A DNA stretch of 32,000 nt, taken from positions 120,001-152,000 of the forward strand of contig CP178758.1 in the NCBI GenBank assembly GCA_047651235.1. The letters are read 5' to 3'. The stretch comes from Candidatus Electrothrix yaqonensis. Its GTDB lineage: Bacteria > Desulfobacterota > Desulfobulbia > Desulfobulbales > Desulfobulbaceae. The notes below the pieces were generated by a model that had not been told where the DNA came from, searched no databases, and saw nothing but the letters and a program-made list of their open reading frames with translations. The first letter of the stretch is position 1. The number at the start of each line of letters is the position of its first letter. Made by a program: the position numbers and the translations under genes. This document shows positions 1 to 32,000 of the stretch, piece after piece.

Positions 1-384
1 CTGGAACATGACTTGGAGACAGATTGCCGCCATCTTGCCTGCCGGAATCGCGGAACGGCTGAGCGGCGCAGCCAGCATCCGGTTGAGAAAGCCGATGCGC
101 CGGTCCCAGACCAGAGAAAAGCCGGAAAAGCTGCCGCTGAACAGAGCGGTCATGATGATGATGCCCGGGGTCATGAAGTCAAGGTAGCGGTCCACGCCGA
201 GCATGGCCGCACCGTGGGGATTGCGGGTCATTCCGGACATCACGTTGCCCATGAACACCAGCCAGATCAGGGGCTGGACCAGGGCCATGGTGATCCTGGA
301 CTTCTGGGAAAAGAAGCGCAGCATGTCCCGGCGGCAGATAAAGTAGAGGTCGTGCAGCCAGGTTCTGACGGTGTCAGCGGTCAT
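1..384 (-). CDS. ABC-2 type transporter permease; N-terminal part only, the gene continues past the window start
   Basis: Not in the ORF track because it has no in-window stop. The reverse complement from ATG at 384 reads MTADTVRTWLHDLYFICRRDMLRFFSQKSRITMALVQPLIWLVFMGNVMSG...AAPLSRSAIPAGKMAA. An AAGGAG-like RBS sits upstream. It starts 16 nt after the ATPase stop, which is the usual ABC-2 ATPase/permease arrangement. Confidence 0.7.
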   Translation of the reverse strand, partial: MTADTVRTWLHDLYFICRRDMLRFFSQKSRITMALVQPLIWLVFMGNVMSGMTRNPHGAAMLGVDRYLDFMTPGIIIMTALFSGSFSGFSLVWDRRIGFLNRMLAAPLSRSAIPAGKMAAICLQVMFQ

Positions 385-400
385 TCTCCTTGCTCCCTGC

Positions 401-1414
401 TTATTTCCGCAGCATAGGATGCTGCCTTTCCGGTTTTTTCCCGTTCCCGCTGCTGTCCCGCAGATGCTTCCCGGTATGGGAAAGATAGACATCATCCAGG
501 GAGGGCGTTTTCAGGGCAACCGACCTGACCGCAATGCCCAAACTCTGGACGCAGCCGAACATTTCCGGCACAGCATTCCCGCTGTTGCTGACCGCCGCCA
601 CGCAGGTGTCCTCACTGACGCTGACATGCCGGACAATGGGCAGGGCGGCAATACACTCCCTGAGCTGCGTCATCTGCTCCGCCCCGATCCGGTCATACTG
701 CATGGTCACAATCTCGCCGCCTAGCTCCTGCTTGAGTGCTTCCGGCGTATCCAGCGCTTTGATACGGCCGTTGTCGATAATCGCGATCCGGTCGCAGAGC
801 GAGTCAGCCTCCTCCATGTAATGAGTGCTCAGAAACAGGGTCATCTGTTCGGTTTCCCGCAGCGTACGCACGTACTGCCAGATCTGCTGTCTGGTCTGAA
901 TGTCCAGCCCCAGGGTCGGTTCATCCAGCAACAGAACCTGGGGCCGGTGGAGCAGAGCGCAGGCAATGTCCAGCCGTTTGCGCATGCCGCCGGAATAAGT
1001 CTCCACCGGATCATCGGCCCGTTCAGTCAGGCCGACCAGCTCCAGCAGCTCGGTCTTTCTGCGGCGGAATTCCTTTTTCGGGATGTGATAGAAGCCGGAC
1101 TGCAGGTAGAGGTTCTCGGTGCCGCTGAGATAATCATCCGCAGACAGCTCCTGCGGGATATAACCGAGGCTCTGGCGCACCGCGTCCGGTTCCTGCCGCA
1201 CCTCATGTCCCGCTACTGCGGCCCGGCCCGAGGTCGGCCGGAGCAGGGTGGTCAGCATCATGATGGTGGTGGACTTGCCTGCTCCGTTCGGCCCCAGAAA
1301 CCCGAAGATCTCGCCCCGGGCTACGGAAAAGGAGATCCCATCCACCGCCCTGATGCCGCCCCGGAAGACCTTGCTCAGGTTATCGACTTCTATAGCCGGA
1401 TTGCTGCTGCTCAT
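401..1414 (-). CDS. ABC transporter ATP-binding protein (DrrA/ABC-2 subfamily-like)
   Basis: Walker A GPNGAGKST, signature YSGGMRKRL, Walker B VLLLDEPTLGLD, and an H-loop region STHYMEEA. Confidence 0.95.
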   Translation of the reverse strand: MSSSNPAIEVDNLSKVFRGGIRAVDGISFSVARGEIFGFLGPNGAGKSTTIMMLTTLLRPTSGRAAVAGHEVRQEPDAVRQSLGYIPQELSADDYLSGTENLYLQSGFYHIPKKEFRRRKTELLELVGLTERADDPVETYSGGMRKRLDIACALLHRPQVLLLDEPTLGLDIQTRQQIWQYVRTLRETEQMTLFLSTHYMEEADSLCDRIAIIDNGRIKALDTPEALKQELGGEIVTMQYDRIGAEQMTQLRECIAALPIVRHVSVSEDTCVAAVSNSGNAVPEMFGCVQSLGIAVRSVALKTPSLDDVYLSHTGKHLRDSSGNGKKPERQHPMLRK

Positions 1415-1604
1415 CTGTTCCCCTCTGCTCTGTGCGCCTGCCGTGCATTGTTGGGGGCGGGCCTCTGATTCTCCAGGTACAGTCGATTATAAACAAGGCG
1501 CTGCGGAATGTCTATCTTCCTGAGCTTTTCCGTGGTGGAGACTGTCCTGTTCGGGTATACTTGGGAGCATTACTGATTAAATTCAAGCCAATGGAGGGAA
1601 GGGT

Positions 1605-1964
1605 ATGGACTTTGTCACTTCCGCGATTGCGTCTGCGGTAGGCAGCCTGGGGCTGGAGGGCGTAAAGCATGGATACACCAGGTTAAAGGAGCTGTTACAG
1701 GGTAAGTTCGGCGAACAGAGCGCGCTGGCTGATGCAGTGGAGCAGTTGGAGAAGAACCCGGACTCTGCTGGGCGGAAGGCCGTGGTGGCAGAGGAGCTGG
1801 CAAAGGTCGGGGCGGATAAGGATGAGGAGGTGCTGGCTGCGGCCAGGCAGTTGCAGGACAAGCTCGACGGAGGGCAGCCGCAGGTGGATGCCCGAAAAGC
1901 CAAGATAGGGGTGATAGGGGATCATGCCAAGGTGAAAGGCGGCATTCATTTCGACGGGAAATAA
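1605..1964 (+). CDS. Small helical protein with a hydrophobic N-terminal helix and a C-terminal NLR-matching motif (Bell/HeLo-like candidate effector)
   Basis: Strong RBS (GGAGGGAAGGG) directly upstream of the ATG. N-terminus is MDFVTSAIASAVGSLGLEGV. The body is Ala/Glu/Lys-rich and looks helical. The C-terminus KIGVIGDHAKVKGGIHFDGK matches the start of the next gene. Confidence 0.7.
   Translation: MDFVTSAIASAVGSLGLEGVKHGYTRLKELLQGKFGEQSALADAVEQLEKNPDSAGRKAVVAEELAKVGADKDEEVLAAARQLQDKLDGGQPQVDARKAKIGVIGDHAKVKGGIHFDGK
1905..1952 (+). other. C-terminal copy of the shared 16-aa motif IGVIGDHAKVKGGIHF
   Basis: Direct comparison with 2037-2084 gives 13/16 identical residues and 6 synonymous codon differences. 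Confidence 0.85.
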
Positions 1965-1986
1965 CCGACAGAGGATAATGTAGGGT

Positions 1987-2000
1987 CACGGCGCGCCGTG
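1987..2000. promoter_or_regulatory. Perfect 14-nt GC-rich palindrome CACGGCGCGCCGTG in the 60-nt gap between the effector-like gene and the NLR gene
   Basis: Read directly. Flanking GGG(T)...(C)CCC can extend the stem. Its function (attenuator hairpin or operator) is unknown. Confidence 0.3.
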
Positions 2001-2024
2001 CCCCTACGGTATGGTGATTTACAA

Positions 2025-3965
2025 ATGAGCGATCAGATTGGAATCATTGGCGACAAGGCCAAGGTGGAAGGCGGTATTCATTTCCATAGTCACTCTGCCC
2101 CGGCCAAACTTCCCCATCTTCTTCCTCCGCAAGACACTGTTTTCCTGTACCGGGAGGACGAACTGGCTTGGCTGGATCAGCACCTGCACCCTGACAAGGT
2201 GGTTGCTGTGTGCGGACCCGGCGGCATGGGCAAGACCTCTCTGGCTGCCCGCGCCGTGCGTAGCCTGCCTCCTGACCGCTTCCCGGACGGCATTATCTTT
2301 CACACCTTTTACCATCAGGCCGAGACCACCAAGGCCCTCCAGACCATTGCCCATGCCCTGGGCCTCAAGGCTGAGGCCGATCTGGAGCAGCAGGTAGCTG
2401 CGGCCCTGGGCAGCAGGCAGGCCCTGCTGATTCTGGACGGGGCTGAGGAGGCGGAAGACCTCCAGGCGGTGCTGCCTCTGCGGGGGCGATGCGGGGTGTT
2501 GATCACCACCCGGAAGAAGAGCGATTGCGGGCCGCTGCGCCTGGACCTGCAAGCCCTGCCGGATGAGCAGTCTGAGGATGTGCTGCGGGCCTGGGGCGGG
2601 GAGGCCGGGGATCAGGACGCCATAGAGGAGATTGCCGAGCTGCTGGGTGGCTGGCCCGTGGCCCTGCGTCTGGCCGGGCATTATCTGCACAGCACCGGAG
2701 AGCCTGCAACAGACTACCTGCGCTGGTTGGAGGAGGAGCCGTTCAAGGAGCTGGGGGAGAGTGAGGAGCACCAGCGGGATAATGCGGCCCTACTGCTCAG
2801 GCGGAGCACGGCCCAGGTGGGAGAGGATGCCCGCCTTGTGCTGGGACTGGCAGGGTGTCTGGCCTTTGACCTGCTGTCTGCTGCGCCCATGACTGCCCTG
2901 CTGGAGGACGATACCCGCCGCTGCCGCAAGGCTGTGAACGAGCTGGTCAATTACGGCCTGCTGGAACGCCGGGGCGACCGCCTGCACATAGGTCATGCCT
3001 TGATCCATGAGTACGCAGCCCGGAACCTGCCCCTGAGCACAGAGGCTCTGGAGCGGGTGGCTGCTTATTATATTGATTGGTGCAAGGAACAGAGTGCTGC
3101 CGGTGTGCCGGGTTATGCCCGTATGGATGATGAACGGGCGCATTGCCTGCGGTTGATAAAGAGCTGTTTGGACAGGGAGCTGTGGGAGGCGGTGAAAGGG
3201 TTGGTCTGGGCAATCGACATCTACTTAGACCGACAGGGCTGGTGGACAGAGGAACTGGCTGCCTGGGAGATGGGGCTGACTGCGGCCCGGCAGGCTGGCG
3301 ACCGCAAGGGTGAACGCTGGTGCCTGACCAACCTAGGGTACACCAGTCGACAACGCGGAGACGATGATAAGGGCTTGGACTACTATCAGCAGAGTCTGAC
3401 TATAGCCCGTGAGCTGGGAGATAGAGAGGCTGAAGGAGAACTTTTGAACAACATGGGTGTAATCTTTCGGCAACAGGGCAAGTATGAGCTGGCCTGGGAG
3501 CAGTATCATCAAAGCCTCAGTATCAAGCGGAAGATCGGTGACCGTGAGGGGGAAGGAGTGACCCTGAATAATATCGGTGAGTTTTACCGAAACCAAGGCG
3601 AGTATGAACAAGCCCTGCAGTATTATAAGCAATGCTTACCTATCAGAAGGGAAACTGGAAGCAGTAGAGGAGAAAGTATAACTCTGACTAACATTGCCGC
3701 GATATACCGTGCACAAGGTAATCCTATCAAGGCATTGGAGTATCACGAACAAGCCTTGGCAATACGGCAGGAGCTTGGTGATAGGGCCAGAGAATCGCAG
3801 AGCCTCTATAACATCGGCCGCACCTATGAAGATATGGGCGACCTTACCCAAGCCGAGGAATACATTGCCCTGGCCGTGGAGATTGCAGAGGCTATGGGGC
3901 ATCCTTCCTTAGAGAAATACCGCAACTACCTGGAGCAGCTGCGGGCCAAGCGGCAGGCAGGGTAG
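2025..3965 (+). CDS. STAND NTPase of NB-ARC type with C-terminal TPR array (bacterial NLR-like protein)
   Basis: Walker A GPGGMGKTSLA, Walker B ALLILDGAEE, and a GxP-type motif LGGWPVALRLAG. About five 40-aa TPR units follow (LNNMGVIFRQQGKYELAWEQY..., LNNIGEFYRNQGEYEQALQYY...). I prefer the ATG at 2025 (MSDQIGIIGD...) over the track's GTG at 1998, which lies inside the palindrome. Confidence 0.9.
   Translation: MSDQIGIIGDKAKVEGGIHFHSHSAPAKLPHLLPPQDTVFLYREDELAWLDQHLHPDKVVAVCGPGGMGKTSLAARAVRSLPPDRFPDGIIFHTFYHQAETTKALQTIAHALGLKAEADLEQQVAAALGSRQALLILDGAEEAEDLQAVLPLRGRCGVLITTRKKSDCGPLRLDLQALPDEQSEDVLRAWGGEAGDQDAIEEIAELLGGWPVALRLAGHYLHSTGEPATDYLRWLEEEPFKELGESEEHQRDNAALLLRRSTAQVGEDARLVLGLAGCLAFDLLSAAPMTALLEDDTRRCRKAVNELVNYGLLERRGDRLHIGHALIHEYAARNLPLSTEALERVAAYYIDWCKEQSAAGVPGYARMDDERAHCLRLIKSCLDRELWEAVKGLVWAIDIYLDRQGWWTEELAAWEMGLTAARQAGDRKGERWCLTNLGYTSRQRGDDDKGLDYYQQSLTIARELGDREAEGELLNNMGVIFRQQGKYELAWEQYHQSLSIKRKIGDREGEGVTLNNIGEFYRNQGEYEQALQYYKQCLPIRRETGSSRGESITLTNIAAIYRAQGNPIKALEYHEQALAIRQELGDRARESQSLYNIGRTYEDMGDLTQAEEYIALAVEIAEAMGHPSLEKYRNYLEQLRAKRQAG
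2037..2084 (+). other. N-terminal copy of the shared 16-aa motif IGIIGDKAKVEGGIHF
   Basis: See 1905-1952. Confidence 0.85.
3310..3920 (+). repeat. Tandem TPR-coding repeats (about 120-nt period) inside the NLR gene
   Basis: A recurring pattern G(D/S)R.(G/A)E...L.N(I/M)G..Y..QG.Y..A(L/W).(Y/Q)(Y/H).Q(S/C/A)L.I appears about five times. Boundaries are approximate. Confidence 0.7.
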
Positions 3966-5152
3966 GGGGGTATGCAGCTCCTCATGGATGACCGCCTTAT
4001 CGCGGGGCGCAGCTTAACCGGACTGCGCAATGTTATCAGGGCAATCTCACTGCGCTGCCAGAGGCGCATTCGCGGCCCCCAAGTTCCGGTGCCCCGGCAG
4101 ACAAACAGGCTCATGCCCTTAACCAGATACTGACCGCTGAGAAAAGGATAGCGGCTGCGGACCAGATAACTGAACGGCCAGATCTGGCCGTTATGCGTAT
4201 GGCCGGAGAGCATGAGGCCGACGCCGTCAGCAGCGGCCTGTTCAACCAGCCAGGGCGTATGGGAAAGCAGAATGGTCGCTCCGGCAGGCCGATCAGTCAG
4301 GGCGCGGGTGAGGTCGGCTTTTCCCTGTCCGCTCCGGCGGCGGGATGAGGTCAGATCATCAATCCCGGCCAGCACCAGCCCGGGGGCAAGCTCTGTCCAT
4401 TCATTACTCAGCAGGCGGATGCCGGAAGCAGCCAGGATGCTTCCGGCGCGATCAGGGCGGCCGGGCCGAAAGCGGTCATGATTGCCCCGCACCGCGAACA
4501 CGCCCAGCGGAGCGGAGAGCTGCTGCAGGACCGGAGCCAGTGCCGCCGCATCGCTGCCCCGCTCAAACAGGTCGCCGACCAGAACGATGCAGTCCGGCTG
4601 CAGATTCTGTACCTGTCGGACGCGGGCCTTGAGCCAGTCCGCATTGATGAACATCTTACCGAGATGGAGGTCCGAAAGCACTACCACTGTGGTTCCGTCC
4701 AGATTCGCAGGCAGCCCGCTGACCGTGGTTGCATACTGCTCAACAACCGGTGGCTGCAGGCCCTGCACATGGGCGATCAGCACCAGGCCGATACCGCAGG
4801 CCAGGGTAGCTGAGCGGATGCGGAGCACAACCGCTTTAGGTAGAAGCAGCCCGAAACCTGTGAGCAGGTCGGCAGCGAATAAGGTCATTGCAAGCAGGAA
4901 CAGGCTGCCCATCCACTGTATTCCCGCAACTCCCGCAACTCCCGCAACTTCGAGCAGCTCTGTCAACAGACTGCCCTTCTGTCTACGAAACATCCGGCCC
5001 AGCACAAAGACCAGCCAGAGCAGCACGCCGATCCCCCATAACATCCTGCGCCTGATCCGGCTGCGGCACAGGGGCAGAGAAGCCAGCCGGACAAAAACAT
5101 ACAGGTGCATCACGGTCGTCAGAAAAGTCAGGACTGTACCGAAAAATGACAT
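3926..5152 (-). CDS. Membrane-anchored calcineurin-like metallophosphoesterase (YaeI-like)
   Basis: Several N-terminal hydrophobic helices, then the phosphoesterase motifs DLHLG, GDLFERG, GNHD and GHTH. Its 3-prime end overlaps the convergent NLR gene by 40 nt. Confidence 0.85.
   Translation of the reverse strand: MSFFGTVLTFLTTVMHLYVFVRLASLPLCRSRIRRRMLWGIGVLLWLVFVLGRMFRRQKGSLLTELLEVAGVAGVAGIQWMGSLFLLAMTLFAADLLTGFGLLLPKAVVLRIRSATLACGIGLVLIAHVQGLQPPVVEQYATTVSGLPANLDGTTVVVLSDLHLGKMFINADWLKARVRQVQNLQPDCIVLVGDLFERGSDAAALAPVLQQLSAPLGVFAVRGNHDRFRPGRPDRAGSILAASGIRLLSNEWTELAPGLVLAGIDDLTSSRRRSGQGKADLTRALTDRPAGATILLSHTPWLVEQAAADGVGLMLSGHTHNGQIWPFSYLVRSRYPFLSGQYLVKGMSLFVCRGTGTWGPRMRLWQRSEIALITLRSPVKLRPAIRRSSMRSCIPPYPACRLARSCSR
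4923..4949. repeat. Perfect 9-bp tandem repeat (cccgcaact x3), in frame within the phosphoesterase gene
   Basis: Read directly. It encodes VAGVAGVAG on the minus strand. Confidence 0.9.
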
Positions 5153-5564
5153 GGTAGCTCGTATTTGTTTTAATTATTTCAGGCTGTGCAGTGCATTTTC
5201 GCTCTGCGGAAGGGAGGGTCAAACTGTCAGGCTCATGAAATTTCGTGCCACATCCCTGCGGAAAAAGCAACAGGAAACACCGTTGCAGGATAAACCGTTG
5301 CTGTTCTTTATGTTGAATTTTTTGTACCGACTGGCTCTGCGGAGCAGCGGGAGAACATTCCCTGATGGCGTCAAAAAAATATTTTTCAGGCAGCCTGCAA
5401 AAAAGTACGGCTTATCTTGGCTGCGGAACAGGATATTATATTTTATTGAAGAAAAATGAAGACATTCTTACAAACATGAGTTTTTTTTCTGCTTGACAAT
5501 TGCCCGATTATGCTCTTCATTGTGCAATGAACAAAAAGACAAACAGGTCTAACTGAAAAGGTTA

Positions 5565-6068
5565 TTGACAGAGGAGCACCCAGGCCGCCCTGTCAGAAAT
5601 TCTGAATACGTAAAGCGTGTAAGTGAATCTGTGGAAGCAACCGGATACGAAAAGGATTTTTATTCATGGGCGATGCAGAATGCTGCTTTGCTCCGCGAAC
5701 GGAGGCTGCAGGAAATTGATACGGAGAATATAGCAGAAGAGCTTGAGGCGATGGGTAAAAAAGAAAGGAGAGAACTCATCAGCCGTCTGAGCGTCCTGAT
5801 TGCCCATCTGCTGAAATGGCCGTATCAGGCTGTAAGAAGATCGAGAAGCTGGAAAAATACTGTCTCAACGCAGCGTATCGATATCAACGAACTCTTTGAA
5901 GACAGTCCGAGCCTTCGGCATGGCCTCGGAGAGACAATAAAAAAGGCGTATAAAAAAGCGGTGCTGAAGGCGGAGGATGAAACCGGTATCGCCAAGGAGC
6001 AGTTTCCCGGAAATTGTCCGTTTTCAGCTGAAGAAATACTCAATGAAGATTTTTTCCCGCAGGAATAG
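5565..6068 (+). CDS. DUF29 family protein
   Basis: YEKDFYSWAMQNAALLRERRLQEIDTENIAEELEAMGKKERRELISRLSVLIAHLLKW matches the DUF29 pattern as I remember it. The start is uncertain: TTG at 5565 in the track, or possibly GTG at 5631. Confidence 0.7.
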   Translation: MTEEHPGRPVRNSEYVKRVSESVEATGYEKDFYSWAMQNAALLRERRLQEIDTENIAEELEAMGKKERRELISRLSVLIAHLLKWPYQAVRRSRSWKNTVSTQRIDINELFEDSPSLRHGLGETIKKAYKKAVLKAEDETGIAKEQFPGNCPFSAEEILNEDFFPQE

Positions 6069-6130
6069 CAGGGGGCAGGGGAGAAAAAAGGAGCCTTTTC
6101 TCCTGACGGTAACCTATCTAACGTATCGAC

Positions 6131-7297
6131 ATGCAATCACTTGAAAAGTACAGAGCGGACAACGCCCTCCCGGAAGGATTCAGGCTGCCCCTTTCAGAGG
6201 AAAAGGATGCCGAAGATTTTTTTGTCAATATCGGGCCGCAGCATCCCAGCACCCACGGCGTGCTGCGGGTGGTTGTCCGGCTGAACGGCGAGACCATTGT
6301 GGAGGCGGTGCCGCATCTCGGTTATATTCATCGCGGCATTGAAAAAATGGCCGAGAACCAGACCTATATCCAGAATATCCACCTGACGGACCGGCTTGAC
6401 TATGTCTCTGCCTTTTTCAACAACCTCTGTTTCTGCCTGGTTGTGGAACAGGCTCTGGATATCGGCGTGCCTGAGCGCGGCGAGTACATCCGGGTGATGA
6501 TCTGCGAGCTGCAGCGGCTGCAGTCGCATCTGCTCTGGTGGGGCGTCATGGGCATGGATCTGGGCGGTTTTACCCCGTTTCTCTACGGCTTCCGGGAACG
6601 GGAGATGATTACGGATATTTTTGAAGAACTCTGCGGCGCCCGCCTGACCATGAATTTCTTCCGGCCCGGCGGTTCTTCCTTTGACGCTCCGGACACCTTT
6701 ATTCCTAGGGTGAAAAACGTGATCAAGGTGATGTACAAAGCTCTTGATGAATATAACACCCTGCTCAGCGGCAATATTATTTTTCAGGAACGGACACGGG
6801 GGGTCGGCGTTCTTTCTCCTGAAACCGCGCTCTCCTACGGCTGCAGCGGCGCCGTGCTGCGCTCCACCGGTGTTTCCTATGACGTGCGCAGAAACGATCC
6901 CTATTCAATTTACGACCAGTTTGACTTTGATATTCCGACCGGCACCAGGGGCGACAGTCTGGCCCGTTATCAGGTGAAAATGGAGGAAATGGCGCAGTCG
7001 CTGCGCATTCTGGAGCAGGCTGTTGAACGATTTTCCGACGGACCGTACCGCAGTCAGCCCAAGGCGACCTATAAATTACCCAAGGGAAGTTATTACAGTC
7101 AGGTGGAAACGCCGAGAGGCCTGCTGGGTACCTACATCGTTTCAGATGGCGGCCCTAAACCGTATCGGGTCAAATTCCGGTCACCGAATTTTTCCAACCT
7201 CAGTGTGCTGAATGAAGCTGCAGCAGGGCATAAAATTGCCGATCTGATCAGCATTATGTCAAGCATGGATTTTGTTATCCCGGATATGGACAAGTAG
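6131..7297 (+). CDS. nuoD: NADH-quinone oxidoreductase subunit D
   Basis: NIGPQHPSTHGVLR, the LGYIHRGIEK motif, and a C-terminus ending DFVIPDMDK. Typical length and operon context. Confidence 0.95.
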   Translation: MQSLEKYRADNALPEGFRLPLSEEKDAEDFFVNIGPQHPSTHGVLRVVVRLNGETIVEAVPHLGYIHRGIEKMAENQTYIQNIHLTDRLDYVSAFFNNLCFCLVVEQALDIGVPERGEYIRVMICELQRLQSHLLWWGVMGMDLGGFTPFLYGFREREMITDIFEELCGARLTMNFFRPGGSSFDAPDTFIPRVKNVIKVMYKALDEYNTLLSGNIIFQERTRGVGVLSPETALSYGCSGAVLRSTGVSYDVRRNDPYSIYDQFDFDIPTGTRGDSLARYQVKMEEMAQSLRILEQAVERFSDGPYRSQPKATYKLPKGSYYSQVETPRGLLGTYIVSDGGPKPYRVKFRSPNFSNLSVLNEAAAGHKIADLISIMSSMDFVIPDMDK

Positions 7298-7312
7298 CCG
7301 GAGAAAGAGAAA

Positions 7313-8407
7313 ATGAATATGTCAGCAGCAGAAAATTTGTACCCTGTCCACAACAGCATCGGTAATGCCGTACGCGCCATGTTCCCGGAAAGCGCGTTTT
7401 TCATCAACTCGGTCCTGGCCATTGTCGGCCTGATGGCCGTGGTTTCGGCTCTGGCTGCCGTCCTAATCCTGATGGAGCGCAAGGTGGTTGCCCATTTTCA
7501 GGTGCGGCTCGGTCCTATGCGGGTCGGGTATCACGGCGTCCTGCAGCCCCTGGCCGACGGACTCAAGCTGATTTTCAAGGAGATTCTCAAGCCCAGAGGA
7601 GCAGACACCTTTATCTTTTACCTCGCCCCGATGCTGCCCCTGAGTGCGACCTTTCTTATCATGGCGGTTCTGCCCTTTGATCACCATCTGCAGGTAGCTG
7701 ATCCGGATGGAGGCGTGCTCTATGTGCTCGGTATTTCTGGCCTGACCGTGCTCGGTATTCTGCTGGCTGGCTGGTCGTCCAACAACAAGTATTCCCTGCT
7801 CGGCGCCATGCGTTCCGGGGCTCAGATGATTTCCTTTGAGGTCTCTGTCGCCCTGATCATGCTGCTCATTGTTATGGTCTCCGGTACGACCTCCCTGCGC
7901 GGCATCGTGCTTTCTCAGCAGGGCCTGATTTTCGACTGGTGGATATTCAAGATGCCCTTTCTCGGCATTGTCTCGTTTATTATGTACTTGGTCGCCTCCA
8001 CGGCCGAACTGAACCGCACTCCCTTTGATATCGCTGAAGCGGAATCCGAGCTGGCCGCAGGGTACCATACCGAGTACTCCGGCATGAGCTTTGCCATGTT
8101 TTTCTTTGCCGAATTCGTTAATATGTTTGTCTCGGCAGGACTGGCAACCACTTTTTTCCTCGGTGGTTTTCATCCGCCTCTCCTCGACATTGCCGCTGTT
8201 GACGGCCTGTTCAATGCTATACCGGGATTTATCTGGTTTTTCGGTAAGACATTTTTTATCATTTTTGTCTACATGTGGTTCCGCTGGACCTTCCCCCGCG
8301 TCAGGGTGGATCAGCTCATGTACCTGGAATGGAAAATGATGCTGCCCTTTAATCTGCTTCTCCTGATGCTGGGTGCCGTGTTTGTGATTCAGGGTTGGGC
8401 GGGGTAG
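7313..8407 (+). CDS. nuoH: NADH-quinone oxidoreductase subunit H
   Basis: MERKVVAHFQVRLGPMRVGYHGVLQPLADGLKL, and a polytopic membrane protein with AELNRTPFDIAEAESEL. Confidence 0.95.
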   Translation: MNMSAAENLYPVHNSIGNAVRAMFPESAFFINSVLAIVGLMAVVSALAAVLILMERKVVAHFQVRLGPMRVGYHGVLQPLADGLKLIFKEILKPRGADTFIFYLAPMLPLSATFLIMAVLPFDHHLQVADPDGGVLYVLGISGLTVLGILLAGWSSNNKYSLLGAMRSGAQMISFEVSVALIMLLIVMVSGTTSLRGIVLSQQGLIFDWWIFKMPFLGIVSFIMYLVASTAELNRTPFDIAEAESELAAGYHTEYSGMSFAMFFFAEFVNMFVSAGLATTFFLGGFHPPLLDIAAVDGLFNAIPGFIWFFGKTFFIIFVYMWFRWTFPRVRVDQLMYLEWKMMLPFNLLLLMLGAVFVIQGWAG

Positions 8408-8412
8408 GCAAC

Positions 8413-9846
8413 ATGCTGGACGCCGCCATCCGGGAGACCGCTCAAGATGATATTTTTTTGGGAGAGATAGAAGCGCAGGATAATATCCTGCTGAATTATT
8501 TTGCTGAAAAAATAGTCGTTGACGATTCACTGACCAGGCGGCTTGTCAGCTTTCAGGCCAATAAAAGCCGAACGTATTACAGGTGGTATAAATATAAAGA
8601 AGCATTTTCTGCTGATCTGATCGAATATCTTTTCCGGAAATACAATATAAAAAAAGGAAAAATACTTGATCCGTTTGCCGGTGCCGGAACTGCCTTATTT
8701 GCCTGTTCTGCTTTGGGGCATCCTGCTGAAGGGATTGAGGTTTTACCGGTTGGACAGAAGATCATAGAAGCAAATATTCTTGCCAGAGGTAATGGAAAAC
8801 AGAGTATTATCTCTGTTTTGGAAAGATGGGCTGCTGAACAGCCGTGGGAGAGGGAAGGTAAAAGGAAAAAAGTTGAGGTATTCCGGATAACAGACGGGGC
8901 ATATCCCAAAGAGACATATACAAAAATAGAAAGGTATTTAAACGATATCGAGGGAGAGTGTGCAGAAGCACAGGAAATCTTATTGTTTGCCCTGCTCTGT
9001 GTTGCTGAGTTAATAAGTTACACGAGAAAAGACGGGCAGTATCTCCGCTGGGATTATCGGGCTGGGAGAAAGATTGGCAAGACGGCTTTTGATAAAGGGA
9101 AAATTTTATCCTTTGATGAAGCTGTCGTAAAAAAGCTGAACGAAATAAAAAAAGATATTGAACTTGGCGACAGAAAAAATGATCTGTTTTCTTTTATGCA
9201 GAAAGATATACCGGCGGGCAGGCTCAGGCTGTACCGAGGCTCCTGTCTGGAGATTCTGCCTCAATTGGAAAGCAATACCTATACCGGGATAATTACGTCA
9301 CCACCTTACTGTAACCGCTATGATTATACGAGAACGTATGCTTTAGAACATGCATTGCTCGGTGTAAAAGAAACCGAGTTGTCGAATCTGCGGCAGGCTA
9401 TGTTAAGCTGTACAGTAGAAAATAAGGCCAAAGAACTTGTCGGACTGCATCATAAATGGAAAAGAGCAGTGGATATATGCGACAATCTTCCTTTATTGCA
9501 GCAGATACTGCAGTACCTGTACTATAAAAAAGAGAAAAAAGAATTGAATAATAACGGTATTGCCCGGATGGTGCGGGGGTATTTCTATGAAATGGCTTGT
9601 GTGATTCAGGAATGCCGCAGGGTGCTGGAAAAAGGCGGTATGATGTTCATGGTGAATGATAATGTCAGGTATGCCGGAGCAGCATTGTCCGTTGATACAA
9701 TTCTTTCAAAGATAGCAGAGGAAATAGGATTCCGGATAAACAATATTCTTGTTCTGCCCCAAGGCAAAGGAAACAGTTCGCAGCAGATGGGCCGACATGG
9801 ACGGGCAGTTTTGAGGAAATGCGTCTATGTATGGGAAAAAGGATGA
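8413..9846 (+). CDS. Site-specific DNA methyltransferase (amino-MTase; motif I before motif IV)
   Basis: Motif I ILDPFAGAGTALFA and motif IV IITSPPYCNRYDY. The N-terminal YRWYKYKEAFS is typical of this MTase group. I prefer the ATG at 8413, 5 nt after the nuoH stop. The track's TTG at 8395 would overlap nuoH. Confidence 0.9.
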   Translation: MLDAAIRETAQDDIFLGEIEAQDNILLNYFAEKIVVDDSLTRRLVSFQANKSRTYYRWYKYKEAFSADLIEYLFRKYNIKKGKILDPFAGAGTALFACSALGHPAEGIEVLPVGQKIIEANILARGNGKQSIISVLERWAAEQPWEREGKRKKVEVFRITDGAYPKETYTKIERYLNDIEGECAEAQEILLFALLCVAELISYTRKDGQYLRWDYRAGRKIGKTAFDKGKILSFDEAVVKKLNEIKKDIELGDRKNDLFSFMQKDIPAGRLRLYRGSCLEILPQLESNTYTGIITSPPYCNRYDYTRTYALEHALLGVKETELSNLRQAMLSCTVENKAKELVGLHHKWKRAVDICDNLPLLQQILQYLYYKKEKKELNNNGIARMVRGYFYEMACVIQECRRVLEKGGMMFMVNDNVRYAGAALSVDTILSKIAEEIGFRINNILVLPQGKGNSSQQMGRHGRAVLRKCVYVWEKG

Positions 9847-9849
9847 TAC

Positions 9850-10809
9850 ATGCCGTTCAGGATTCATCTGAAGTCATACAAAGACCTCATTACACCCTAT
9901 GAAAAAACGCGGGCCGGATTTATTGCTCTGGCACTTGAGAAAAACAGAAAAGCAACACCTTTTATTGAGGAAGCCAAGGTGCTTAAGGCGTTGGCTTTAA
10001 AGGCGGAAATACCAAGAAAGTTGTTATTGATTCATGAAATAGAAAATTCATTACTGACAGCTGCAGGGATTTCGGAAAAAGCAAAGAATCATCTGCAGGA
10101 GGAAGACAAGAAGGAGGCAATCAAAGGATTAATCGATAACTTTCTCGAACCTGCGGGCAGCTCTTTTATTGAAGAACTGGTTTATCGTTTCCTGCTGACA
10201 AGAGGAGATGCTCTCGGCGGCAGCATCCGAAATCTCTCCGGCGCACTGGGTGAATGGCGGTTTACCAGAATATTCATTTCCACCTGTTCGGTAGGCGGCA
10301 TGACTGTTGAATATCTTGATGCAAAGAGCAGGAAATGGATGCGGGCAGATACTGAACCGGAAATAGAGAAAAGGATTAAGGGGCTGCATTGGCTTTCTTG
10401 TGGAAATCCTCGTACGTTAATTTATAATTTAACCGTACCCACAGTGCAGAAAAATGTTGATCTCTGCCTGTTTGATTGTTCTCCCGATGAAATTATATTC
10501 GGCAAAAACAAAGAATCTGTTCACTTCAAATCGAAAAAATATCTTGCACTGGGCGAGCTGAAAGGAGGTATTGATCCGGCAGGAGCGGATGAACATTGGA
10601 AAACAGCGAACTCTGCTCTTGAGAGAATCAGGAAGGCTTTTTCCGGACAAAACTGCAGGCCGAGAACATTTTTTGTCGGTGCTGCGATAGAACATGCTAT
10701 GGCTGAAGAAATATTTCAGCAGCTGGACAGCGGCAGGTTATCAAATGCAGCAAACCTGACCGATGAGAAGCAGGTCGTTTCACTGTGTGATTGGCTCATA
10801 AAATTATAG
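9850..10809 (+). CDS. Putative type II restriction endonuclease partner (PD-(D/E)XK-like)
   Basis: Starts 3 nt after the MTase stop. Candidate catalytic pattern VDLCLFD ... LGELKGG (D...E-x-K). The family was not identified. The call rests mainly on context. Confidence 0.55.
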   Translation: MPFRIHLKSYKDLITPYEKTRAGFIALALEKNRKATPFIEEAKVLKALALKAEIPRKLLLIHEIENSLLTAAGISEKAKNHLQEEDKKEAIKGLIDNFLEPAGSSFIEELVYRFLLTRGDALGGSIRNLSGALGEWRFTRIFISTCSVGGMTVEYLDAKSRKWMRADTEPEIEKRIKGLHWLSCGNPRTLIYNLTVPTVQKNVDLCLFDCSPDEIIFGKNKESVHFKSKKYLALGELKGGIDPAGADEHWKTANSALERIRKAFSGQNCRPRTFFVGAAIEHAMAEEIFQQLDSGRLSNAANLTDEKQVVSLCDWLIKL

Positions 10810-10822
10810 TAAAGAAAAAAAT

Positions 10823-10969
10823 ATGCCCTACAGTGACTTTACGCTCAAACGGGTAAAAACTGAGTTTGAACTGATTGAAGAGAAAGGTATTTTTTTTGCG
10901 ATCAGCCTAGCCGAGCTGAGTGACTTGCTGTGTTGCATCGGGAGGACTTTACTCTTGAGATTATTATGA
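10823..10969 (+). pseudogene. Short ORF or decayed gene remnant at the right edge of the R-M insert
   Basis: The ATG at 10823 gives MPYSDFTLKRVKTEFELIEEKGIFFAISLAELSDLL..., which stops after 48 aa. Coding-like sequence continues in another frame (...TTELSREKIVLLQDEK, ending about 11025), which suggests a frameshifted remnant. No homology was confirmed. Confidence 0.25.
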
Positions 10970-11038
10970 AAACAACAGAATTGTCGCGGGAAAAGATTGT
11001 TCTGCTGCAAGACGAAAAATAAGTTTTGAACTGACCCC

Positions 11039-11533
11039 ATGAAAGAAACCGTCCCCAAGGAAAGCCTGCTGGAATACAGCGGCCGCTACCTGTACAAAGT
11101 CTTTACCGGATTCTATTCTCTGATGCAGGGAATGGATATTACCATAAAATATTTCCTTAATCCCAAGACTGTCATTACCCAGCAGTATCCGGAAAACCGG
11201 GATACTCTGGAGATGTTTGATCGTTTTCGCGGGCCGCTGCACATGCCGCATGACGAAAACGGCAACAATGCCTGCACGGCCTGCGGCATCTGTGAAAAGT
11301 CCTGTCCCAACGGCACGATTTCCGTCCTGCCGACCAGGGATATCAGCGGCAGCAAGGTGCTCGGCAAATACATCTACCGGAGCGGCCAATGCGCCTTCTG
11401 CGGTCTCTGCGTGGAAGCCTGTCCGTTCGGGGCTATTACCATGTCCGGGGAATTTGAGCTGACCGTGTACGACCGGAACGAACTGACCTGGGTGCTCAAC
11501 AAACCTCAAGACGAAACACAGGGAGAATGCTGA
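11039..11533 (+). CDS. nuoI: NADH-quinone oxidoreductase subunit I (2x[4Fe-4S] ferredoxin-type)
   Basis: CTACGICEKSCP and CAFCGLCVEACP cluster motifs, with typical size and position. Confidence 0.95.
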   Translation: MKETVPKESLLEYSGRYLYKVFTGFYSLMQGMDITIKYFLNPKTVITQQYPENRDTLEMFDRFRGPLHMPHDENGNNACTACGICEKSCPNGTISVLPTRDISGSKVLGKYIYRSGQCAFCGLCVEACPFGAITMSGEFELTVYDRNELTWVLNKPQDETQGEC

Positions 11534-12063
11534 TGAGTGATGTTCTCTTTTATCTGCTGGCTGCGCTGCTGGTGACCCTGTCATGCTTGGTGGTGCGTCT
11601 GCCCAATATGCTGCACAGCGCCATCGCCCTGATCGGTTCCTTCTTTATCACGGCAGCTCTGTACATCATGCTGCAGATCGAGATGCTGGCCCTGGCCCAG
11701 ATCATGCTGTATATCGGCGGCATTGTTGTTTTTATGCTGATCATTATTCTGCTGACCACCGGCCTTGGAGTAGACAACAAACTAAGTCAGATCAGCGCGG
11801 GCAAATGGCTCAGCAAGGGACTGCTGACCGGAACGCTGTTCACCGGTCTGCTCTATTTTTTCACCGAAAACGCTTCATCTCTGCTTGAGGCCTCAAGTCA
11901 TCGGGCCGCGCCGGTTACCATCGACCAGATCGGTTTCCGTCTGCTGTCCCCGGAAAACGGCTTTATCGTGCCGTTTGAGGTGGTGTCGCTGCTGCTCCTT
12001 GCCGCTCTGGTCGGCGCAGTGGTGCTTGCCCGTAAAGATGCTGATAAGGAGGACCAGTCATGA
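11527..12063 (+). CDS. nuoJ: NADH-quinone oxidoreductase subunit J
   Basis: Hydrophobic 178-aa protein overlapping the nuoI stop. FEVVSLLLLAALVGAVVLARK is typical of NuoJ. The start is either 11527 or 11533. Confidence 0.9.
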   Translation: MLMSDVLFYLLAALLVTLSCLVVRLPNMLHSAIALIGSFFITAALYIMLQIEMLALAQIMLYIGGIVVFMLIIILLTTGLGVDNKLSQISAGKWLSKGLLTGTLFTGLLYFFTENASSLLEASSHRAAPVTIDQIGFRLLSPENGFIVPFEVVSLLLLAALVGAVVLARKDADKEDQS

Positions 12064-12365
12064 CCCTGTCCCATTGTATCGCCCTGTCGCTGATCCTCTG
12101 CGGGATCGGGCTGTTCGGGATGCTGACCCGGCGGAACCTGTTGGGAATTCTCCTATCGGTGGAGATTATTCTCAACGGGGCCAACATCAACTTTGCCGCC
12201 TTTGCTCATTTCAAAGCGGCAGACCCGGTTGCCGGTGCCGTGTTTCCGATCTTTGTTATGGCGGTCTCGGCCTGTGAAATAGCGGTGGCTCTGGCAATTA
12301 TCCTTTCCATGTACCGTCATAAAAAACAGCTTGACGTGTATCGGCTGGAGGAACTCAATGGCTGA
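12060..12365 (+). CDS. nuoK: NADH-quinone oxidoreductase subunit K
   Basis: 101-aa protein with three TM helices and the LLSVEIILNGANINF motif. ATGA overlap with nuoJ. Confidence 0.9.
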   Translation: MTLSHCIALSLILCGIGLFGMLTRRNLLGILLSVEIILNGANINFAAFAHFKAADPVAGAVFPIFVMAVSACEIAVALAIILSMYRHKKQLDVYRLEELNG

Positions 12366-14310
12366 TTATATTTTTTTGAACAGTTACCTGATCCTGCTCT
12401 GTCCGCTGCTCAGCTTTGTCCTGATCGGGCTGAAATATCTCCGTGCGGACAATCAATTTGTCGGTAAGCTCGCCATCACCCTGTCCGGCATTTCATGCGG
12501 CTATGCCTTGCTCACCGCCCTGACCTATCTGATTGTGGTGCTGGGCAATGGGCAGCCGTACCCGGACAAGCTGGCCTTTGATGTGGGCTGGCTCAACTTC
12601 GCTCCTGACCTGACCGCCAATATGGGGATCTATTTGGACCCCATCTCAGTAATGATGCTGGTGGTGGTCACGGTGATCTCCCTGCTGGTTAATATCTATT
12701 CAGTCGGTTATATGAAGGGCGATCCTTCCTTTAACCGTTTTTTTTCTCTGCTGGCCCTGTTTTCCTTTTCCATGCTGGGCTTGGTGATTTCCAGCAATAT
12801 CCTCCAGATGTTTGTCTTCTGGGAACTGGTCGGCGTTTCGTCGTATTCTCTGATCGGTTTCTGGTACGAAAAGCCCTCTGCTGTAGCGGCTTCGAAAAAA
12901 GCCTTTATCATGACCCGTTTTGCCGACGCCTTTTTCCTCCTGGGTATTCTGCTGGTCAGCTTCCAGAGCGGCAGTTTCAGTTTCCAGACCCTGAACAGCC
13001 CGGAGACCGCAGCCCTGCTTAATAAAAAATTTCTTTTTGCAGGCATGTCAGTCAATATGCTGACCTTGGCCACCTTGCTCATCTTCTGCGGCGGCTGGGG
13101 AAAATCAGCCATGTTTCCCCTCCATGTCTGGCTGCCTGATGCAATGGAAGGCCCGACCCCGGTTTCCTCTATTATTCACTCGGCAACTATGGTTGTAGCC
13201 GGTGTCTACCTGACTGCCCGGATGTTTCCCCTGTTCGCTGCTGCGGAAAGCACCCTGTTCGTGATTCAGTGTATCGGTGCCTTCACCGCTCTGTTTGCCG
13301 CTATCATTGCCATCACTCAGATGGACATCAAGCGGATTCTGGCCTTTTCCACCCTGTCGCAGTTGGGCTATATGATTTTTTCATTGGGAGCCGCAAAGGT
13401 CTGTGCAGAGGCCGTGCATCACGGGCCTGACGTAAATCCGCTGGGCTATTCAGCCTCCATGTACCACGTCTTTACCCACGCCTTTTTTAAATGCATGCTC
13501 TTCCTCGGTGCAGGCTCCATCATCCATGTTGTCCACAGCAACGACATCATGAAGATGGGCGGGCTGAAATCGTTGATGCCCAGAACCTACTGGTCACTGC
13601 TGGCCGCCTGTCTGGCCATTGCCGGAGTCTTTCCGTTCAGCGGTTTCTGGTCCAAAGACGCCATTCTGCTGTCTGCCCTGCAGTCCGGCCATACCGTCAC
13701 CTTTCTGGTCGGTTTGGTCACCGGCGGGCTGACTGCCTTTTATATGTTCCGTTTTTTCTTCCTTATCTTTCATGGAGAGGCACGCTCCGAACTGCATGAG
13801 GTGCATGAAGACCCTTGGATGACTTGGCCGATCGTCGTTCTGACCGTACCGACCATTTTTGCCGGATTGCTGGAGCATTCTTTTATGGCACAGGTTGTCC
13901 CGCCCCATCTCGGCGAAGCCGGACATTTTGCCCATCCGGGCTGGCTACCGTGGCTGGCTACCCTTGCTGCGGTCCTTGGTATCGGCGGCGCATGGCTGCT
14001 ATACGGCCAGGGAAAGACGGAAGCTGCCGCACGACTGAAGAATATCTTCGGGCCAGCGTATACGGTGGTATCCAACAAGTTCTACATGGATGAAGTGTGG
14101 TTGTTCATTACCCATAAGATCATCTTTGCCTATATCGCTGCGCCGATCAAATGGTTTGACCGCCATATTGTGGACGGCACCATGAACCTCTGCGGCTGGC
14201 TGCTGCATGTCGGCGGTAAGGGAGTACGGCTTGCCCAGAACGGGCAGTTGCAGTTTTACCTCGGGGCTACGGTGATCGGCTTTATTGCGCTGCTGTTTTT
14301 GGGGCAATAA
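12358..14310 (+). CDS. nuoL: NADH-quinone oxidoreductase subunit L
   Basis: Antiporter-like subunit with WELVGVSSYSLIGFWY, SAMFPLHVWLPDAMEGPTPVSSIIHSATMV and a long C-terminal helix region. I prefer the ATG at 12358, which overlaps the nuoK stop (ATGGCTGA), over the track's TTG at 12331. Confidence 0.95.
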   Translation: MADYIFLNSYLILLCPLLSFVLIGLKYLRADNQFVGKLAITLSGISCGYALLTALTYLIVVLGNGQPYPDKLAFDVGWLNFAPDLTANMGIYLDPISVMMLVVVTVISLLVNIYSVGYMKGDPSFNRFFSLLALFSFSMLGLVISSNILQMFVFWELVGVSSYSLIGFWYEKPSAVAASKKAFIMTRFADAFFLLGILLVSFQSGSFSFQTLNSPETAALLNKKFLFAGMSVNMLTLATLLIFCGGWGKSAMFPLHVWLPDAMEGPTPVSSIIHSATMVVAGVYLTARMFPLFAAAESTLFVIQCIGAFTALFAAIIAITQMDIKRILAFSTLSQLGYMIFSLGAAKVCAEAVHHGPDVNPLGYSASMYHVFTHAFFKCMLFLGAGSIIHVVHSNDIMKMGGLKSLMPRTYWSLLAACLAIAGVFPFSGFWSKDAILLSALQSGHTVTFLVGLVTGGLTAFYMFRFFFLIFHGEARSELHEVHEDPWMTWPIVVLTVPTIFAGLLEHSFMAQVVPPHLGEAGHFAHPGWLPWLATLAAVLGIGGAWLLYGQGKTEAAARLKNIFGPAYTVVSNKFYMDEVWLFITHKIIFAYIAAPIKWFDRHIVDGTMNLCGWLLHVGGKGVRLAQNGQLQFYLGATVIGFIALLFLGQ

Positions 14311-14326
14311 AGCCTGATGCGATCAA

Positions 14327-14578
14327 ATGTTTATACATGTTGAGCAGGCAAGACACATCAGCGGTTATAAGGTATGGCTGTCCTTTAATGACGGTTTGGA
14401 AGGCGAAATAGACTTATCTTCCGAATTAGACGGTGAATTATTTGAACCGTTGAAAGAGATCGAATTTTTTAAATCGTTTATCGTAGAAGGTCATACGCTT
14501 TCATGGAGTAACGGTGCTGATTTCGCCCCGGAATTTCTGCGTGAGCGCATAGTTGAATCCGGCTTGATTGATGCGTAA
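14327..14578 (+). CDS. DUF2442 domain protein (orphan, no DUF4160 partner)
   Basis: V..A....GYKVWLSFNDGLEGEIDL...FEPL....FF..F.V.G.TLSW.NGADFAPEFL matches the DUF2442 pattern. It is a paralog of 15438-15698. Confidence 0.8.
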   Translation: MFIHVEQARHISGYKVWLSFNDGLEGEIDLSSELDGELFEPLKEIEFFKSFIVEGHTLSWSNGADFAPEFLRERIVESGLIDA

Positions 14579-14627
14579 CTGTCGCGTCCCGTGTGATAAT
14601 ATACCTGCGAGAAGTTGGCCCTTGTTT

Positions 14628-14708
14628 CTTGCCCAGAACGGACAGCTGCAGTTTTATCTTGGAGCCACGGTTGTCGGATTTATCGTGCTGTTGTTCTTTG
14701 GGAAATGA
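14628..14708 (+). pseudogene. Detached, diverged copy of the last 26 codons plus stop of nuoL
   Basis: Encodes LAQNGQLQFYLGATVVGFIVLLFFGK*, against LAQNGQLQFYLGATVIGFIALLFLGQ* at 14230-14310. My hand alignment finds about 16 mismatches in 81 nt, mostly at synonymous sites. Confidence 0.85.
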
Positions 14709-14953
14709 CGAATAAGGATGCTACTATGGGGGCGGCCTATGAACTCTACCGCAAAGGTAAAGCGATCGGCTGTGTCATAGACCCTCTCACGAACCCGGAG
14801 CAGGAAATTTCGCCAACGTGCGAACCTGATCTCAAAGAGTTCATATCGGCTATAAAGGTCAAGGATGCCAAAGTTAAAAATAGCATGATTTGCTACAAAT
14901 ACAAAACCCTAAACTTCAAACAAGATAGTAATAGTATAAATAATGACAAATAG
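14705..14953 (+). CDS. Hypothetical small protein (82 aa)
   Basis: The ATG at 14705 overlaps the TGA of the nuoL-end fragment (ATGA coupling). Product is MTNKDATMGAAYELYRKGKAIGCVIDPLTNPEQ... No family recognised, and the RBS is weak. Confidence 0.3.
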   Translation: MTNKDATMGAAYELYRKGKAIGCVIDPLTNPEQEISPTCEPDLKEFISAIKVKDAKVKNSMICYKYKTLNFKQDSNSINNDK

Positions 14954-15029
14954 AGTTGAGTTACAGAAGAACGAAGATTGGGCTTTTAGAAGAAATAGAA
15001 CGTTTAGAGCAAACTAAGGAAAATCTGCT

Positions 15030-15128
15030 GTGGAATGGGCTGGCGTCATAAACAATCCTCCGCTGAAGGATCTGCCGTTTAAGGCAGTGATCTGTTCCAC
15101 ATCGAAATGCGAAATAATAACTCGGTGA
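15030..15128 (+). pseudogene. Diverged copy of the first 18 codons of the Uma2-like gene, then unrelated sequence to a stop
   Basis: VEWAGVINNPPLKDLPFK (GTG start) compares with MEWASVINNPLLKDLPFK at 15698-15751. There are 6 mismatches in the 53 nt after the start position. Confidence 0.7.
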
Positions 15129-15166
15129 TGTATATCAGAGATAATCGGCAACCTTCTGAATAGTTG

Positions 15167-15433
15167 ATGCCTACTATTTCAATGTTTTATGGAATTATTG
15201 TTCGGATGTTTTGTGCGCCGTCCGAACATAATCCCCCGCATATTCACGCATATTACCAAGATGATAAAGCTGTTGTGGACATACAGAAGTGCAAAATTAC
15301 AGAAGGCCAACTTCCTCGGAAGCAGAAAAGGTTGATTTTGGCATGGGTAGAAATCCATCAGGACGAGTTACTTGCAAATTGGAGCTTAGCGTCAAAAGGT
15401 GAATTACCCTTTAAAATTGATCCGTTAAAGTAG
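15167..15433 (+). CDS. DUF4160 domain protein
   Basis: MPTISMFYGIIVRMFCAPSEHNPPHIHAYYQDDKAVVDI is the hallmark DUF4160 N-terminus. I prefer the ATG at 15167 over the TTG at 15164. Confidence 0.85.
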   Translation: MPTISMFYGIIVRMFCAPSEHNPPHIHAYYQDDKAVVDIQKCKITEGQLPRKQKRLILAWVEIHQDELLANWSLASKGELPFKIDPLK

Positions 15434-15437
15434 GATT

Positions 15438-15698
15438 ATGTATTTATCTGTTAAAAATGTTGTGCCGCTCGCAGATTATAAATTGCTTCTGACGTTTGAA
15501 AATGAAGAAGTCAAAATATTTGATCTTACTCCTTACTTGGCAACAGGACAATTTTCAGAACTTCGGGATATTGCACTATTCAACTCTGTCTCCGTCTCTT
15601 TCGATTCGATAGAATGGGCTAATCATTTAGATTTAGACCCAGAGTTTTTGTACAAGAAAAGCACAACAGTCAATAATCCACAGAACATTACAAACTGA
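15438..15698 (+). CDS. DUF2442 domain protein (partner of DUF4160)
   Basis: Lies 4 nt after the DUF4160 stop. V.PL.DYKLLLTFENEEVKIFDL.PYL..G.F..L....LF.SV.V.F.SIEW.N.LDLDPEFLY. Its stop overlaps the next ATG (TGATG). Confidence 0.85.
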   Translation: MYLSVKNVVPLADYKLLLTFENEEVKIFDLTPYLATGQFSELRDIALFNSVSVSFDSIEWANHLDLDPEFLYKKSTTVNNPQNITN

Positions 15699-16153
15699 TG
15701 GAATGGGCCAGCGTCATCAATAATCCTCTGCTGAAGGATCTGCCGTTCAAGATCGAGCTGAACAAATGGGGAAAAATCCTCATGAGTCCGGCGAGCAACA
15801 ATCACGGCAGACTTCAGTACGAGGTGGGCAGGCGCATTGATCGGCATAAGGGCAGCGGCAAGGTCATCATGGAGTGCTCCATTCAGACCAGTGACGGAGT
15901 CAAGGTTGCTGATGTCGCCTGGGCATCGGATGCGTTTATTGAGAAATTCGGTTACAGCACACCGTACAGGAAAGCTCCTGAAATCTGCGTTGAAATAACC
16001 TCTCCTTCCAACTCAAAAGGTGAGATAGAAGAAAAGGTACAGCTTTATCTGGCAAAGGGAGCGCATGAAGTCTGGGTGGTGAACGAGGACGGCGATACCT
16101 TCTATCATAGTCATGAAGGACAAATTTCCGGCAGCAGAGAAATTAAGGATTAA
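15698..16153 (+). CDS. Uma2 (DUF820) family PD-(D/E)XK nuclease-like protein, short form
   Basis: KIELNKWGKILMSPASNNHG, VADVAW and PEICVEITSPSNSKGEIEEKVQLYLAKGAHEVWVV match the Uma2 core pattern (D...E-x-x-S...K). Confidence 0.75.
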   Translation: MEWASVINNPLLKDLPFKIELNKWGKILMSPASNNHGRLQYEVGRRIDRHKGSGKVIMECSIQTSDGVKVADVAWASDAFIEKFGYSTPYRKAPEICVEITSPSNSKGEIEEKVQLYLAKGAHEVWVVNEDGDTFYHSHEGQISGSREIKD

Positions 16154-16207
16154 TCAAAAAATGAACAACCTCAGCCGCAACGGCATAAACAGCAACGGAG
16201 TATATAT

Positions 16208-17719
16208 ATGAACGGACCATTTCTGCTCACCATGATCTGGGTCGTCCCTTTTATCACCGCCTTGGCCTGTCTGCCCGGCCAACCTGATGACCATCGGCGG
16301 ACCAAGAGGATCTCGCTGATCGGGAATTCGATCAACCTTCTGCTGGTCATTAGCCTGACCCTTCGGTTCATCAGCGCATCAGCGGACAGTCCGGTTGCAG
16401 AGGGCGCAGCAGCCAGCCTGTTCCATTTTACCTATAAGGTCGGCTGGTTCCAGATGATGAACATTGAGTACAACATCGGGGTGGATGCCATTTCCGTGCT
16501 CATGATGCTGCTCACCGCCATTGTTATCTTCTGCGGCGTTCTGGCCAGCTGGGGCGTGGAGAATCAGGCCAAGGAGTTCTTCATTCTCCTGAACGTTCTG
16601 GTAGCCGGAGTCTATGGGGTTTTTATCTCCATTGACCTGTTCACCTTTTTCCTGTTCTACGAGATCGCGGTGCTGCCTATGTACCTGCTCATCGGTCTCT
16701 GGGGCACCGGCAAAAAGGAATACTCAGCCATGAAGCTGACCCTGATGCTGGTGGCCGGTTCCGCCTTTATCCTGGCCGGGATTTTGGCCCTGTATTTTGA
16801 ATCCGGCCTGAACAGCTTTGATCTGCAGCAGCTCTCGCAAGTCCACTTCTCCGAATCTTTCCAGCACTGGGCCTTCCCGGTTATCTTTCTCGGATTCGGG
16901 GTGCTGGGTGCAATTTTCCCCTTTCACACTTGGTCGCCGGACGGCCATGCTTCAGCTCCCACAGCGGTTTCCATGCTCCATGCCGGGGTTCTGATGAAAC
17001 TGGGCGGCTACGGCTGCCTGCGGGTGGGCATGTATCTCCTGCCGGAAGGAGCGCAGATGTGGATGGGATTTTTCCTGATCCTGGTGACCATCAACGTGCT
17101 TTACGGCGCATTCGGGGCGATCCGCCAGACTGACCTGAAATATATCACCGCCTATTCCTCAGTTTCCCACTGCGGACTGGTGCTGTTCGGCTTCACCGCA
17201 TTGACCTTTACCGGCATCAAAGGCGGCGTACTCCAGATGATCTCTCACGGCCTGATGACCGCCCTGTTTTTCTGCCTGATCGGCATGATCTATGGTAGAA
17301 CCCATACCCGGACAGTGAGCGAGATGGGCGGCCTGATGAAGGTGATGCCCTTTCTCTCCGTGGCCTATGTGATTGTCGGGCTGGCCGGACTCGGGCTGCC
17401 CGGTCTGTCTGGTTTTGTGGCTGAGGCCAATGTCTTTGTCGGCTCCTTCAGCAATCCGAACACCATCAACCGGGTCTGCACGGTGCTGGCCGTGCTCTCC
17501 ATTGTGGTGACCGCAGTCTATGTGCTGCGGGCAGTCAACGGGCTGGTCAACGGACCGATAAAAGATCAGTTCAGGACGCTGACAGACGCATCCTTTGTGG
17601 AAAAAATTCCGGTGACGATTCTGCTCGTCTGCCTCTTCGGCATGGGCATCCTGCCCGGCTGGATCGTTGAGCTGGTCAACAATGCTGTTCACCCCATTTA
17701 CAACAACCTGATGCGATAG
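16208..17719 (+). CDS. nuoM: NADH-quinone oxidoreductase subunit M
   Basis: Antiporter-like subunit with FYEIAVLPMYLLIGLWG, FPFHTWSPDGHASAPTAVSMLHAGVLMKLGGYG and AYSSVSHCG. Confidence 0.95.
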   Translation: MNGPFLLTMIWVVPFITALACLPGQPDDHRRTKRISLIGNSINLLLVISLTLRFISASADSPVAEGAAASLFHFTYKVGWFQMMNIEYNIGVDAISVLMMLLTAIVIFCGVLASWGVENQAKEFFILLNVLVAGVYGVFISIDLFTFFLFYEIAVLPMYLLIGLWGTGKKEYSAMKLTLMLVAGSAFILAGILALYFESGLNSFDLQQLSQVHFSESFQHWAFPVIFLGFGVLGAIFPFHTWSPDGHASAPTAVSMLHAGVLMKLGGYGCLRVGMYLLPEGAQMWMGFFLILVTINVLYGAFGAIRQTDLKYITAYSSVSHCGLVLFGFTALTFTGIKGGVLQMISHGLMTALFFCLIGMIYGRTHTRTVSEMGGLMKVMPFLSVAYVIVGLAGLGLPGLSGFVAEANVFVGSFSNPNTINRVCTVLAVLSIVVTAVYVLRAVNGLVNGPIKDQFRTLTDASFVEKIPVTILLVCLFGMGILPGWIVELVNNAVHPIYNNLMR

Positions 17720-17725
17720 ACTCCG

Positions 17726-19159
17726 ATGATACTCTTACTGCCCGATATCTCTCTACTCCTGCTTGCCGCCCTGGTGATGGGCTATGACCTGTATAAGGGC
17801 AAAACCGATCTGGTTTCCACGGCGCCCTTTCATCTGGCCTGGGCCGGATTAACCGGTATTTTTCTGCTCCTGCTCTGCCTGCCTCATAACGGGCCTGCTC
17901 CGGCCCCCTATCTGGGCGGTTATCAGGTCACCGGCACCTCGCTCCTGTTCAAGCAGGTCTTTGTTCTGTCCGCGCTGTTTACCGTGCTGCTTTCACGGCC
18001 CTATTTCACGCCCGGCGGCAGTCATCGGGGAGTGCTCAAATACCGCAGTGAGTTTCTTTTTATCCTCCTACTCTGCACCTTCGGCATGTTCACTGTGGTC
18101 TCGGCCACCGACCTGCTGACCCTGTTCATCGGCATGGAATTGGCCACGATTCCGCTCTACGTGCTGAGCGGATTCCATAAAAAGGATAACCTCTCCGTGG
18201 AGGCTTCCACCAAGTATATTGTTATGGGGTCCGCCTCCACCGGGCTGCTGCTGTTCGGTTATTCCTTTTTTTACGGCGCAGCAGGTTCCCTGACCTTTGA
18301 GGCATTGGCCCAGGCCTGCAGTGCAAACCCGCAGGAGCCGCTGCTCCGGATCGGGGTACTTTTTATGCTGGCCGCCATCGGCTTCAAACTGACCATCTTT
18401 CCCTTTCACATGTGGGCACCGGATGTTTACGATGGCGCGCCCAGCCCGGTGACAGCCTTTATCTCGGTCTCCTCCAAGGCTGTGGCCATCGCCTTTCTTC
18501 TTATTTTGGTCTACGGCCCGCTGGTCGCCATGCACGATCAGCTCCAGCCGATTATTCTTATCTTGGCTGCGGCAACCATGACTGTGGGTAATCTCGGAGC
18601 CTTGAAGCAGGAACGCCTGCGCCGCTTTATGGCCTATTCATCCATTGCCCAGGCCGGATACATCATCATGGCCTTGGTCGGTGATGCCGGAGCTGCCCGC
18701 TCCTCAATCATCTTTTATCTTTTTGTCTACGCAGCTGCCAACTATGCTGTCTTTTTCATCCTCTCCATTATAGGCCGCAACGGCGAAGAGCACCGCAGCG
18801 GGCTGCAGGGCCTGGGGAAAAACAATCCTCTGCTGGCTGGCATCCTGATGCTCACAGCCTTTTCCTTGGCCGGTATCCCGCCTCTTGCCGGTTTTATGGG
18901 CAAATTTTTTCTGTTCGCCTCAGCTGCGGAACAGGGCTATTATTTCATGGTGATCTTTGCCGCCCTGAACTCGACGATCTCGCTCTACTATTACCTCCTG
19001 CTGGTGAAAGAAGCCTACATCATCCAGCCTGCCGGTGAAACCAAACCGCTCGTGCTGGACGGGATTCAGAAGATCAGCCTATTTCTGCTGACGGCGATCA
19101 TGCTGCTGGCCGGAATCTGGCCGTCGGTAAGCAGCAGTATTTTGGCTGTGGCGGGCTAA
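17726..19159 (+). CDS. nuoN: NADH-quinone oxidoreductase subunit N
   Basis: GMELATIPLYVLSGF, FPFHMWAPDVYDGAPSPVTAFISV and AYSSIAQAGY. It is the last gene of the operon. Confidence 0.95.
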   Translation: MILLLPDISLLLLAALVMGYDLYKGKTDLVSTAPFHLAWAGLTGIFLLLLCLPHNGPAPAPYLGGYQVTGTSLLFKQVFVLSALFTVLLSRPYFTPGGSHRGVLKYRSEFLFILLLCTFGMFTVVSATDLLTLFIGMELATIPLYVLSGFHKKDNLSVEASTKYIVMGSASTGLLLFGYSFFYGAAGSLTFEALAQACSANPQEPLLRIGVLFMLAAIGFKLTIFPFHMWAPDVYDGAPSPVTAFISVSSKAVAIAFLLILVYGPLVAMHDQLQPIILILAAATMTVGNLGALKQERLRRFMAYSSIAQAGYIIMALVGDAGAARSSIIFYLFVYAAANYAVFFILSIIGRNGEEHRSGLQGLGKNNPLLAGILMLTAFSLAGIPPLAGFMGKFFLFASAAEQGYYFMVIFAALNSTISLYYYLLLVKEAYIIQPAGETKPLVLDGIQKISLFLLTAIMLLAGIWPSVSSSILAVAG

Positions 19160-19272
19160 CGAGATACCGCCCAGTTATAAAACTGGCTTGATTGGGTTCG
19201 ACAGTGCACAACAAAAGAACGCATGGAGACTAATGAATCCAGCTGTATTCTGGCGCTGGTAGGAAATTAAAA

Positions 19273-20178
19273 ATGGGTATATGCATGAAGGAACCCTTCT
19301 TCACAACATCCCGAGGAATTCGTTACGACACCGATTGCCTCGAAGTGCTTGGAGAAATGAAGTCCGGCACTATCGATACAGTGTTTGCGGATCCACCGTT
19401 TAATATCGGGAAGGACTATAAAAACGGGTACAACGACAAAGTTAGACATACTGACTATTTAACGTGGTGCCGACAATGGATACTTGAATGCTGCCGTGTG
19501 GTAAAACCGGGCGGAGCTTTTTTTCTCTATGCCACACCTGAACTGGCGGTTCAGTTCGCCTCTATTATGGGAGAAGCACTTAATTTCCGCCACTGGATCG
19601 CCCTTTCAATGAAGGGAACGTATCCTCGGGGAAAGAAACTCTATCCTGCCCATTATGCATTGCTGTACTATACGCGGGGCATACCGAAAACATTCAACAA
19701 GCTCAGACTACCCATCGAAACTTGCCGTCATTGCGGAGGTGAAATAAAAAACTACGGCGGACATCGCAATAAAATGCATCCAGAAGGGGTTAATCTTACT
19801 GATTTCTGGCCGGACACCTCTCCGAACCGCCATAAAAAATTCAAGGTTCGTCCGGGGGTAAATGAGCTTAAACTCATCATCCCTGAACGTGCTCTCCTTA
19901 TCTCGACCGAACCCGGAGATATTGTTCTGGATCCTTTCGGAGGTGGCGGTTCCACATATCAGGCGGCAGAGAAACACCAAAGAAATTGGATTGGGACGGA
20001 GCTGTATGATTCAGAACACATCCGCACCCGCATTGAAGCGCATTATTCACTTTCTGCTGCACAACAACCGCAATTCGATGTCAAGGAGCTATTCATACAT
20101 GAAAATAAGCAAAATGAAGTTCTACGGCGGGTCAAGAGAAAAAGTATGTCGTCTGGGGCTGGCGCATATATTTCTTGA
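19273..20178 (+). CDS. Beta-class DNA amino-methyltransferase (N6-A or N4-C)
   Basis: Motif IV VFADPPFNIGKDY comes before motif I VLDPFGGGGSTYQAA, the circularly permuted beta order. An RBS AGGAAA lies upstream. Confidence 0.9.
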   Translation: MGICMKEPFFTTSRGIRYDTDCLEVLGEMKSGTIDTVFADPPFNIGKDYKNGYNDKVRHTDYLTWCRQWILECCRVVKPGGAFFLYATPELAVQFASIMGEALNFRHWIALSMKGTYPRGKKLYPAHYALLYYTRGIPKTFNKLRLPIETCRHCGGEIKNYGGHRNKMHPEGVNLTDFWPDTSPNRHKKFKVRPGVNELKLIIPERALLISTEPGDIVLDPFGGGGSTYQAAEKHQRNWIGTELYDSEHIRTRIEAHYSLSAAQQPQFDVKELFIHENKQNEVLRRVKRKSMSSGAGAYIS

Positions 20179-20656
20179 GCTGCAGGAACTCCTTATCTCG
20201 ACTGAGATTAAAATTCTTGACAGGAAACAGTCAAACGGTGCCGGACGAGTGCGAGAGTTAATTGATGCCCAATTCGGGCATTACAAAGACTGGGTTCAAG
20301 CGAAATCAGGAGATATTGATTGGGTCAAACGATTTCGTTACAACCAGACCATTGTCTCCAGAATTGGGGTTGAAATTCAGGTTTCCGGCAGAAGCGACCT
20401 GCGTGCACGTGACATCGTCCACATAAGAAACAATCTTCAGGACAGTCATATAGATGTCGGTATCATTGTTGTTCCGTCGGATGAATTCAAATATTTTCTG
20501 ACCGACCGGGTCGCCAGTTTCAGTTACGCAGTACGCTATGTTGAAGAGGAACTTCGCGAGGCCCAGTCTTATCCCATTATTCTGCTGGGCATAGAGCATG
20601 ATGGATTCTCGGATGAACCTTTACCTAAAAAGAGGACCAACAAGGGTAAAAACTGA
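20099..20656 (+). CDS. Putative type II restriction endonuclease, BglII/BamHI-fold-like
   Basis: The core DWVKRF....IVSRIGVEIQVSGRSD ... VGIIVVPSD ... PIILLGI resembles my memory of BglII (D...LVEVQFS...VAIIIT...PIRLVGL). The start is the ATG at 20099 or 20114, overlapping the MTase 3-prime end. The earlier part of the track ORF (19862-) is out-of-frame read-through of the MTase. Confidence 0.6.
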   Translation: MKISKMKFYGGSREKVCRLGLAHIFLELQELLISTEIKILDRKQSNGAGRVRELIDAQFGHYKDWVQAKSGDIDWVKRFRYNQTIVSRIGVEIQVSGRSDLRARDIVHIRNNLQDSHIDVGIIVVPSDEFKYFLTDRVASFSYAVRYVEEELREAQSYPIILLGIEHDGFSDEPLPKKRTNKGKN

Positions 20657-20783
20657 TCTTAGAAGCTGTTTTAAAAACTTCCGTTTCAGAATAGAGTCCT
20701 CTTCTCATAACCCGATGAATCAGAGAGGGGAGGGGAAAATTGAAGTTCAGGACGGATAGGTATATTCAGTAAAGGAGTATGCT

Positions 20784-21041
20784 ATGGACCTGCTTGTAGA
20801 GTATCATCTCTGGATTATGATTGCTGCCTTGGTTGGCCTTGTTCTGTTGCCTAAAAAACACAGAAAAAAGAAATCCGTCATGACCCTGATTTGCGTCTTG
20901 GCCTTTTCTGTGGGCTATGAACTGATCATGGGGGAACCGGTCACCAGAATGCCGGGCCGGATAGACCGCGCTCTGAACCAGGAAGGGGCAGGAAAAAGTG
21001 AGAATGTGAAGTATTATAAAGATCCTCTTGAGAACATGTAG
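20784..21041 (+). CDS. Small membrane protein (two predicted TM helices), function unknown
   Basis: Good RBS (AAGGAG, 7 nt upstream). Hydrophobic segments WIMIAALVGLVLL and LICVLAFSVGYELI. Confidence 0.45.
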   Translation: MDLLVEYHLWIMIAALVGLVLLPKKHRKKKSVMTLICVLAFSVGYELIMGEPVTRMPGRIDRALNQEGAGKSENVKYYKDPLENM

Positions 21042-21216
21042 AGCCCTCTGAAGGGTAACCGTTCTGAAAACAGGTCGATTCTATAGTTGTTCATAAATAA
21101 ATGCCAAGCTCACAAAAACAGCCAGTTAAAAAACGGGATATGGCTAAGCAGGCTTATTTGGGAACAACTCTAATACAATATGAGGTAGCAGAGTATCAGA
21201 GTGCCCGGAACAGATT

Positions 21217-22104
21217 TTACTCCCGGATATGAGCGGCCAGAAAGAACAGAAGTTGTTCGGCTATACGGATTTGACCCTCCCGGTTGAGATGCCCGCTGTC
21301 ATTCGTGTATTCTTTAGCCATCGCCGGAATTTTTTTGTCAGCACTTTGCTGATAGACCAACTCTCCGCCCGGAGTATGCGATTCATACTTGGCAAGATCA
21401 AATATTTCATCCTGCGTATAGCGCTCTATTATTTTTTTATTCCACTCGAAGCGGGCAAGATTATTATCGGTTCCTGTAGGTTTGCCCGTGATGAATTTTA
21501 TTGTCTGTTTGAACTGGCCTTTCAGGGACATCGGACTTGAGGTCAGAGGACAGGTCCAATGAAGAAAACGGATTCCTGGATTCTTCTTCTCTAACTGATC
21601 AATCTCCTGCGCATACCGTTCAAACAGCAGCTCCAGCTTCCTCGAAGCATTGATATCCACATAGCAAAGTTTCATAAAGGCAATATCCGGCTCGGCAGAC
21701 CGAATTTTATCGATCTTTTCCTGAAAGCTGTCAATTTTTTTGCCGGGATCGGTATTGAAGCCGAGCGGTGTATGATAAAAACCGGGGGCAGCCATTTCAG
21801 CCGGGTCTTCCGTTTTGACAATATTCAGCTTCAGCTCCGGATATTGTTCTCCGATCTGTTTCAATCCCTCAATAATATTGTAGCCTACGGACATATGGGC
21901 GAAGAAGATCTTCTGTGATCTGAGCTGCTGACCGACCTGTTGACGCTGCTCAGTGTCCATCGTACTGAGCCTGCTCAGCTCAATCTTTGCAGAGGTATCA
22001 AGAACTGTCTCATTCTGTTGCATAGCTGTACACCAAATTCCCGCCAGTAAGAGTATGGATAAAATGATAAGCAAAAATATTCTGTTACGGGTTATCAGTT
22101 TCAT
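21217..22104 (-). CDS. Exported or membrane-anchored hypothetical protein, last gene of the biosynthetic cluster
   Basis: N-terminal signal/anchor MKLITRNRIFLLIILSILLLAGIW. ATGA overlap with the upstream NadE-like gene. No family recognised. Confidence 0.6.
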   Translation of the reverse strand: MKLITRNRIFLLIILSILLLAGIWCTAMQQNETVLDTSAKIELSRLSTMDTEQRQQVGQQLRSQKIFFAHMSVGYNIIEGLKQIGEQYPELKLNIVKTEDPAEMAAPGFYHTPLGFNTDPGKKIDSFQEKIDKIRSAEPDIAFMKLCYVDINASRKLELLFERYAQEIDQLEKKNPGIRFLHWTCPLTSSPMSLKGQFKQTIKFITGKPTGTDNNLARFEWNKKIIERYTQDEIFDLAKYESHTPGGELVYQQSADKKIPAMAKEYTNDSGHLNREGQIRIAEQLLFFLAAHIRE

Positions 22105-23105
22105 AATACAGTTCGCTCCTCAGTTACCGGCTCCACCAACAGGGGAGCAAGCTGCAGATATCTGGTCGTCTTCCGTTTCTGATCAATATCATTATATACC
22201 CACTGAGCCTGCTGTTCCGTCAGCCCGACGGCCGGGGCTACTTCTTCCGGGGAATAGTTATTGTTTCTCCCATACAGACAAAGATCCATCTTATCGTAGG
22301 GTAGGGAAAAATAAAATTCCTCCTGCGACTGGGGTAATGAATAGGTGTCCGTGGTGGGTGCGCGTTGTACGATCTCTGCTGGCAGGCCGAGATGTTCTGC
22401 CAGCCTGTATACCTGCGATTTATACAGATGGGCGATCGGTTTCACATCAGCTGCTCCGTCGCCGAGCTTTACAAAAAAGCCCTGATCATATTCAAGGCGG
22501 TTCGGCGTACCGGCCACTGCGTAATGCAGCCTGTCCGCATGGTAATATTCAAGCACCTTTCTTGTCCGCTGTTTGAAATTTGTTGCCGCAACAATCCCCA
22601 AGTACGCTGCATGGTTCAGCCTGGTGCTGATCTGTTTGCCGTCCGGGGATTGGACGACGATGGAAAAAGCTCTATACGCTGCGCCTTTTTCCAGAACACT
22701 CGGCAGGACGATTTTACACTTCCAGTCATCGCCGAATTCCGGAACAACCTGCCGGATGGCCTGGTTGCGGCGGCGGTAGCAGCCGAACTCTGTCAGCATA
22801 GGTGTAATCACCTCTTCTGTCCAGTTTATGTCCAGATGACGGCACAGCAGTTTTCCGTACTGCTCGGTCTCTTCGGACGAGTCCTGTTCCGGCATCAGCA
22901 GCCCGAAAACACGCTCTTTGCCGACCGCCTGTACACAGAGGGCCGCTGTAGTGCTGCTATCAATGCCGCCGGAAATGCCGAGCACAATGCCCTTGCGTTT
23001 TAAATCGCTTTGCAGTGCTTTGCGGATACTTTCTGCAATACGCCCGATTTCCTGATCACAGTCCAGATTCAGAATATCCGGGCTGAATGCTTTATGTGCT
23101 GTCAT
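22101..23105 (-). CDS. NAD+ synthetase (NadE)-like PP-loop ATP pyrophosphatase / amidating enzyme
   Basis: PP-loop GISGGIDSSTTAAL. Also NadE-like FGLLMPE, YYHADRL and PTTDTYSLPQSQEEF regions. Confidence 0.8.
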   Translation of the reverse strand: MTAHKAFSPDILNLDCDQEIGRIAESIRKALQSDLKRKGIVLGISGGIDSSTTAALCVQAVGKERVFGLLMPEQDSSEETEQYGKLLCRHLDINWTEEVITPMLTEFGCYRRRNQAIRQVVPEFGDDWKCKIVLPSVLEKGAAYRAFSIVVQSPDGKQISTRLNHAAYLGIVAATNFKQRTRKVLEYYHADRLHYAVAGTPNRLEYDQGFFVKLGDGAADVKPIAHLYKSQVYRLAEHLGLPAEIVQRAPTTDTYSLPQSQEEFYFSLPYDKMDLCLYGRNNNYSPEEVAPAVGLTEQQAQWVYNDIDQKRKTTRYLQLAPLLVEPVTEERTVL

Positions 23106-23174
23106 TTTGCCGTTTCCTTATTTTTTGTAAGTTCGTTCCGGCAGACTCTCGATTATTTCTCGTGAACATCAAGT

Positions 23175-24758
23175 TCATGTCTGCATCTTTTCCTGCTGTT
23201 TCAGTACTTTTTTGTCCACTTTACCATTCGGCGTTTCGGGCAGTGCATCTATAAATTCAACAGCCTGCGGGACCATAAAACGCTCCATATTGTCCATCGC
23301 ATACTTCTGGATATCCTCTGCCGAGACCGCAGCATCAGCTGATTTTACGATAAATGCCTTGGGTATCTGGCCCAGAACAGGCTCAGGAATTCCGATAACC
23401 GCCACTTCCGCCACCCCGGGATGCTGACTCAATACATTCTCAATTTCTTTTGGACTTACCCGCTCTCCACGGGTTTTGATCATGTCATCTTTTCTGCCGA
23501 GAAAATAAAGATATCCCTCTTCATCCTGTTTAAAATAGTCACCGGAATAGAGATACCGCTGATGCAGCAGCTCACCATTTCGGTACACCTGAGCACTGAG
23601 GGCCGGATTTTGCCAGTATCCGGACATAACATTTGAGCCCTGAATCACCAGTTCACCTGCTTCACCGGGTTTGACCGGATTTCCATCCTCATCAACGATA
23701 AAAACCCGACAGTTCGGTATAGCCTTTCCTACCGAATCCGGTCGAACATCTATCTGATCCGGCGGCAGATAACTGACCCGTTTGCATTCTGTGAGTCCGT
23801 ACATCGAATATATCTGTACTTCCGGAAAAAGAGAGCGGAAGCGCTGAATATGCCCGACCGGCAGGGCTGCTCCGGCATTGGTGAGAAACCGGAGCGAAGA
23901 AAAATCATATTGTGACAGCTCCTGCAGGTTCAGCATCATTGCCATGACCGTAGGAACCAGCGGAAAACCTGTAACCTTGTATTCACTGATTTTTGAAAGC
24001 AGCTGATGAAAAAAGGTAAATGATTGTTCAAGGACAACTGTACCACCGCACATGACGCTCATGATGATCTGATACAGCCCGTAGCCGAATGACATCGGCA
24101 GGACACAGAGAATTACATCATCAGCACTCTGTTGCGTATACTGGATGACACTCCGCGCTGCGGATATCATATTCATATGGGTACATATAACGCCTTTAGG
24201 TTCTCCGGTAGAACCTGAGGTATAAATCAGAGCCGCCATATCCTGATCTATAATCTCATCCATCGGCGGCAGATCGGACAGGTCTGATATCTGTGCAATC
24301 AGCGTCTCAAAAGCAAGGCAGTTATTGAACTGCTCCTGCACTGTGGCGTTGCTCCGGGTAAATATAAGGCACAGATTTTCAGTGTATTCCTGCACCGCCT
24401 CTTTGACAACATGAGCTTTCTGTCCGGAACTGATCAGAAAACGTGCCTGAGAATCCTTCAGGATAAAAGAAAGCTTGGGAGCTTTCAGCTGTCCGTTTAA
24501 GGGGATAAATACACACCCGACTTTCAACGCTGCAAATAATGCGATTACCGCCTCAATGGAATTATCCAGAAAAATAATAATCCTATCCTGATGCGAAACA
24601 CCCTGCCTGTGGAATGCAGATGCCAGATTGTCGCTCTGCTCGTTGAGCTGTCGAAAGGTGATGCGTTGGCTGCCGCATATTATGAGTGTCTTATCCGGGC
24701 GTTCTCCCGCAGACCTTTTCAGCCATTCATGGACTAATACTGGATAGTTACCTGGCAT
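23175..24758 (-). CDS. AMP-dependent synthetase/ligase (acyl-CoA or acyl-ACP ligase)
   Basis: Adenylation core motifs YTSGSTGEPKGV, YGLTE, GELVIQG, and SGDYF...GYLYFLGRKDDMIKTRGERVSPKEIE. Confidence 0.9.
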   Translation of the reverse strand: MPGNYPVLVHEWLKRSAGERPDKTLIICGSQRITFRQLNEQSDNLASAFHRQGVSHQDRIIIFLDNSIEAVIALFAALKVGCVFIPLNGQLKAPKLSFILKDSQARFLISSGQKAHVVKEAVQEYTENLCLIFTRSNATVQEQFNNCLAFETLIAQISDLSDLPPMDEIIDQDMAALIYTSGSTGEPKGVICTHMNMISAARSVIQYTQQSADDVILCVLPMSFGYGLYQIIMSVMCGGTVVLEQSFTFFHQLLSKISEYKVTGFPLVPTVMAMMLNLQELSQYDFSSLRFLTNAGAALPVGHIQRFRSLFPEVQIYSMYGLTECKRVSYLPPDQIDVRPDSVGKAIPNCRVFIVDEDGNPVKPGEAGELVIQGSNVMSGYWQNPALSAQVYRNGELLHQRYLYSGDYFKQDEEGYLYFLGRKDDMIKTRGERVSPKEIENVLSQHPGVAEVAVIGIPEPVLGQIPKAFIVKSADAAVSAEDIQKYAMDNMERFMVPQAVEFIDALPETPNGKVDKKVLKQQEKMQT

Positions 24759-24838
24759 AGCAATTTCTTATTTCAAGGATATCAGCTGATAACCGGGACT
24801 GTTGAACCGTATAACCTCTGCGTTACGTAACAAAAAAA

Positions 24839-26818
24839 TCAGCAGGTTGCGCAGGTCCGTTTATCAATGACTAAATCAACGTGATACGGTTCTGTGCTGC
24901 CGAAAGTACAATTACCTTTGATAAACTGCTGATACAGAAGCTGGGTCGAGACAATCAGGCAGAAGGCCATATTATCCAGCTCTGATATCTGACTGCTTTT
25001 CTGCACCTTCTTGGTGAGCAGGGAAATTTTATTAAAATCGAACAGTCCGGCATCTTTGATTGTTTTTTCGTTAATACTGTCTACTGCAGGGCTGTCATCA
25101 TGGCCGAGCAGGGCCTTGGCTATGGGTGCCCGATACGGGTGCTTCGGTCGCTGCACTATCTTCGTGGGTAATTCCTTGGCAAATATTTTTTTCAGGATAA
25201 ATTTTTCCTGAATGCCGGAGATTTTCCAGCGTGCCGGAATCCCGGCAAGATAGTCCAAGACCCGGTAATCTAAAAACGGCAGCCGTATTTCCAGTGAATG
25301 CCCCATAGCAACCCGGTCACCCTGAGTGGACAGCAGGTAGTTGCTCATAAACAGACTGCTCTCCAGATACTGGGCTTTTGATAGGGCATCCCGGCTGCTG
25401 AAGCCGGAGGGAAGGCGCTGCCGCAGATCCTCCTGTGCATCATAACCGGCTGTTTCGTTTCGGAACTGCTCACTCCAGAACGATTTTATTCGGCAGGTAT
25501 TTTCCCAGCGGATCGCATGTGAATAAAAGGGATTATCAACGTCCTGCAACCCTTTGGCAAAAAAGGCCTGGAGCATTTTTTTTATCCGCTGATTTTTAAA
25601 AATATACGGATACAGCGTTCCGAGCAGATCGGCCCGCATTTCAGACGCAGGCTGACGGGCCCAGAATCTCCGAATTTTGTTCTCTCGGAAGATATTATAC
25701 CCACCGAAGAATTCATCCGCGCCTTCACCGGTCAGAACAACTTTATAGCCTGCATCACGGACTCTTTCCGACAACAAAAATAACGGGACAGGGGCTGTCC
25801 GCATCATCGGGCTTTCGGCGTGGTAGATCACCTGCGGAAAGTTGTCGGCTATTGCCCGGCCTGACGCGGTCAGTTCAGTATGCCTGGTCTGAAGATGCCG
25901 GACCATCACCTGCTGAAAATCGCTTTCGTCAAAATCCTGGTCTTCAAACCGAATACCGAAGGTGCTCAGCTTGTTGTCGAAATTATGGACAATCTTGGCT
26001 GTAATACCCGACGAATCCAGGCCGCCGCTCAGATAGCTGCCCACCGGTACATCTGCCCGCAGGCGAATCCTGATTGCATCGGTCAGTAACGCATCCAGTT
26101 CTTCAACAGCAGAGGGCAGGTCCAGATCAGATTTTACCGGTTGTTGAAATGGAGTTTCCCAGTAGCGTTGAATCGTGATGTGACCGTTTTTGAGGGAGAG
26201 ATAATGGCCCGGCGGAAGCTCCTTGACCCCCTTAAATGCGGTATGGCCAGGCAGGGTTGTCCAGAATGTGAAAATCTGGTCCAATCCGACCGGATCAAAT
26301 TCACGCTGTATTTCCGGGAACTGAAACAACGCCTTTATTTCCGACCCGAACACCAGTTTGTCCTGAAAAACTGTATAAAAAAGAGGCCGGATACCGACCC
26401 GGTCTCTTGCCAGAAACAGCTCCCGATTCTTGCTGTTCCAGACGGCAAAGGCAAATTGACCGTTCAGCCTGTTCAGACATGCAGGCCCCTGTTCCTCAAA
26501 CAGATGCAGCAGAACTTCGGTATCAGTCTTTGTTGTGAAGGTGTGTGGTTTAAGCAGTTCACCCTTCAATTCTGGATAATTAAAAAATTCCCCATTATAG
26601 GTTATCCATAGCTCCCCGCTCTCGTTGGAAAGCGGCTGAATACCACCTGTCAGATCGATAATACTCAGGCGGCAATGGCCTAAGGCCGCCCAATCGTCAA
26701 GATAAACGCCTGCTTCATCCGGTCCGCGGTGCCGGATTGCCGACAGCATAGCACGTATTGTGTCGGTCTGCGGATATACAGCAGACTGTATTCCACATAC
26801 TCCGGCTATCCCGCACAT
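24839..26818 (-). CDS. Asparagine synthetase B family glutamine-dependent amidotransferase
   Basis: N-terminal nucleophile MCGIAG (class II GATase) and synthetase PP-loop YLSGGLDSSGI. Length is 659 aa. Confidence 0.9.
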   Translation of the reverse strand: MCGIAGVCGIQSAVYPQTDTIRAMLSAIRHRGPDEAGVYLDDWAALGHCRLSIIDLTGGIQPLSNESGELWITYNGEFFNYPELKGELLKPHTFTTKTDTEVLLHLFEEQGPACLNRLNGQFAFAVWNSKNRELFLARDRVGIRPLFYTVFQDKLVFGSEIKALFQFPEIQREFDPVGLDQIFTFWTTLPGHTAFKGVKELPPGHYLSLKNGHITIQRYWETPFQQPVKSDLDLPSAVEELDALLTDAIRIRLRADVPVGSYLSGGLDSSGITAKIVHNFDNKLSTFGIRFEDQDFDESDFQQVMVRHLQTRHTELTASGRAIADNFPQVIYHAESPMMRTAPVPLFLLSERVRDAGYKVVLTGEGADEFFGGYNIFRENKIRRFWARQPASEMRADLLGTLYPYIFKNQRIKKMLQAFFAKGLQDVDNPFYSHAIRWENTCRIKSFWSEQFRNETAGYDAQEDLRQRLPSGFSSRDALSKAQYLESSLFMSNYLLSTQGDRVAMGHSLEIRLPFLDYRVLDYLAGIPARWKISGIQEKFILKKIFAKELPTKIVQRPKHPYRAPIAKALLGHDDSPAVDSINEKTIKDAGLFDFNKISLLTKKVQKSSQISELDNMAFCLIVSTQLLYQQFIKGNCTFGSTEPYHVDLVIDKRTCATC

Positions 26819-27066
26819 CTGATTTTGGAATCCAGAAAATGGCAGATATTATTTATTGAGTCGAGATTTTCAGGAATGATTTCATCGCCCTGAATTTTTA
26901 TCTGAAATTTCTCCTCCAGAAAACTGATAACCTCCAGCACACCTGTAGAATCAATAATCCCGTTCTCCAGCAGGGAAGAATCTCCTTCAAGGTTATGCTT
27001 ATTGCCGAACAGAAAATGTTCAACAATAAAATCATCAACCACATTGTAATACTCTGATTTTTGCAT
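26806..27066 (-). CDS. Acyl carrier protein
   Basis: 86-aa acidic protein with the phosphopantetheine-site pattern GIIDSTGVLEVISFLEEKF. Its 3-prime end overlaps the AsnB-like start by 13 nt. Confidence 0.85.
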   Translation of the reverse strand: MQKSEYYNVVDDFIVEHFLFGNKHNLEGDSSLLENGIIDSTGVLEVISFLEEKFQIKIQGDEIIPENLDSINNICHFLDSKIRCAG

Positions 27067-27231
27067 CTGAATCCCTGTAAAATTATCAGAAAAGCACTGC
27101 CGTGACGACTATCCGGAGGAGTTACGCAGCTGGATTTGTAGCCTTCTGATTTTATCCGGCTAAATATTCGTATCGTTTAAAAAACGAGCCTATTGTAGTA
27201 ACTTAACACTTGGCACTTGGATTTTCTGTTT

Positions 27232-29793
27232 TCAGCAGCGCACCTCCTGCCCTAAATAACCTTCAAGTATTTCGGCGAGTTCCTGAGACTTGAGATCCTG
27301 AAATATCTCATTATGTGTTCCCTGAAGCACATGGAAACAAAATTCACCTGTTATAAATTCAGCCCAGCTTCTTGCCCAGACATTCCTGCCTTCTTTTTCC
27401 TTCTCGTGATATTCACCGCTCCGAAAAAGGACGGTTTTTCCTGTATACACACGGGGTACATATTTCCTGAAAGCCTCCTCATGAGCATCCCGGACTTTAT
27501 GGATTATTTCCAGCTGCTCAGGGGGCCTGTCTGTCTTTAATTTACGGCGGTAGCGACGGCGGAGAAAAGTGAAATCCAGGAAAGCATGAAGCAGTTGACC
27601 TTTTCTGATATGATAGAATACCTGCCGGAGGTAATAAGCTGCCTTTTCAGACGGACTCTTGCTCTTCTTCGCATCAGGGACTACCCGGAGGGGAGGGCCG
27701 GGGTCGAACAGAGCGAGCAGGGAAACCGTACAGCCCTGCGCCTGAAGCTGTTGAGCCATCTCAAAGACGACTTGAGCACCAAAGCAGGTCCCGCCAAGGC
27801 AGTAAGGGCCTTCCGGGTGAGCATTCCGTATCGCCTTGAGATAATACGCTGCCATCTCTTCCACCTCATTCTGAGGCACCTCTCCCTCTTCAAAGCCGAG
27901 CGGCTGGAGTCCGTAAACCGGTTGGTCCGCTCCTAAATGACGAGCATGATACACAGCACGCAATGCGGTTTTTCCGGCCGGAGGCACATAAAAGAAAGGC
28001 GTCCTGCTGCCGTTAGGCTGAATCGGGACCAGCGGAGAGCAGGAAGCTGAATATCCTGTACCTCCGATCAGTTCAGCCATCAGCCTGACCGTCGGTGCTT
28101 TGATCAGGCTTTCCATAGGCAGCTGTCTGCTGAATTGCTTTTCAATTTCAGCAAACAATTCTATAGCCAGCAGAGAATTTCCGCCCAGCTCAAAGAAGCT
28201 GTCCTCCCTTCCCACAGCGTCTGTCTGCAGAAGCCTTTTCCAGATATTGACCAGCTGCAGTTCCAGGATATTTTTCGGTGTATCTTCGGGTGCTCCGGCA
28301 GCTTCGGGAGCAGTCTGCGGCAGCTGAGCCAGGCAGGGAAAATCTGTAATCCGGCGTTCCGGATCAGCGGTGATTTCTGTGAGCAGCTGCTGAAAAGCTT
28401 CTGCCATGTACGGCGCTGCCTCACATAACCCTTCCCTGTACTGGACCAGCCCGGTCAGCCCCTGAGCACTCTCTTTACAGTATAATACCAGATCAAACTG
28501 ACTTATCTCTCCCGAATCCGCCTCGAACGCCTCTGTCCGGACATTGGAAAAGCAGAGCTCCTGCATTGAAGTATTCTGCAGAACAAACAGGACCTGAAAG
28601 GAGGGAGCCTGACCTGTCTCGGAATGCAGCATTTCCACCAGCTTGTCAAAAGGCATGTCCTGATGCTGGACGGCCCCGAACATCATCTCCCGAATCCTGC
28701 CCAGCAGCTCCAGAAAAGACAGGCTGCCCGACATATCCGTCCGCAGAAGCAGGATATTGGCGAACAGACCGACAAGACGCCTGACTTCGGCCCGATTACG
28801 TCCTCCGAACGATGAAAAGACCAGCATATCCTGCTGTCCAGTACAGCGGAACAGCAGAGTCTGAAATGCTGCAAGGAGCGTCATGAATAATGTCACATCG
28901 TTGGGCTTGTTGAACGCTTTGAGGGAGCCGAGAGTCCGGGAGGAAACTTCAAACGGTTGAAGAACTGCACTGCTATGACGACGGCCGGACAGATTCAGTC
29001 TGGGGAGACGGCCGGAGAGCCGGTCCAGCCAGTAACCCGATAGCTTCTCCATCACATCGCCCTGAAAATACTGCCGTTGCCAATGGGCAAAATCGAGATA
29101 CTGAACCGGAAGTTCAGGAAGCGGCGAAGGCTTTCCGGTGGAAAAAGCATCATACAGGGTGCTCAGTTCCTGTATAATCAATCCCTTGGACTGATCGTCG
29201 CTGCAGATCTGATGCATGAGCAGAAGCAGAACATAATCATCGCTGTCCAGCTGAAACAGATCGGCCCGCAGAAAGGGACCCTGTTGCAGATCAAACGGCT
29301 TCCGTACTTCCCGGCTGATCCTTTGGCGGGCCTCGTTTTCAGGTTCGGGAAAGGACCGGCAGTCCGTTACCGGCAGTTTCCTCTCCCAGTCGGACATGAT
29401 CTCCTGTGAGGGCAGCACTGTCCGCAGCACTTCATGACGGCGTATGATCTCGTTGATTCCCTGTTCCAGAGCCGGAATATTTACAGATCCCCGTAACCGG
29501 CGGACGAACGAAACATTGTAGACAAGATCCTGCGTCTCAAACCGGTGCAGTTCATAGAGGCGTTCCTGAGCAAACGAGAGCGGCGCAGTACCGGTTCGCG
29601 GTACCGGCTGCACAGGCGGCATTTTTCTCTGCTCCCTGGCAAGAGTCTGAAACAGTCCCCACAACGTAAGACCGTTCTGCTGTGCAGTACGGCCTGAATC
29701 TGATGGAGAAGTACGTGGACTGCTTCCGGCAGATGACGATGAATGTCCCGGCTTAACTGAAATTTTTGGGAACCCAGTTTCTGTGGATTGCAT
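27232..29793 (-). CDS. NRPS-like C-PCP-TE protein (no adenylation domain)
   Basis: Condensation motifs LSFAQERLYEL and RRHEVLRTVL, and MHQICSDDQS in place of HHxxxDG. PCP motif FFELGGNSLLAIEL. Thioesterase segment PFFYVPPAG...GPYCLGGTCFGAQVVFEMAQQLQ...GTHNEIF. I prefer the ATG at 29793, with a GGGAGG RBS 6 nt upstream, over the track's TTG at 29880. Confidence 0.9.
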   Translation of the reverse strand: MQSTETGFPKISVKPGHSSSSAGSSPRTSPSDSGRTAQQNGLTLWGLFQTLAREQRKMPPVQPVPRTGTAPLSFAQERLYELHRFETQDLVYNVSFVRRLRGSVNIPALEQGINEIIRRHEVLRTVLPSQEIMSDWERKLPVTDCRSFPEPENEARQRISREVRKPFDLQQGPFLRADLFQLDSDDYVLLLLMHQICSDDQSKGLIIQELSTLYDAFSTGKPSPLPELPVQYLDFAHWQRQYFQGDVMEKLSGYWLDRLSGRLPRLNLSGRRHSSAVLQPFEVSSRTLGSLKAFNKPNDVTLFMTLLAAFQTLLFRCTGQQDMLVFSSFGGRNRAEVRRLVGLFANILLLRTDMSGSLSFLELLGRIREMMFGAVQHQDMPFDKLVEMLHSETGQAPSFQVLFVLQNTSMQELCFSNVRTEAFEADSGEISQFDLVLYCKESAQGLTGLVQYREGLCEAAPYMAEAFQQLLTEITADPERRITDFPCLAQLPQTAPEAAGAPEDTPKNILELQLVNIWKRLLQTDAVGREDSFFELGGNSLLAIELFAEIEKQFSRQLPMESLIKAPTVRLMAELIGGTGYSASCSPLVPIQPNGSRTPFFYVPPAGKTALRAVYHARHLGADQPVYGLQPLGFEEGEVPQNEVEEMAAYYLKAIRNAHPEGPYCLGGTCFGAQVVFEMAQQLQAQGCTVSLLALFDPGPPLRVVPDAKKSKSPSEKAAYYLRQVFYHIRKGQLLHAFLDFTFLRRRYRRKLKTDRPPEQLEIIHKVRDAHEEAFRKYVPRVYTGKTVLFRSGEYHEKEKEGRNVWARSWAEFITGEFCFHVLQGTHNEIFQDLKSQELAEILEGYLGQEVRC

Positions 29794-30254
29794 AACATGC
29801 CTCCCGGTATAAATTGTATAACCGGTATAAGGTTTGTCTGTAAAAAAGCCAGCCGTCTTTCCTGTGCTGCTTTTGAGCAACTTTAATATTCAAAGATACA
29901 AAATCTTAGACTTCCAGTCAAGAAAAAATATTGGAATGCCAGGAAGATATATAGTATAAGTTATCATTCTTGTGTTCTGTTTAATATTTTTTACTGTATA
30001 ATCCAGAAATTAGACAGGCTATTGATAACATTCTGACGGTTACAAGATGAATTCAGCAATAGACCAATCGGCAAAAGGAACATATCCGTTTTCATCGGTA
30101 TTACAAATCGTGCCGCTGAACCAGGATGTTGAGTAAAGTGAGTAAAGATCCAAAGCGAAGCCAGCTTCAGTTTGGAAAAAATTCCGGATTTGCATCTTGA
30201 CTGTTTGAAATATGCAGATATAGGTCAACATGGCCAGAACAGTTTCAACGCATC

Positions 30255-30540
30255 ATGCGTACATGTTCAAATCTGACTCTGGATTTCCCTCTGGAATCAT
30301 CTGTCAATTATAGGGTATATCACATCCCGTGTGATAATATTCTTATTGGCAGAGGTCCGTTCACAATCTCGAAGGTCCTCACCGACAACGGAAAGGAGTT
30401 CACCTGTCGTTTCTGTCCGTCCGGAGAGCATGAGCCGACGGGAAACATCTGTTCGGAAGTGTGCCGATCAGTCGGGGCTTGACATGCATCACCAGTCTAT
30501 CGCTGCGACGCCCGGCTGCAGCGTCAGTTCATCTTTCTTG
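30255..30540 (+). pseudogene. Decayed fragment of a DDE (rve/integrase-core) transposase
   Basis: KVLTDNGKEFTCRFCPSGEHEPTGN resembles the integrase-core block ...LTDNGKEFT...F...E..P.G. A stop follows, then a frame shift to GLDMHHQSIAATPG (compare GIEHRLT.P..PQTNG). No intact ORF and no terminal repeats were identified. Confidence 0.45.
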
Positions 30541-30682
30541 TACGGAATATATTGTTTTTTCTTTCCGCTGCAACTATGTTATATATTCTATGCTGCATAA
30601 CCTATGCAGAGTTTTTCATAAACTCCGGAATCACCGGATATGCTGAAGAGAAAGAAAGAACAGTGACGCCGCGAAACGCTCT

Positions 30683-32000
30683 ATGTTTTTTGCAGATTGG
30701 ACCGATATTTCTGTTTTTCCGCGCAGGCTGAAGGCTGCCCTGCTGCTGTTTGCCTTTGCAGCAGGACTATCAGGAGTCGGCGGATGCGTCGGACATACAC
30801 CTTCTGCCCGTAAGGGGAAAGGGATAAAGCCTGCATCTTCTGTCAGCAGAAGTAAAGCCGATCAGGCGGTTGATTCTGCTGAGTCGGATTCTGATAAATC
30901 TGCACCTGAAATCACCGGAGAGAAAGAAACAGCAGATTACAGCTGCAGTTATTTCCAGTTTCTCCGGGGGCGTCATGCTGAACTGGCCGCAGAATATGAA
31001 GAGGCGCTTGCCTGCTACGAAAAGTCTTTGCGCTGCGACCGGGATGCTGATTTTGTTTTCCGTAAAATCCCTCTGCTCCTCCTCCATCTGAACCGCAGTG
31101 ACGAGGCGGTTTCCAGATTAAAAAAATATTTAACCGATCATCCTGAAGATACGATGTCCAGGCTGCTGCTGGCCAAAATTTTTATCCGTCAGGACGAATT
31201 CGAAAAAGCCGCCCGGCAGTACCGTGAAATTCACGGTCTGCATCCTGATGAGACCGGTTCCCAGATTCTGCTTGCAGAACTTTATCTTGCCGAGAATAAA
31301 ACAGATAAGGCTGAATCAGTCCTGCGGGACATTCTTACTGCGAATGATGACTCCTATCCGGCCCATCTCCTGCTGGCCCGGCTGCTGATTGCGGAAGAAG
31401 ATTTTGCAGCAGGCCGACGGCATTATCAGCAGGCCCTCGATCTTCTCTGGTCTGAAGAGCTGCAGATGGAACTGGCCGAGGTGCTGATCCGGCAAAAAAA
31501 GTATGCCCGCGCAGTTGAAATGTATCAGGAGATCCTGCAGCATGACGAGCTGAACGAGGAGGTCAGAATTTCACTGGTTCAACTGTACCTCCTGCAGGGA
31601 AAAGAAAAAAAGGCCATGGCCGAGCTGAGGCGGCTGAAGAAGAACACGCAGCATCTGGAACAGGTTGAACTGGGCGTTGTCCGGTTGTATATCCGTTGGG
31701 AAAAGTACGACAGGGCCATCCGTCTGCTGGAAAAACTGCTGCAGAGGAAGGAGCTGTCCGGGGCCCGGTATCTGCTTGCCGTGCTCCGTTTTCAGGAAAA
31801 GCAGTATGACGTGGCCTTGCGTGACCTGAAAAAAATCGGTCCGGATGCCGGGGAATATGAAGATGCTGTTTTTCTGCAGGTCCGCACGCTGCAGGAGCTG
31901 GAACGGCATAAGGAGGCTGTCCGGCTTCTGGAGTCGGCTGTTGCCGAAGAAGAAGGACGGACTCCAGATCTGTATGTTCTGCTTGCCGGAATATATGAGT
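30683..32000 (+). CDS. TPR-repeat lipoprotein; 5-prime part only, continues beyond the window end
   Basis: Not in the ORF track because it has no in-window stop. The ATG at 30683 gives MFFADWTDISVFPRRLKAALLLFAFAAGLSGVGGC, a signal peptide with a lipobox-like VGGC. More than 350 aa of TPR-like helical repeats follow (AEYEEALACYEKSL..., FEKAARQYREIH..., YARAVEMYQEIL...). Confidence 0.8.
   Translation, partial: MFFADWTDISVFPRRLKAALLLFAFAAGLSGVGGCVGHTPSARKGKGIKPASSVSRSKADQAVDSAESDSDKSAPEITGEKETADYSCSYFQFLRGRHAELAAEYEEALACYEKSLRCDRDADFVFRKIPLLLLHLNRSDEAVSRLKKYLTDHPEDTMSRLLLAKIFIRQDEFEKAARQYREIHGLHPDETGSQILLAELYLAENKTDKAESVLRDILTANDDSYPAHLLLARLLIAEEDFAAGRRHYQQALDLLWSEELQMELAEVLIRQKKYARAVEMYQEILQHDELNEEVRISLVQLYLLQGKEKKAMAELRRLKKNTQHLEQVELGVVRLYIRWEKYDRAIRLLEKLLQRKELSGARYLLAVLRFQEKQYDVALRDLKKIGPDAGEYEDAVFLQVRTLQELERHKEAVRLLESAVAEEEGRTPDLYVLLAGIYE

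Follow-up and report, generated by a model that had tools for sequence, protein, structure and literature searches.

A probable Bell/NLR amyloid-type signalling pair in a cable bacterium

Introduction

Two adjacent genes of Candidatus Electrothrix yaqonensis encode a small helical protein and a STAND ATPase, and the end of the first protein closely resembles the beginning of the second. The locus therefore raises the question of whether the two form an amyloid-type signalling pair, and if so, whether the system is new. We addressed this computationally, within a window of 32,000 nucleotides (the whole stretch of DNA analysed) and by comparison with related loci. Amyloid-signalling pairs are recognized by the modular co-variation of their motifs (Dyrka et al. 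2020, 10.1101/2020.01.06.895854; Bab/Agp 2024, 10.1101/2024.11.07.622273), and 91% of the pairs surveyed by Dyrka et al. (2020, 10.1101/2020.01.06.895854) are collinear. The same survey found that Bell/NLR distribution tracks multicellularity, but recorded no BASS pairs in Desulfobacterota, and its Table S1 lists zero Bell and zero NB-ARC proteins in 34 Desulfobulbia genomes. The host here is a multicellular filamentous cable bacterium, which fits the published association.

Results

The pair lies on the forward strand and has the following features.

1593..1598, + strand: Shine-Dalgarno-like GGAGGG, read from the sequence; the effector ATG lies 6 nt further on
1605..1964, + strand: effector gene, 119 aa, with a Bell-type helical domain and a putative C-terminal signalling motif (ORF; Pfam PF20701 HetE-N)
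1605..1868, + strand: Bell domain, residues 1-88, five helices (AF2 model; domain profile search)
1884..1952, + strand: putative effector-side signalling motif VDARKAK-IGVIGDHAKVKGGIHF, residues 94-116; 1905-1952 holds the core in common with the receptor
1979..2008, + strand: GC-rich hairpin of the 60-nt spacer, predicted at a conserved place in the window, L001 and L002
2013..2017, + strand: Shine-Dalgarno-like GGTGA, read from the sequence; the ATG at 2025 lies 7 nt on
2025..3965, + strand: receptor gene, 646 aa, with an N-terminal motif, NB-ARC ATPase and TPR array (Pfam; start argued from L002)
2037..2084, + strand: putative receptor-side signalling motif IGIIGDKAKVEGGIHF, residues 5-20; also N-terminal in the L001, L002, L015 and L033 orthologues
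2169..2771, + strand: NB-ARC nucleotide-binding domain (Pfam stretch 49-249)
2214..2237 and 2424..2441, + strand, inside NB-ARC: Walker A GPGGMGKT and Walker B LLILDG (sequence motifs)
2505..2513 and 2646..2666, + strand, inside NB-ARC: TTR and GGWPVAL (sequence motifs)
3309..3962, + strand: TPR array, presumed sensor region (TPR_12, TPR_10 and TPR_1 matches, residues ~429-640)

The effector ORF ends in ...KIGVIGDHAKVKGGIHFDGK, and the receptor ORF read from the ATG at 2025 begins MSDQIGIIGDKAKVEGGIHFHS, after a 60-nt spacer (1965-2024). The two motifs, IGVIGDHAKVKGGIHF and IGIIGDKAKVEGGIHF, are identical at 13 of 16 residues, and their codons include six synonymous differences (ata/att, ggg/gga, ata/att, ggg/ggc, gat/gac and ggc/ggt). 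The shared peptide, the spacing and the synonymous codons had all been described in the original prediction, and all hold on re-reading. The resemblance is far beyond chance: BLASTP aligns the effector C-terminus with the receptor N-terminus at E = 1e-8, and a local alignment of the two termini scores 73, a value reached by none of 5000 shuffles (22.5 +/- 4.3). Because 12 of the 48 motif bases differ, six of the changes being synonymous, and the pairing is kept in orthologues, we agree that this is not a recent DNA duplication. Neither the motif nor the Bell domain has a further copy in the window.

The small protein belongs to the Bell type. Its Pfam PF20701 HetE-N match, at 28.3 bits (E 2.2e-6), exceeds the gathering threshold of 25, and Ca. 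Electrothrix sp. YB6 has an identical protein (100%), annotated as hypothetical. An AF2 model places helices at residues 3-13, 18-35, 40-50, 55-68 and 74-87, with pLDDT of 87-96 across residues 1-90 and above 90 for the five helices, followed by an unstructured, low-confidence tail (pLDDT below 50, residues 98-116). The first helix is hydrophobic, Gly/Ala/Ser-rich and N-terminal (MDFVTSAIASAVGSLG); its start (MDFVTS..., against a family consensus of MDPITxAI...) fits the 'MEPIS'-type helix, whose second or third residue is acidic, an N-terminal region described as common to Bell, Hell, HeLo and Bab. A HetE-N match cannot be equated with Bell as a general rule, as no precomputed Pfam domain is assigned to the published Bell proteins of BASS1, 3, 4, 7 and 8; profile and BLAST comparisons were therefore used to show the homology directly. 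A profile built on the Bell domain alone found 1204 cluster representatives, mostly members of 115-160 aa, and matches published BASS3-bearing actinobacterial Bell proteins with E values of 5e-8 to 5e-12. The effector thus has the ~100-aa, all-helical, five-helix N-terminal domain of a ~120-140-aa protein, with the acidic-residue hydrophobic first helix and homology to published Bell proteins, and the Bell/HeLo-like module originally proposed is borne out. Two other searches gave nothing: a protein-based contig scan with the Bell alignment yielded 600 pattern matches of which zero were confirmed, and a tblastn search of plasmids with a cyanobacterial relative produced no match.

The receptor is equally recognizable as the NB-ARC-TPR STAND ATPase it had been taken for. 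It matches Pfam NB-ARC (E 2.6e-12; 47 bits against a cutoff of 23.5) and TPR_12 (E 1.8e-42; 143.8 bits), and its Walker A, Walker B, TTR and GxP motifs are intact, as in an NLR-like STAND ATPase. No tandem DNA repeats were found in the TPR region.

The ORF listing also allows a longer receptor ORF from a GTG at 1998. In the L002 orthologue this frame is broken by a 1-nt indel that precedes the ATG, and we therefore rejected the GTG; judged from these sequences, translation likely starts at the ATG at 2025. The Shine-Dalgarno-like GGTGA is kept in L002 and replaced by GGGGA in L001. A hairpin is predicted at the same place in the spacer in the window, L001 and L002, and the L001 stem retains complementarity with a wholly different sequence, although, compared with shuffled sequences, the folding energies of the ~65-nt stretches holding the hairpin do not reach significance (z -1.2 to -1.9). 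A scan for promoters and terminators gave nothing informative.

The pairing of the motif is not confined to the window. Same-class motif pairs are present at L001, L002, L015 and L033, and at L015, where both proteins have diverged to ~40% identity, the motif is retained on both partners, as it is at L001 and L002. Paralogous Electrothrix pairs, built on the same Bell and NLR scaffolds and 55-87% identical in the rest of the sequence, show at least three further motif classes: GDxNIFSGTG (L008 and L011), SGSGA..GGNVxGxIxMP (L009) and GNGDMNIAQGEGAIGKQVN (L005). Each class matches its own downstream receptor, and BLAST alignments between classes end exactly at the motif boundary. The motif is thus kept in orthologous pairs and co-varies between partners, and, as in BASS-type pairs, it is shared with an adjacent collinear NLR.

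A DNA-pattern scan extended this spread to Desulfobacterales, Chloroflexota and one Brocadiaceae genome; the motif is not peculiar to this organism. Its carriers in other phyla are Bell, NB-ARC-TPR, NACHT, nSTAND5-HEAT, Metallophos-TIR and LRR-Roc-COR-Bell proteins.

Discussion

The homology of both proteins to known families, the conservation and co-variation of the motif, and the disordered effector tail together support the amyloid-signalling-type architecture claimed at the outset, functional claims aside. We conclude that the genes probably constitute a Bell/NLR amyloid-type signalling pair of the Dyrka/Saupe kind in a cable bacterium. By analogy with such pairs, we infer a cross-beta fold, templating, membrane targeting, cell death and the nature of the trigger. 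The NB-ARC-TPR protein would be the sensor, with ligand binding by the TPR array leading to nucleotide-dependent oligomerization. Oligomerization would cluster the N-terminal IGIIGDKAKVEGGIHF motifs into a cooperative cross-beta nucleus, which could then template the disordered C-terminal IGVIGDHAKVKGGIHF motif of the 119-aa Bell protein. Conversion of the effector tail may destabilize the five-helix bundle and free the hydrophobic N-terminal helix; this would attack the membrane, and the cell would die, either as abortive infection or as the sacrifice of one cell of the filament. To our knowledge, no cable bacterium is yet in pure culture, and functional tests therefore need another host.

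Fibril formation by the motif is predicted by analogy, and the motif is atypical for a BASS. BASS motifs are about 25 aa long, enriched in G/N/Q/V/I, depleted in K/P/L and prone to beta structure (Dyrka et al. 2020, 10.1101/2020.01.06.895854), whereas this one is G/V/I-rich, lacks P/L and N/Q, contains four or five Lys, and has a shared core of 16-17 aa (23 aa on the effector side). An alternative is docking: the shared peptide would form a finite beta-zipper or beta-augmentation tether to the NLR, whether resting or activated, that recruits the effector stoichiometrically with no propagating amyloid. The short, Lys-rich, Q/N-free core is in keeping with this, as are the absence from the Electrothrix receptor side of the upstream 'VDARxAx' strand present on the effector side, and consistent differences between sides (GGIHF-G on effectors, GGIHF-H on receptors; K versus E at one position). 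However, side differences occur in proven systems too (the Bell-side and NLR-side columns of Table S2), the motif is a modular tag on many unrelated domains, like published amyloid motifs, and the effector is homologous through the first half of its motif to BASS3 Bell proteins, whose motif family is reported to form prions and fibrils. We therefore regard docking as unlikely.

A different alternative leaves the mechanism intact and changes its role, from immunity to developmental or damage-induced death, or to self/non-self recognition between filaments. The correlation of Bell/NLR distribution with multicellularity would suit such a role in obligately filamentous cable bacteria, as would the several orthogonal motif classes on one Electrothrix scaffold. 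PADLOC gave no defence match for the effector and nothing for the receptor beyond a generic TPR model and weak matches below threshold; there is no obvious defence island around the window pair, which is flanked by housekeeping-type genes (an ABC ATPase, a membrane phosphoesterase and complex I). The PADLOC outcome and the lack of an obvious island also count against the main reading. Against a non-immune role, other Electrothrix pairs, both orthologues and paralogues, adjoin HipBA, PIN, Gp49/HTH and Uma2 genes, typical of defence or mobile islands, the window pair itself has a BsoBI-type R-M pair at a distance of 4.4 kb, and the sole functionally tested bacterial Bell system, Bab/Agp, is anti-phage Abi. 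A solely non-immune role seems improbable to us. The notion that the motif match is a by-product of local duplication or gene conversion with no signalling role, which the ~130-nt separation of the two copies on the same strand might invite, is effectively refuted by the 13 of 16 residues kept despite 12 of 48 differing bases (six changes synonymous), by the pairing kept where both proteins are ~40% identical to the window's, and by the co-variation of other motif classes between partners.

Returning to the reading as an amyloid-type pair, we asked to which motif family it belongs. Partial identities point to both BASS3 and BASS2, but HMMs built from the published Table S2 instances score the motif at only 4.7 and 6.8 bits, respectively, and we therefore rejected membership of either; Pfam RHIM gives no match. 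The effector-side (K/R)YQVDAR(G/K)A(Q/K)....GDH of BASS3 (e.g. VDARGAQGVQIGDHGTQNNDF, Streptomyces sp. 769 AJC53633.1) is nearly identical in Electrothrix orthologues (VDARGAQ, 7/7), and it is likewise placed after the Bell domain; an aromatic F ends both motifs. The differences are that the BASS3 RHIM core G-[VI]-Q-[IV]-G is here [IV]-G-[VI]-[IVLM]-G, with no Gln, that the C-terminal half GTQxNxF is here AK[VI]xGGIHF, two residues longer, and that the window receptor lacks the VDAR strand. The BASS2 sub-motif all_04 (VVQARDVHGGIHF; Micromonospora and Streptomyces) has the same V-x-GGIHF ending after a hydrophobic pair, but the alignment is limited to the last seven residues, the spacing is off by one residue, and the long N-terminal half (VxNxISGG...) of the BASS2 profile VxNxISGG...VVQARDVxGGIHF is absent; BASS2 is also reported to be specific to Actinobacteria. 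In a limited literature set we found no paper that contains the motif string, and none that reports NLRs or amyloid signalling in connection with cable bacteria; the motif family appears to be unnamed so far.

These comparisons allow a broader proposal, which we offer tentatively and would call possible rather than probable. The motif [YF]x[IV]xxxx-[IV]G[VI][IVLM]GDxAx[VI]xGGIHF may represent an undescribed, widespread bacterial amyloid signalling family, Lys-rich and Q/N-free with HF-G/HF-H caps, derived from BASS3 by loss of the Gln core and gain of a BASS2-like GGIHF end. Cable bacteria could then keep at least four orthogonal classes on one scaffold as parallel suicide channels, each sacrificing single cells of an electrically coupled filament.

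The probable pair would extend the Bell/NLR amyloid-type design to cable bacteria and the class Desulfobulbia. Since its host is obligately multicellular, it would strengthen the proposed link between regulated cell death of this kind and multicellular life. The Electrothrix scaffold, with at least four co-varying classes, offers a compact natural set for studying motif specificity and orthogonality, and the motif, apparently a RHIM-like relative of BASS3 that has lost the defining glutamine, is a useful case for the evolution of functional amyloid cores.

Comparison with known systems

The closest parallels are the Bell/BASS/NLR pairs of Dyrka et al. (2020), in which a Bell protein likewise has a collinear NB-ARC-TPR neighbour with an N-terminal motif, in a multicellular host, and several motif families occur on one scaffold, as here. 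Spacing in those pairs is mostly 10 bp or less, or overlapping, rather than 60 nt with a conserved hairpin, and the Lys-rich, Q/N-free motif is unlike their BASS3 and BASS2 instances. Bab/Agp of E. coli ECOR25 (BASS11; Ibarlosa et al. 2024, 10.1101/2024.11.07.622273) has an experimentally supported mechanism, Abi with membrane relocalization. The BASS11 motif is modular on varied domains, the same as here, and in Bab four helices cup helix 1, comparable to our five-helix model; its 'Babybell' effector domain, at about 80 aa, is shorter, its motif belongs to another family, and no sequence or Foldseek link to our effector was obtained. Fungal HET-S/NWD2 (HeLo plus HRAM, with a NACHT-WD NLR) has no detectable sequence or Foldseek similarity to the window pair and uses two pseudo-repeats forming a beta-solenoid rather than one motif copy per partner, but it follows the same logic, with the N-terminal motif of a neighbouring NLR templating the C-terminal motif of a helical, pore-forming effector. 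The original ranking of the locus as a candidate novel immune system does not survive these comparisons, since Dyrka et al. (2020) and the Bab/Agp study (2024) had already described this architecture. The pair reveals no new mechanism; it is a new lineage for a known design.

A gene pair sharing a terminal peptide

The effector and receptor genes lie in tandem:

1605-1964, +, effector gene, ORF of 119 aa, ending ...QVDARKAKIGVIGDHAKVKGGIHFDGK
2025-3965, +, receptor gene, ORF from ATG 2025, beginning MSDQIGIIGDKAKVEGGIHFHSHS

Reading of the sequence bears out the two ORFs of the original prediction, their 60-nt spacer, and a shared peptide in which 13 of 16 residues are identical between effector tail and receptor head; the coding DNA differs at 12 of 48 bases, and codon comparison of both copies recovers the six synonymous changes that had been claimed. 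The two termini match each other with an E value of 1e-8 (BLASTP), and their local alignment score of 73 is reached by none of 5000 effector-tail shuffles (22.5 ± 4.3). Elsewhere in the window, neither the motif nor the effector domain recurs. A longer receptor reading from GTG 1998 is unlikely, because in an orthologue (L002) a 1-nt indel shortly before the conserved ATG disrupts that frame.

The spacer contains a hairpin whose position is shared by three orthologous loci (window, 1979-2008; L001, ~5364-5393; L002, 5373-5394), and the L001 stem has a wholly different sequence with full complementarity kept (GGACAAUU...AAUUGUCC versus CACGG...CCGUG). It is not a canonical terminator, since no U-tract follows it, and the ~65-nt stretches around it do not fold with significant energies relative to shuffles.

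Effector and receptor domains

The effector scores above the gathering threshold for Pfam PF20701 (HetE-N; E 2.2e-6) and has no match in PADLOC or NCBIfam. An AlphaFold2 model built from 57 family members predicts five helices (3-13, 18-35, 40-50, 55-68, and 74-87; block-mean pLDDT 87-96), in agreement with the published picture of Bell domains as a bundle of five helices, or as four helices that cup hydrophobic helix 1; the tail is unstructured, with pLDDT <50 over residues 98-116. At its N-terminus, MDFVTSAIASAVGSLG agrees with the conserved 'MEPIS'-type region, in which position 2 or 3 is acidic.

The Pfam name is by itself insufficient to call the effector a Bell domain, and none of the published Bell-side proteins collected via their Table S2 motifs (Dyrka et al., 2020, bioRxiv 10.1101/2020.01.06.895854) carries a precomputed Pfam domain. 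A profile restricted to the helical domain (88 positions, without the motif; E values for a nominal database of 1e6) matches BASS3-bearing actinobacterial Bell proteins with E values of 5e-8 to 5e-12, including GZL_01029 of Streptomyces sp. 769, which has the same motif as the Table S2 BASS3 entry AJC53633.1 from that organism. BASS8-type proteins match only weakly, and BASS1- and BASS7-type proteins do not match this profile. An Electrothrix orthologue is 39% identical to a BASS3 Bell protein over 106 aa (BLASTP, E 3e-16), in an alignment extending through ...QVDARGAQ..GDH. On homology, the profile and BLASTP matches place the effector in the BASS3-associated subfamily of Bell domains, and the Bell/HeLo-like protein originally proposed can be identified as Bell from the HetE-N match, the predicted helices, and this relationship. 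At E ≤ 1e-3 the family comprises 1204 cluster representatives, most of them 115-160 aa long, whose Gly/Asn/Gln-rich tails are very diverse; its named relatives are cyanobacterial.

The receptor is a STAND ATPase with NB-ARC (E 2.6e-12) and TPR (TPR_12, E 1.8e-42) matches, confirming the predicted NB-ARC-TPR partner, and its motifs are all intact (Walker A GPGGMGKT, Walker B LLILDG, TTR, and GGWPVAL). The GC content is 64% in the NB-ARC half of the gene and 54% in the TPR half (window 2001-4000), a difference that may hint at a separate history of the sensor region; the TPR half showed no tandem DNA repeats.

Conservation and co-variation of the motif

The original prediction named absence of the motif from orthologous pairs as evidence against it; the motif is conserved on both partners of the orthologous pairs on Electrothrix-like contigs, L001 (QIGVIGDNAKVKGGIHF and QTGITGDKAHVEGGIHF) and L002 (QIGVMGDHAEVKGGIHF and QIGIIGDKPKVKGGIHF), and in the divergent L015 pair (VGVVGDKVKVEGGIHFG and VGVSGDNATIEGGIHFH), whose genes overlap and whose two proteins are each ~40% identical to their window counterparts. 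Electrothrix paralogues are alike in the Bell domain (65-87% identity) and in the NLR body (55-59% identity) and have entirely different tails, each matching its own downstream receptor.

Motif classes of the Electrothrix paralogues
L008 and L011: GDGNIFSGTGKVTVKR paired with GDNNIFSNTGNVHV
L009: SGSGAIAQNGG..VAIGGNVQGGINMP paired with SGSGATVQNGG..LAVGGNVHGDIYMP
L005: GGVAVGGDVHGDVYAHSGNGDMNIAQGEGAIGKQVN paired with a near-identical partner sequence

The co-variation proposed as a check is seen in all-against-all scores of 57-150 for cognate classes versus 15-34 for the non-cognate combinations shown, and in between-class BLAST alignments beginning or ending exactly at the motif boundary. A need for mutual recognition between the two peptides would be expected to produce such modular co-swapping.

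In other motif classes the Bell and receptor genes overlap by 17-20 nt (L005, 5479-5498; L009, 1640-1659; L008, 5476-5492); the overlap is purine-rich and its two frames read ...KRRRDEEEE* and MKKRK..EN, so that both proteins have a highly charged stretch beside the motif. On the Electrothrix-like contig L008, ~5.5 kb (2024-7539) hold two Bell/NLR pairs that differ in motif class, with a Uma2-family gene between them; the first receptor appears split (ORFs of 266 and 184 aa).

The motif in other lineages

Scanning species-representative genomes with a degenerate DNA version of the motif finds 20 stretches, in Desulfobacterales/Desulfobacteraceae, Anaerolineae/Caldilineaceae (Chloroflexota), and one Brocadiaceae; the motif is not confined to cable bacteria.

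Placement of the motif in other lineages
C-termini of Bell proteins
N-termini of NB-ARC-TPR, NACHT, and nSTAND5-HEAT proteins
Internal in Metallophos-TIR proteins
Bell-motif-Metallophos fusions
End of an LRR-Roc-COR-Bell protein

In all copies examined with a clear side, effector-side motifs end GGIHF-G (or the protein stops soon after) and receptor-side motifs GGIHF-H. The LRR-Roc-COR (ROCO GTPase) protein (L020, 1913-5140, -; 1072 aa) ends in a Bell domain and then the motif VGVIGDNAEVSGGIHFGSKEE, the effector module being fused to another class of signalling NTPase. Tandem paralogues at L022 (1626-3275 and 3863-5641) have an N-terminal Metallophos domain and then the motif (VGIVGDHASVKGGIHFG or CGILGDNASVEGGIHIG); a TIR domain follows in one of the two, which makes the motif internal in these proteins. 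L014 encodes a Bell protein with a GGVHF motif and no matching partner; three genes near it (1747-3393, 4210-4821, and 6968-9043) have a different short motif in common. As RDYFE(Q/R)V(E/D)GNV it lies close to the end of a pentapeptide-repeat protein and close to the start of one of two downstream proteins, with a looser N-terminal version (KDYIERVEGDF) in the other. These look like another signalling-motif set.

Host and genomic neighbourhood

The host is a cable bacterium (Desulfobulbaceae, Desulfobulbia), obligately multicellular and filamentous. This is relevant because multicellularity is the trait that Bell domains, NLR-like proteins, and the motifs they share are reported to track. A hypothetical protein of Candidatus Electrothrix sp. 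YB6 matches the effector at 100% identity.

On other Electrothrix contigs, related pairs adjoin HipBA, PIN, Gp49/HTH, and Uma2 genes. The window pair is flanked by ABC ATPase and membrane phosphoesterase genes, and a BsoBI-type restriction-modification (R-M) pair lies 4.4 kb away, inside the complex-I operon (8395-10809; GC ~43% versus ~53% in its flanks).

3926-5152, -, membrane Metallophos phosphoesterase gene, convergent, overlapping the receptor 3' end by 40 nt (3926-3965)
5565-6068, DUF29 protein gene (E 7e-51), just upstream of the complex-I genes
7313-8407, nuoH-like gene, one flank of the R-M pair
8395-9846, N6_N4 methylase of the R-M pair
9850-10809, Endonuc-BsobI of the R-M pair (E 4e-141)
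11039 onward, nuoI/J/L-like genes, other flank
15698-16153, Uma2 gene (putative restriction endonuclease-like), within the complex-I operon region

Metallophos domains are fused to the same signalling motif in other lineages (L022, L024, L028, and L035), and the Metallophos neighbour in the window may be a coincidence.

A plausible mechanism

The published mechanism for the Bell/NLR architecture is the best-supported explanation for the window pair, in which we observe that architecture together with domain homology, tail disorder, motif conservation, and co-variation. The trigger, cross-beta fold, templating, and membrane attack that we infer would proceed as follows: the TPR array would sense a ligand, leading to NB-ARC oligomerisation; the clustered receptor N-terminal motifs would nucleate a cross-beta fold; this would template the disordered Bell tail, and helix 1 would be set free to attack the membrane. 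The analogies are prion and fibril data for BASS1 and BASS3 and the abortive-infection system Bab/Agp (bioRxiv 10.1101/2024.11.07.622273). The main alternative is that the motif mediates a finite, non-propagating interaction, for which its shortness and Lys-rich composition speak; a second is that templated signalling of the same kind serves a developmental or allorecognition role.

Relationship to known systems

In the survey of Dyrka et al., 34 Desulfobulbia genomes lack both Bell and NB-ARC proteins; for Desulfobacterota the survey lists three Bell-containing genomes and no motif pair. In the limited paper collection searched, we found no literature that connects NLRs or amyloid signalling with cable bacteria, and no text containing the motif; a 2026 review still cites Actinobacteria and Cyanobacteria as sole examples of such multicellular filamentous bacteria. 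The host lineage is therefore new and the motif family apparently unnamed. The kind of system is already known from Dyrka et al., so that the original ranking as a novel system does not hold, and the mechanism is not new; the pair is of interest to specialists in the field and should not surprise them.

Among named families, BASS3 (RHIM-like; e.g., VDARGAQGVQIGDHGTQNNDF and VDASRAKGVIIGDHGVQHNTF; Table S2) aligns gap-free with the effector-side sequence VDAR(G/K)A(Q/K)-IGV(I/M)GDH, and the BASS2 sub-motif VVQARDVHGGIHF has the same V-x-GGIHF ending. However, the window motif scores only 4.7 bits against a BASS3 HMM and 6.8 bits against a BASS2 HMM, both built from published Table S2 instances; its [IV]-G-[VI]-x-G lacks the glutamine of the RHIM-type core G-[VI]-Q-[IV]-G, Pfam RHIM does not match the window proteins, and its Lys-rich composition without Asn or Gln is unusual for BASS in general. 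Given the low scores, glutamine-free core, and composition, we regard it as a family of its own that probably arose from BASS3.

Follow-up and report, generated by a model that had tools for sequence, protein, structure and literature searches.

The segment at positions 8408–11038 of the window, i.e., of the whole 32 kb stretch of DNA analysed here from the cable bacterium Candidatus Electrothrix sp. YB6, very probably represents a horizontally acquired AvaI/BsoBI type IIP restriction-modification (R-M) module, which would occupy an accessory slot between nuoH and nuoI and would later have been exchanged between lineages. The original prediction had placed an R-M cassette between these two genes, and its coordinates and distances were all found to hold.

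Organization of the cassette and its predicted enzymes

The predicted spacings of 5 nt between the nuoH stop codon (TAG, 8405–8407) and the ATG of the methyltransferase (MTase) gene at 8413, and of 3 nt between the MTase stop codon (TGA, 9844–9846) and the ATG of the next ORF at 9850, were both exact, and a 229-nt gap extends from the end of the endonuclease gene (10809) to nuoI (11039). The features of the region are listed in Table 1.

Table 1. Features of the nuoH–nuoI region with their positions in the window.
Feature	Position	Strand	Remarks
nuoH	7313–8407	+	Upstream flank; Pfam NADHdh 9.8e-112
Spacer GCAAC, 5 nt	8408–8412	+	nuoH stop to MTase ATG
DNA methyltransferase, 477 aa	8413–9846	+	Predicted M subunit; Pfam N6_N4_Mtase 1.1e-11, two stretches
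AvaI/BsoBI-family type IIP restriction endonuclease (predicted), 319 aa	9850–10809	+	Pfam Endonuc-BsobI (PF09194) 3.6e-141, profile positions 2–313 of 313
Gene X remnant, frame broken	10823–10933	+	tblastn with Electronema gene X 2.8e-8
Rpn-family nuclease C-terminal HTH remnant	10927–11022	+	tblastn 4.6e-6
nuoI	11039–11533	+	Downstream flank; NCBIfam NuoI 1.1e-28; Fer4 families

A TTG at 8395, which would make the MTase gene overlap nuoH, was considered as an alternative start and rejected, since the frame is not conserved in locus L083. There, the TAG of nuoH is followed by a 4-nt spacer (TCAC) and an ATG, which puts the TTG out of frame; thus, the ATG at 8413 is the conserved start. The initial 17 nt of nuoI were invariant across most relatives, and no Shine-Dalgarno-like sequence was found upstream of nuoI in any of the lineages compared. 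An independent Logan assembly (L001) showed 100% identity over the region and hence the same layout, and the architecture of three more independent assemblies (L083, L084, and L085) matched that of the window. This agreement ruled out an assembly artefact as the origin of the cassette.

The 2.6 kb segment had been described as AT-richer on the basis of two hand counts of GC, which proved to be exact (0.33 at 8581–8640 and 0.73 at 7501–7560), and whole-gene values agreed with this. The MTase gene (GC 0.427, GC3 0.427) and the endonuclease gene (GC 0.438, GC3 0.425) both fell below nuoD, H, I, J, K, L, M, and N (GC 0.53–0.56, GC3 0.65–0.74), and the GC of the 229-nt gap was 0.397. Among 588 windows of the same length covering the whole 32 kb, segment 8408–11038 had the third lowest GC. 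The base composition of the cassette is thus unlike that of the host genes (GC3 0.43 versus 0.65–0.74 in nuo), and compared to the GC3 of 0.27–0.31 in homologous cassettes outside cable bacteria it suggests partial amelioration.

HMM searches of both proteins detected a BsoBI-family endonuclease and an N6_N4_Mtase methyltransferase. The ORF at 9850–10809 was found to encode a nuclease rather than a protein of non-nuclease function, and the NCBI annotation already assigns it to the AvaI/BsoBI family. Residues 2–318 aligned with residues 6–322 of BsoBI (PDB 1DC1; 4.9e-110), and D204, E236, K238, and H249 were aligned by HMMER with D212, E240, K242, and H253 of BsoBI, which we take to be its catalytic residues. 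The protein is a full-length BsoBI homologue with intact PD-(D/E)XK catalytic residues. A vehicle search for endonuclease homologues revealed none on phage records and just three plasmids, at <50% identity.

In the MTase, the AdoMet-binding motif I (DPFAGAGT, aa 86–93) is followed by the catalytic motif IV (SPPY, aa 296–299); both motifs were aligned with PDB 2ZIE and were invariant across four homologues. The MTase showed 88% amino acid identity to that of L083 and 73% to those of non-cable cassettes, and it is predicted to be the M subunit, i.e., the adjacent partner of the endonuclease. Methylation in the AvaI/BsoBI systems is reportedly of the N4-cytosine type according to their cloning in 1996, and the same type was assumed for the present MTase. 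Judged from sequence, the R-M pair is apparently complete and functional, and its recognition site was assumed to be CYCGRG, as predicted from the AvaI/BsoBI family.

There are no CYCGRG sites inside the cassette, and the window contains nine against 33.8 expected, a 3–4-fold depletion. Avoidance of the site was considered as a sign of activity and then dropped: an observed/expected ratio of ~0.3 was also found in L002 and L003, both without the cassette at the junction, and three of the 31 control palindromes were depleted more than CYCGRG. Since cassette-free relatives show the same depletion and other palindromes an equal or stronger one, it is not specific evidence of activity.

The nuoH–nuoI junction in related bacteria

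The statement that nuoI directly follows nuoH in conserved operons was borne out by related loci outside cable bacteria, as the estimated gap was tight (−72 to +194 nt, median ~2) in 64 of 73. In the remaining nine loci a NuoI-like gene was located ~7 kb downstream, which looks like a different gene order; all six of these for which titles were listed were Muribaculaceae or Porphyromonadaceae MAGs.

Among the matches listed in a scan of NuoH relatives, this conserved locus showed presence/absence polymorphism, with both carriers and empty sites seen. Empty junctions with gaps of ~60–125 nt were located in at least four cable-bacterium loci (59 nt in L002, ~123 nt in L091, ~70 nt in L094, and additionally L003), and in at least five others (L090, L092, L093, L095, and L171) the junction was filled by different genes, so the pair is not universally carried by relatives. 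The slot thus appears to be either empty or filled with other nuclease-like or toxin-antitoxin-like genes in related bacteria; for the small junction ORFs in L090, L092, and L093, no family was found in Pfam or NCBIfam. Besides the window, carriers at this junction were L082 and L083/L084/L085, and these represent at least two further cable-bacterium-like lineages with, judged by sequence, the same cassette at the same junction. The nuoH stop codon was TAG in both carriers with an available left junction (the window and L083) and TGA in seven of seven aligned non-carriers. The nearest non-cable relatives of the pair (73–80% amino acid identity) were found in unrelated contexts, beside Abi_C and another R-M pair.

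No direct or inverted repeats of ≥16 nt bracketing 8408–11038 were detected in a repeat search, and local alignments of the junction flanks gave only chance matches of 7–13 nt. No integrase or transposase explaining entry of the cassette was found, and no integrase was present among the ORFs annotated at 5.1–21.3 kb.

The decayed ORF predicted in the 229-nt gap was confirmed, and it is what is left of two genes that occupied the site before, gene X and a nuclease gene of the Rpn family. The remnant of gene X corresponds to aa 3–39 of a 201-aa protein, and that of the Rpn gene to aa 238–268, the C-terminal HTH of a PDDEXK_2 + HTH_Rpn_C nuclease. In L083, a 72-aa ORF showed 76% identity to aa 206–268 of the Rpn protein and matched the NCBIfam Rpn family (1.1e-5). 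Ca. Electronema sp. JM has both genes in intact form. Intact copies of gene X were found in L095 (nuoH-X-nuoI) and in L171, where the order is nuoH-X-Rpn-nuoI with spacers of 3–4 nt and where these older occupants overlap the nuoI start codon (ATGA). Gene X showed no family in Pfam or NCBIfam; its structure model (pLDDT 90) gave weak matches to restriction-endonuclease-like folds, which hint at a PD-(D/E)XK-like fold.

In the scenario that we propose, nuoH|nuoI would be an accessory slot of long standing in cable bacteria, initially occupied by gene X and the Rpn-family nuclease gene. The M-R pair would have come afterwards, inserted upstream of gene X, exactly between the nuoH stop and the start of this older accessory gene, and the older genes would then have decayed into the 229-nt gap. 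Since then, the cassette would have been swapped between lineages at the same junction. With read-through from nuo, M would be translated ahead of R, so that methylation before restriction would be favoured; the MTase would shield the CYCGRG sites of the host and the endonuclease would cleave unmethylated incoming DNA. Precise loss of the cassette would be costly, since the endonuclease would then cut the host chromosome. Activity and specificity of the enzymes, addiction, co-transcription and the way in which the cassette was transferred are all inferred from sequence.

Transcription, divergence and alternative explanations

Spacers of 5 and 3 nt leave the cassette without an intergenic region to itself, so read-through from the nuo promoter is most likely, and M and R would be co-transcribed with nuo. 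A sigma-70 consensus scan, which is weak as evidence, gave no sigma-70-like sites on the + strand of 7314–8751, no convincing terminator was found in or after the cassette, and no Rfam elements were found in 5100–21300. Promoter-like hexamers were present inside the endonuclease gene at 10401–10428 (10/12 matches) and 10472–10499, and these could drive nuoI–N on their own. AT-rich inserts often create promoters, and together with the hexamers this speaks for the cassette being a transcription unit in its own right, driven from within the 3′ part of nuoH or by a promoter of a non-sigma-70 type, with transcription of nuoI–N starting anew at an internal promoter. We regard such a unit as quite improbable, given the short spacers, the lack of a + strand sigma-70-like match in 7314–8750 and of a terminator-like hairpin with a proper T-tract after nuoH or the endonuclease gene, and the overlap of the L171 occupants with the nuoI start, which is the pattern of a translationally coupled unit.

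Both cassette genes are under purifying selection, as comparisons of M and R across three carriers gave dN/dS of 0.10–0.20 (MTase 0.14; endonuclease 0.11–0.20). Comparing Nei-Gojobori dS between genes of unlike composition, we found 0.35–0.45 for the cassette versus 1.1–1.9 for nuo between the window and L083, and 0.49 for the endonuclease versus 0.51 for nuo between the window and L082. The ratio of dS(window-L083) to dS(window-L082) was 0.71 (bootstrap interval 0.52–0.98) for the endonuclease and 2.93 (2.10–4.32) for nuoIJK. Identity between the window and L083 rises stepwise at the cassette edges, and the closest matches to the 3′ part of L083 nuoH came from L002 and L090, both cassette-free, rather than from the window. 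The cassette and the nuo genes on either side of it thus have discordant histories in these three carriers, two of which are short metagenomic contigs, and this suggests lateral exchange of the cassette. No raised window-L083 identity, as a trace of recombination, was detectable in nuoH or nuoI beside the cassette, which places a crossover, if any, within ~10–20 nt of the cassette ends.

A single ancestral entry with only vertical inheritance and precise losses in the empty-site lineages would agree with the common left junction of the window and L083 and with the matching endonuclease and nuo dS between the window and L082. We consider this history unlikely, since the low window-L083 cassette dS, the non-overlapping bootstrap intervals and the grouping of L083 nuoH with cassette-free lineages all speak against it, and losing an active R-M system cleanly several times over would be costly to the host. 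That the pair is an ancestral component of the nuo operon of this lineage rather than an insertion is extremely improbable. Tight spacing, co-orientation, and purifying selection with conservation in three lineages would fit such an origin, but the junction lacks the pair in L002, L003, L090, L091, L093, L094, L095, and L171, the GC3 of the pair is far from that of nuo, and its closest non-cable relatives lie in unrelated contexts. Orphan MTases are common, and the fact that site avoidance is not limited to carriers would be compatible with an inactive endonuclease and an MTase kept, e.g., as an epigenetic regulator. This is very unlikely for an endonuclease that is full length, has conserved catalytic residues and shows a dN/dS as low as that of the MTase in three lineages. 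An acquired and later exchanged module stays our preferred explanation.

Other inserts in the operon and comparison with known systems

Besides the cassette, at least three accessory inserts were found in the same operon. Toxin-antitoxin-like genes between nuoL and nuoM are flanked by duplications of 79 nt (81% identity) and 53 nt (89% identity), and a BamHI-like R-M pair follows nuoN. Electrothrix and Electronema share the operon slots but have different genes in them. As a tentative and rather doubtful extension, the nuoC|D, nuoH|I, and nuoL|M slots and the 3′ end might form a recombinase-free landing pad, where co-oriented cassettes are captured at stop/start boundaries. If so, promoterless nuclease-like, toxin-antitoxin, and R-M cassettes would rely on read-through and translational coupling, would be layered on decayed older ones and exchanged between species as discrete units, and the R-M pair would be the most recent layer and would protect the operon from deletion; this would amount to “operon-hitchhiking” by genes for addiction and defence in bacteria that form multicellular filaments.

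An R-M pair that is presumably active and lacks transcription signals of its own, lying inside the operon of the proton-pumping complex I, would mean that the dosage of defence genes follows respiratory gene expression and that ~2.6 kb of foreign mRNA precedes nuoI–N. Cable bacteria may thus offer a natural system for colonisation of operons by selfish modules, tolerance of polarity and movement of R-M alleles among species. An active CYCGRG barrier and a BamHI-like one, if present, would matter for making these bacteria genetically tractable. The YB6 genome paper (PMC12093952) mentions neither nuo nor restriction nor toxins, and no title or abstract on R-M inside a nuo operon came up in a literature search.

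Compared to the AvaI/BsoBI systems (1DC1; PF09194), the endonuclease is alignable end to end (319 versus 323 aa) with D/E/K/H kept, and the MTase gene lies directly upstream, an arrangement shared by the non-cable cassettes L086 and L170. The non-cable relatives are free modules in defence-type neighbourhoods, with ~130 nt of upstream intergenic DNA in L086, whereas here a respiratory gene ends just 5 nt before the MTase start codon. R-M insertion with long target duplication was described by Furuta, Abe and Kobayashi (2010; PMC2853133); these insertions share with the present cassette the absence of a linked integrase or transposase, a foreign GC and presence/absence among relatives, but no flanking duplication of ≥16 nt surrounds the cassette. 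Integron cassettes, whose expression depends on a promoter upstream of them, resemble the present case in that promoterless, co-oriented accessory genes are stacked at a fixed site, here with presumed read-through; with no integrase among the ORFs annotated at 5.1–21.3 kb and no bracketing repeat, the likeness is one of expression logic only.

The closest parallel in position is pheS/pheT of Neisseria meningitidis, where variable type II R-M systems (NmeDI and others) differ by strain and exchange via recombination has been proposed (PMC7973814, PMC3082526). Both loci hold an R-M pair of variable content between two core housekeeping genes. They differ in host, operon and enzyme family, and nuclease-like genes that do not belong to R-M systems occupy, or once occupied, the cable-bacterium slot as well, in an operon that has two more slots and ends with another R-M pair. 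Of the placement called unusual in the original prediction, “uncommon” stands; it is not a one-off, considering the same junction in at least two other lineages and the Neisseria precedent. A system of known type thus lies in an uncommon place: the enzymes are ordinary, and the context is worth recording.

Gene content of the nuoH-nuoI junction

Two co-oriented ORFs, predicted to encode a DNA methyltransferase (M) and an endonuclease (R), were found between nuoH and nuoI of a cable bacterium, Ca. Electrothrix sp. YB6. The nuoH stop codon (TAG) is followed by 5 nt and the ATG of M, and the stop codon of M (TGA) by 3 nt and the ATG of R. These distances and the 229-nt gap before nuoI had been given correctly in the original prediction, and its hand-counted GC samples (0.33 and 0.73) were exact on recomputation. 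The AT-richer composition that it described was also seen for whole genes, with GC 0.43-0.44 and GC3 0.43 in the two ORFs compared to GC 0.53-0.56 and GC3 0.65-0.74 in nuo genes; the segment was among the three lowest-GC stretches of equal length within the 32 kb. An independent Logan assembly was 100% identical to the window across the cassette region, thus the position of the cassette is not an assembly chimera.

Features in and around the nuo operon of the window, and gene X in two related loci
Feature	Positions	Strand	Remark
NB-ARC/NACHT ATPase gene	1998-3965		655 aa, upstream of operon
Region upstream of nuoD	5153-6130		DUF29 gene and divergent metallophosphoesterase gene
DUF29 gene	5565-6068		
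nuoD	6131-7297	+	
nuoH	7313-8407	+	
M	8413-9846	+	477 aa
R	9850-10809	+	319 aa
Gene X remnant	10823-10933		in 229-nt gap
nuoI	11039-11533	+	followed by nuoJ, nuoK, nuoL
nuoL-nuoM insert	14311-16207		GC 0.43
Repeat of nuoL 3' end	14230-14308 / 14628-14706		79 nt, 81% identity
DUF2442 gene	14327-14578	as nuo	
Repeat of Uma2 5' end	15031-15083 / 15699-15751		53 nt, 89% identity
DUF4160 gene	15164-15433	as nuo	
DUF2442 gene	15438-15698	as nuo	
Uma2 gene	15698-16153	as nuo	
Further R-M pair	19273-20656	as nuoN	113 nt downstream of nuoN, GC 0.45-0.47
Non-ribosomal-peptide-like cluster	23175-29880	-	
Gene X, L095	2959-3564		201 aa, begins 1 nt past nuoH stop
Gene X, L171	10001-10606		

HMM searches identified a BsoBI-family endonuclease and an N6_N4_Mtase methyltransferase. 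The nuclease identity proposed for R is upheld by a match across the whole Pfam Endonuc-BsobI profile (3.6e-141) and to the BsoBI crystal-structure chain 1DC1 (4.9e-110), with D204, E236, K238 and H249 aligned with the BsoBI catalytic residues. NCBI already names this protein AvaI/BsoBI family, and more than 5,600 homologues were present in the collection searched. In M, DPFAGAGT (aa 86-93) is the AdoMet-binding motif and SPPY is present at aa 296-299; the Pfam N6_N4_Mtase match of M is split in two stretches because motif I precedes motif IV. The ATG at 8413 is the conserved start of M; a TTG upstream at 8395 was rejected, as the homologous locus L083 has it out of frame. The module is thus a type IIP R-M system of the well-known AvaI/BsoBI family, to which the enzymes belong on all sequence criteria that were tested. 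Its predicted target is CYCGRG, and this specificity and N4-cytosine chemistry are assumed as for AvaI/BsoBI.

Occupation of the junction in relatives and probable exchange of the cassette

The original prediction read the cassette as an insertion, the alternative being an ancestral operon component. Comparison of the junction among relatives upheld the insertion, as they have it empty or with other genes. It was empty in an Electrothrix MAG (L002, 59 nt), in L091 (about 123 nt), in L094 (about 70 nt) and in a Desulfobulbaceae MAG (L003) with a whole, uninterrupted nuoA-BC-D-H-I-J-K-L-M-N. Outside cable bacteria, nuoI was at most 194 nt from nuoH in 64 of 73 related loci. Other loci contained an 84-aa ORF (L090), an 83-aa ORF (L092), 164-aa and 61-aa ORFs (L093) or an intact 201-aa gene that we call gene X (L095). 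In Ca. Electronema sp. JM (L171), gene X is accompanied by a 274-aa Rpn-family nuclease gene (PDDEXK_2 and HTH_Rpn_C), with 3-4-nt spacers and the Rpn stop overlapping the nuoI ATG. The cassette is an insertion into a slot already in use. In nine related loci (L063, L069, L056, L049, L048, L061, L051, L026 and L046), a NuoI-like gene was found about 7 kb downstream of nuoH without adjacency; all six record titles listed were Muribaculaceae or Porphyromonadaceae MAGs, which implies a different nuo gene order in this clade.

The 229-nt gap matched residues 3-39 of gene X (2.8e-8) and residues 238-268 of the Rpn protein (4.6e-6), so that the decayed ORF noticed earlier is what remains of this pair. 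It follows that M and R were inserted downstream of nuoH and ahead of gene X, and that the two older genes decayed after their arrival. Gene X belongs to a family of more than 7,000 homologues, with no model in Pfam or NCBIfam, found in Electronema, Magnetomorum, Thioploca, Beggiatoa-like bacteria and cyanobacteria. These hosts are multicellular, filamentous or otherwise large. A D99...E120-A-K122 motif is invariant throughout the family, and the confident gene X model (pLDDT 90) showed only weak matches to restriction-endonuclease-like folds (Foldseek E 5e-4 to 2e-3).

The two closest homologues of R (90% and 85% protein identity) are both located at the same junction. Three related loci (L083/L084/L085) have the order nuoH-M-R-72-aa ORF-nuoI, and L082 has R, gene X remnants, an 86-aa ORF and a PIN-domain gene (probably a VapBC-type pair) and nuoI. 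Both genes of the cassette are under purifying selection, dN/dS being 0.14 (M) and 0.11-0.20 (R). Between the window and L082, dS was the same for R (0.49) and nuoIJK (0.51), whereas between the window and L083 it was 0.35-0.45 in the cassette and 1.1-1.9 in the nuo flanks. The bootstrapped ratio of dS(window-L083) to dS(window-L082) was 0.71 [0.52-0.98] for R and 2.93 [2.10-4.32] for nuoIJK. Divergence is thus incongruent between cassette and flanks. Identity between the window and L083 rises stepwise at the cassette edges and the left junction is almost identical; the nuoH stop is TAG in both carriers and TGA in all seven aligned non-carriers. The 3' part of L083 nuoH is nearest to L002 and L090, called empty-site lineages. 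On the simplest reading, based on three carriers and a simple dS estimator, the cassette from the stop codon on was probably passed between lineages and entered the same junction. Neither a co-transferred flank nor a repeat or recombinase was visible, so any crossover must lie in the conserved ends, which are very short: GGGTTGGGC in nuoH and the initial 17 nt of nuoI.

Expression, restriction sites and other inserts

The 5-nt and 3-nt spacers leave no room for a separate intergenic promoter. Consensus scans detected neither a + strand promoter-like site in 7314-8751 nor a convincing terminator within or downstream of the cassette, and an Rfam search found no RNA element. The most likely expression mode would be read-through by transcripts that start at the nuo promoter, M being ahead of R. 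Promoter-like hexamers inside R (10401-10428 and 10472-10499) might feed nuoI-N. A Shine-Dalgarno-like sequence upstream of nuoI was absent in every lineage compared (window 11020-11038; L002, L082, L083, L090 and L091). CYCGRG is depleted in the window, occurring 9 times (33.8 ± 5.0 expected) and not in the cassette. This does not demonstrate activity, as relatives that lack the cassette at this junction show the same depletion and several other palindromes are equally rare. In the whole window the degenerate 6-bp palindromes CRCGYG (1 vs 9.6 expected), GYTARC (1 vs 9.2) and GRGCYC (6 vs 31) are strongly depleted, which suggests exposure to several other R-M specificities.

A second low-GC insert is located between nuoL and nuoM. 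Its first DUF2442 gene is flanked by direct repeats of the nuoL 3' end and its DUF4160-DUF2442 pair by repeats of the Uma2 5' end, and both arrangements resemble "insertion with long target duplication", in this case of toxin-antitoxin-like genes. In relatives, too, this junction is occupied, by other sets of genes: a YfjL_C-like gene, Uma2 (86% nt identity to that of the window), a 199-aa ORF and an alkaline phosphatase gene in L002 (6856-10371), and a 352-aa ORF, HicB-like and PIN-like genes and a 49-aa ORF in Electronema JM (L171 14806-17120). About 70 nt directly upstream of nuoM are conserved between the window and L002. The R-M pair downstream of nuoN consists of a 301-aa methyltransferase (N6_N4 family, 2.7e-35, DPPF motif) and a BamHI/BglII-family endonuclease (Pfam BglII 3.2e-7; PDB BamHI 1BAM 5.2e-8).

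Upstream of nuoD, nuoA and nuoBC were missing in YB6, L002 (255-1105) and L090 (1-5400). They are contiguous with nuoD in L003 (7025-8634), and in Electronema JM (L171 5588-7718) an inserted RF-1-domain (ArfB-like) gene separates nuoBC from nuoD. It seems that the Electrothrix lineages have had their operon split at this third slot. Among the matches listed, the closest non-Desulfobulbaceae NuoH relatives were from Fibrobacter and Bacteroidota (50-57% aa identity), which hints that this group was the donor of the EFG-less complex I operon itself. Besides, another defence-type gene may be that of the STAND/NLR-like NB-ARC/NACHT ATPase, which carries C-terminal TPR repeats, and the small non-ribosomal-peptide-like cluster comprises an 882-aa condensation/PP-binding/thioesterase gene, asparagine synthase, AMP-binding enzyme and NAD synthase-like genes.

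Comparison with known systems

Overall, the original finding is real and was correctly interpreted; the enzymes are of a known family and their context is uncommon. The literature searched yielded no earlier description of an R-M system inside a nuo operon, and the locus is not discussed in the YB6 genome paper (PMC12093952). What the comparison among relatives mainly adds is a conserved nuoH-nuoI slot that is repeatedly refilled, in an operon that has two other inserts and another R-M pair. Furuta et al. 2010 (PMC2853133) addressed R-M insertion without mobility genes, with a long target duplication as hallmark; unlike those cases, the nuoH-nuoI cassette lacks such a duplication. It resembles the strain-variable R-M pair between the core genes pheS and pheT of Neisseria meningitidis (PMC7973814, PMC3082526) in being located between core genes and variable among relatives.

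Follow-up and report, generated by a model that had tools for sequence, protein, structure and literature searches.

A diverged second copy of the nuoL 3′ end beside an orphan DhiA-type antitoxin gene in a cable bacterium: a likely recombination scar

Gene order between nuoL and nuoM

The window, that is, the whole 32,000-nt stretch of DNA analyzed here, comes from a Candidatus Electrothrix-like cable bacterium. In it, the genes nuoL and nuoM of respiratory complex I are separated by an island of small accessory genes (Table 1). The nuoL gene is intact (gene callers choose the ATG at 12358 as its start) and its product is 84%–89% identical in amino acids to the NuoL proteins of Electrothrix. 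The GC content of the island is 36%–47% vs. 52%–59% in the nuo genes, and intrinsic terminator-like sites number 0 in the island vs. 2.1 expected.

Table 1. Features of the nuoL–nuoM region, with positions in the window
Feature	Position	Strand	Description
nuoL (complex I subunit L)	12331–14310	+	Intact; Pfam Proton_antipo_N and Proton_antipo_M
Copy 1 (allele B)	14230–14310	+	Functional last 26 codons and stop of nuoL, ending in LFLGQ-stop
nuoL–nuoM island, whole	14311–16207	+	Low GC; all genes co-oriented with nuo
16-nt spacer	14311–14326	+	At the place of the 27–89 nt spacer and the DUF4160 (dhiT) gene of the relatives
dhiA_a (DUF2442)	14327–14578	+	Intact, 83 aa; Pfam PF10387, 41.3 bits (cut-off 23.9)
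49-nt junction spacer	14579–14627	+	Unique to the window genome; right junction unlike the ACAA(G/T)TT of other lineages
Copy 2 (allele C)	14628–14708	+	Detached nuoL 3′ end remnant, in frame, ending in LFFGK-stop (TGA)
ORF82	14705–14953	+	82 aa (75 aa from ATG 14726); no Pfam match; doubtful as a gene
Detached, diverged Uma2 5′ end	15031–15083	+	53 nt, 89% identical to 15699–15751, E = 4e-15; ATG changed to GTG
Complete dhiTA-like pair	15164–15698	+	DUF4160, 15164–15433 (PF13711, 87.4 bits); DUF2442, 15438–15698 (PF10387, 48.8 bits)
Uma2-family gene	15698–16153	+	Putative restriction endonuclease-like; Pfam PF05685
nuoM	16208–17719	+	Normal immediate neighbor of nuoL

In all sampled cable bacteria (Electrothrix and Electronema), nuoL and nuoM are split by a variable, low-GC, co-oriented island of 0.65–4.6 kb, with toxin–antitoxin (TA), Uma2, and other accessory genes as cargo. 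In other Desulfobulbaceae, the nuoL–nuoM gap is mostly <100 nt (about 5–310 nt) and the island is absent. The island of cable bacteria is apparently undescribed in the literature searched. The Uma2 gene is widespread in it, and the product of the window gene has 83%–92% amino acid identity to those from islands of Electrothrix and Electronema. In the island of E. laxa, a duplication of 155 nt (96% identity) surrounds a phosphatase gene. The nuoH–nuoI junction is also interrupted in some genomes.

The pairing of a DUF4160 gene with a DUF2442 gene is that of the type II TA system dhiTA (PMC8198452, PMC12724237). Inhibition of growth by the toxin, neutralization by the antitoxin, and an autoregulated promoter are established by experiment only in Dickeya (PMC8198452) and are implied for a Thermus plasmid (PMC12724237). 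In the window, two DUF2442 genes occur. The one at 15438–15698 is directly preceded by a DUF4160 gene. The other, dhiA_a, begins only 16 nt after the nuoL stop, and there the DUF4160 toxin gene is missing. No Shine–Dalgarno-like motif is seen in these 16 nt. Neither the 16-nt nor the 49-nt spacer around dhiA_a has a counterpart in any of the loci compared (the sole resemblance is a weak similarity of the former to the first 17 nt of the spacer in contig L149), and the history of the window locus can thus not be traced stepwise to the other lineages.

Downstream from dhiA_a, the second copy of the nuoL end runs into ORF82. The ATGA overlap at 14705–14708, which had been pointed out in a preliminary description of this DNA, is present but carries little weight since ORF82 has no homologs: Among 5.8 billion proteins, it matches only itself. 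Neither ORF82 nor the 46-aa ORF over the remnant is probably a gene. A further duplication of this kind, which the preliminary description did not contain, lies 400 nt downstream: There, the 5′ end of the Uma2 gene occurs twice. The two Uma2 5′ ends bracket the complete dhiTA-like pair and show four synonymous and two nonsynonymous differences; comparison of the detached one with foreign alleles gave no informative grouping.

The two copies of the nuoL 3′ end

The last 81 nt of nuoL recur downstream without gaps, with 65 of the 81 positions identical (80.2%) and E = 1.3e-16 in a blastn comparison of the window with itself. In five shuffled windows, the next best 81-mer match reaches ≤38 of 81, and these two values together rule out chance similarity. 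The similarity is confined to the repeat, with none to the left of 14230/14628 or to the right of the stop codons, and the identical 5′ stretch is restricted to the first 14 nt. The recurrence claimed in the preliminary description is thus real, although the distance between the copies is 317 nt (14311–14627; 398 nt from start to start) and not 318 nt.

The 16 mismatches comprise 11 synonymous changes, four amino acid changes (I/V, A/V, L/F, and Q/K, all conservative), and the change of stop codon from TAA to TGA, exactly as had been counted by hand. The dN/dS comparison proposed at the time gives pS 0.57, pN 0.068, and dN/dS 0.067 (Nei–Gojobori, 26 codons), with a synonymous excess of binomial P = 1e-4 relative to the neutral expectation. 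Since the differences are mainly synonymous (11:4), both copies evolved as working nuoL ends. Endings of the type GK-stop are found in NuoL proteins of other contigs (P0124, P0129), but none of the NuoL C-termini searched is close to the remnant. The earlier view of the second copy as the end of a once-functional, diverged nuoL is in line with these observations. So is the view that it is no fresh target-site duplication, the 20% difference between copies being typical of nuoL ends from different species of Electrothrix.

Comparisons with other nuoL ends have a wide error, because alignments of only 81 nt are short. With that error, the nearest sampled relative of copy C is the 5′ two-thirds of the functional nuoL end of L149 (85% overall), and copy B resembles a sequence that, in two other contigs (L081 and L082), lies behind the cassette: It is identical to that remnant at 72 of 78 positions (92%; 92.6% over 95 nt from 14210), vs. 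63 of 78 (81%) for its own remnant C and 74% for the nuoL body of L081.

An assembly artefact, in which a mis-joined contig or a collapsed population variant would bring together nuoL ends from different strains, is scarcely credible. In Logan SRR31704081, assembled independently from short reads of this strain, both halves of the locus are reproduced at 100% identity. There, one contig ends at window position 14609 and the other starts at 14605, both inside the 49-nt spacer, so that their overlap amounts to only 5 nt and the junction from dhiA_a to the remnant is not spanned, as a mis-join would have it. However, each half shows the feature alone. One contig holds the complete nuoL and dhiA_a; the other holds 23 non-nuoL bases, the truncated nuoL end, the island, and nuoM, and these 23 bases show that the truncation of the remnant is genuine. 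At least four other assemblies (L081, L082, L149, L151), from different samples and assemblers, have a comparable architecture, and operon synteny requires nuoM after nuoL.

The arrangement of an intact gene end, cargo, and a diverged displaced end, with 14 identical nt, resembles the attL/attR boundaries of islands, and the cassette sits at the same gene in many lineages. A site-specific integrative element (with a tyrosine or serine recombinase, integron-like, or IS-like) could accordingly be imagined whose target is the nuoL 3′ end and whose attachment site includes a replacement for that end, and the recognition core of its trans-acting recombinase would match CTTGCCCAGAACGG. We consider such an element very improbable. 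Pfam scans of all ORFs in the 1.9-kb island, and of the large ORFs in the 32-kb window, reveal no integrase or transposase; the sole exception, at ∼30.3 kb, is an unrelated fragment. The cargo is only 317 nt long. The cassette borders have no terminal inverted repeats, and the region 14560–14650 has no stable attC-like fold as judged by its folding z-score (+0.81, not more stable than shuffled sequences). Searches for Rfam families, promoters, and terminators give no support for a structured recombination site or RNA element. Constant att boundaries are not found either, the repeat measuring 235, ∼115, 81, ∼64, ∼45, or ∼20 nt depending on the lineage, and the Uma2 5′ end, a sequence unrelated to the nuoL end, bears a scar of this type as well. 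A target-site duplication left by an IS is rejected on the length and divergence of the repeat (81 nt, 80% identical) and the lack of inverted repeats and transposase, and an integron cassette on the lack of an attC-like fold and of an integrase. With no recombinase of an "element" in evidence, host homologous recombination fits better.

Cassettes and nuoL-end remnants in other cable bacteria

The closest relatives of dhiA_a (76%–95% amino acid identity, nine contigs from other samples) all stand directly after nuoL and are all paired with a DUF4160 gene. The pair follows nuoL in contigs L081–L087, in L149 (with a frameshifted DUF4160 gene), and in L151; it is also present in L150, which starts inside dhiT. 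The spacer from the nuoL stop to dhiT is 27 nt in eight contigs, with a near-identical sequence across L081–L087. Since the relatives have the DUF4160 partner that the window lacks, the gene at 14327–14578 is the orphan remnant of such a pair and, as judged from its sequence, an orphan DhiA-type antitoxin gene. The preliminary description, which had called the gene an orphan, is borne out on this point. Loss of the toxin would leave the antitoxin alone, and its role, if any, would be only that of an anti-addiction or immunity gene. The complete pair further downstream in the window is another one, with only 44% and 30% amino acid identity to the nuoL-linked pair.

In several of these contigs, a piece of the nuoL end follows dhiA, as in the window. 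It measures ∼235 nt in L151, ∼115 nt in L081 and L082, ∼64 nt in L149 (with an internal deletion), ∼45 nt in L087, and ∼20 nt in L150, and the junction ACAA(G/T)TT is common to all of them. In dhiA, dS between the window and L081, L083, L085, L087, or L149 is 0.19–0.43. In the adjacent nuoL segment, dS is 1.0–1.25 (pairs with clean sequence only: the window vs. L081, L083, and L085). The much lower divergence of the cassette compared with its flank indicates that the cassette moved between lineages.

Other differences point to exchanges within the nuoL end itself. The functional end of L149 is a mosaic, remnant-like at seven of 10 informative sites over positions 15–59 and functional-like at eight of eight sites over positions 64–89, the post-stop spacer included. 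L151 has two tandem units of nuoL end plus dhiT/dhiA; its functional copy and its remnant are almost the same between −215 and −95 but differ clearly in the final ∼95 nt. Between L081 and L082, which are near-identical strains, there are 10 mismatches within 86 nt at the nuoL 3′ end, with four mismatches in 690 nt upstream and none in 1219 nt downstream. Conversion of L082 from its own remnant was considered and rejected: Only about two of the 10 sites match, and the donor of this tract was thus another allele. The mosaic alleles and the 10-mismatch conversion tract show that recombination is frequent exactly at the nuoL end. At the nuoL–nuoM site, small TA cassettes have been repeatedly gained, lost, and swapped, as the related genomes show.

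The preliminary description had offered two origins, insertion by an element that brings its own gene end and recombination with a nuoL-linked island of foreign origin. Its replacement end and foreign linkage agree with the position of the relatives after nuoL, the low divergence of the cassette, and the 92% match of copy B to a foreign remnant; of an element with its own recombinase there is no sign. The proposed comparison of nuoL–nuoM junctions likewise brings out the foreign linkage, but it does not tell which copy is native, since apart from the strain itself (Logan SRR31704081) only species with nuoL ≤82% identical in nucleotides were recovered. Scans of genome contigs and metagenomes, together with exact-protein look-ups (with NuoL, Uma2, the DUF2442 protein of dhiA_a, and ORF82), revealed no close relative in which the site is empty or in its state before the insertion.

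Origin of the repeat pair and related systems

With moderate confidence, we regard the repeat pair as a recombination scar at a hot spot for TA cassettes, where nuoL-anchored homologous recombination displaced the former gene end. A dhiT–dhiA cassette would have come into physical linkage with a copy of the nuoL 3′ end. A highly conserved patch, RLAQNGQLQFYLG, lies within the last ∼100 nt of nuoL, and through it incoming DNA made of a nuoL end and the cassette can pair with the resident nuoL. Such pairing would use the host homologous recombination, with another Electrothrix lineage as the putative donor. A single crossover would then insert the incoming piece, the incoming end would complete nuoL, and the resident end would be pushed downstream as a dead, promoter-less fragment. 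In the window, the incoming unit would be allele B, the 16 nt, dhiA_a, and the 49 nt, and the displaced resident end would be allele C. Campbell-type insertion of a circularized unit, unequal crossing-over between repeat units, or homology-facilitated illegitimate recombination are possible routes. A mirrored version of the same process may have duplicated the Uma2 5′ end around the second dhiTA pair. Circular intermediates, and the uptake of DNA by cable bacteria through natural transformation or otherwise, are hypothetical parts of this explanation.

The recombination pathway and its direction (B incoming, C resident) are what we infer, the direction on two weak arguments, the placement of the crossover in the identical first 14 nt and the resemblance of C to part of the functional end of L149, since no sampled genome is close enough to show the pre-insertion site. 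If one copy of an older in situ duplication had been exchanged by ordinary allelic replacement, the locus would look much alike. Such an old tandem duplication of the nuoL 3′ end with dhiTA, produced in one lineage by unequal crossing-over or replication slippage, followed by allelic replacement or gene conversion of one copy (the divergence imported later, with no insertion of a replacement end), is somewhat unlikely as the origin of the pair. The tandem units of L151 with their almost identical nuoL parts (−215 to −95), the remnant of L087 that differs from its own functional end at only two of 41 aligned positions, the common ACAA(G/T)TT junction suggestive of one ancestral duplication inherited by many lineages, and the short conversion tracts directly seen at the nuoL end all speak for it. 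However, the junctions in the window differ from the shared ones, and at least one further event would be required. The strong synonymous bias of the remnant also stands against it: Neutral decay predicts ∼60% nonsynonymous changes, with 27% observed (P ∼0.01 in a side calculation). That bias implies that the replaced copy came from a functional foreign allele, which amounts to the same inter-lineage recombination.

A bolder extension of the displacement by recombination, in which the nuoL 3′ end with dhiTA forms a recombinase-free mobile cassette that is excised as a circle, transferred, and re-integrated at any cable-bacterial nuoL, is unlikely. A crossover between the nuoL-end copies on either side would release a small circle, of 398 nt in the window genome, which would re-enter nuoL by a RecA-mediated single crossover at the conserved LAQNGQLQFYLG patch; the essential gene would be rebuilt every time, with the end of a housekeeping gene as portable homology arm. 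Type II TA cassettes are notoriously mobile, usually without mobility genes. If true, the mobile cassette would offer a general answer to how they spread and would explain the universal split of the cable-bacterial complex I operon by a transcribed-through accessory island. As a recombination scar, the locus is a sequence-level example of a TA cassette traveling with a fragment of a conserved neighboring gene as its homology anchor, and displaced gene ends become datable scars. Even an ordinary recombination scar would be of use, both to mark recombination tracts and to keep annotation correct. The locus also bears on the tolerance of an essential respiratory operon to insertions and on gene flow among uncultured cable-bacterial species.

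Several known systems share part of this organization. With dhiTA (PMC8198452, PMC12724237), the locus shares the DUF2442 gene, the toxin-first order kept by the sister lineages, and, in the window itself, a second complete pair. Unlike in Dickeya, the toxin is missing at dhiA_a; the cable-bacterial members are putative TA proteins, probably distant in sequence from the Dickeya dadantii pair. Classical integrase islands sit in the 3′ end of a gene, with the replacement end carried in attP. They have in common with the window an intact target gene, the cargo next to it, and a diverged displaced end at the far boundary. They differ by the integrase that the window lacks, and by the tiny cargo, the variable boundaries, and the occurrence of the same scar type at another gene in the window.

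Integration of foreign DNA through a single homologous anchor is documented (Prudhomme 2002 and Meier and Wackernagel 2003, as cited in PMC5361080; PMC3240628). Campbell-type and homology-facilitated illegitimate recombination leave, as here, a duplicated or partly kept target segment beside the insert, but they are single laboratory events in transformable bacteria. At the window locus, the outcome is fixed and repeatedly re-used at one site, in an uncultured filamentous host without a known route of DNA uptake.

A precedent for the proposed mechanism is the C-terminal displacement known from rhs, cdiA, and T6SS effector–immunity loci (Jackson et al. 2009, as cited in PMC5361080; Kirchberger et al. 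2017, PMC5361080). There, a piece of the conserved upstream gene on the incoming module is the anchor, and the resident 3′ end, moved downstream, persists as a dead "orphan" fragment. Immunity or antitoxin genes build up as orphans, and strains exchange alleles of tips and orphans. The window locus likewise has a displaced 3′ end, a piece of the upstream gene, and exchange of alleles. In those systems, however, the anchor is a polymorphic toxin whose tip and immunity gene are exchanged, whereas in the window it is the housekeeping respiratory gene nuoL (Proton_antipo_M), the displaced end is no toxin tip, the displaced pieces are very short (20–235 nt), and the cargo is a type II TA cassette with no functional tie to the anchor gene. 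With nuoL as anchor and an independent TA cargo, the locus thus works like the C-terminal displacement family without being a member of it.

The duplicated nuoL end and the gene between its copies

The end of nuoL recurs in the window as a detached copy, with 65 of 81 bases identical and no gaps in the alignment (see the table for coordinates). The pair is recovered by blastn of the window against itself with E = 1.3e-16, and shuffled windows reach at most 38/81; the duplication around a DUF2442 gene is therefore real, and the preliminary description read it correctly in its essentials. The 16 mismatches comprise 11 synonymous changes, four conservative replacements (I/V, A/V, L/F, and Q/K), and TAA into TGA at the stop, all as had been counted there. 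The second copy does lie downstream of nuoL with the DUF2442 gene in between, the sole correction being the gap, which is 317 nt (with a period of 398 nt). The dN/dS of the two copies, a check proposed at the same time, is 0.067, with a synonymous excess of P = 1e-4 against neutrality. Both edges of the repeat are sharp, with similarity ending abruptly, and the first 14 nt are the same in both copies. At 14278–14314, the nuoL stop and the start of the 16-nt spacer after it fall within an inverted repeat with perfect arms of 11 nt (GGCTTTATTGC / GCAATAAAGCC) and a 15-nt loop; no T run comes after it, and related alleles do not contain it.

Features of nuoL and the nuoL–nuoM island (window positions)
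Feature	Positions	Place in island	Remark	Assigned by
nuoL	12331–14310		last 26 codons and stop at 14230–14310	
DUF2442 gene (dhiA_a)	14327–14578	first	between the two nuoL-end copies	Pfam
nuoL-end remnant	14628–14708	second	repeats 14230–14310	
ORF	14705–14953	third	no homologs	
Detached copy of the Uma2 start (~53 nt)	15031–15083		89% identical to 15699–15751	
Complete DUF4160+DUF2442 pair	15164–15698		between the two Uma2 5′ ends	Pfam
Uma2 gene	15698–16153	last		Pfam

The closest homologs of the DUF2442 protein (76%–95% amino acid identity) were mapped on their contigs. In the loci L081–L087, L149, and L151 (the last from Ca. Electrothrix sp. AR4), a DUF4160+DUF2442 pair stands directly 3′ of nuoL, and the homolog is its second member; the pair is also present in L150, a contig that begins within the DUF4160 gene (dhiT). 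In eight contigs, 27 nt separate the nuoL stop from DUF4160; this spacer is near-identical in sequence over L081–L087 and different in L151. The DUF4160/DUF2442 pair is the type II toxin–antitoxin system dhiTA, with the toxin gene first, as shown experimentally in Dickeya (PMC8198452). On Thermus plasmids, dhiTA behaves as a persistence module, and its second ORF does not tolerate deletion (PMC12724237). Since the relatives pair DUF2442 with DUF4160 in this order, the gene in the window is an orphan DhiA-type antitoxin, the toxin gene of its cassette having been removed down to the 16-nt spacer (14311–14326). Across phyla, the DUF2442a family keeps 72%–80% amino acid identity in Gammaproteobacteria, SAR324, Limisphaerales, and Methylobacter (P0044, P0052, P0054, and P0057 among other protein matches), an unusual conservation pointing to broad horizontal dissemination of this dhiA subfamily.

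An accessory island in the nuo operon of cable bacteria

The NuoL of the window is 84%–89% identical to that of Candidatus Electrothrix species and 81% to that of Ca. Electronema; its source is a cable bacterium. The nuoL–nuoM island is 1.9 kb long (nuoM starts at 16208), with a GC content of 36%–47% versus 52%–59% in the nuo genes. Its third member, the ORF, found zero homologs anywhere in the protein search, and the island region has no Rfam match. All island genes are co-oriented with nuo, and no intrinsic-terminator-like site occurs on either strand in 14100–16400 (2.1 expected from shuffles), together in keeping with selection for transcription that reads through from nuoL into nuoM. The two Uma2 5′ ends, of which the detached one has GTG for ATG, flank the complete DUF4160+DUF2442 pair in a mirror image of the nuoL arrangement, the intact copy here being the downstream one. 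Upstream of this second dhiTA pair, a 34-nt segment (15104–15137) matches at 94% positions 10058–10091 of L002 (Ca. E. marina), which lie upstream of a different, PIN-type toxin–antitoxin cassette just after nuoL; the match may reflect a promoter or operator segment common to both cassettes.

In non-cable Desulfobulbaceae (L012, L013, L015–L023, L029, L042, and L095–L104), the nuoL–nuoM gap is mostly <100 nt (about 5–310 nt). All fetched loci of Electrothrix and Electronema (the window at 14311–16207 with L001–L011, L014, L017, L025, L026, L044, and L089–L094) have an island of 0.65–4.6 kb and of variable content there, with Uma2, a 199-aa gene, an alkaline-phosphatase-like gene, and small PIN/HicAB/Fic/DUF2442-type genes. 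We found no description of it in the literature searched. In L025 (Ca. Electrothrix laxa), a 155-nt direct repeat (11757–11911 and 13619–13773, 96% identical) corresponds to the 3′ end of the conserved 199-aa gene and brackets the alkaline-phosphatase-like gene, a flank duplication like that of the window in another species.

Other parts of the operon carry accessory genes. The nuoH–nuoI gap holds a BsoBI-type restriction–modification pair (N6_N4 methylase and Endonuc-BsobI, 8395–10809), co-oriented with the operon; this gap is also widened (1.0–1.8 kb) in L004, L006, L011, and L017, and is ~65 nt in most others. Directly 3′ of nuoN are a second methylase (N6_N4_Mtase) and a BglII-like endonuclease ORF (19273–20656), which overlap as listed, so that one of them probably starts later. 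A DUF29 gene (5565–6068), a further small accessory gene within the nuo row, lies immediately 5′ of nuoD.

Remnants and exchange of nuoL ends between lineages

After dhiA, the nuoL-end remnant is ~235 nt in L151 (frameshifted), ~115 nt in L081/L082, ~64 nt in L149 (with an internal deletion), ~45 nt in L087, and ~20 nt in L150, with essentially none in L083–L086. The other remnant lineages have in common an ACAA(G/T)TT junction past the dhiA stop; the different 49-nt junction of the window (14579–14627) has no counterpart among the fetched loci. In L151, there are two tandem units of nuoL end and dhiT/dhiA, the second with the toxin gene nearly deleted: at 980–1442, after the frameshifted remnant come ~20 nt left over from the dhiT 3′ end, a chimeric DUF2442 gene (5′ part like dhiA_a, 3′ part like dhiA_b, the window gene at 15438–15698), and Uma2.

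Two side observations concern the 49-nt spacer. In an independent short-read assembly of the strain (Logan), contig SRR31704081_8401 ends and SRR31704081_17840 starts inside it (14605–14609) with an overlap of 5 nt only, a break that is likely non-random; low coverage of the junction or a heterogeneous population might account for it. In addition, TCCCGTGTGATAATAT at 14587–14602 matches exactly, over 16 nt and not beyond, positions 30325–30340, 16 kb away, part of a small palindrome (ATCACA...TGTGAT) in an ORF (30255–30482) with a transposase-like TDNGKEF motif; the match may be due to chance.

Between the window and L081, L083, L085, L087, and L149, dS in dhiA is 0.19–0.43, against 1.0–1.25 in the nuoL segment just upstream of the cassette for the pairs with clean nuoL sequence (L081, L083, and L085). 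The working nuoL end of the window is identical to the L081/L082 remnant at 72/78 positions (92.6% over 95 nt), to its own remnant at 63/78, and to the nuoL body of L081 at ~74%. The functional end of L149 is a mosaic, remnant-like at 7/10 informative sites (positions 15–59) and functional-like at 8/8 sites (positions 64–89) and on into the post-stop spacer; the two nuoL copies of L151 are near-identical from −215 to −95 and diverged across the last ~95 nt. The otherwise almost identical L081 and L082 differ by 10 mismatches in 86 nt at the nuoL 3′ end (L081 1125–1210), with 4 in 690 nt upstream and 0 in 1219 nt downstream; this cluster is a short conversion tract, the donor being an unsampled allele and not the remnant of these strains. 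The dS contrast, the match of ends across lineages, the mosaics, and this tract mark the last ~100 nt of nuoL as a recombination hot spot, with nuoL-end alleles that circulate with and around the cassette.

Mechanism and comparison with known systems

Pfam scans of the ORFs gave no integrase or transposase gene in or near the island. Neither terminal inverted repeats nor an attC-like fold were found at the cassette, the repeat boundaries vary from lineage to lineage, and scars of the same type occur at an unrelated sequence, the Uma2 5′ end, and in the E. laxa island. These results favor homologous recombination by the host, with conserved flanks as the anchor, over a site-specific system. In a single crossover, nuoL would gain the incoming end, and its resident end would come to lie beyond the cargo; the route could be Campbell-type insertion of a circularized unit of nuoL end and cassette, unequal crossing-over between repeat units, or homology-facilitated illegitimate recombination. 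With the crossover within the identical first 14 nt, the incoming 398-nt unit would consist of allele B (the working end, 14230–14310), 16 nt, dhiA, and 49 nt, and allele C (14628–14708) would be the former resident end. No relative close enough to show the direction was found among genome contigs, metagenomes, and exact-protein look-ups, so that we infer B as incoming and C as resident. The main rival is an older in situ tandem duplication, one copy of which was later exchanged by allelic replacement; it draws on the same recombination and differs only in the order of events. The structure of the pair is explained by ordinary recombination.

The position of the scar is unexpected: it falls within the complex I operon of cable bacteria, and every member of the group sampled has this junction interrupted. 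It also draws attention to an apparently undescribed accessory island that is found across the clade in an essential operon. The locus gives a concrete model of how toxin–antitoxin cassettes could spread without a recombinase. The defining features of an integrase island, a transposon, and an integron cassette were looked for at the nuoL locus and not found, and the three are ruled out. In rhs, cdiA, and T6SS effector–immunity loci, an incoming module anchored in a conserved upstream gene shifts the previous tip, along with orphan immunity genes, further downstream (PMC5361080). The nuoL locus is alike in process, but it does not belong to this class of C-terminal displacement, because its anchor is a housekeeping respiratory gene and its cargo an independent toxin–antitoxin cassette.

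Follow-up and report, generated by a model that had tools for sequence, protein, structure and literature searches.

The window, the whole stretch of 32,000 nucleotides that was analysed, carries an operon on its minus strand. In order, the genes encode a C-PCP-TE protein, an acyl carrier protein (ACP), an AsnB-type amidotransferase, an AMP-ligase, a NadE-like enzyme and a membrane-anchored SGNH hydrolase. A divergent gene for a TPR-repeat protein lies at the edge of the window. The ACP and the ligase were absent from the earlier note on this DNA.

27232..29793, minus strand: gene for the C-PCP-TE protein, 853 aa, at the head of the operon (open reading frame and Pfam)
26806..27066, minus strand: stand-alone acyl carrier protein, 86 aa, Ser40 in GIIDSTG, just downstream of the C-PCP-TE gene (open reading frame)
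24839..26818, minus strand: AsnB-type glutamine amidotransferase, N-terminal Cys2, SGGLDSS (Pfam; NCBIfam TIGR01536, 517.9 bits)
23175..24758, minus strand: stand-alone AMP-forming ligase (Pfam AMP-binding)
22101..23105, minus strand: NadE-like PP-loop amidating enzyme of the PRK00876 subfamily (NCBIfam NF002048, 504.9 bits, above the cut-off of 313)
21217..22104, minus strand: membrane-anchored SGNH-fold hydrolase or acyltransferase, 295 aa, with Ser72, Asn117, Asp269 and His272 (family alignment and fold)
30683..32000, plus strand, running off the window: divergent, PrsT-like TPR-repeat protein (open frame; Pfam TPR)

An Rfam scan of the 32,000 nucleotides gives no match. By NuoD homology, the search matches Ca. 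Electrothrix at 83-86% identity.

The C-PCP-TE gene encodes a real, conserved NRPS-like protein. Its parts are the following.

28339..29592, minus strand: condensation-like domain, aa 68-485 (Pfam PF00668, 252.7 bits, cut-off 30.6; the match spans positions 3-444 of the 456-position profile)
29194..29214, minus strand: HQICSDD replacing HHxxxDG, with Gln195 and Asp200 (translation and structure alignment)
28066..28257, minus strand: PCP domain, aa 513-576 (Pfam PP-binding), phosphopantetheine Ser540 at 28174-28176
27262..27993, minus strand: thioesterase (TE) domain, aa 601-844 (Pfam Thioesterase)
27784-27786, 27703-27705 and 27313-27315, minus strand: predicted TE triad of Cys670, Asp697 and His827, respectively (phmmer alignment and invariant columns)

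The translated motifs MHQICSDDQS (29188-29217), GGNSLLA (28165-28185) and GGTCFGA (27775-27795) are read from the minus strand. The two unusual motifs, HQxxxDD and the Cys of the TE, had been aligned by hand in the earlier note; they are exact to the base, and profile alignments agree on their positions. Pfam finds no A domain in the protein, as had been stated, so that its PCP must indeed be loaded in trans. The proposed N-terminal extension is also genuine. A Shine-Dalgarno sequence, GGGAGG, stands 6 nt ahead of the ATG at 29793, and residues ~36-60 (LWGLFQxLAxEQxKMPPVQP) are kept in relatives. The Ser/Pro-rich part of the extension is variable among relatives, with dN/dS of 0.4-0.7. Against three relatives the gene as a whole has dN/dS of 0.22-0.26, with purifying selection on the C, PCP and TE parts. 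H194, Q195, D199, D200, S540, C670, D697 and H827 are invariant among eight sequences of 51-83% identity. Because the catalytic residues are invariant and dN/dS is this low, the gene is not decaying, and the pseudogene idea is ruled out.

The order of the operon is preserved in three related loci, L004 (75% identity), L005 (52%) and L006 (83%). The 86-aa ACP is 69-88% conserved in these loci. It scores at most 46.8 bits against NCBIfam carrier-protein families, all under their cut-offs, and matches Pfam PP-binding at E=0.014; its homologue in an acidobacterial metagenome-assembled genome (MAG), L008, exceeds the Pfam cut-off. The best NCBIfam match of the ACP, the carrier of the ornithine-lipid OlsHI pathway, is among those below cut-off and was judged irrelevant. 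That pathway employs a GH3-like enzyme (PMC12493201). The AsnB-type gene has dN/dS of ~0.1, and the NadE-like protein is 99% identical in L004. The best NCBIfam match of the ligase is the exosortase A-associated ligase TIGR03098 (486.6 bits, cut-off 592.35). Where A domains carry their amino-binding Asp (Asp235 in GrsA), the ligase has Gly, which argues that it is not an amino-acid activator. It is presumed to load the carrier protein or proteins. An ACP and a lone AMP-ligase beside a C-PCP-TE protein thus give a layout of two carriers and one loader. The 295-aa protein has no Pfam match. SGNH blocks I, III and V are present in the family alignment, where H70, S72, G74, N117, D269 and H272 are invariant. 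An AF2 model built from the alignment reaches pLDDT 95 (42 from the single sequence), and Foldseek pairs this model with SGNH esterases at probability 1.0 and with the SGNH domain of OafA. On its modelled fold and these residues, the protein is assigned to the SGNH hydrolase superfamily.

The best PDB matches of the condensation-like domain are 5u89, 2jgp and Txo1/2, by which it is LCL-like. In phmmer alignments to solved structures, llllMHQICSDDQS falls on llllMHHMIVDGWS of 5u89 and on MHHSISDGVS of 2jgp. Gln195 thus takes the place of the second His of HHxxxDG and Asp that of its Gly, so that the domain lacks the canonical HHxxxDG; no other His emerges at the catalytic position, the misalignment that the earlier note had allowed for. 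The domain keeps core motifs C1, C2 and C4-C6 unaltered. The window clade has a 6-residue deletion between C2 and C3.

Loss of the second His together with a Gly-to-Asp change is also found in the glycopeptide X domain (HRxxxDD), which is catalytically dead (PMC11546977). By analogy, the HQxxxDD domain could be inert and serve as a dock where the AsnB-type and NadE-like enzymes meet a PCP-bound substrate. The PCP would then be charged by the ligase without an intermediary, and the Cys TE would release the product. The deletion in the window clade fits such a role, as does the faster evolution of the C-PCP-TE gene compared with the operon enzymes (dN/dS 0.07-0.17). The likeness to the X domain is limited, however. 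The X domain has Arg, follows the last PCP ahead of the TE and recruits P450s, whereas the domain described here has Gln and is N-terminal, and the window holds no P450 genes. It is also far nearer to a working LCL domain (5u89, 228 bits by phmmer) than to the X domain (4tx2, 115 bits). Most members of the C-PCP-TE family, those of aryl-acid clusters included, combine HQ with a normal DG, and docking would leave the free ACP with no role. An inert scaffold is accordingly considered very unlikely.

In the TE, the phmmer alignments match the GGTCFGA Cys with the nucleophilic Ser in human FAS-TE (GYSYGA) and in 7crn (GWSLGS). LFDPGP falls on LFDGSP and QGTHNEI on EGDHRTL of FAS. The domain groups with FAS-type and NRPS type I TEs, and eight Cys sequences form a TE clade with NJ bootstrap 100. 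The earlier note had tied this Cys to the strained-ring TEs of obafluorin (ObiF1, beta-lactone) and sulfazecin (SulM, beta-lactam), which likewise end a carrier line with an alpha/beta-hydrolase TE and a Cys nucleophile. Release of the product as a strained ring, or in a milder form as an imide made when an amide nitrogen closes on the thioester, can be argued from the invariance of the Cys within the clade. Weak nucleophiles attack a thioester acyl-enzyme more readily, which would suit such a reaction, and the amidotransferases of the operon would create amide nitrogens able to cyclize. The connection does not hold at the level of sequence. ObiF1 and SulM chains are absent among the 28 PDB sequences matched by the TE at E<=1e-3, and no relation to their TEs is detectable. 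The SulM TE has a Gln-Cys-Asn motif and groups with type II TEs (PMC11298585), whereas the motif here is Thr-Cys-Phe. A supply of beta-hydroxy or beta-amino alpha-amino acid is missing from the operon, whose ligase is not of the amino-acid type. Finally, the nucleophile position switches between Cys, Ser and even Gly among close relatives, which speaks against any unusual reaction that depends on Cys. Ring formation at this TE is thus highly improbable.

Neither substitution is rare within the C-PCP-TE family. Of its 23 members, 17 have HQ; the TE carries Cys as its nucleophile in ~12 (about half), Ser in seven and Gly in three. Stand-alone C-PCP-TE proteins contribute 21 C domains that form one clade apart from 97 modular C domains (NJ bootstrap 78/100). 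Both the window protein and the family member P0112 lie inside it. The identity of the window C domain to those of P0112 and another member, P0080, is 40-42%, not above that to ordinary modular C domains (median 42.6%), and the probable family link of the C domain rests on the NJ tree and its bootstrap of 78. A whole-protein search of representatives was unfit for a census, as its best 150 matches were giant multi-module NRPSs scored on summed C domains. The back-translated pattern HQIC.DDQS hit 17 loci in JGI metagenome contigs, all of them chance matches lacking a C-PCP-TE gene. A scan of GTDB genomes with the clade alignment gave a best full-length relative, among the matches listed, of 36% identity, and the genome of the window itself was not among them. 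The same scan yielded L008, which has the same five gene types in a different order and a C-PCP-TE protein with HQIIFDGAS and a Ser TE.

The ambigol pathway offers the closest functional parallel. In the work of Kresna et al. 2021 (Org Biomol Chem 19:2302), the C domain of Ab9 reportedly passes 3-Cl-4-HBA from the ACP Ab8 to its own PCP, and the TE then hydrolyses it. Within the family, P0112 is found in the order chorismate lyase-like, AMP-ligase, DAHP synthase, PP-binding, C-PCP-TE and halogenase-like, and P0080 in the order chorismatase, ligase, PP-binding and C-PCP-TE. The former order is that of ab5-ab10 in the ambigol cluster, and P0112 is taken to stand for Ab9 by synteny only. The Ab6/Ab8/Ab9 set is said to comprise a stand-alone A domain, an ACP and a C-PCP-TE protein, which again makes two carriers and one loader. 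Ab9 thus shares with the window protein the lack of an A domain, a stand-alone ligase and a stand-alone carrier in the operon, and tailoring on the carrier before hand-over, as is proposed here. Differences are also clear. At an identity of only 37-40%, the ambigol-type P0112 combines HHxxxDF with a Ser TE and the window protein HQxxxDD with a Cys TE. Tailoring in ambigol is by a halogenase and the acid is a chorismate-derived aryl acid. The window has amidotransferases and a polysaccharide context, and Pfam and NCBIfam find no chorismate lyase, chorismatase, DAHP synthase or halogenase in it.

On this comparison, there is about an even chance that the C-PCP-TE protein works as an Ab9-like off-loading module, which takes a tailored acid from the ACP and releases it, rather than as a former of peptide bonds. 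The following steps can be envisaged. (i) The ligase would adenylate a carboxylic acid other than an alpha-amino acid, probably one with two or more carboxylates, and load it onto the 86-aa ACP. (ii) The AsnB-type enzyme (glutamine-dependent) and the NadE-like PP-loop enzyme (ammonia-dependent) would amidate free carboxylates of the tethered acid. (iii) The HQxxxDD domain would take over the finished acyl group from the ACP and hand it to the PCP of the same protein, from one thiol to the other. The second His, which positions an amine, would be dispensable because the transfer is from thioester to thioester. (iv) The TE, through Cys670, Asp697 and His827, would form an acyl-S-enzyme and then hydrolyse it or pass the acyl group on to a weak nucleophile. 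(v) The released product may feed a cell-surface polysaccharide pathway, the SGNH protein probably working outside the cytoplasm. The position of the free ACP next to the gene, the single ligase with no amino-binding Asp and the lack of an A domain all point towards this relay. Other observations argue against it. Gln is unable to serve as a base for a thiol nucleophile, the Gly-to-Asp change is shared with a dead domain, and the C domain of L008 falls outside the NJ clade despite the same operon partners.

The link to polysaccharides comes from the distribution of the partner genes. The five-gene cassette for ACP, AsnB, ligase, NadE and SGNH proteins is also found with no C-PCP-TE gene inside exosortase (EpsH/EpsI) polysaccharide loci. 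In one such locus, L107, it is near EpsI; in another, L109, it lies inside a full exosortase polysaccharide locus. Both cassettes work with no C-PCP-TE protein, which is thus accessory there, and this too counts against the relay. Cassette loci also hold a DegT aminotransferase, a FemAB-like transferase and glycosyltransferases. The ligase, ACP and amidotransferase genes resemble those of exosortase A/PEP-CTERM systems, with TIGR03098 the best match of the ligase and TIGR03108 (XrtA/PEP-CTERM amidotransferase, 448.8 bits, cut-off 816.9) the second-best of the AsnB-type protein, both below cut-off. The classical exosortase-associated set, on the other hand, has a PLP decarboxylase and alpha/beta hydrolases, not NadE-like, SGNH or C-PCP-TE proteins. 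A literature search found no description of the cassette. No exosortase gene lies inside the 32,000-nt window. The best NCBIfam match of the TPR protein is PrsT, TIGR02917 (105.8 bits, below the cut-off of 312, the gene being incomplete at the window end), and its gene is possibly the edge of an exosortase/PEP-CTERM locus.

This setting also bears on another role for the HQxxxDD domain, that of a true amide or ester synthase in the manner of VibH or ORF18. Such a synthase would move a carrier-bound acyl group to a soluble or a sugar- or lipid-linked amine or hydroxyl, and the TE would edit or provide an alternative release. Streptothricin ORF18 is an active C-PCP didomain with HQxxxDM, whose PCP is loaded by stand-alone A domains; it acts on a free amino sugar, and a Q-to-A change lowers activity (PMC11546977). 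Gln for the second His and loading of the PCP in trans are thus common to ORF18 and the window protein, set side by side here by description. The intact core motifs would permit synthesis, and the transferases of the cassette loci fit it. Three close relatives that all share HQxxxDD and Cys, P0006-P0008, have no adjacent ACP, ligase or cassette, a further point against the relay. P0007 and P0008 adjoin ABC transporters and an NKWYS capsular gene, which again suits synthesis. ORF18 differs in having no TE, in its free amino sugar acceptor and in having Met where the window protein has Asp, so that the Gly-to-Asp change by the acceptor site is not matched. A synthase would leave unexplained the presence of two carriers with a single loader and the invariance of the full TE triad, and no candidate amine-forming gene was found in the window operon. 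Amide or ester synthesis is on balance rather unlikely.

The earlier note had predicted non-standard chemistry. This was fair, and an acyl relay with release in a cell-surface polysaccharide setting is more likely than peptide or lactone formation. In a more specific version, to which only a small probability is attached, an NRPS-derived C-PCP-TE protein would have been recruited to decorate exopolysaccharide or the envelope. The HQxxxDD domain would make no amide and would gate the hand-over of a doubly amidated acyl group between carriers. The Cys TE would pass the thioester to a sugar- or lipid-linked acceptor and not to water. If true, this would be a new route by which a cell-surface polymer acquires unusual acyl groups. 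One small family with clear operon partners offers natural variants at the second His (His or Gln) and at the TE nucleophile (Ser, Cys or Gly), which are the most debated catalytic positions of NRPS termination chemistry. It is a good test system for the roles of these residues when the acceptor is a thiol and not an amine. The family also ties an NRPS-type release module to the widespread, biochemically uncharacterized ligase/ACP/amidotransferase cassette of exosortase polysaccharide loci and gives a handle on the product of that cassette. The envelope chemistry of cable bacteria, to which the host is related, draws current interest.

The C-PCP-TE gene that heads this operon encodes a predicted release module resembling Ab9, the C-PCP-TE protein of the ambigol cluster; it carries an HQxxxDD condensation domain and a Cys-TE, and is apparently attached to an exosortase-type amidation cassette. 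It occupies an open reading frame at 27232-29880 on the minus strand, where an ATG at 29793 is preceded by GGGAGG at a spacing of 6 nt. The Pfam search detected no adenylation domain in the 853-aa product, which is organized as follows.

aa 68-485, Condensation (252.7 bits)
aa 513-576, PP-binding
aa 601-844, Thioesterase

The public gene call (P0001) is 796 aa long and starts at Met58, omitting a coding region at window 29623-29793. That start is too short: a longer product is indicated by the Shine-Dalgarno sequence before ATG 29793 and by residues 36-60, which relatives retain, so that the N-terminal extension described in the earlier note is indeed translated. Within it, conservation in the alignment of relatives is confined to residues ~36-60, possibly a docking helix, and the Ser/Pro-rich part varies.

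Translation at the coordinates of the earlier note yields MHQICSDDQS, GGTCFGA and GGNSLLA. When profile-aligned to solved structures, HQICSDD falls on HHMIVDG (5u89) and HHSISDG (TycC 2jgp), and the TE Cys on the position held by the nucleophile Ser in human FAS-TE and the NRPS TE 7crn; Asp697 and His827 take the remaining two triad positions. The hand alignment was thus right. A homology search recovered some 20 further proteins of this stand-alone C-PCP-TE type, 790-1180 aa in length. H194, Q195, D199, D200, S540, C670, D697 and H827 are invariant in the eight closest relatives (51-83% identity). Nei-Gojobori dN/dS, estimated between the window gene and three relatives, comes to 0.22-0.26 overall, with 0.17-0.27 in the C part and 0.21-0.23 in the TE part; values are 0.07-0.17 in neighbouring enzymes and 0.4-0.7 in the first 60 residues. 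The C, PCP and TE domains are all under purifying selection, which disposes of a decaying pseudogene. Along the operon (21217-29793), dS against the metagenomic contig L004 forms a mosaic (NadE 0.07, ligase 0.12, C-PCP-TE 0.60, SGNH gene 0.83), which suggests recent recombination inside the operon between related strains. Two relatives, P0004 and P0005, have C domains 85% and 63% identical to that of the window protein and TEs only 45% and 44% identical, both retaining GGTCFG; either exchange or much faster evolution of the TE half seems to have taken place, with the Cys kept.

In a neighbour-joining tree, 21 stand-alone proteins have C domains that form one clade (bootstrap 78/100) apart from 97 modular NRPS C domains, a grouping not visible from raw identity (40-42% to distant family members versus a median of 42.6% for modular ones). 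Bootstrap support reaches 100 for the eight Cys-TE domains found in the window clade. Across 23 stand-alone proteins the C motif begins with HQ in 17 and with HH in six. Its Asp is followed by Gly in most of them, by a second Asp in the window clade and in P0010, and by Phe in the ab-like pair. The HQxxxDD clade, together with P0010, also has about six residues missing between motifs C2 and C3 ('TVL------PSQE' versus 'TNFATVEGQPVQV', alignment columns ~155-175). A glycopeptide X domain reading HRxxxDD is dead, and the C domain of streptothricin ORF18, reading HQxxxDM, shows catalytic activity towards a free amino sugar (PMC11546977). The window domain scores 228 bits against an active LCL domain and 115 bits against the X domain, and by this measure is far nearer to active LCL domains; that it is an X-like, inert docking domain is improbable.

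About 12 of the 23 proteins have Cys at the TE nucleophile position, seven have Ser and three have Gly (P0009 GGFGVGG, P0010 GGGGGGG, P0018 GGGGVGG). The Gly forms are dead TEs; P0009 (1178 aa) has a second TE-like domain, likewise lacking a nucleophile. Among modular NRPSs from the same search, two of about 28 terminal TEs have Cys as well. The earlier note had correctly observed the HQxxxDD and Cys motifs, and its interpretation is partly borne out; its link from the Cys to strained-ring release is not. A search of PDB sequences detected no similarity to the TEs of SulM or ObiF1, and the window TE lacks the Gln-Cys-Asn motif by which SulM-type TEs are recognized (PMC11298585). The Cys here arose inside a FAS/type I-like TE lineage, and strained-ring or imide cyclization by the Cys-TE is very improbable.

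Six genes make up the operon, their order being retained on metagenomic contigs L004, L005 and L006.

27232-29793, minus strand, C-PCP-TE
26806-27066, minus strand, ACP of 86 aa
minus strand, AsnB-type glutamine amidotransferase with Cys2 and SGGLDSS
minus strand, AMP-forming ligase
minus strand, NadE-like PP-loop enzyme (PRK00876 subfamily, above cut-off)
minus strand, 295-aa protein with an N-terminal membrane helix

The ACP, overlooked by the earlier note, lies inside a 414-nt 'gap' downstream of the C-PCP-TE gene and has a GIIDSTG serine motif. It resembles the carrier families OlsHI-ACP, AmcB, AsbD and DltC, all below cut-offs, and is 69-88% conserved in relatives. A terminator scan detected nothing terminator-like between the C-PCP-TE and ACP genes. 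The ligase is nearest to NRPS A domains and VinN. It is not an activator of alpha-amino acids, because Gly replaces the amino-binding Asp235 of GrsA ('LPMSFGYGLY' on 'FSFDGS'). The 295-aa protein has no Pfam match. H70, S72, G74, N117, D269 and H272 are invariant in its family, and its AlphaFold model from the alignment (pLDDT 95) resembles SGNH esterases and the periplasmic SGNH domain of the O-antigen acetyltransferase OafA. For this gene the NCBI call gives 268 aa and another source 295 aa.

Two distant members of the family have informative neighbours. The neighbourhood of P0112 (Hydrococcus) runs chorismate lyase-like, AMP-ligase, DAHP synthase, PP-binding, C-PCP-TE and halogenase-like, which is the ab5-ab10 order of the ambigol cluster; that of P0080 runs chorismatase, AMP-ligase, luciferase-like, PP-binding and C-PCP-TE. 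In ambigol biosynthesis, the subject of Kresna et al. 2021, 4-hydroxybenzoate is reportedly loaded by Ab6 on the ACP Ab8 and chlorinated there by Ab10; the Ab9 C domain is said to transfer the acyl group to the Ab9 PCP, and the TE then to hydrolyse it. This relay would explain the layout of the operon, which shares with it two carriers, one loader, tailoring enzymes and the lack of an A domain. We give about an even chance to the following mechanism. (i) The ligase would load the free ACP with a non-amino, probably polycarboxylic, acid. (ii) While it is carrier-bound, its free carboxylates would be amidated by the AsnB-type and NadE-like enzymes; an established precedent is the action of AsnB-type enzymes such as OxyD and the glutarimide amidotransferases on malonyl units attached to a carrier. 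(iii) The HQxxxDD domain would pass the acyl group to its own PCP, the amine-positioning His being dispensable because the acceptor is a thiol. (iv) The Cys-Asp-His TE would release the product via a thioester acyl-enzyme.

The partner genes recur in polysaccharide loci, three of which were reached by way of SGNH-protein homologues. In L107, ACP-AsnB-ligase-NadE-SGNH keeps the window order, with EpsI nearby and no C-PCP-TE. L108 is a Wzy/Bac_transf polysaccharide locus. In L109 the cassette genes are scattered through a complete exosortase polysaccharide locus, which also holds a deacetylase, DegT, a FemAB-like gene, EpsH, EpsI, glycosyltransferases, UDP-glucose dehydrogenase and a flippase. 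These contexts are in line with the family matches: for the window ligase and amidotransferase, the best NCBIfam neighbours are the exosortase-A-associated families TIGR03098 and TIGR03108, each scoring below its cut-off. Divergent from the operon, a half-visible TPR gene (30683-32000, plus strand) leaves the window end; its best family match, below cut-off, is the PEP-CTERM TPR protein PrsT. The signal-like N-terminus of its product ends in Cys, and it is possibly a lipoprotein. In the acidobacterial MAG L008, ACP-ligase-AsnB-NadE-C-PCP-TE lies beside a large glycosyltransferase, and the C-PCP-TE has HQIIFDGAS and a Ser TE. Taken together, these loci mark the five downstream genes as a putative cassette of polysaccharide loci, which the C-PCP-TE has joined as an add-on at least twice, in separate lineages. 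That the domain is a genuine synthase, forming an amide or ester with a sugar-linked acceptor, would suit such surroundings and the activity of ORF18, and is unlikely but deserves more weight than an inert domain; the Ab9-like hand-over to a thiol is preferred. P0006-P0008 share HQxxxDD and Cys with the window but lack the cassette, and lie among toxin-antitoxin genes and adjoining ABC transporters, with a capsular NKWYS gene in one case. Downstream of the P0006 gene, L001 encodes a 1343-aa protein (5612-9643) without any Pfam match.

NuoD is 83-86% identical to Candidatus Electrothrix proteins, which assigns the window to a relative of cable bacteria. In its left half lies a nuo operon into which restriction-modification genes have intruded. 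A DNA methylase and a BsoBI-type restriction endonuclease (8395-10809) lie between nuoH (7313-8407), whose stop the methylase frame overlaps, and nuoI (11039-11533); their GC content is ~43-45%, against 55-60% in nuo genes. A second pair (19273-20656), consisting of an N6_N4 methylase and a BglII-like endonuclease, comes after nuoN. With a DUF29 gene (5565-6068) before nuoD and a Uma2-family endonuclease gene (15698-16153) between nuoL and nuoM, the operon is heavily colonized by selfish or defence genes. At 1998-3965 on the plus strand, a STAND-like, 655-aa NB-ARC/NACHT-type ATPase with C-terminal TPR repeats is encoded.
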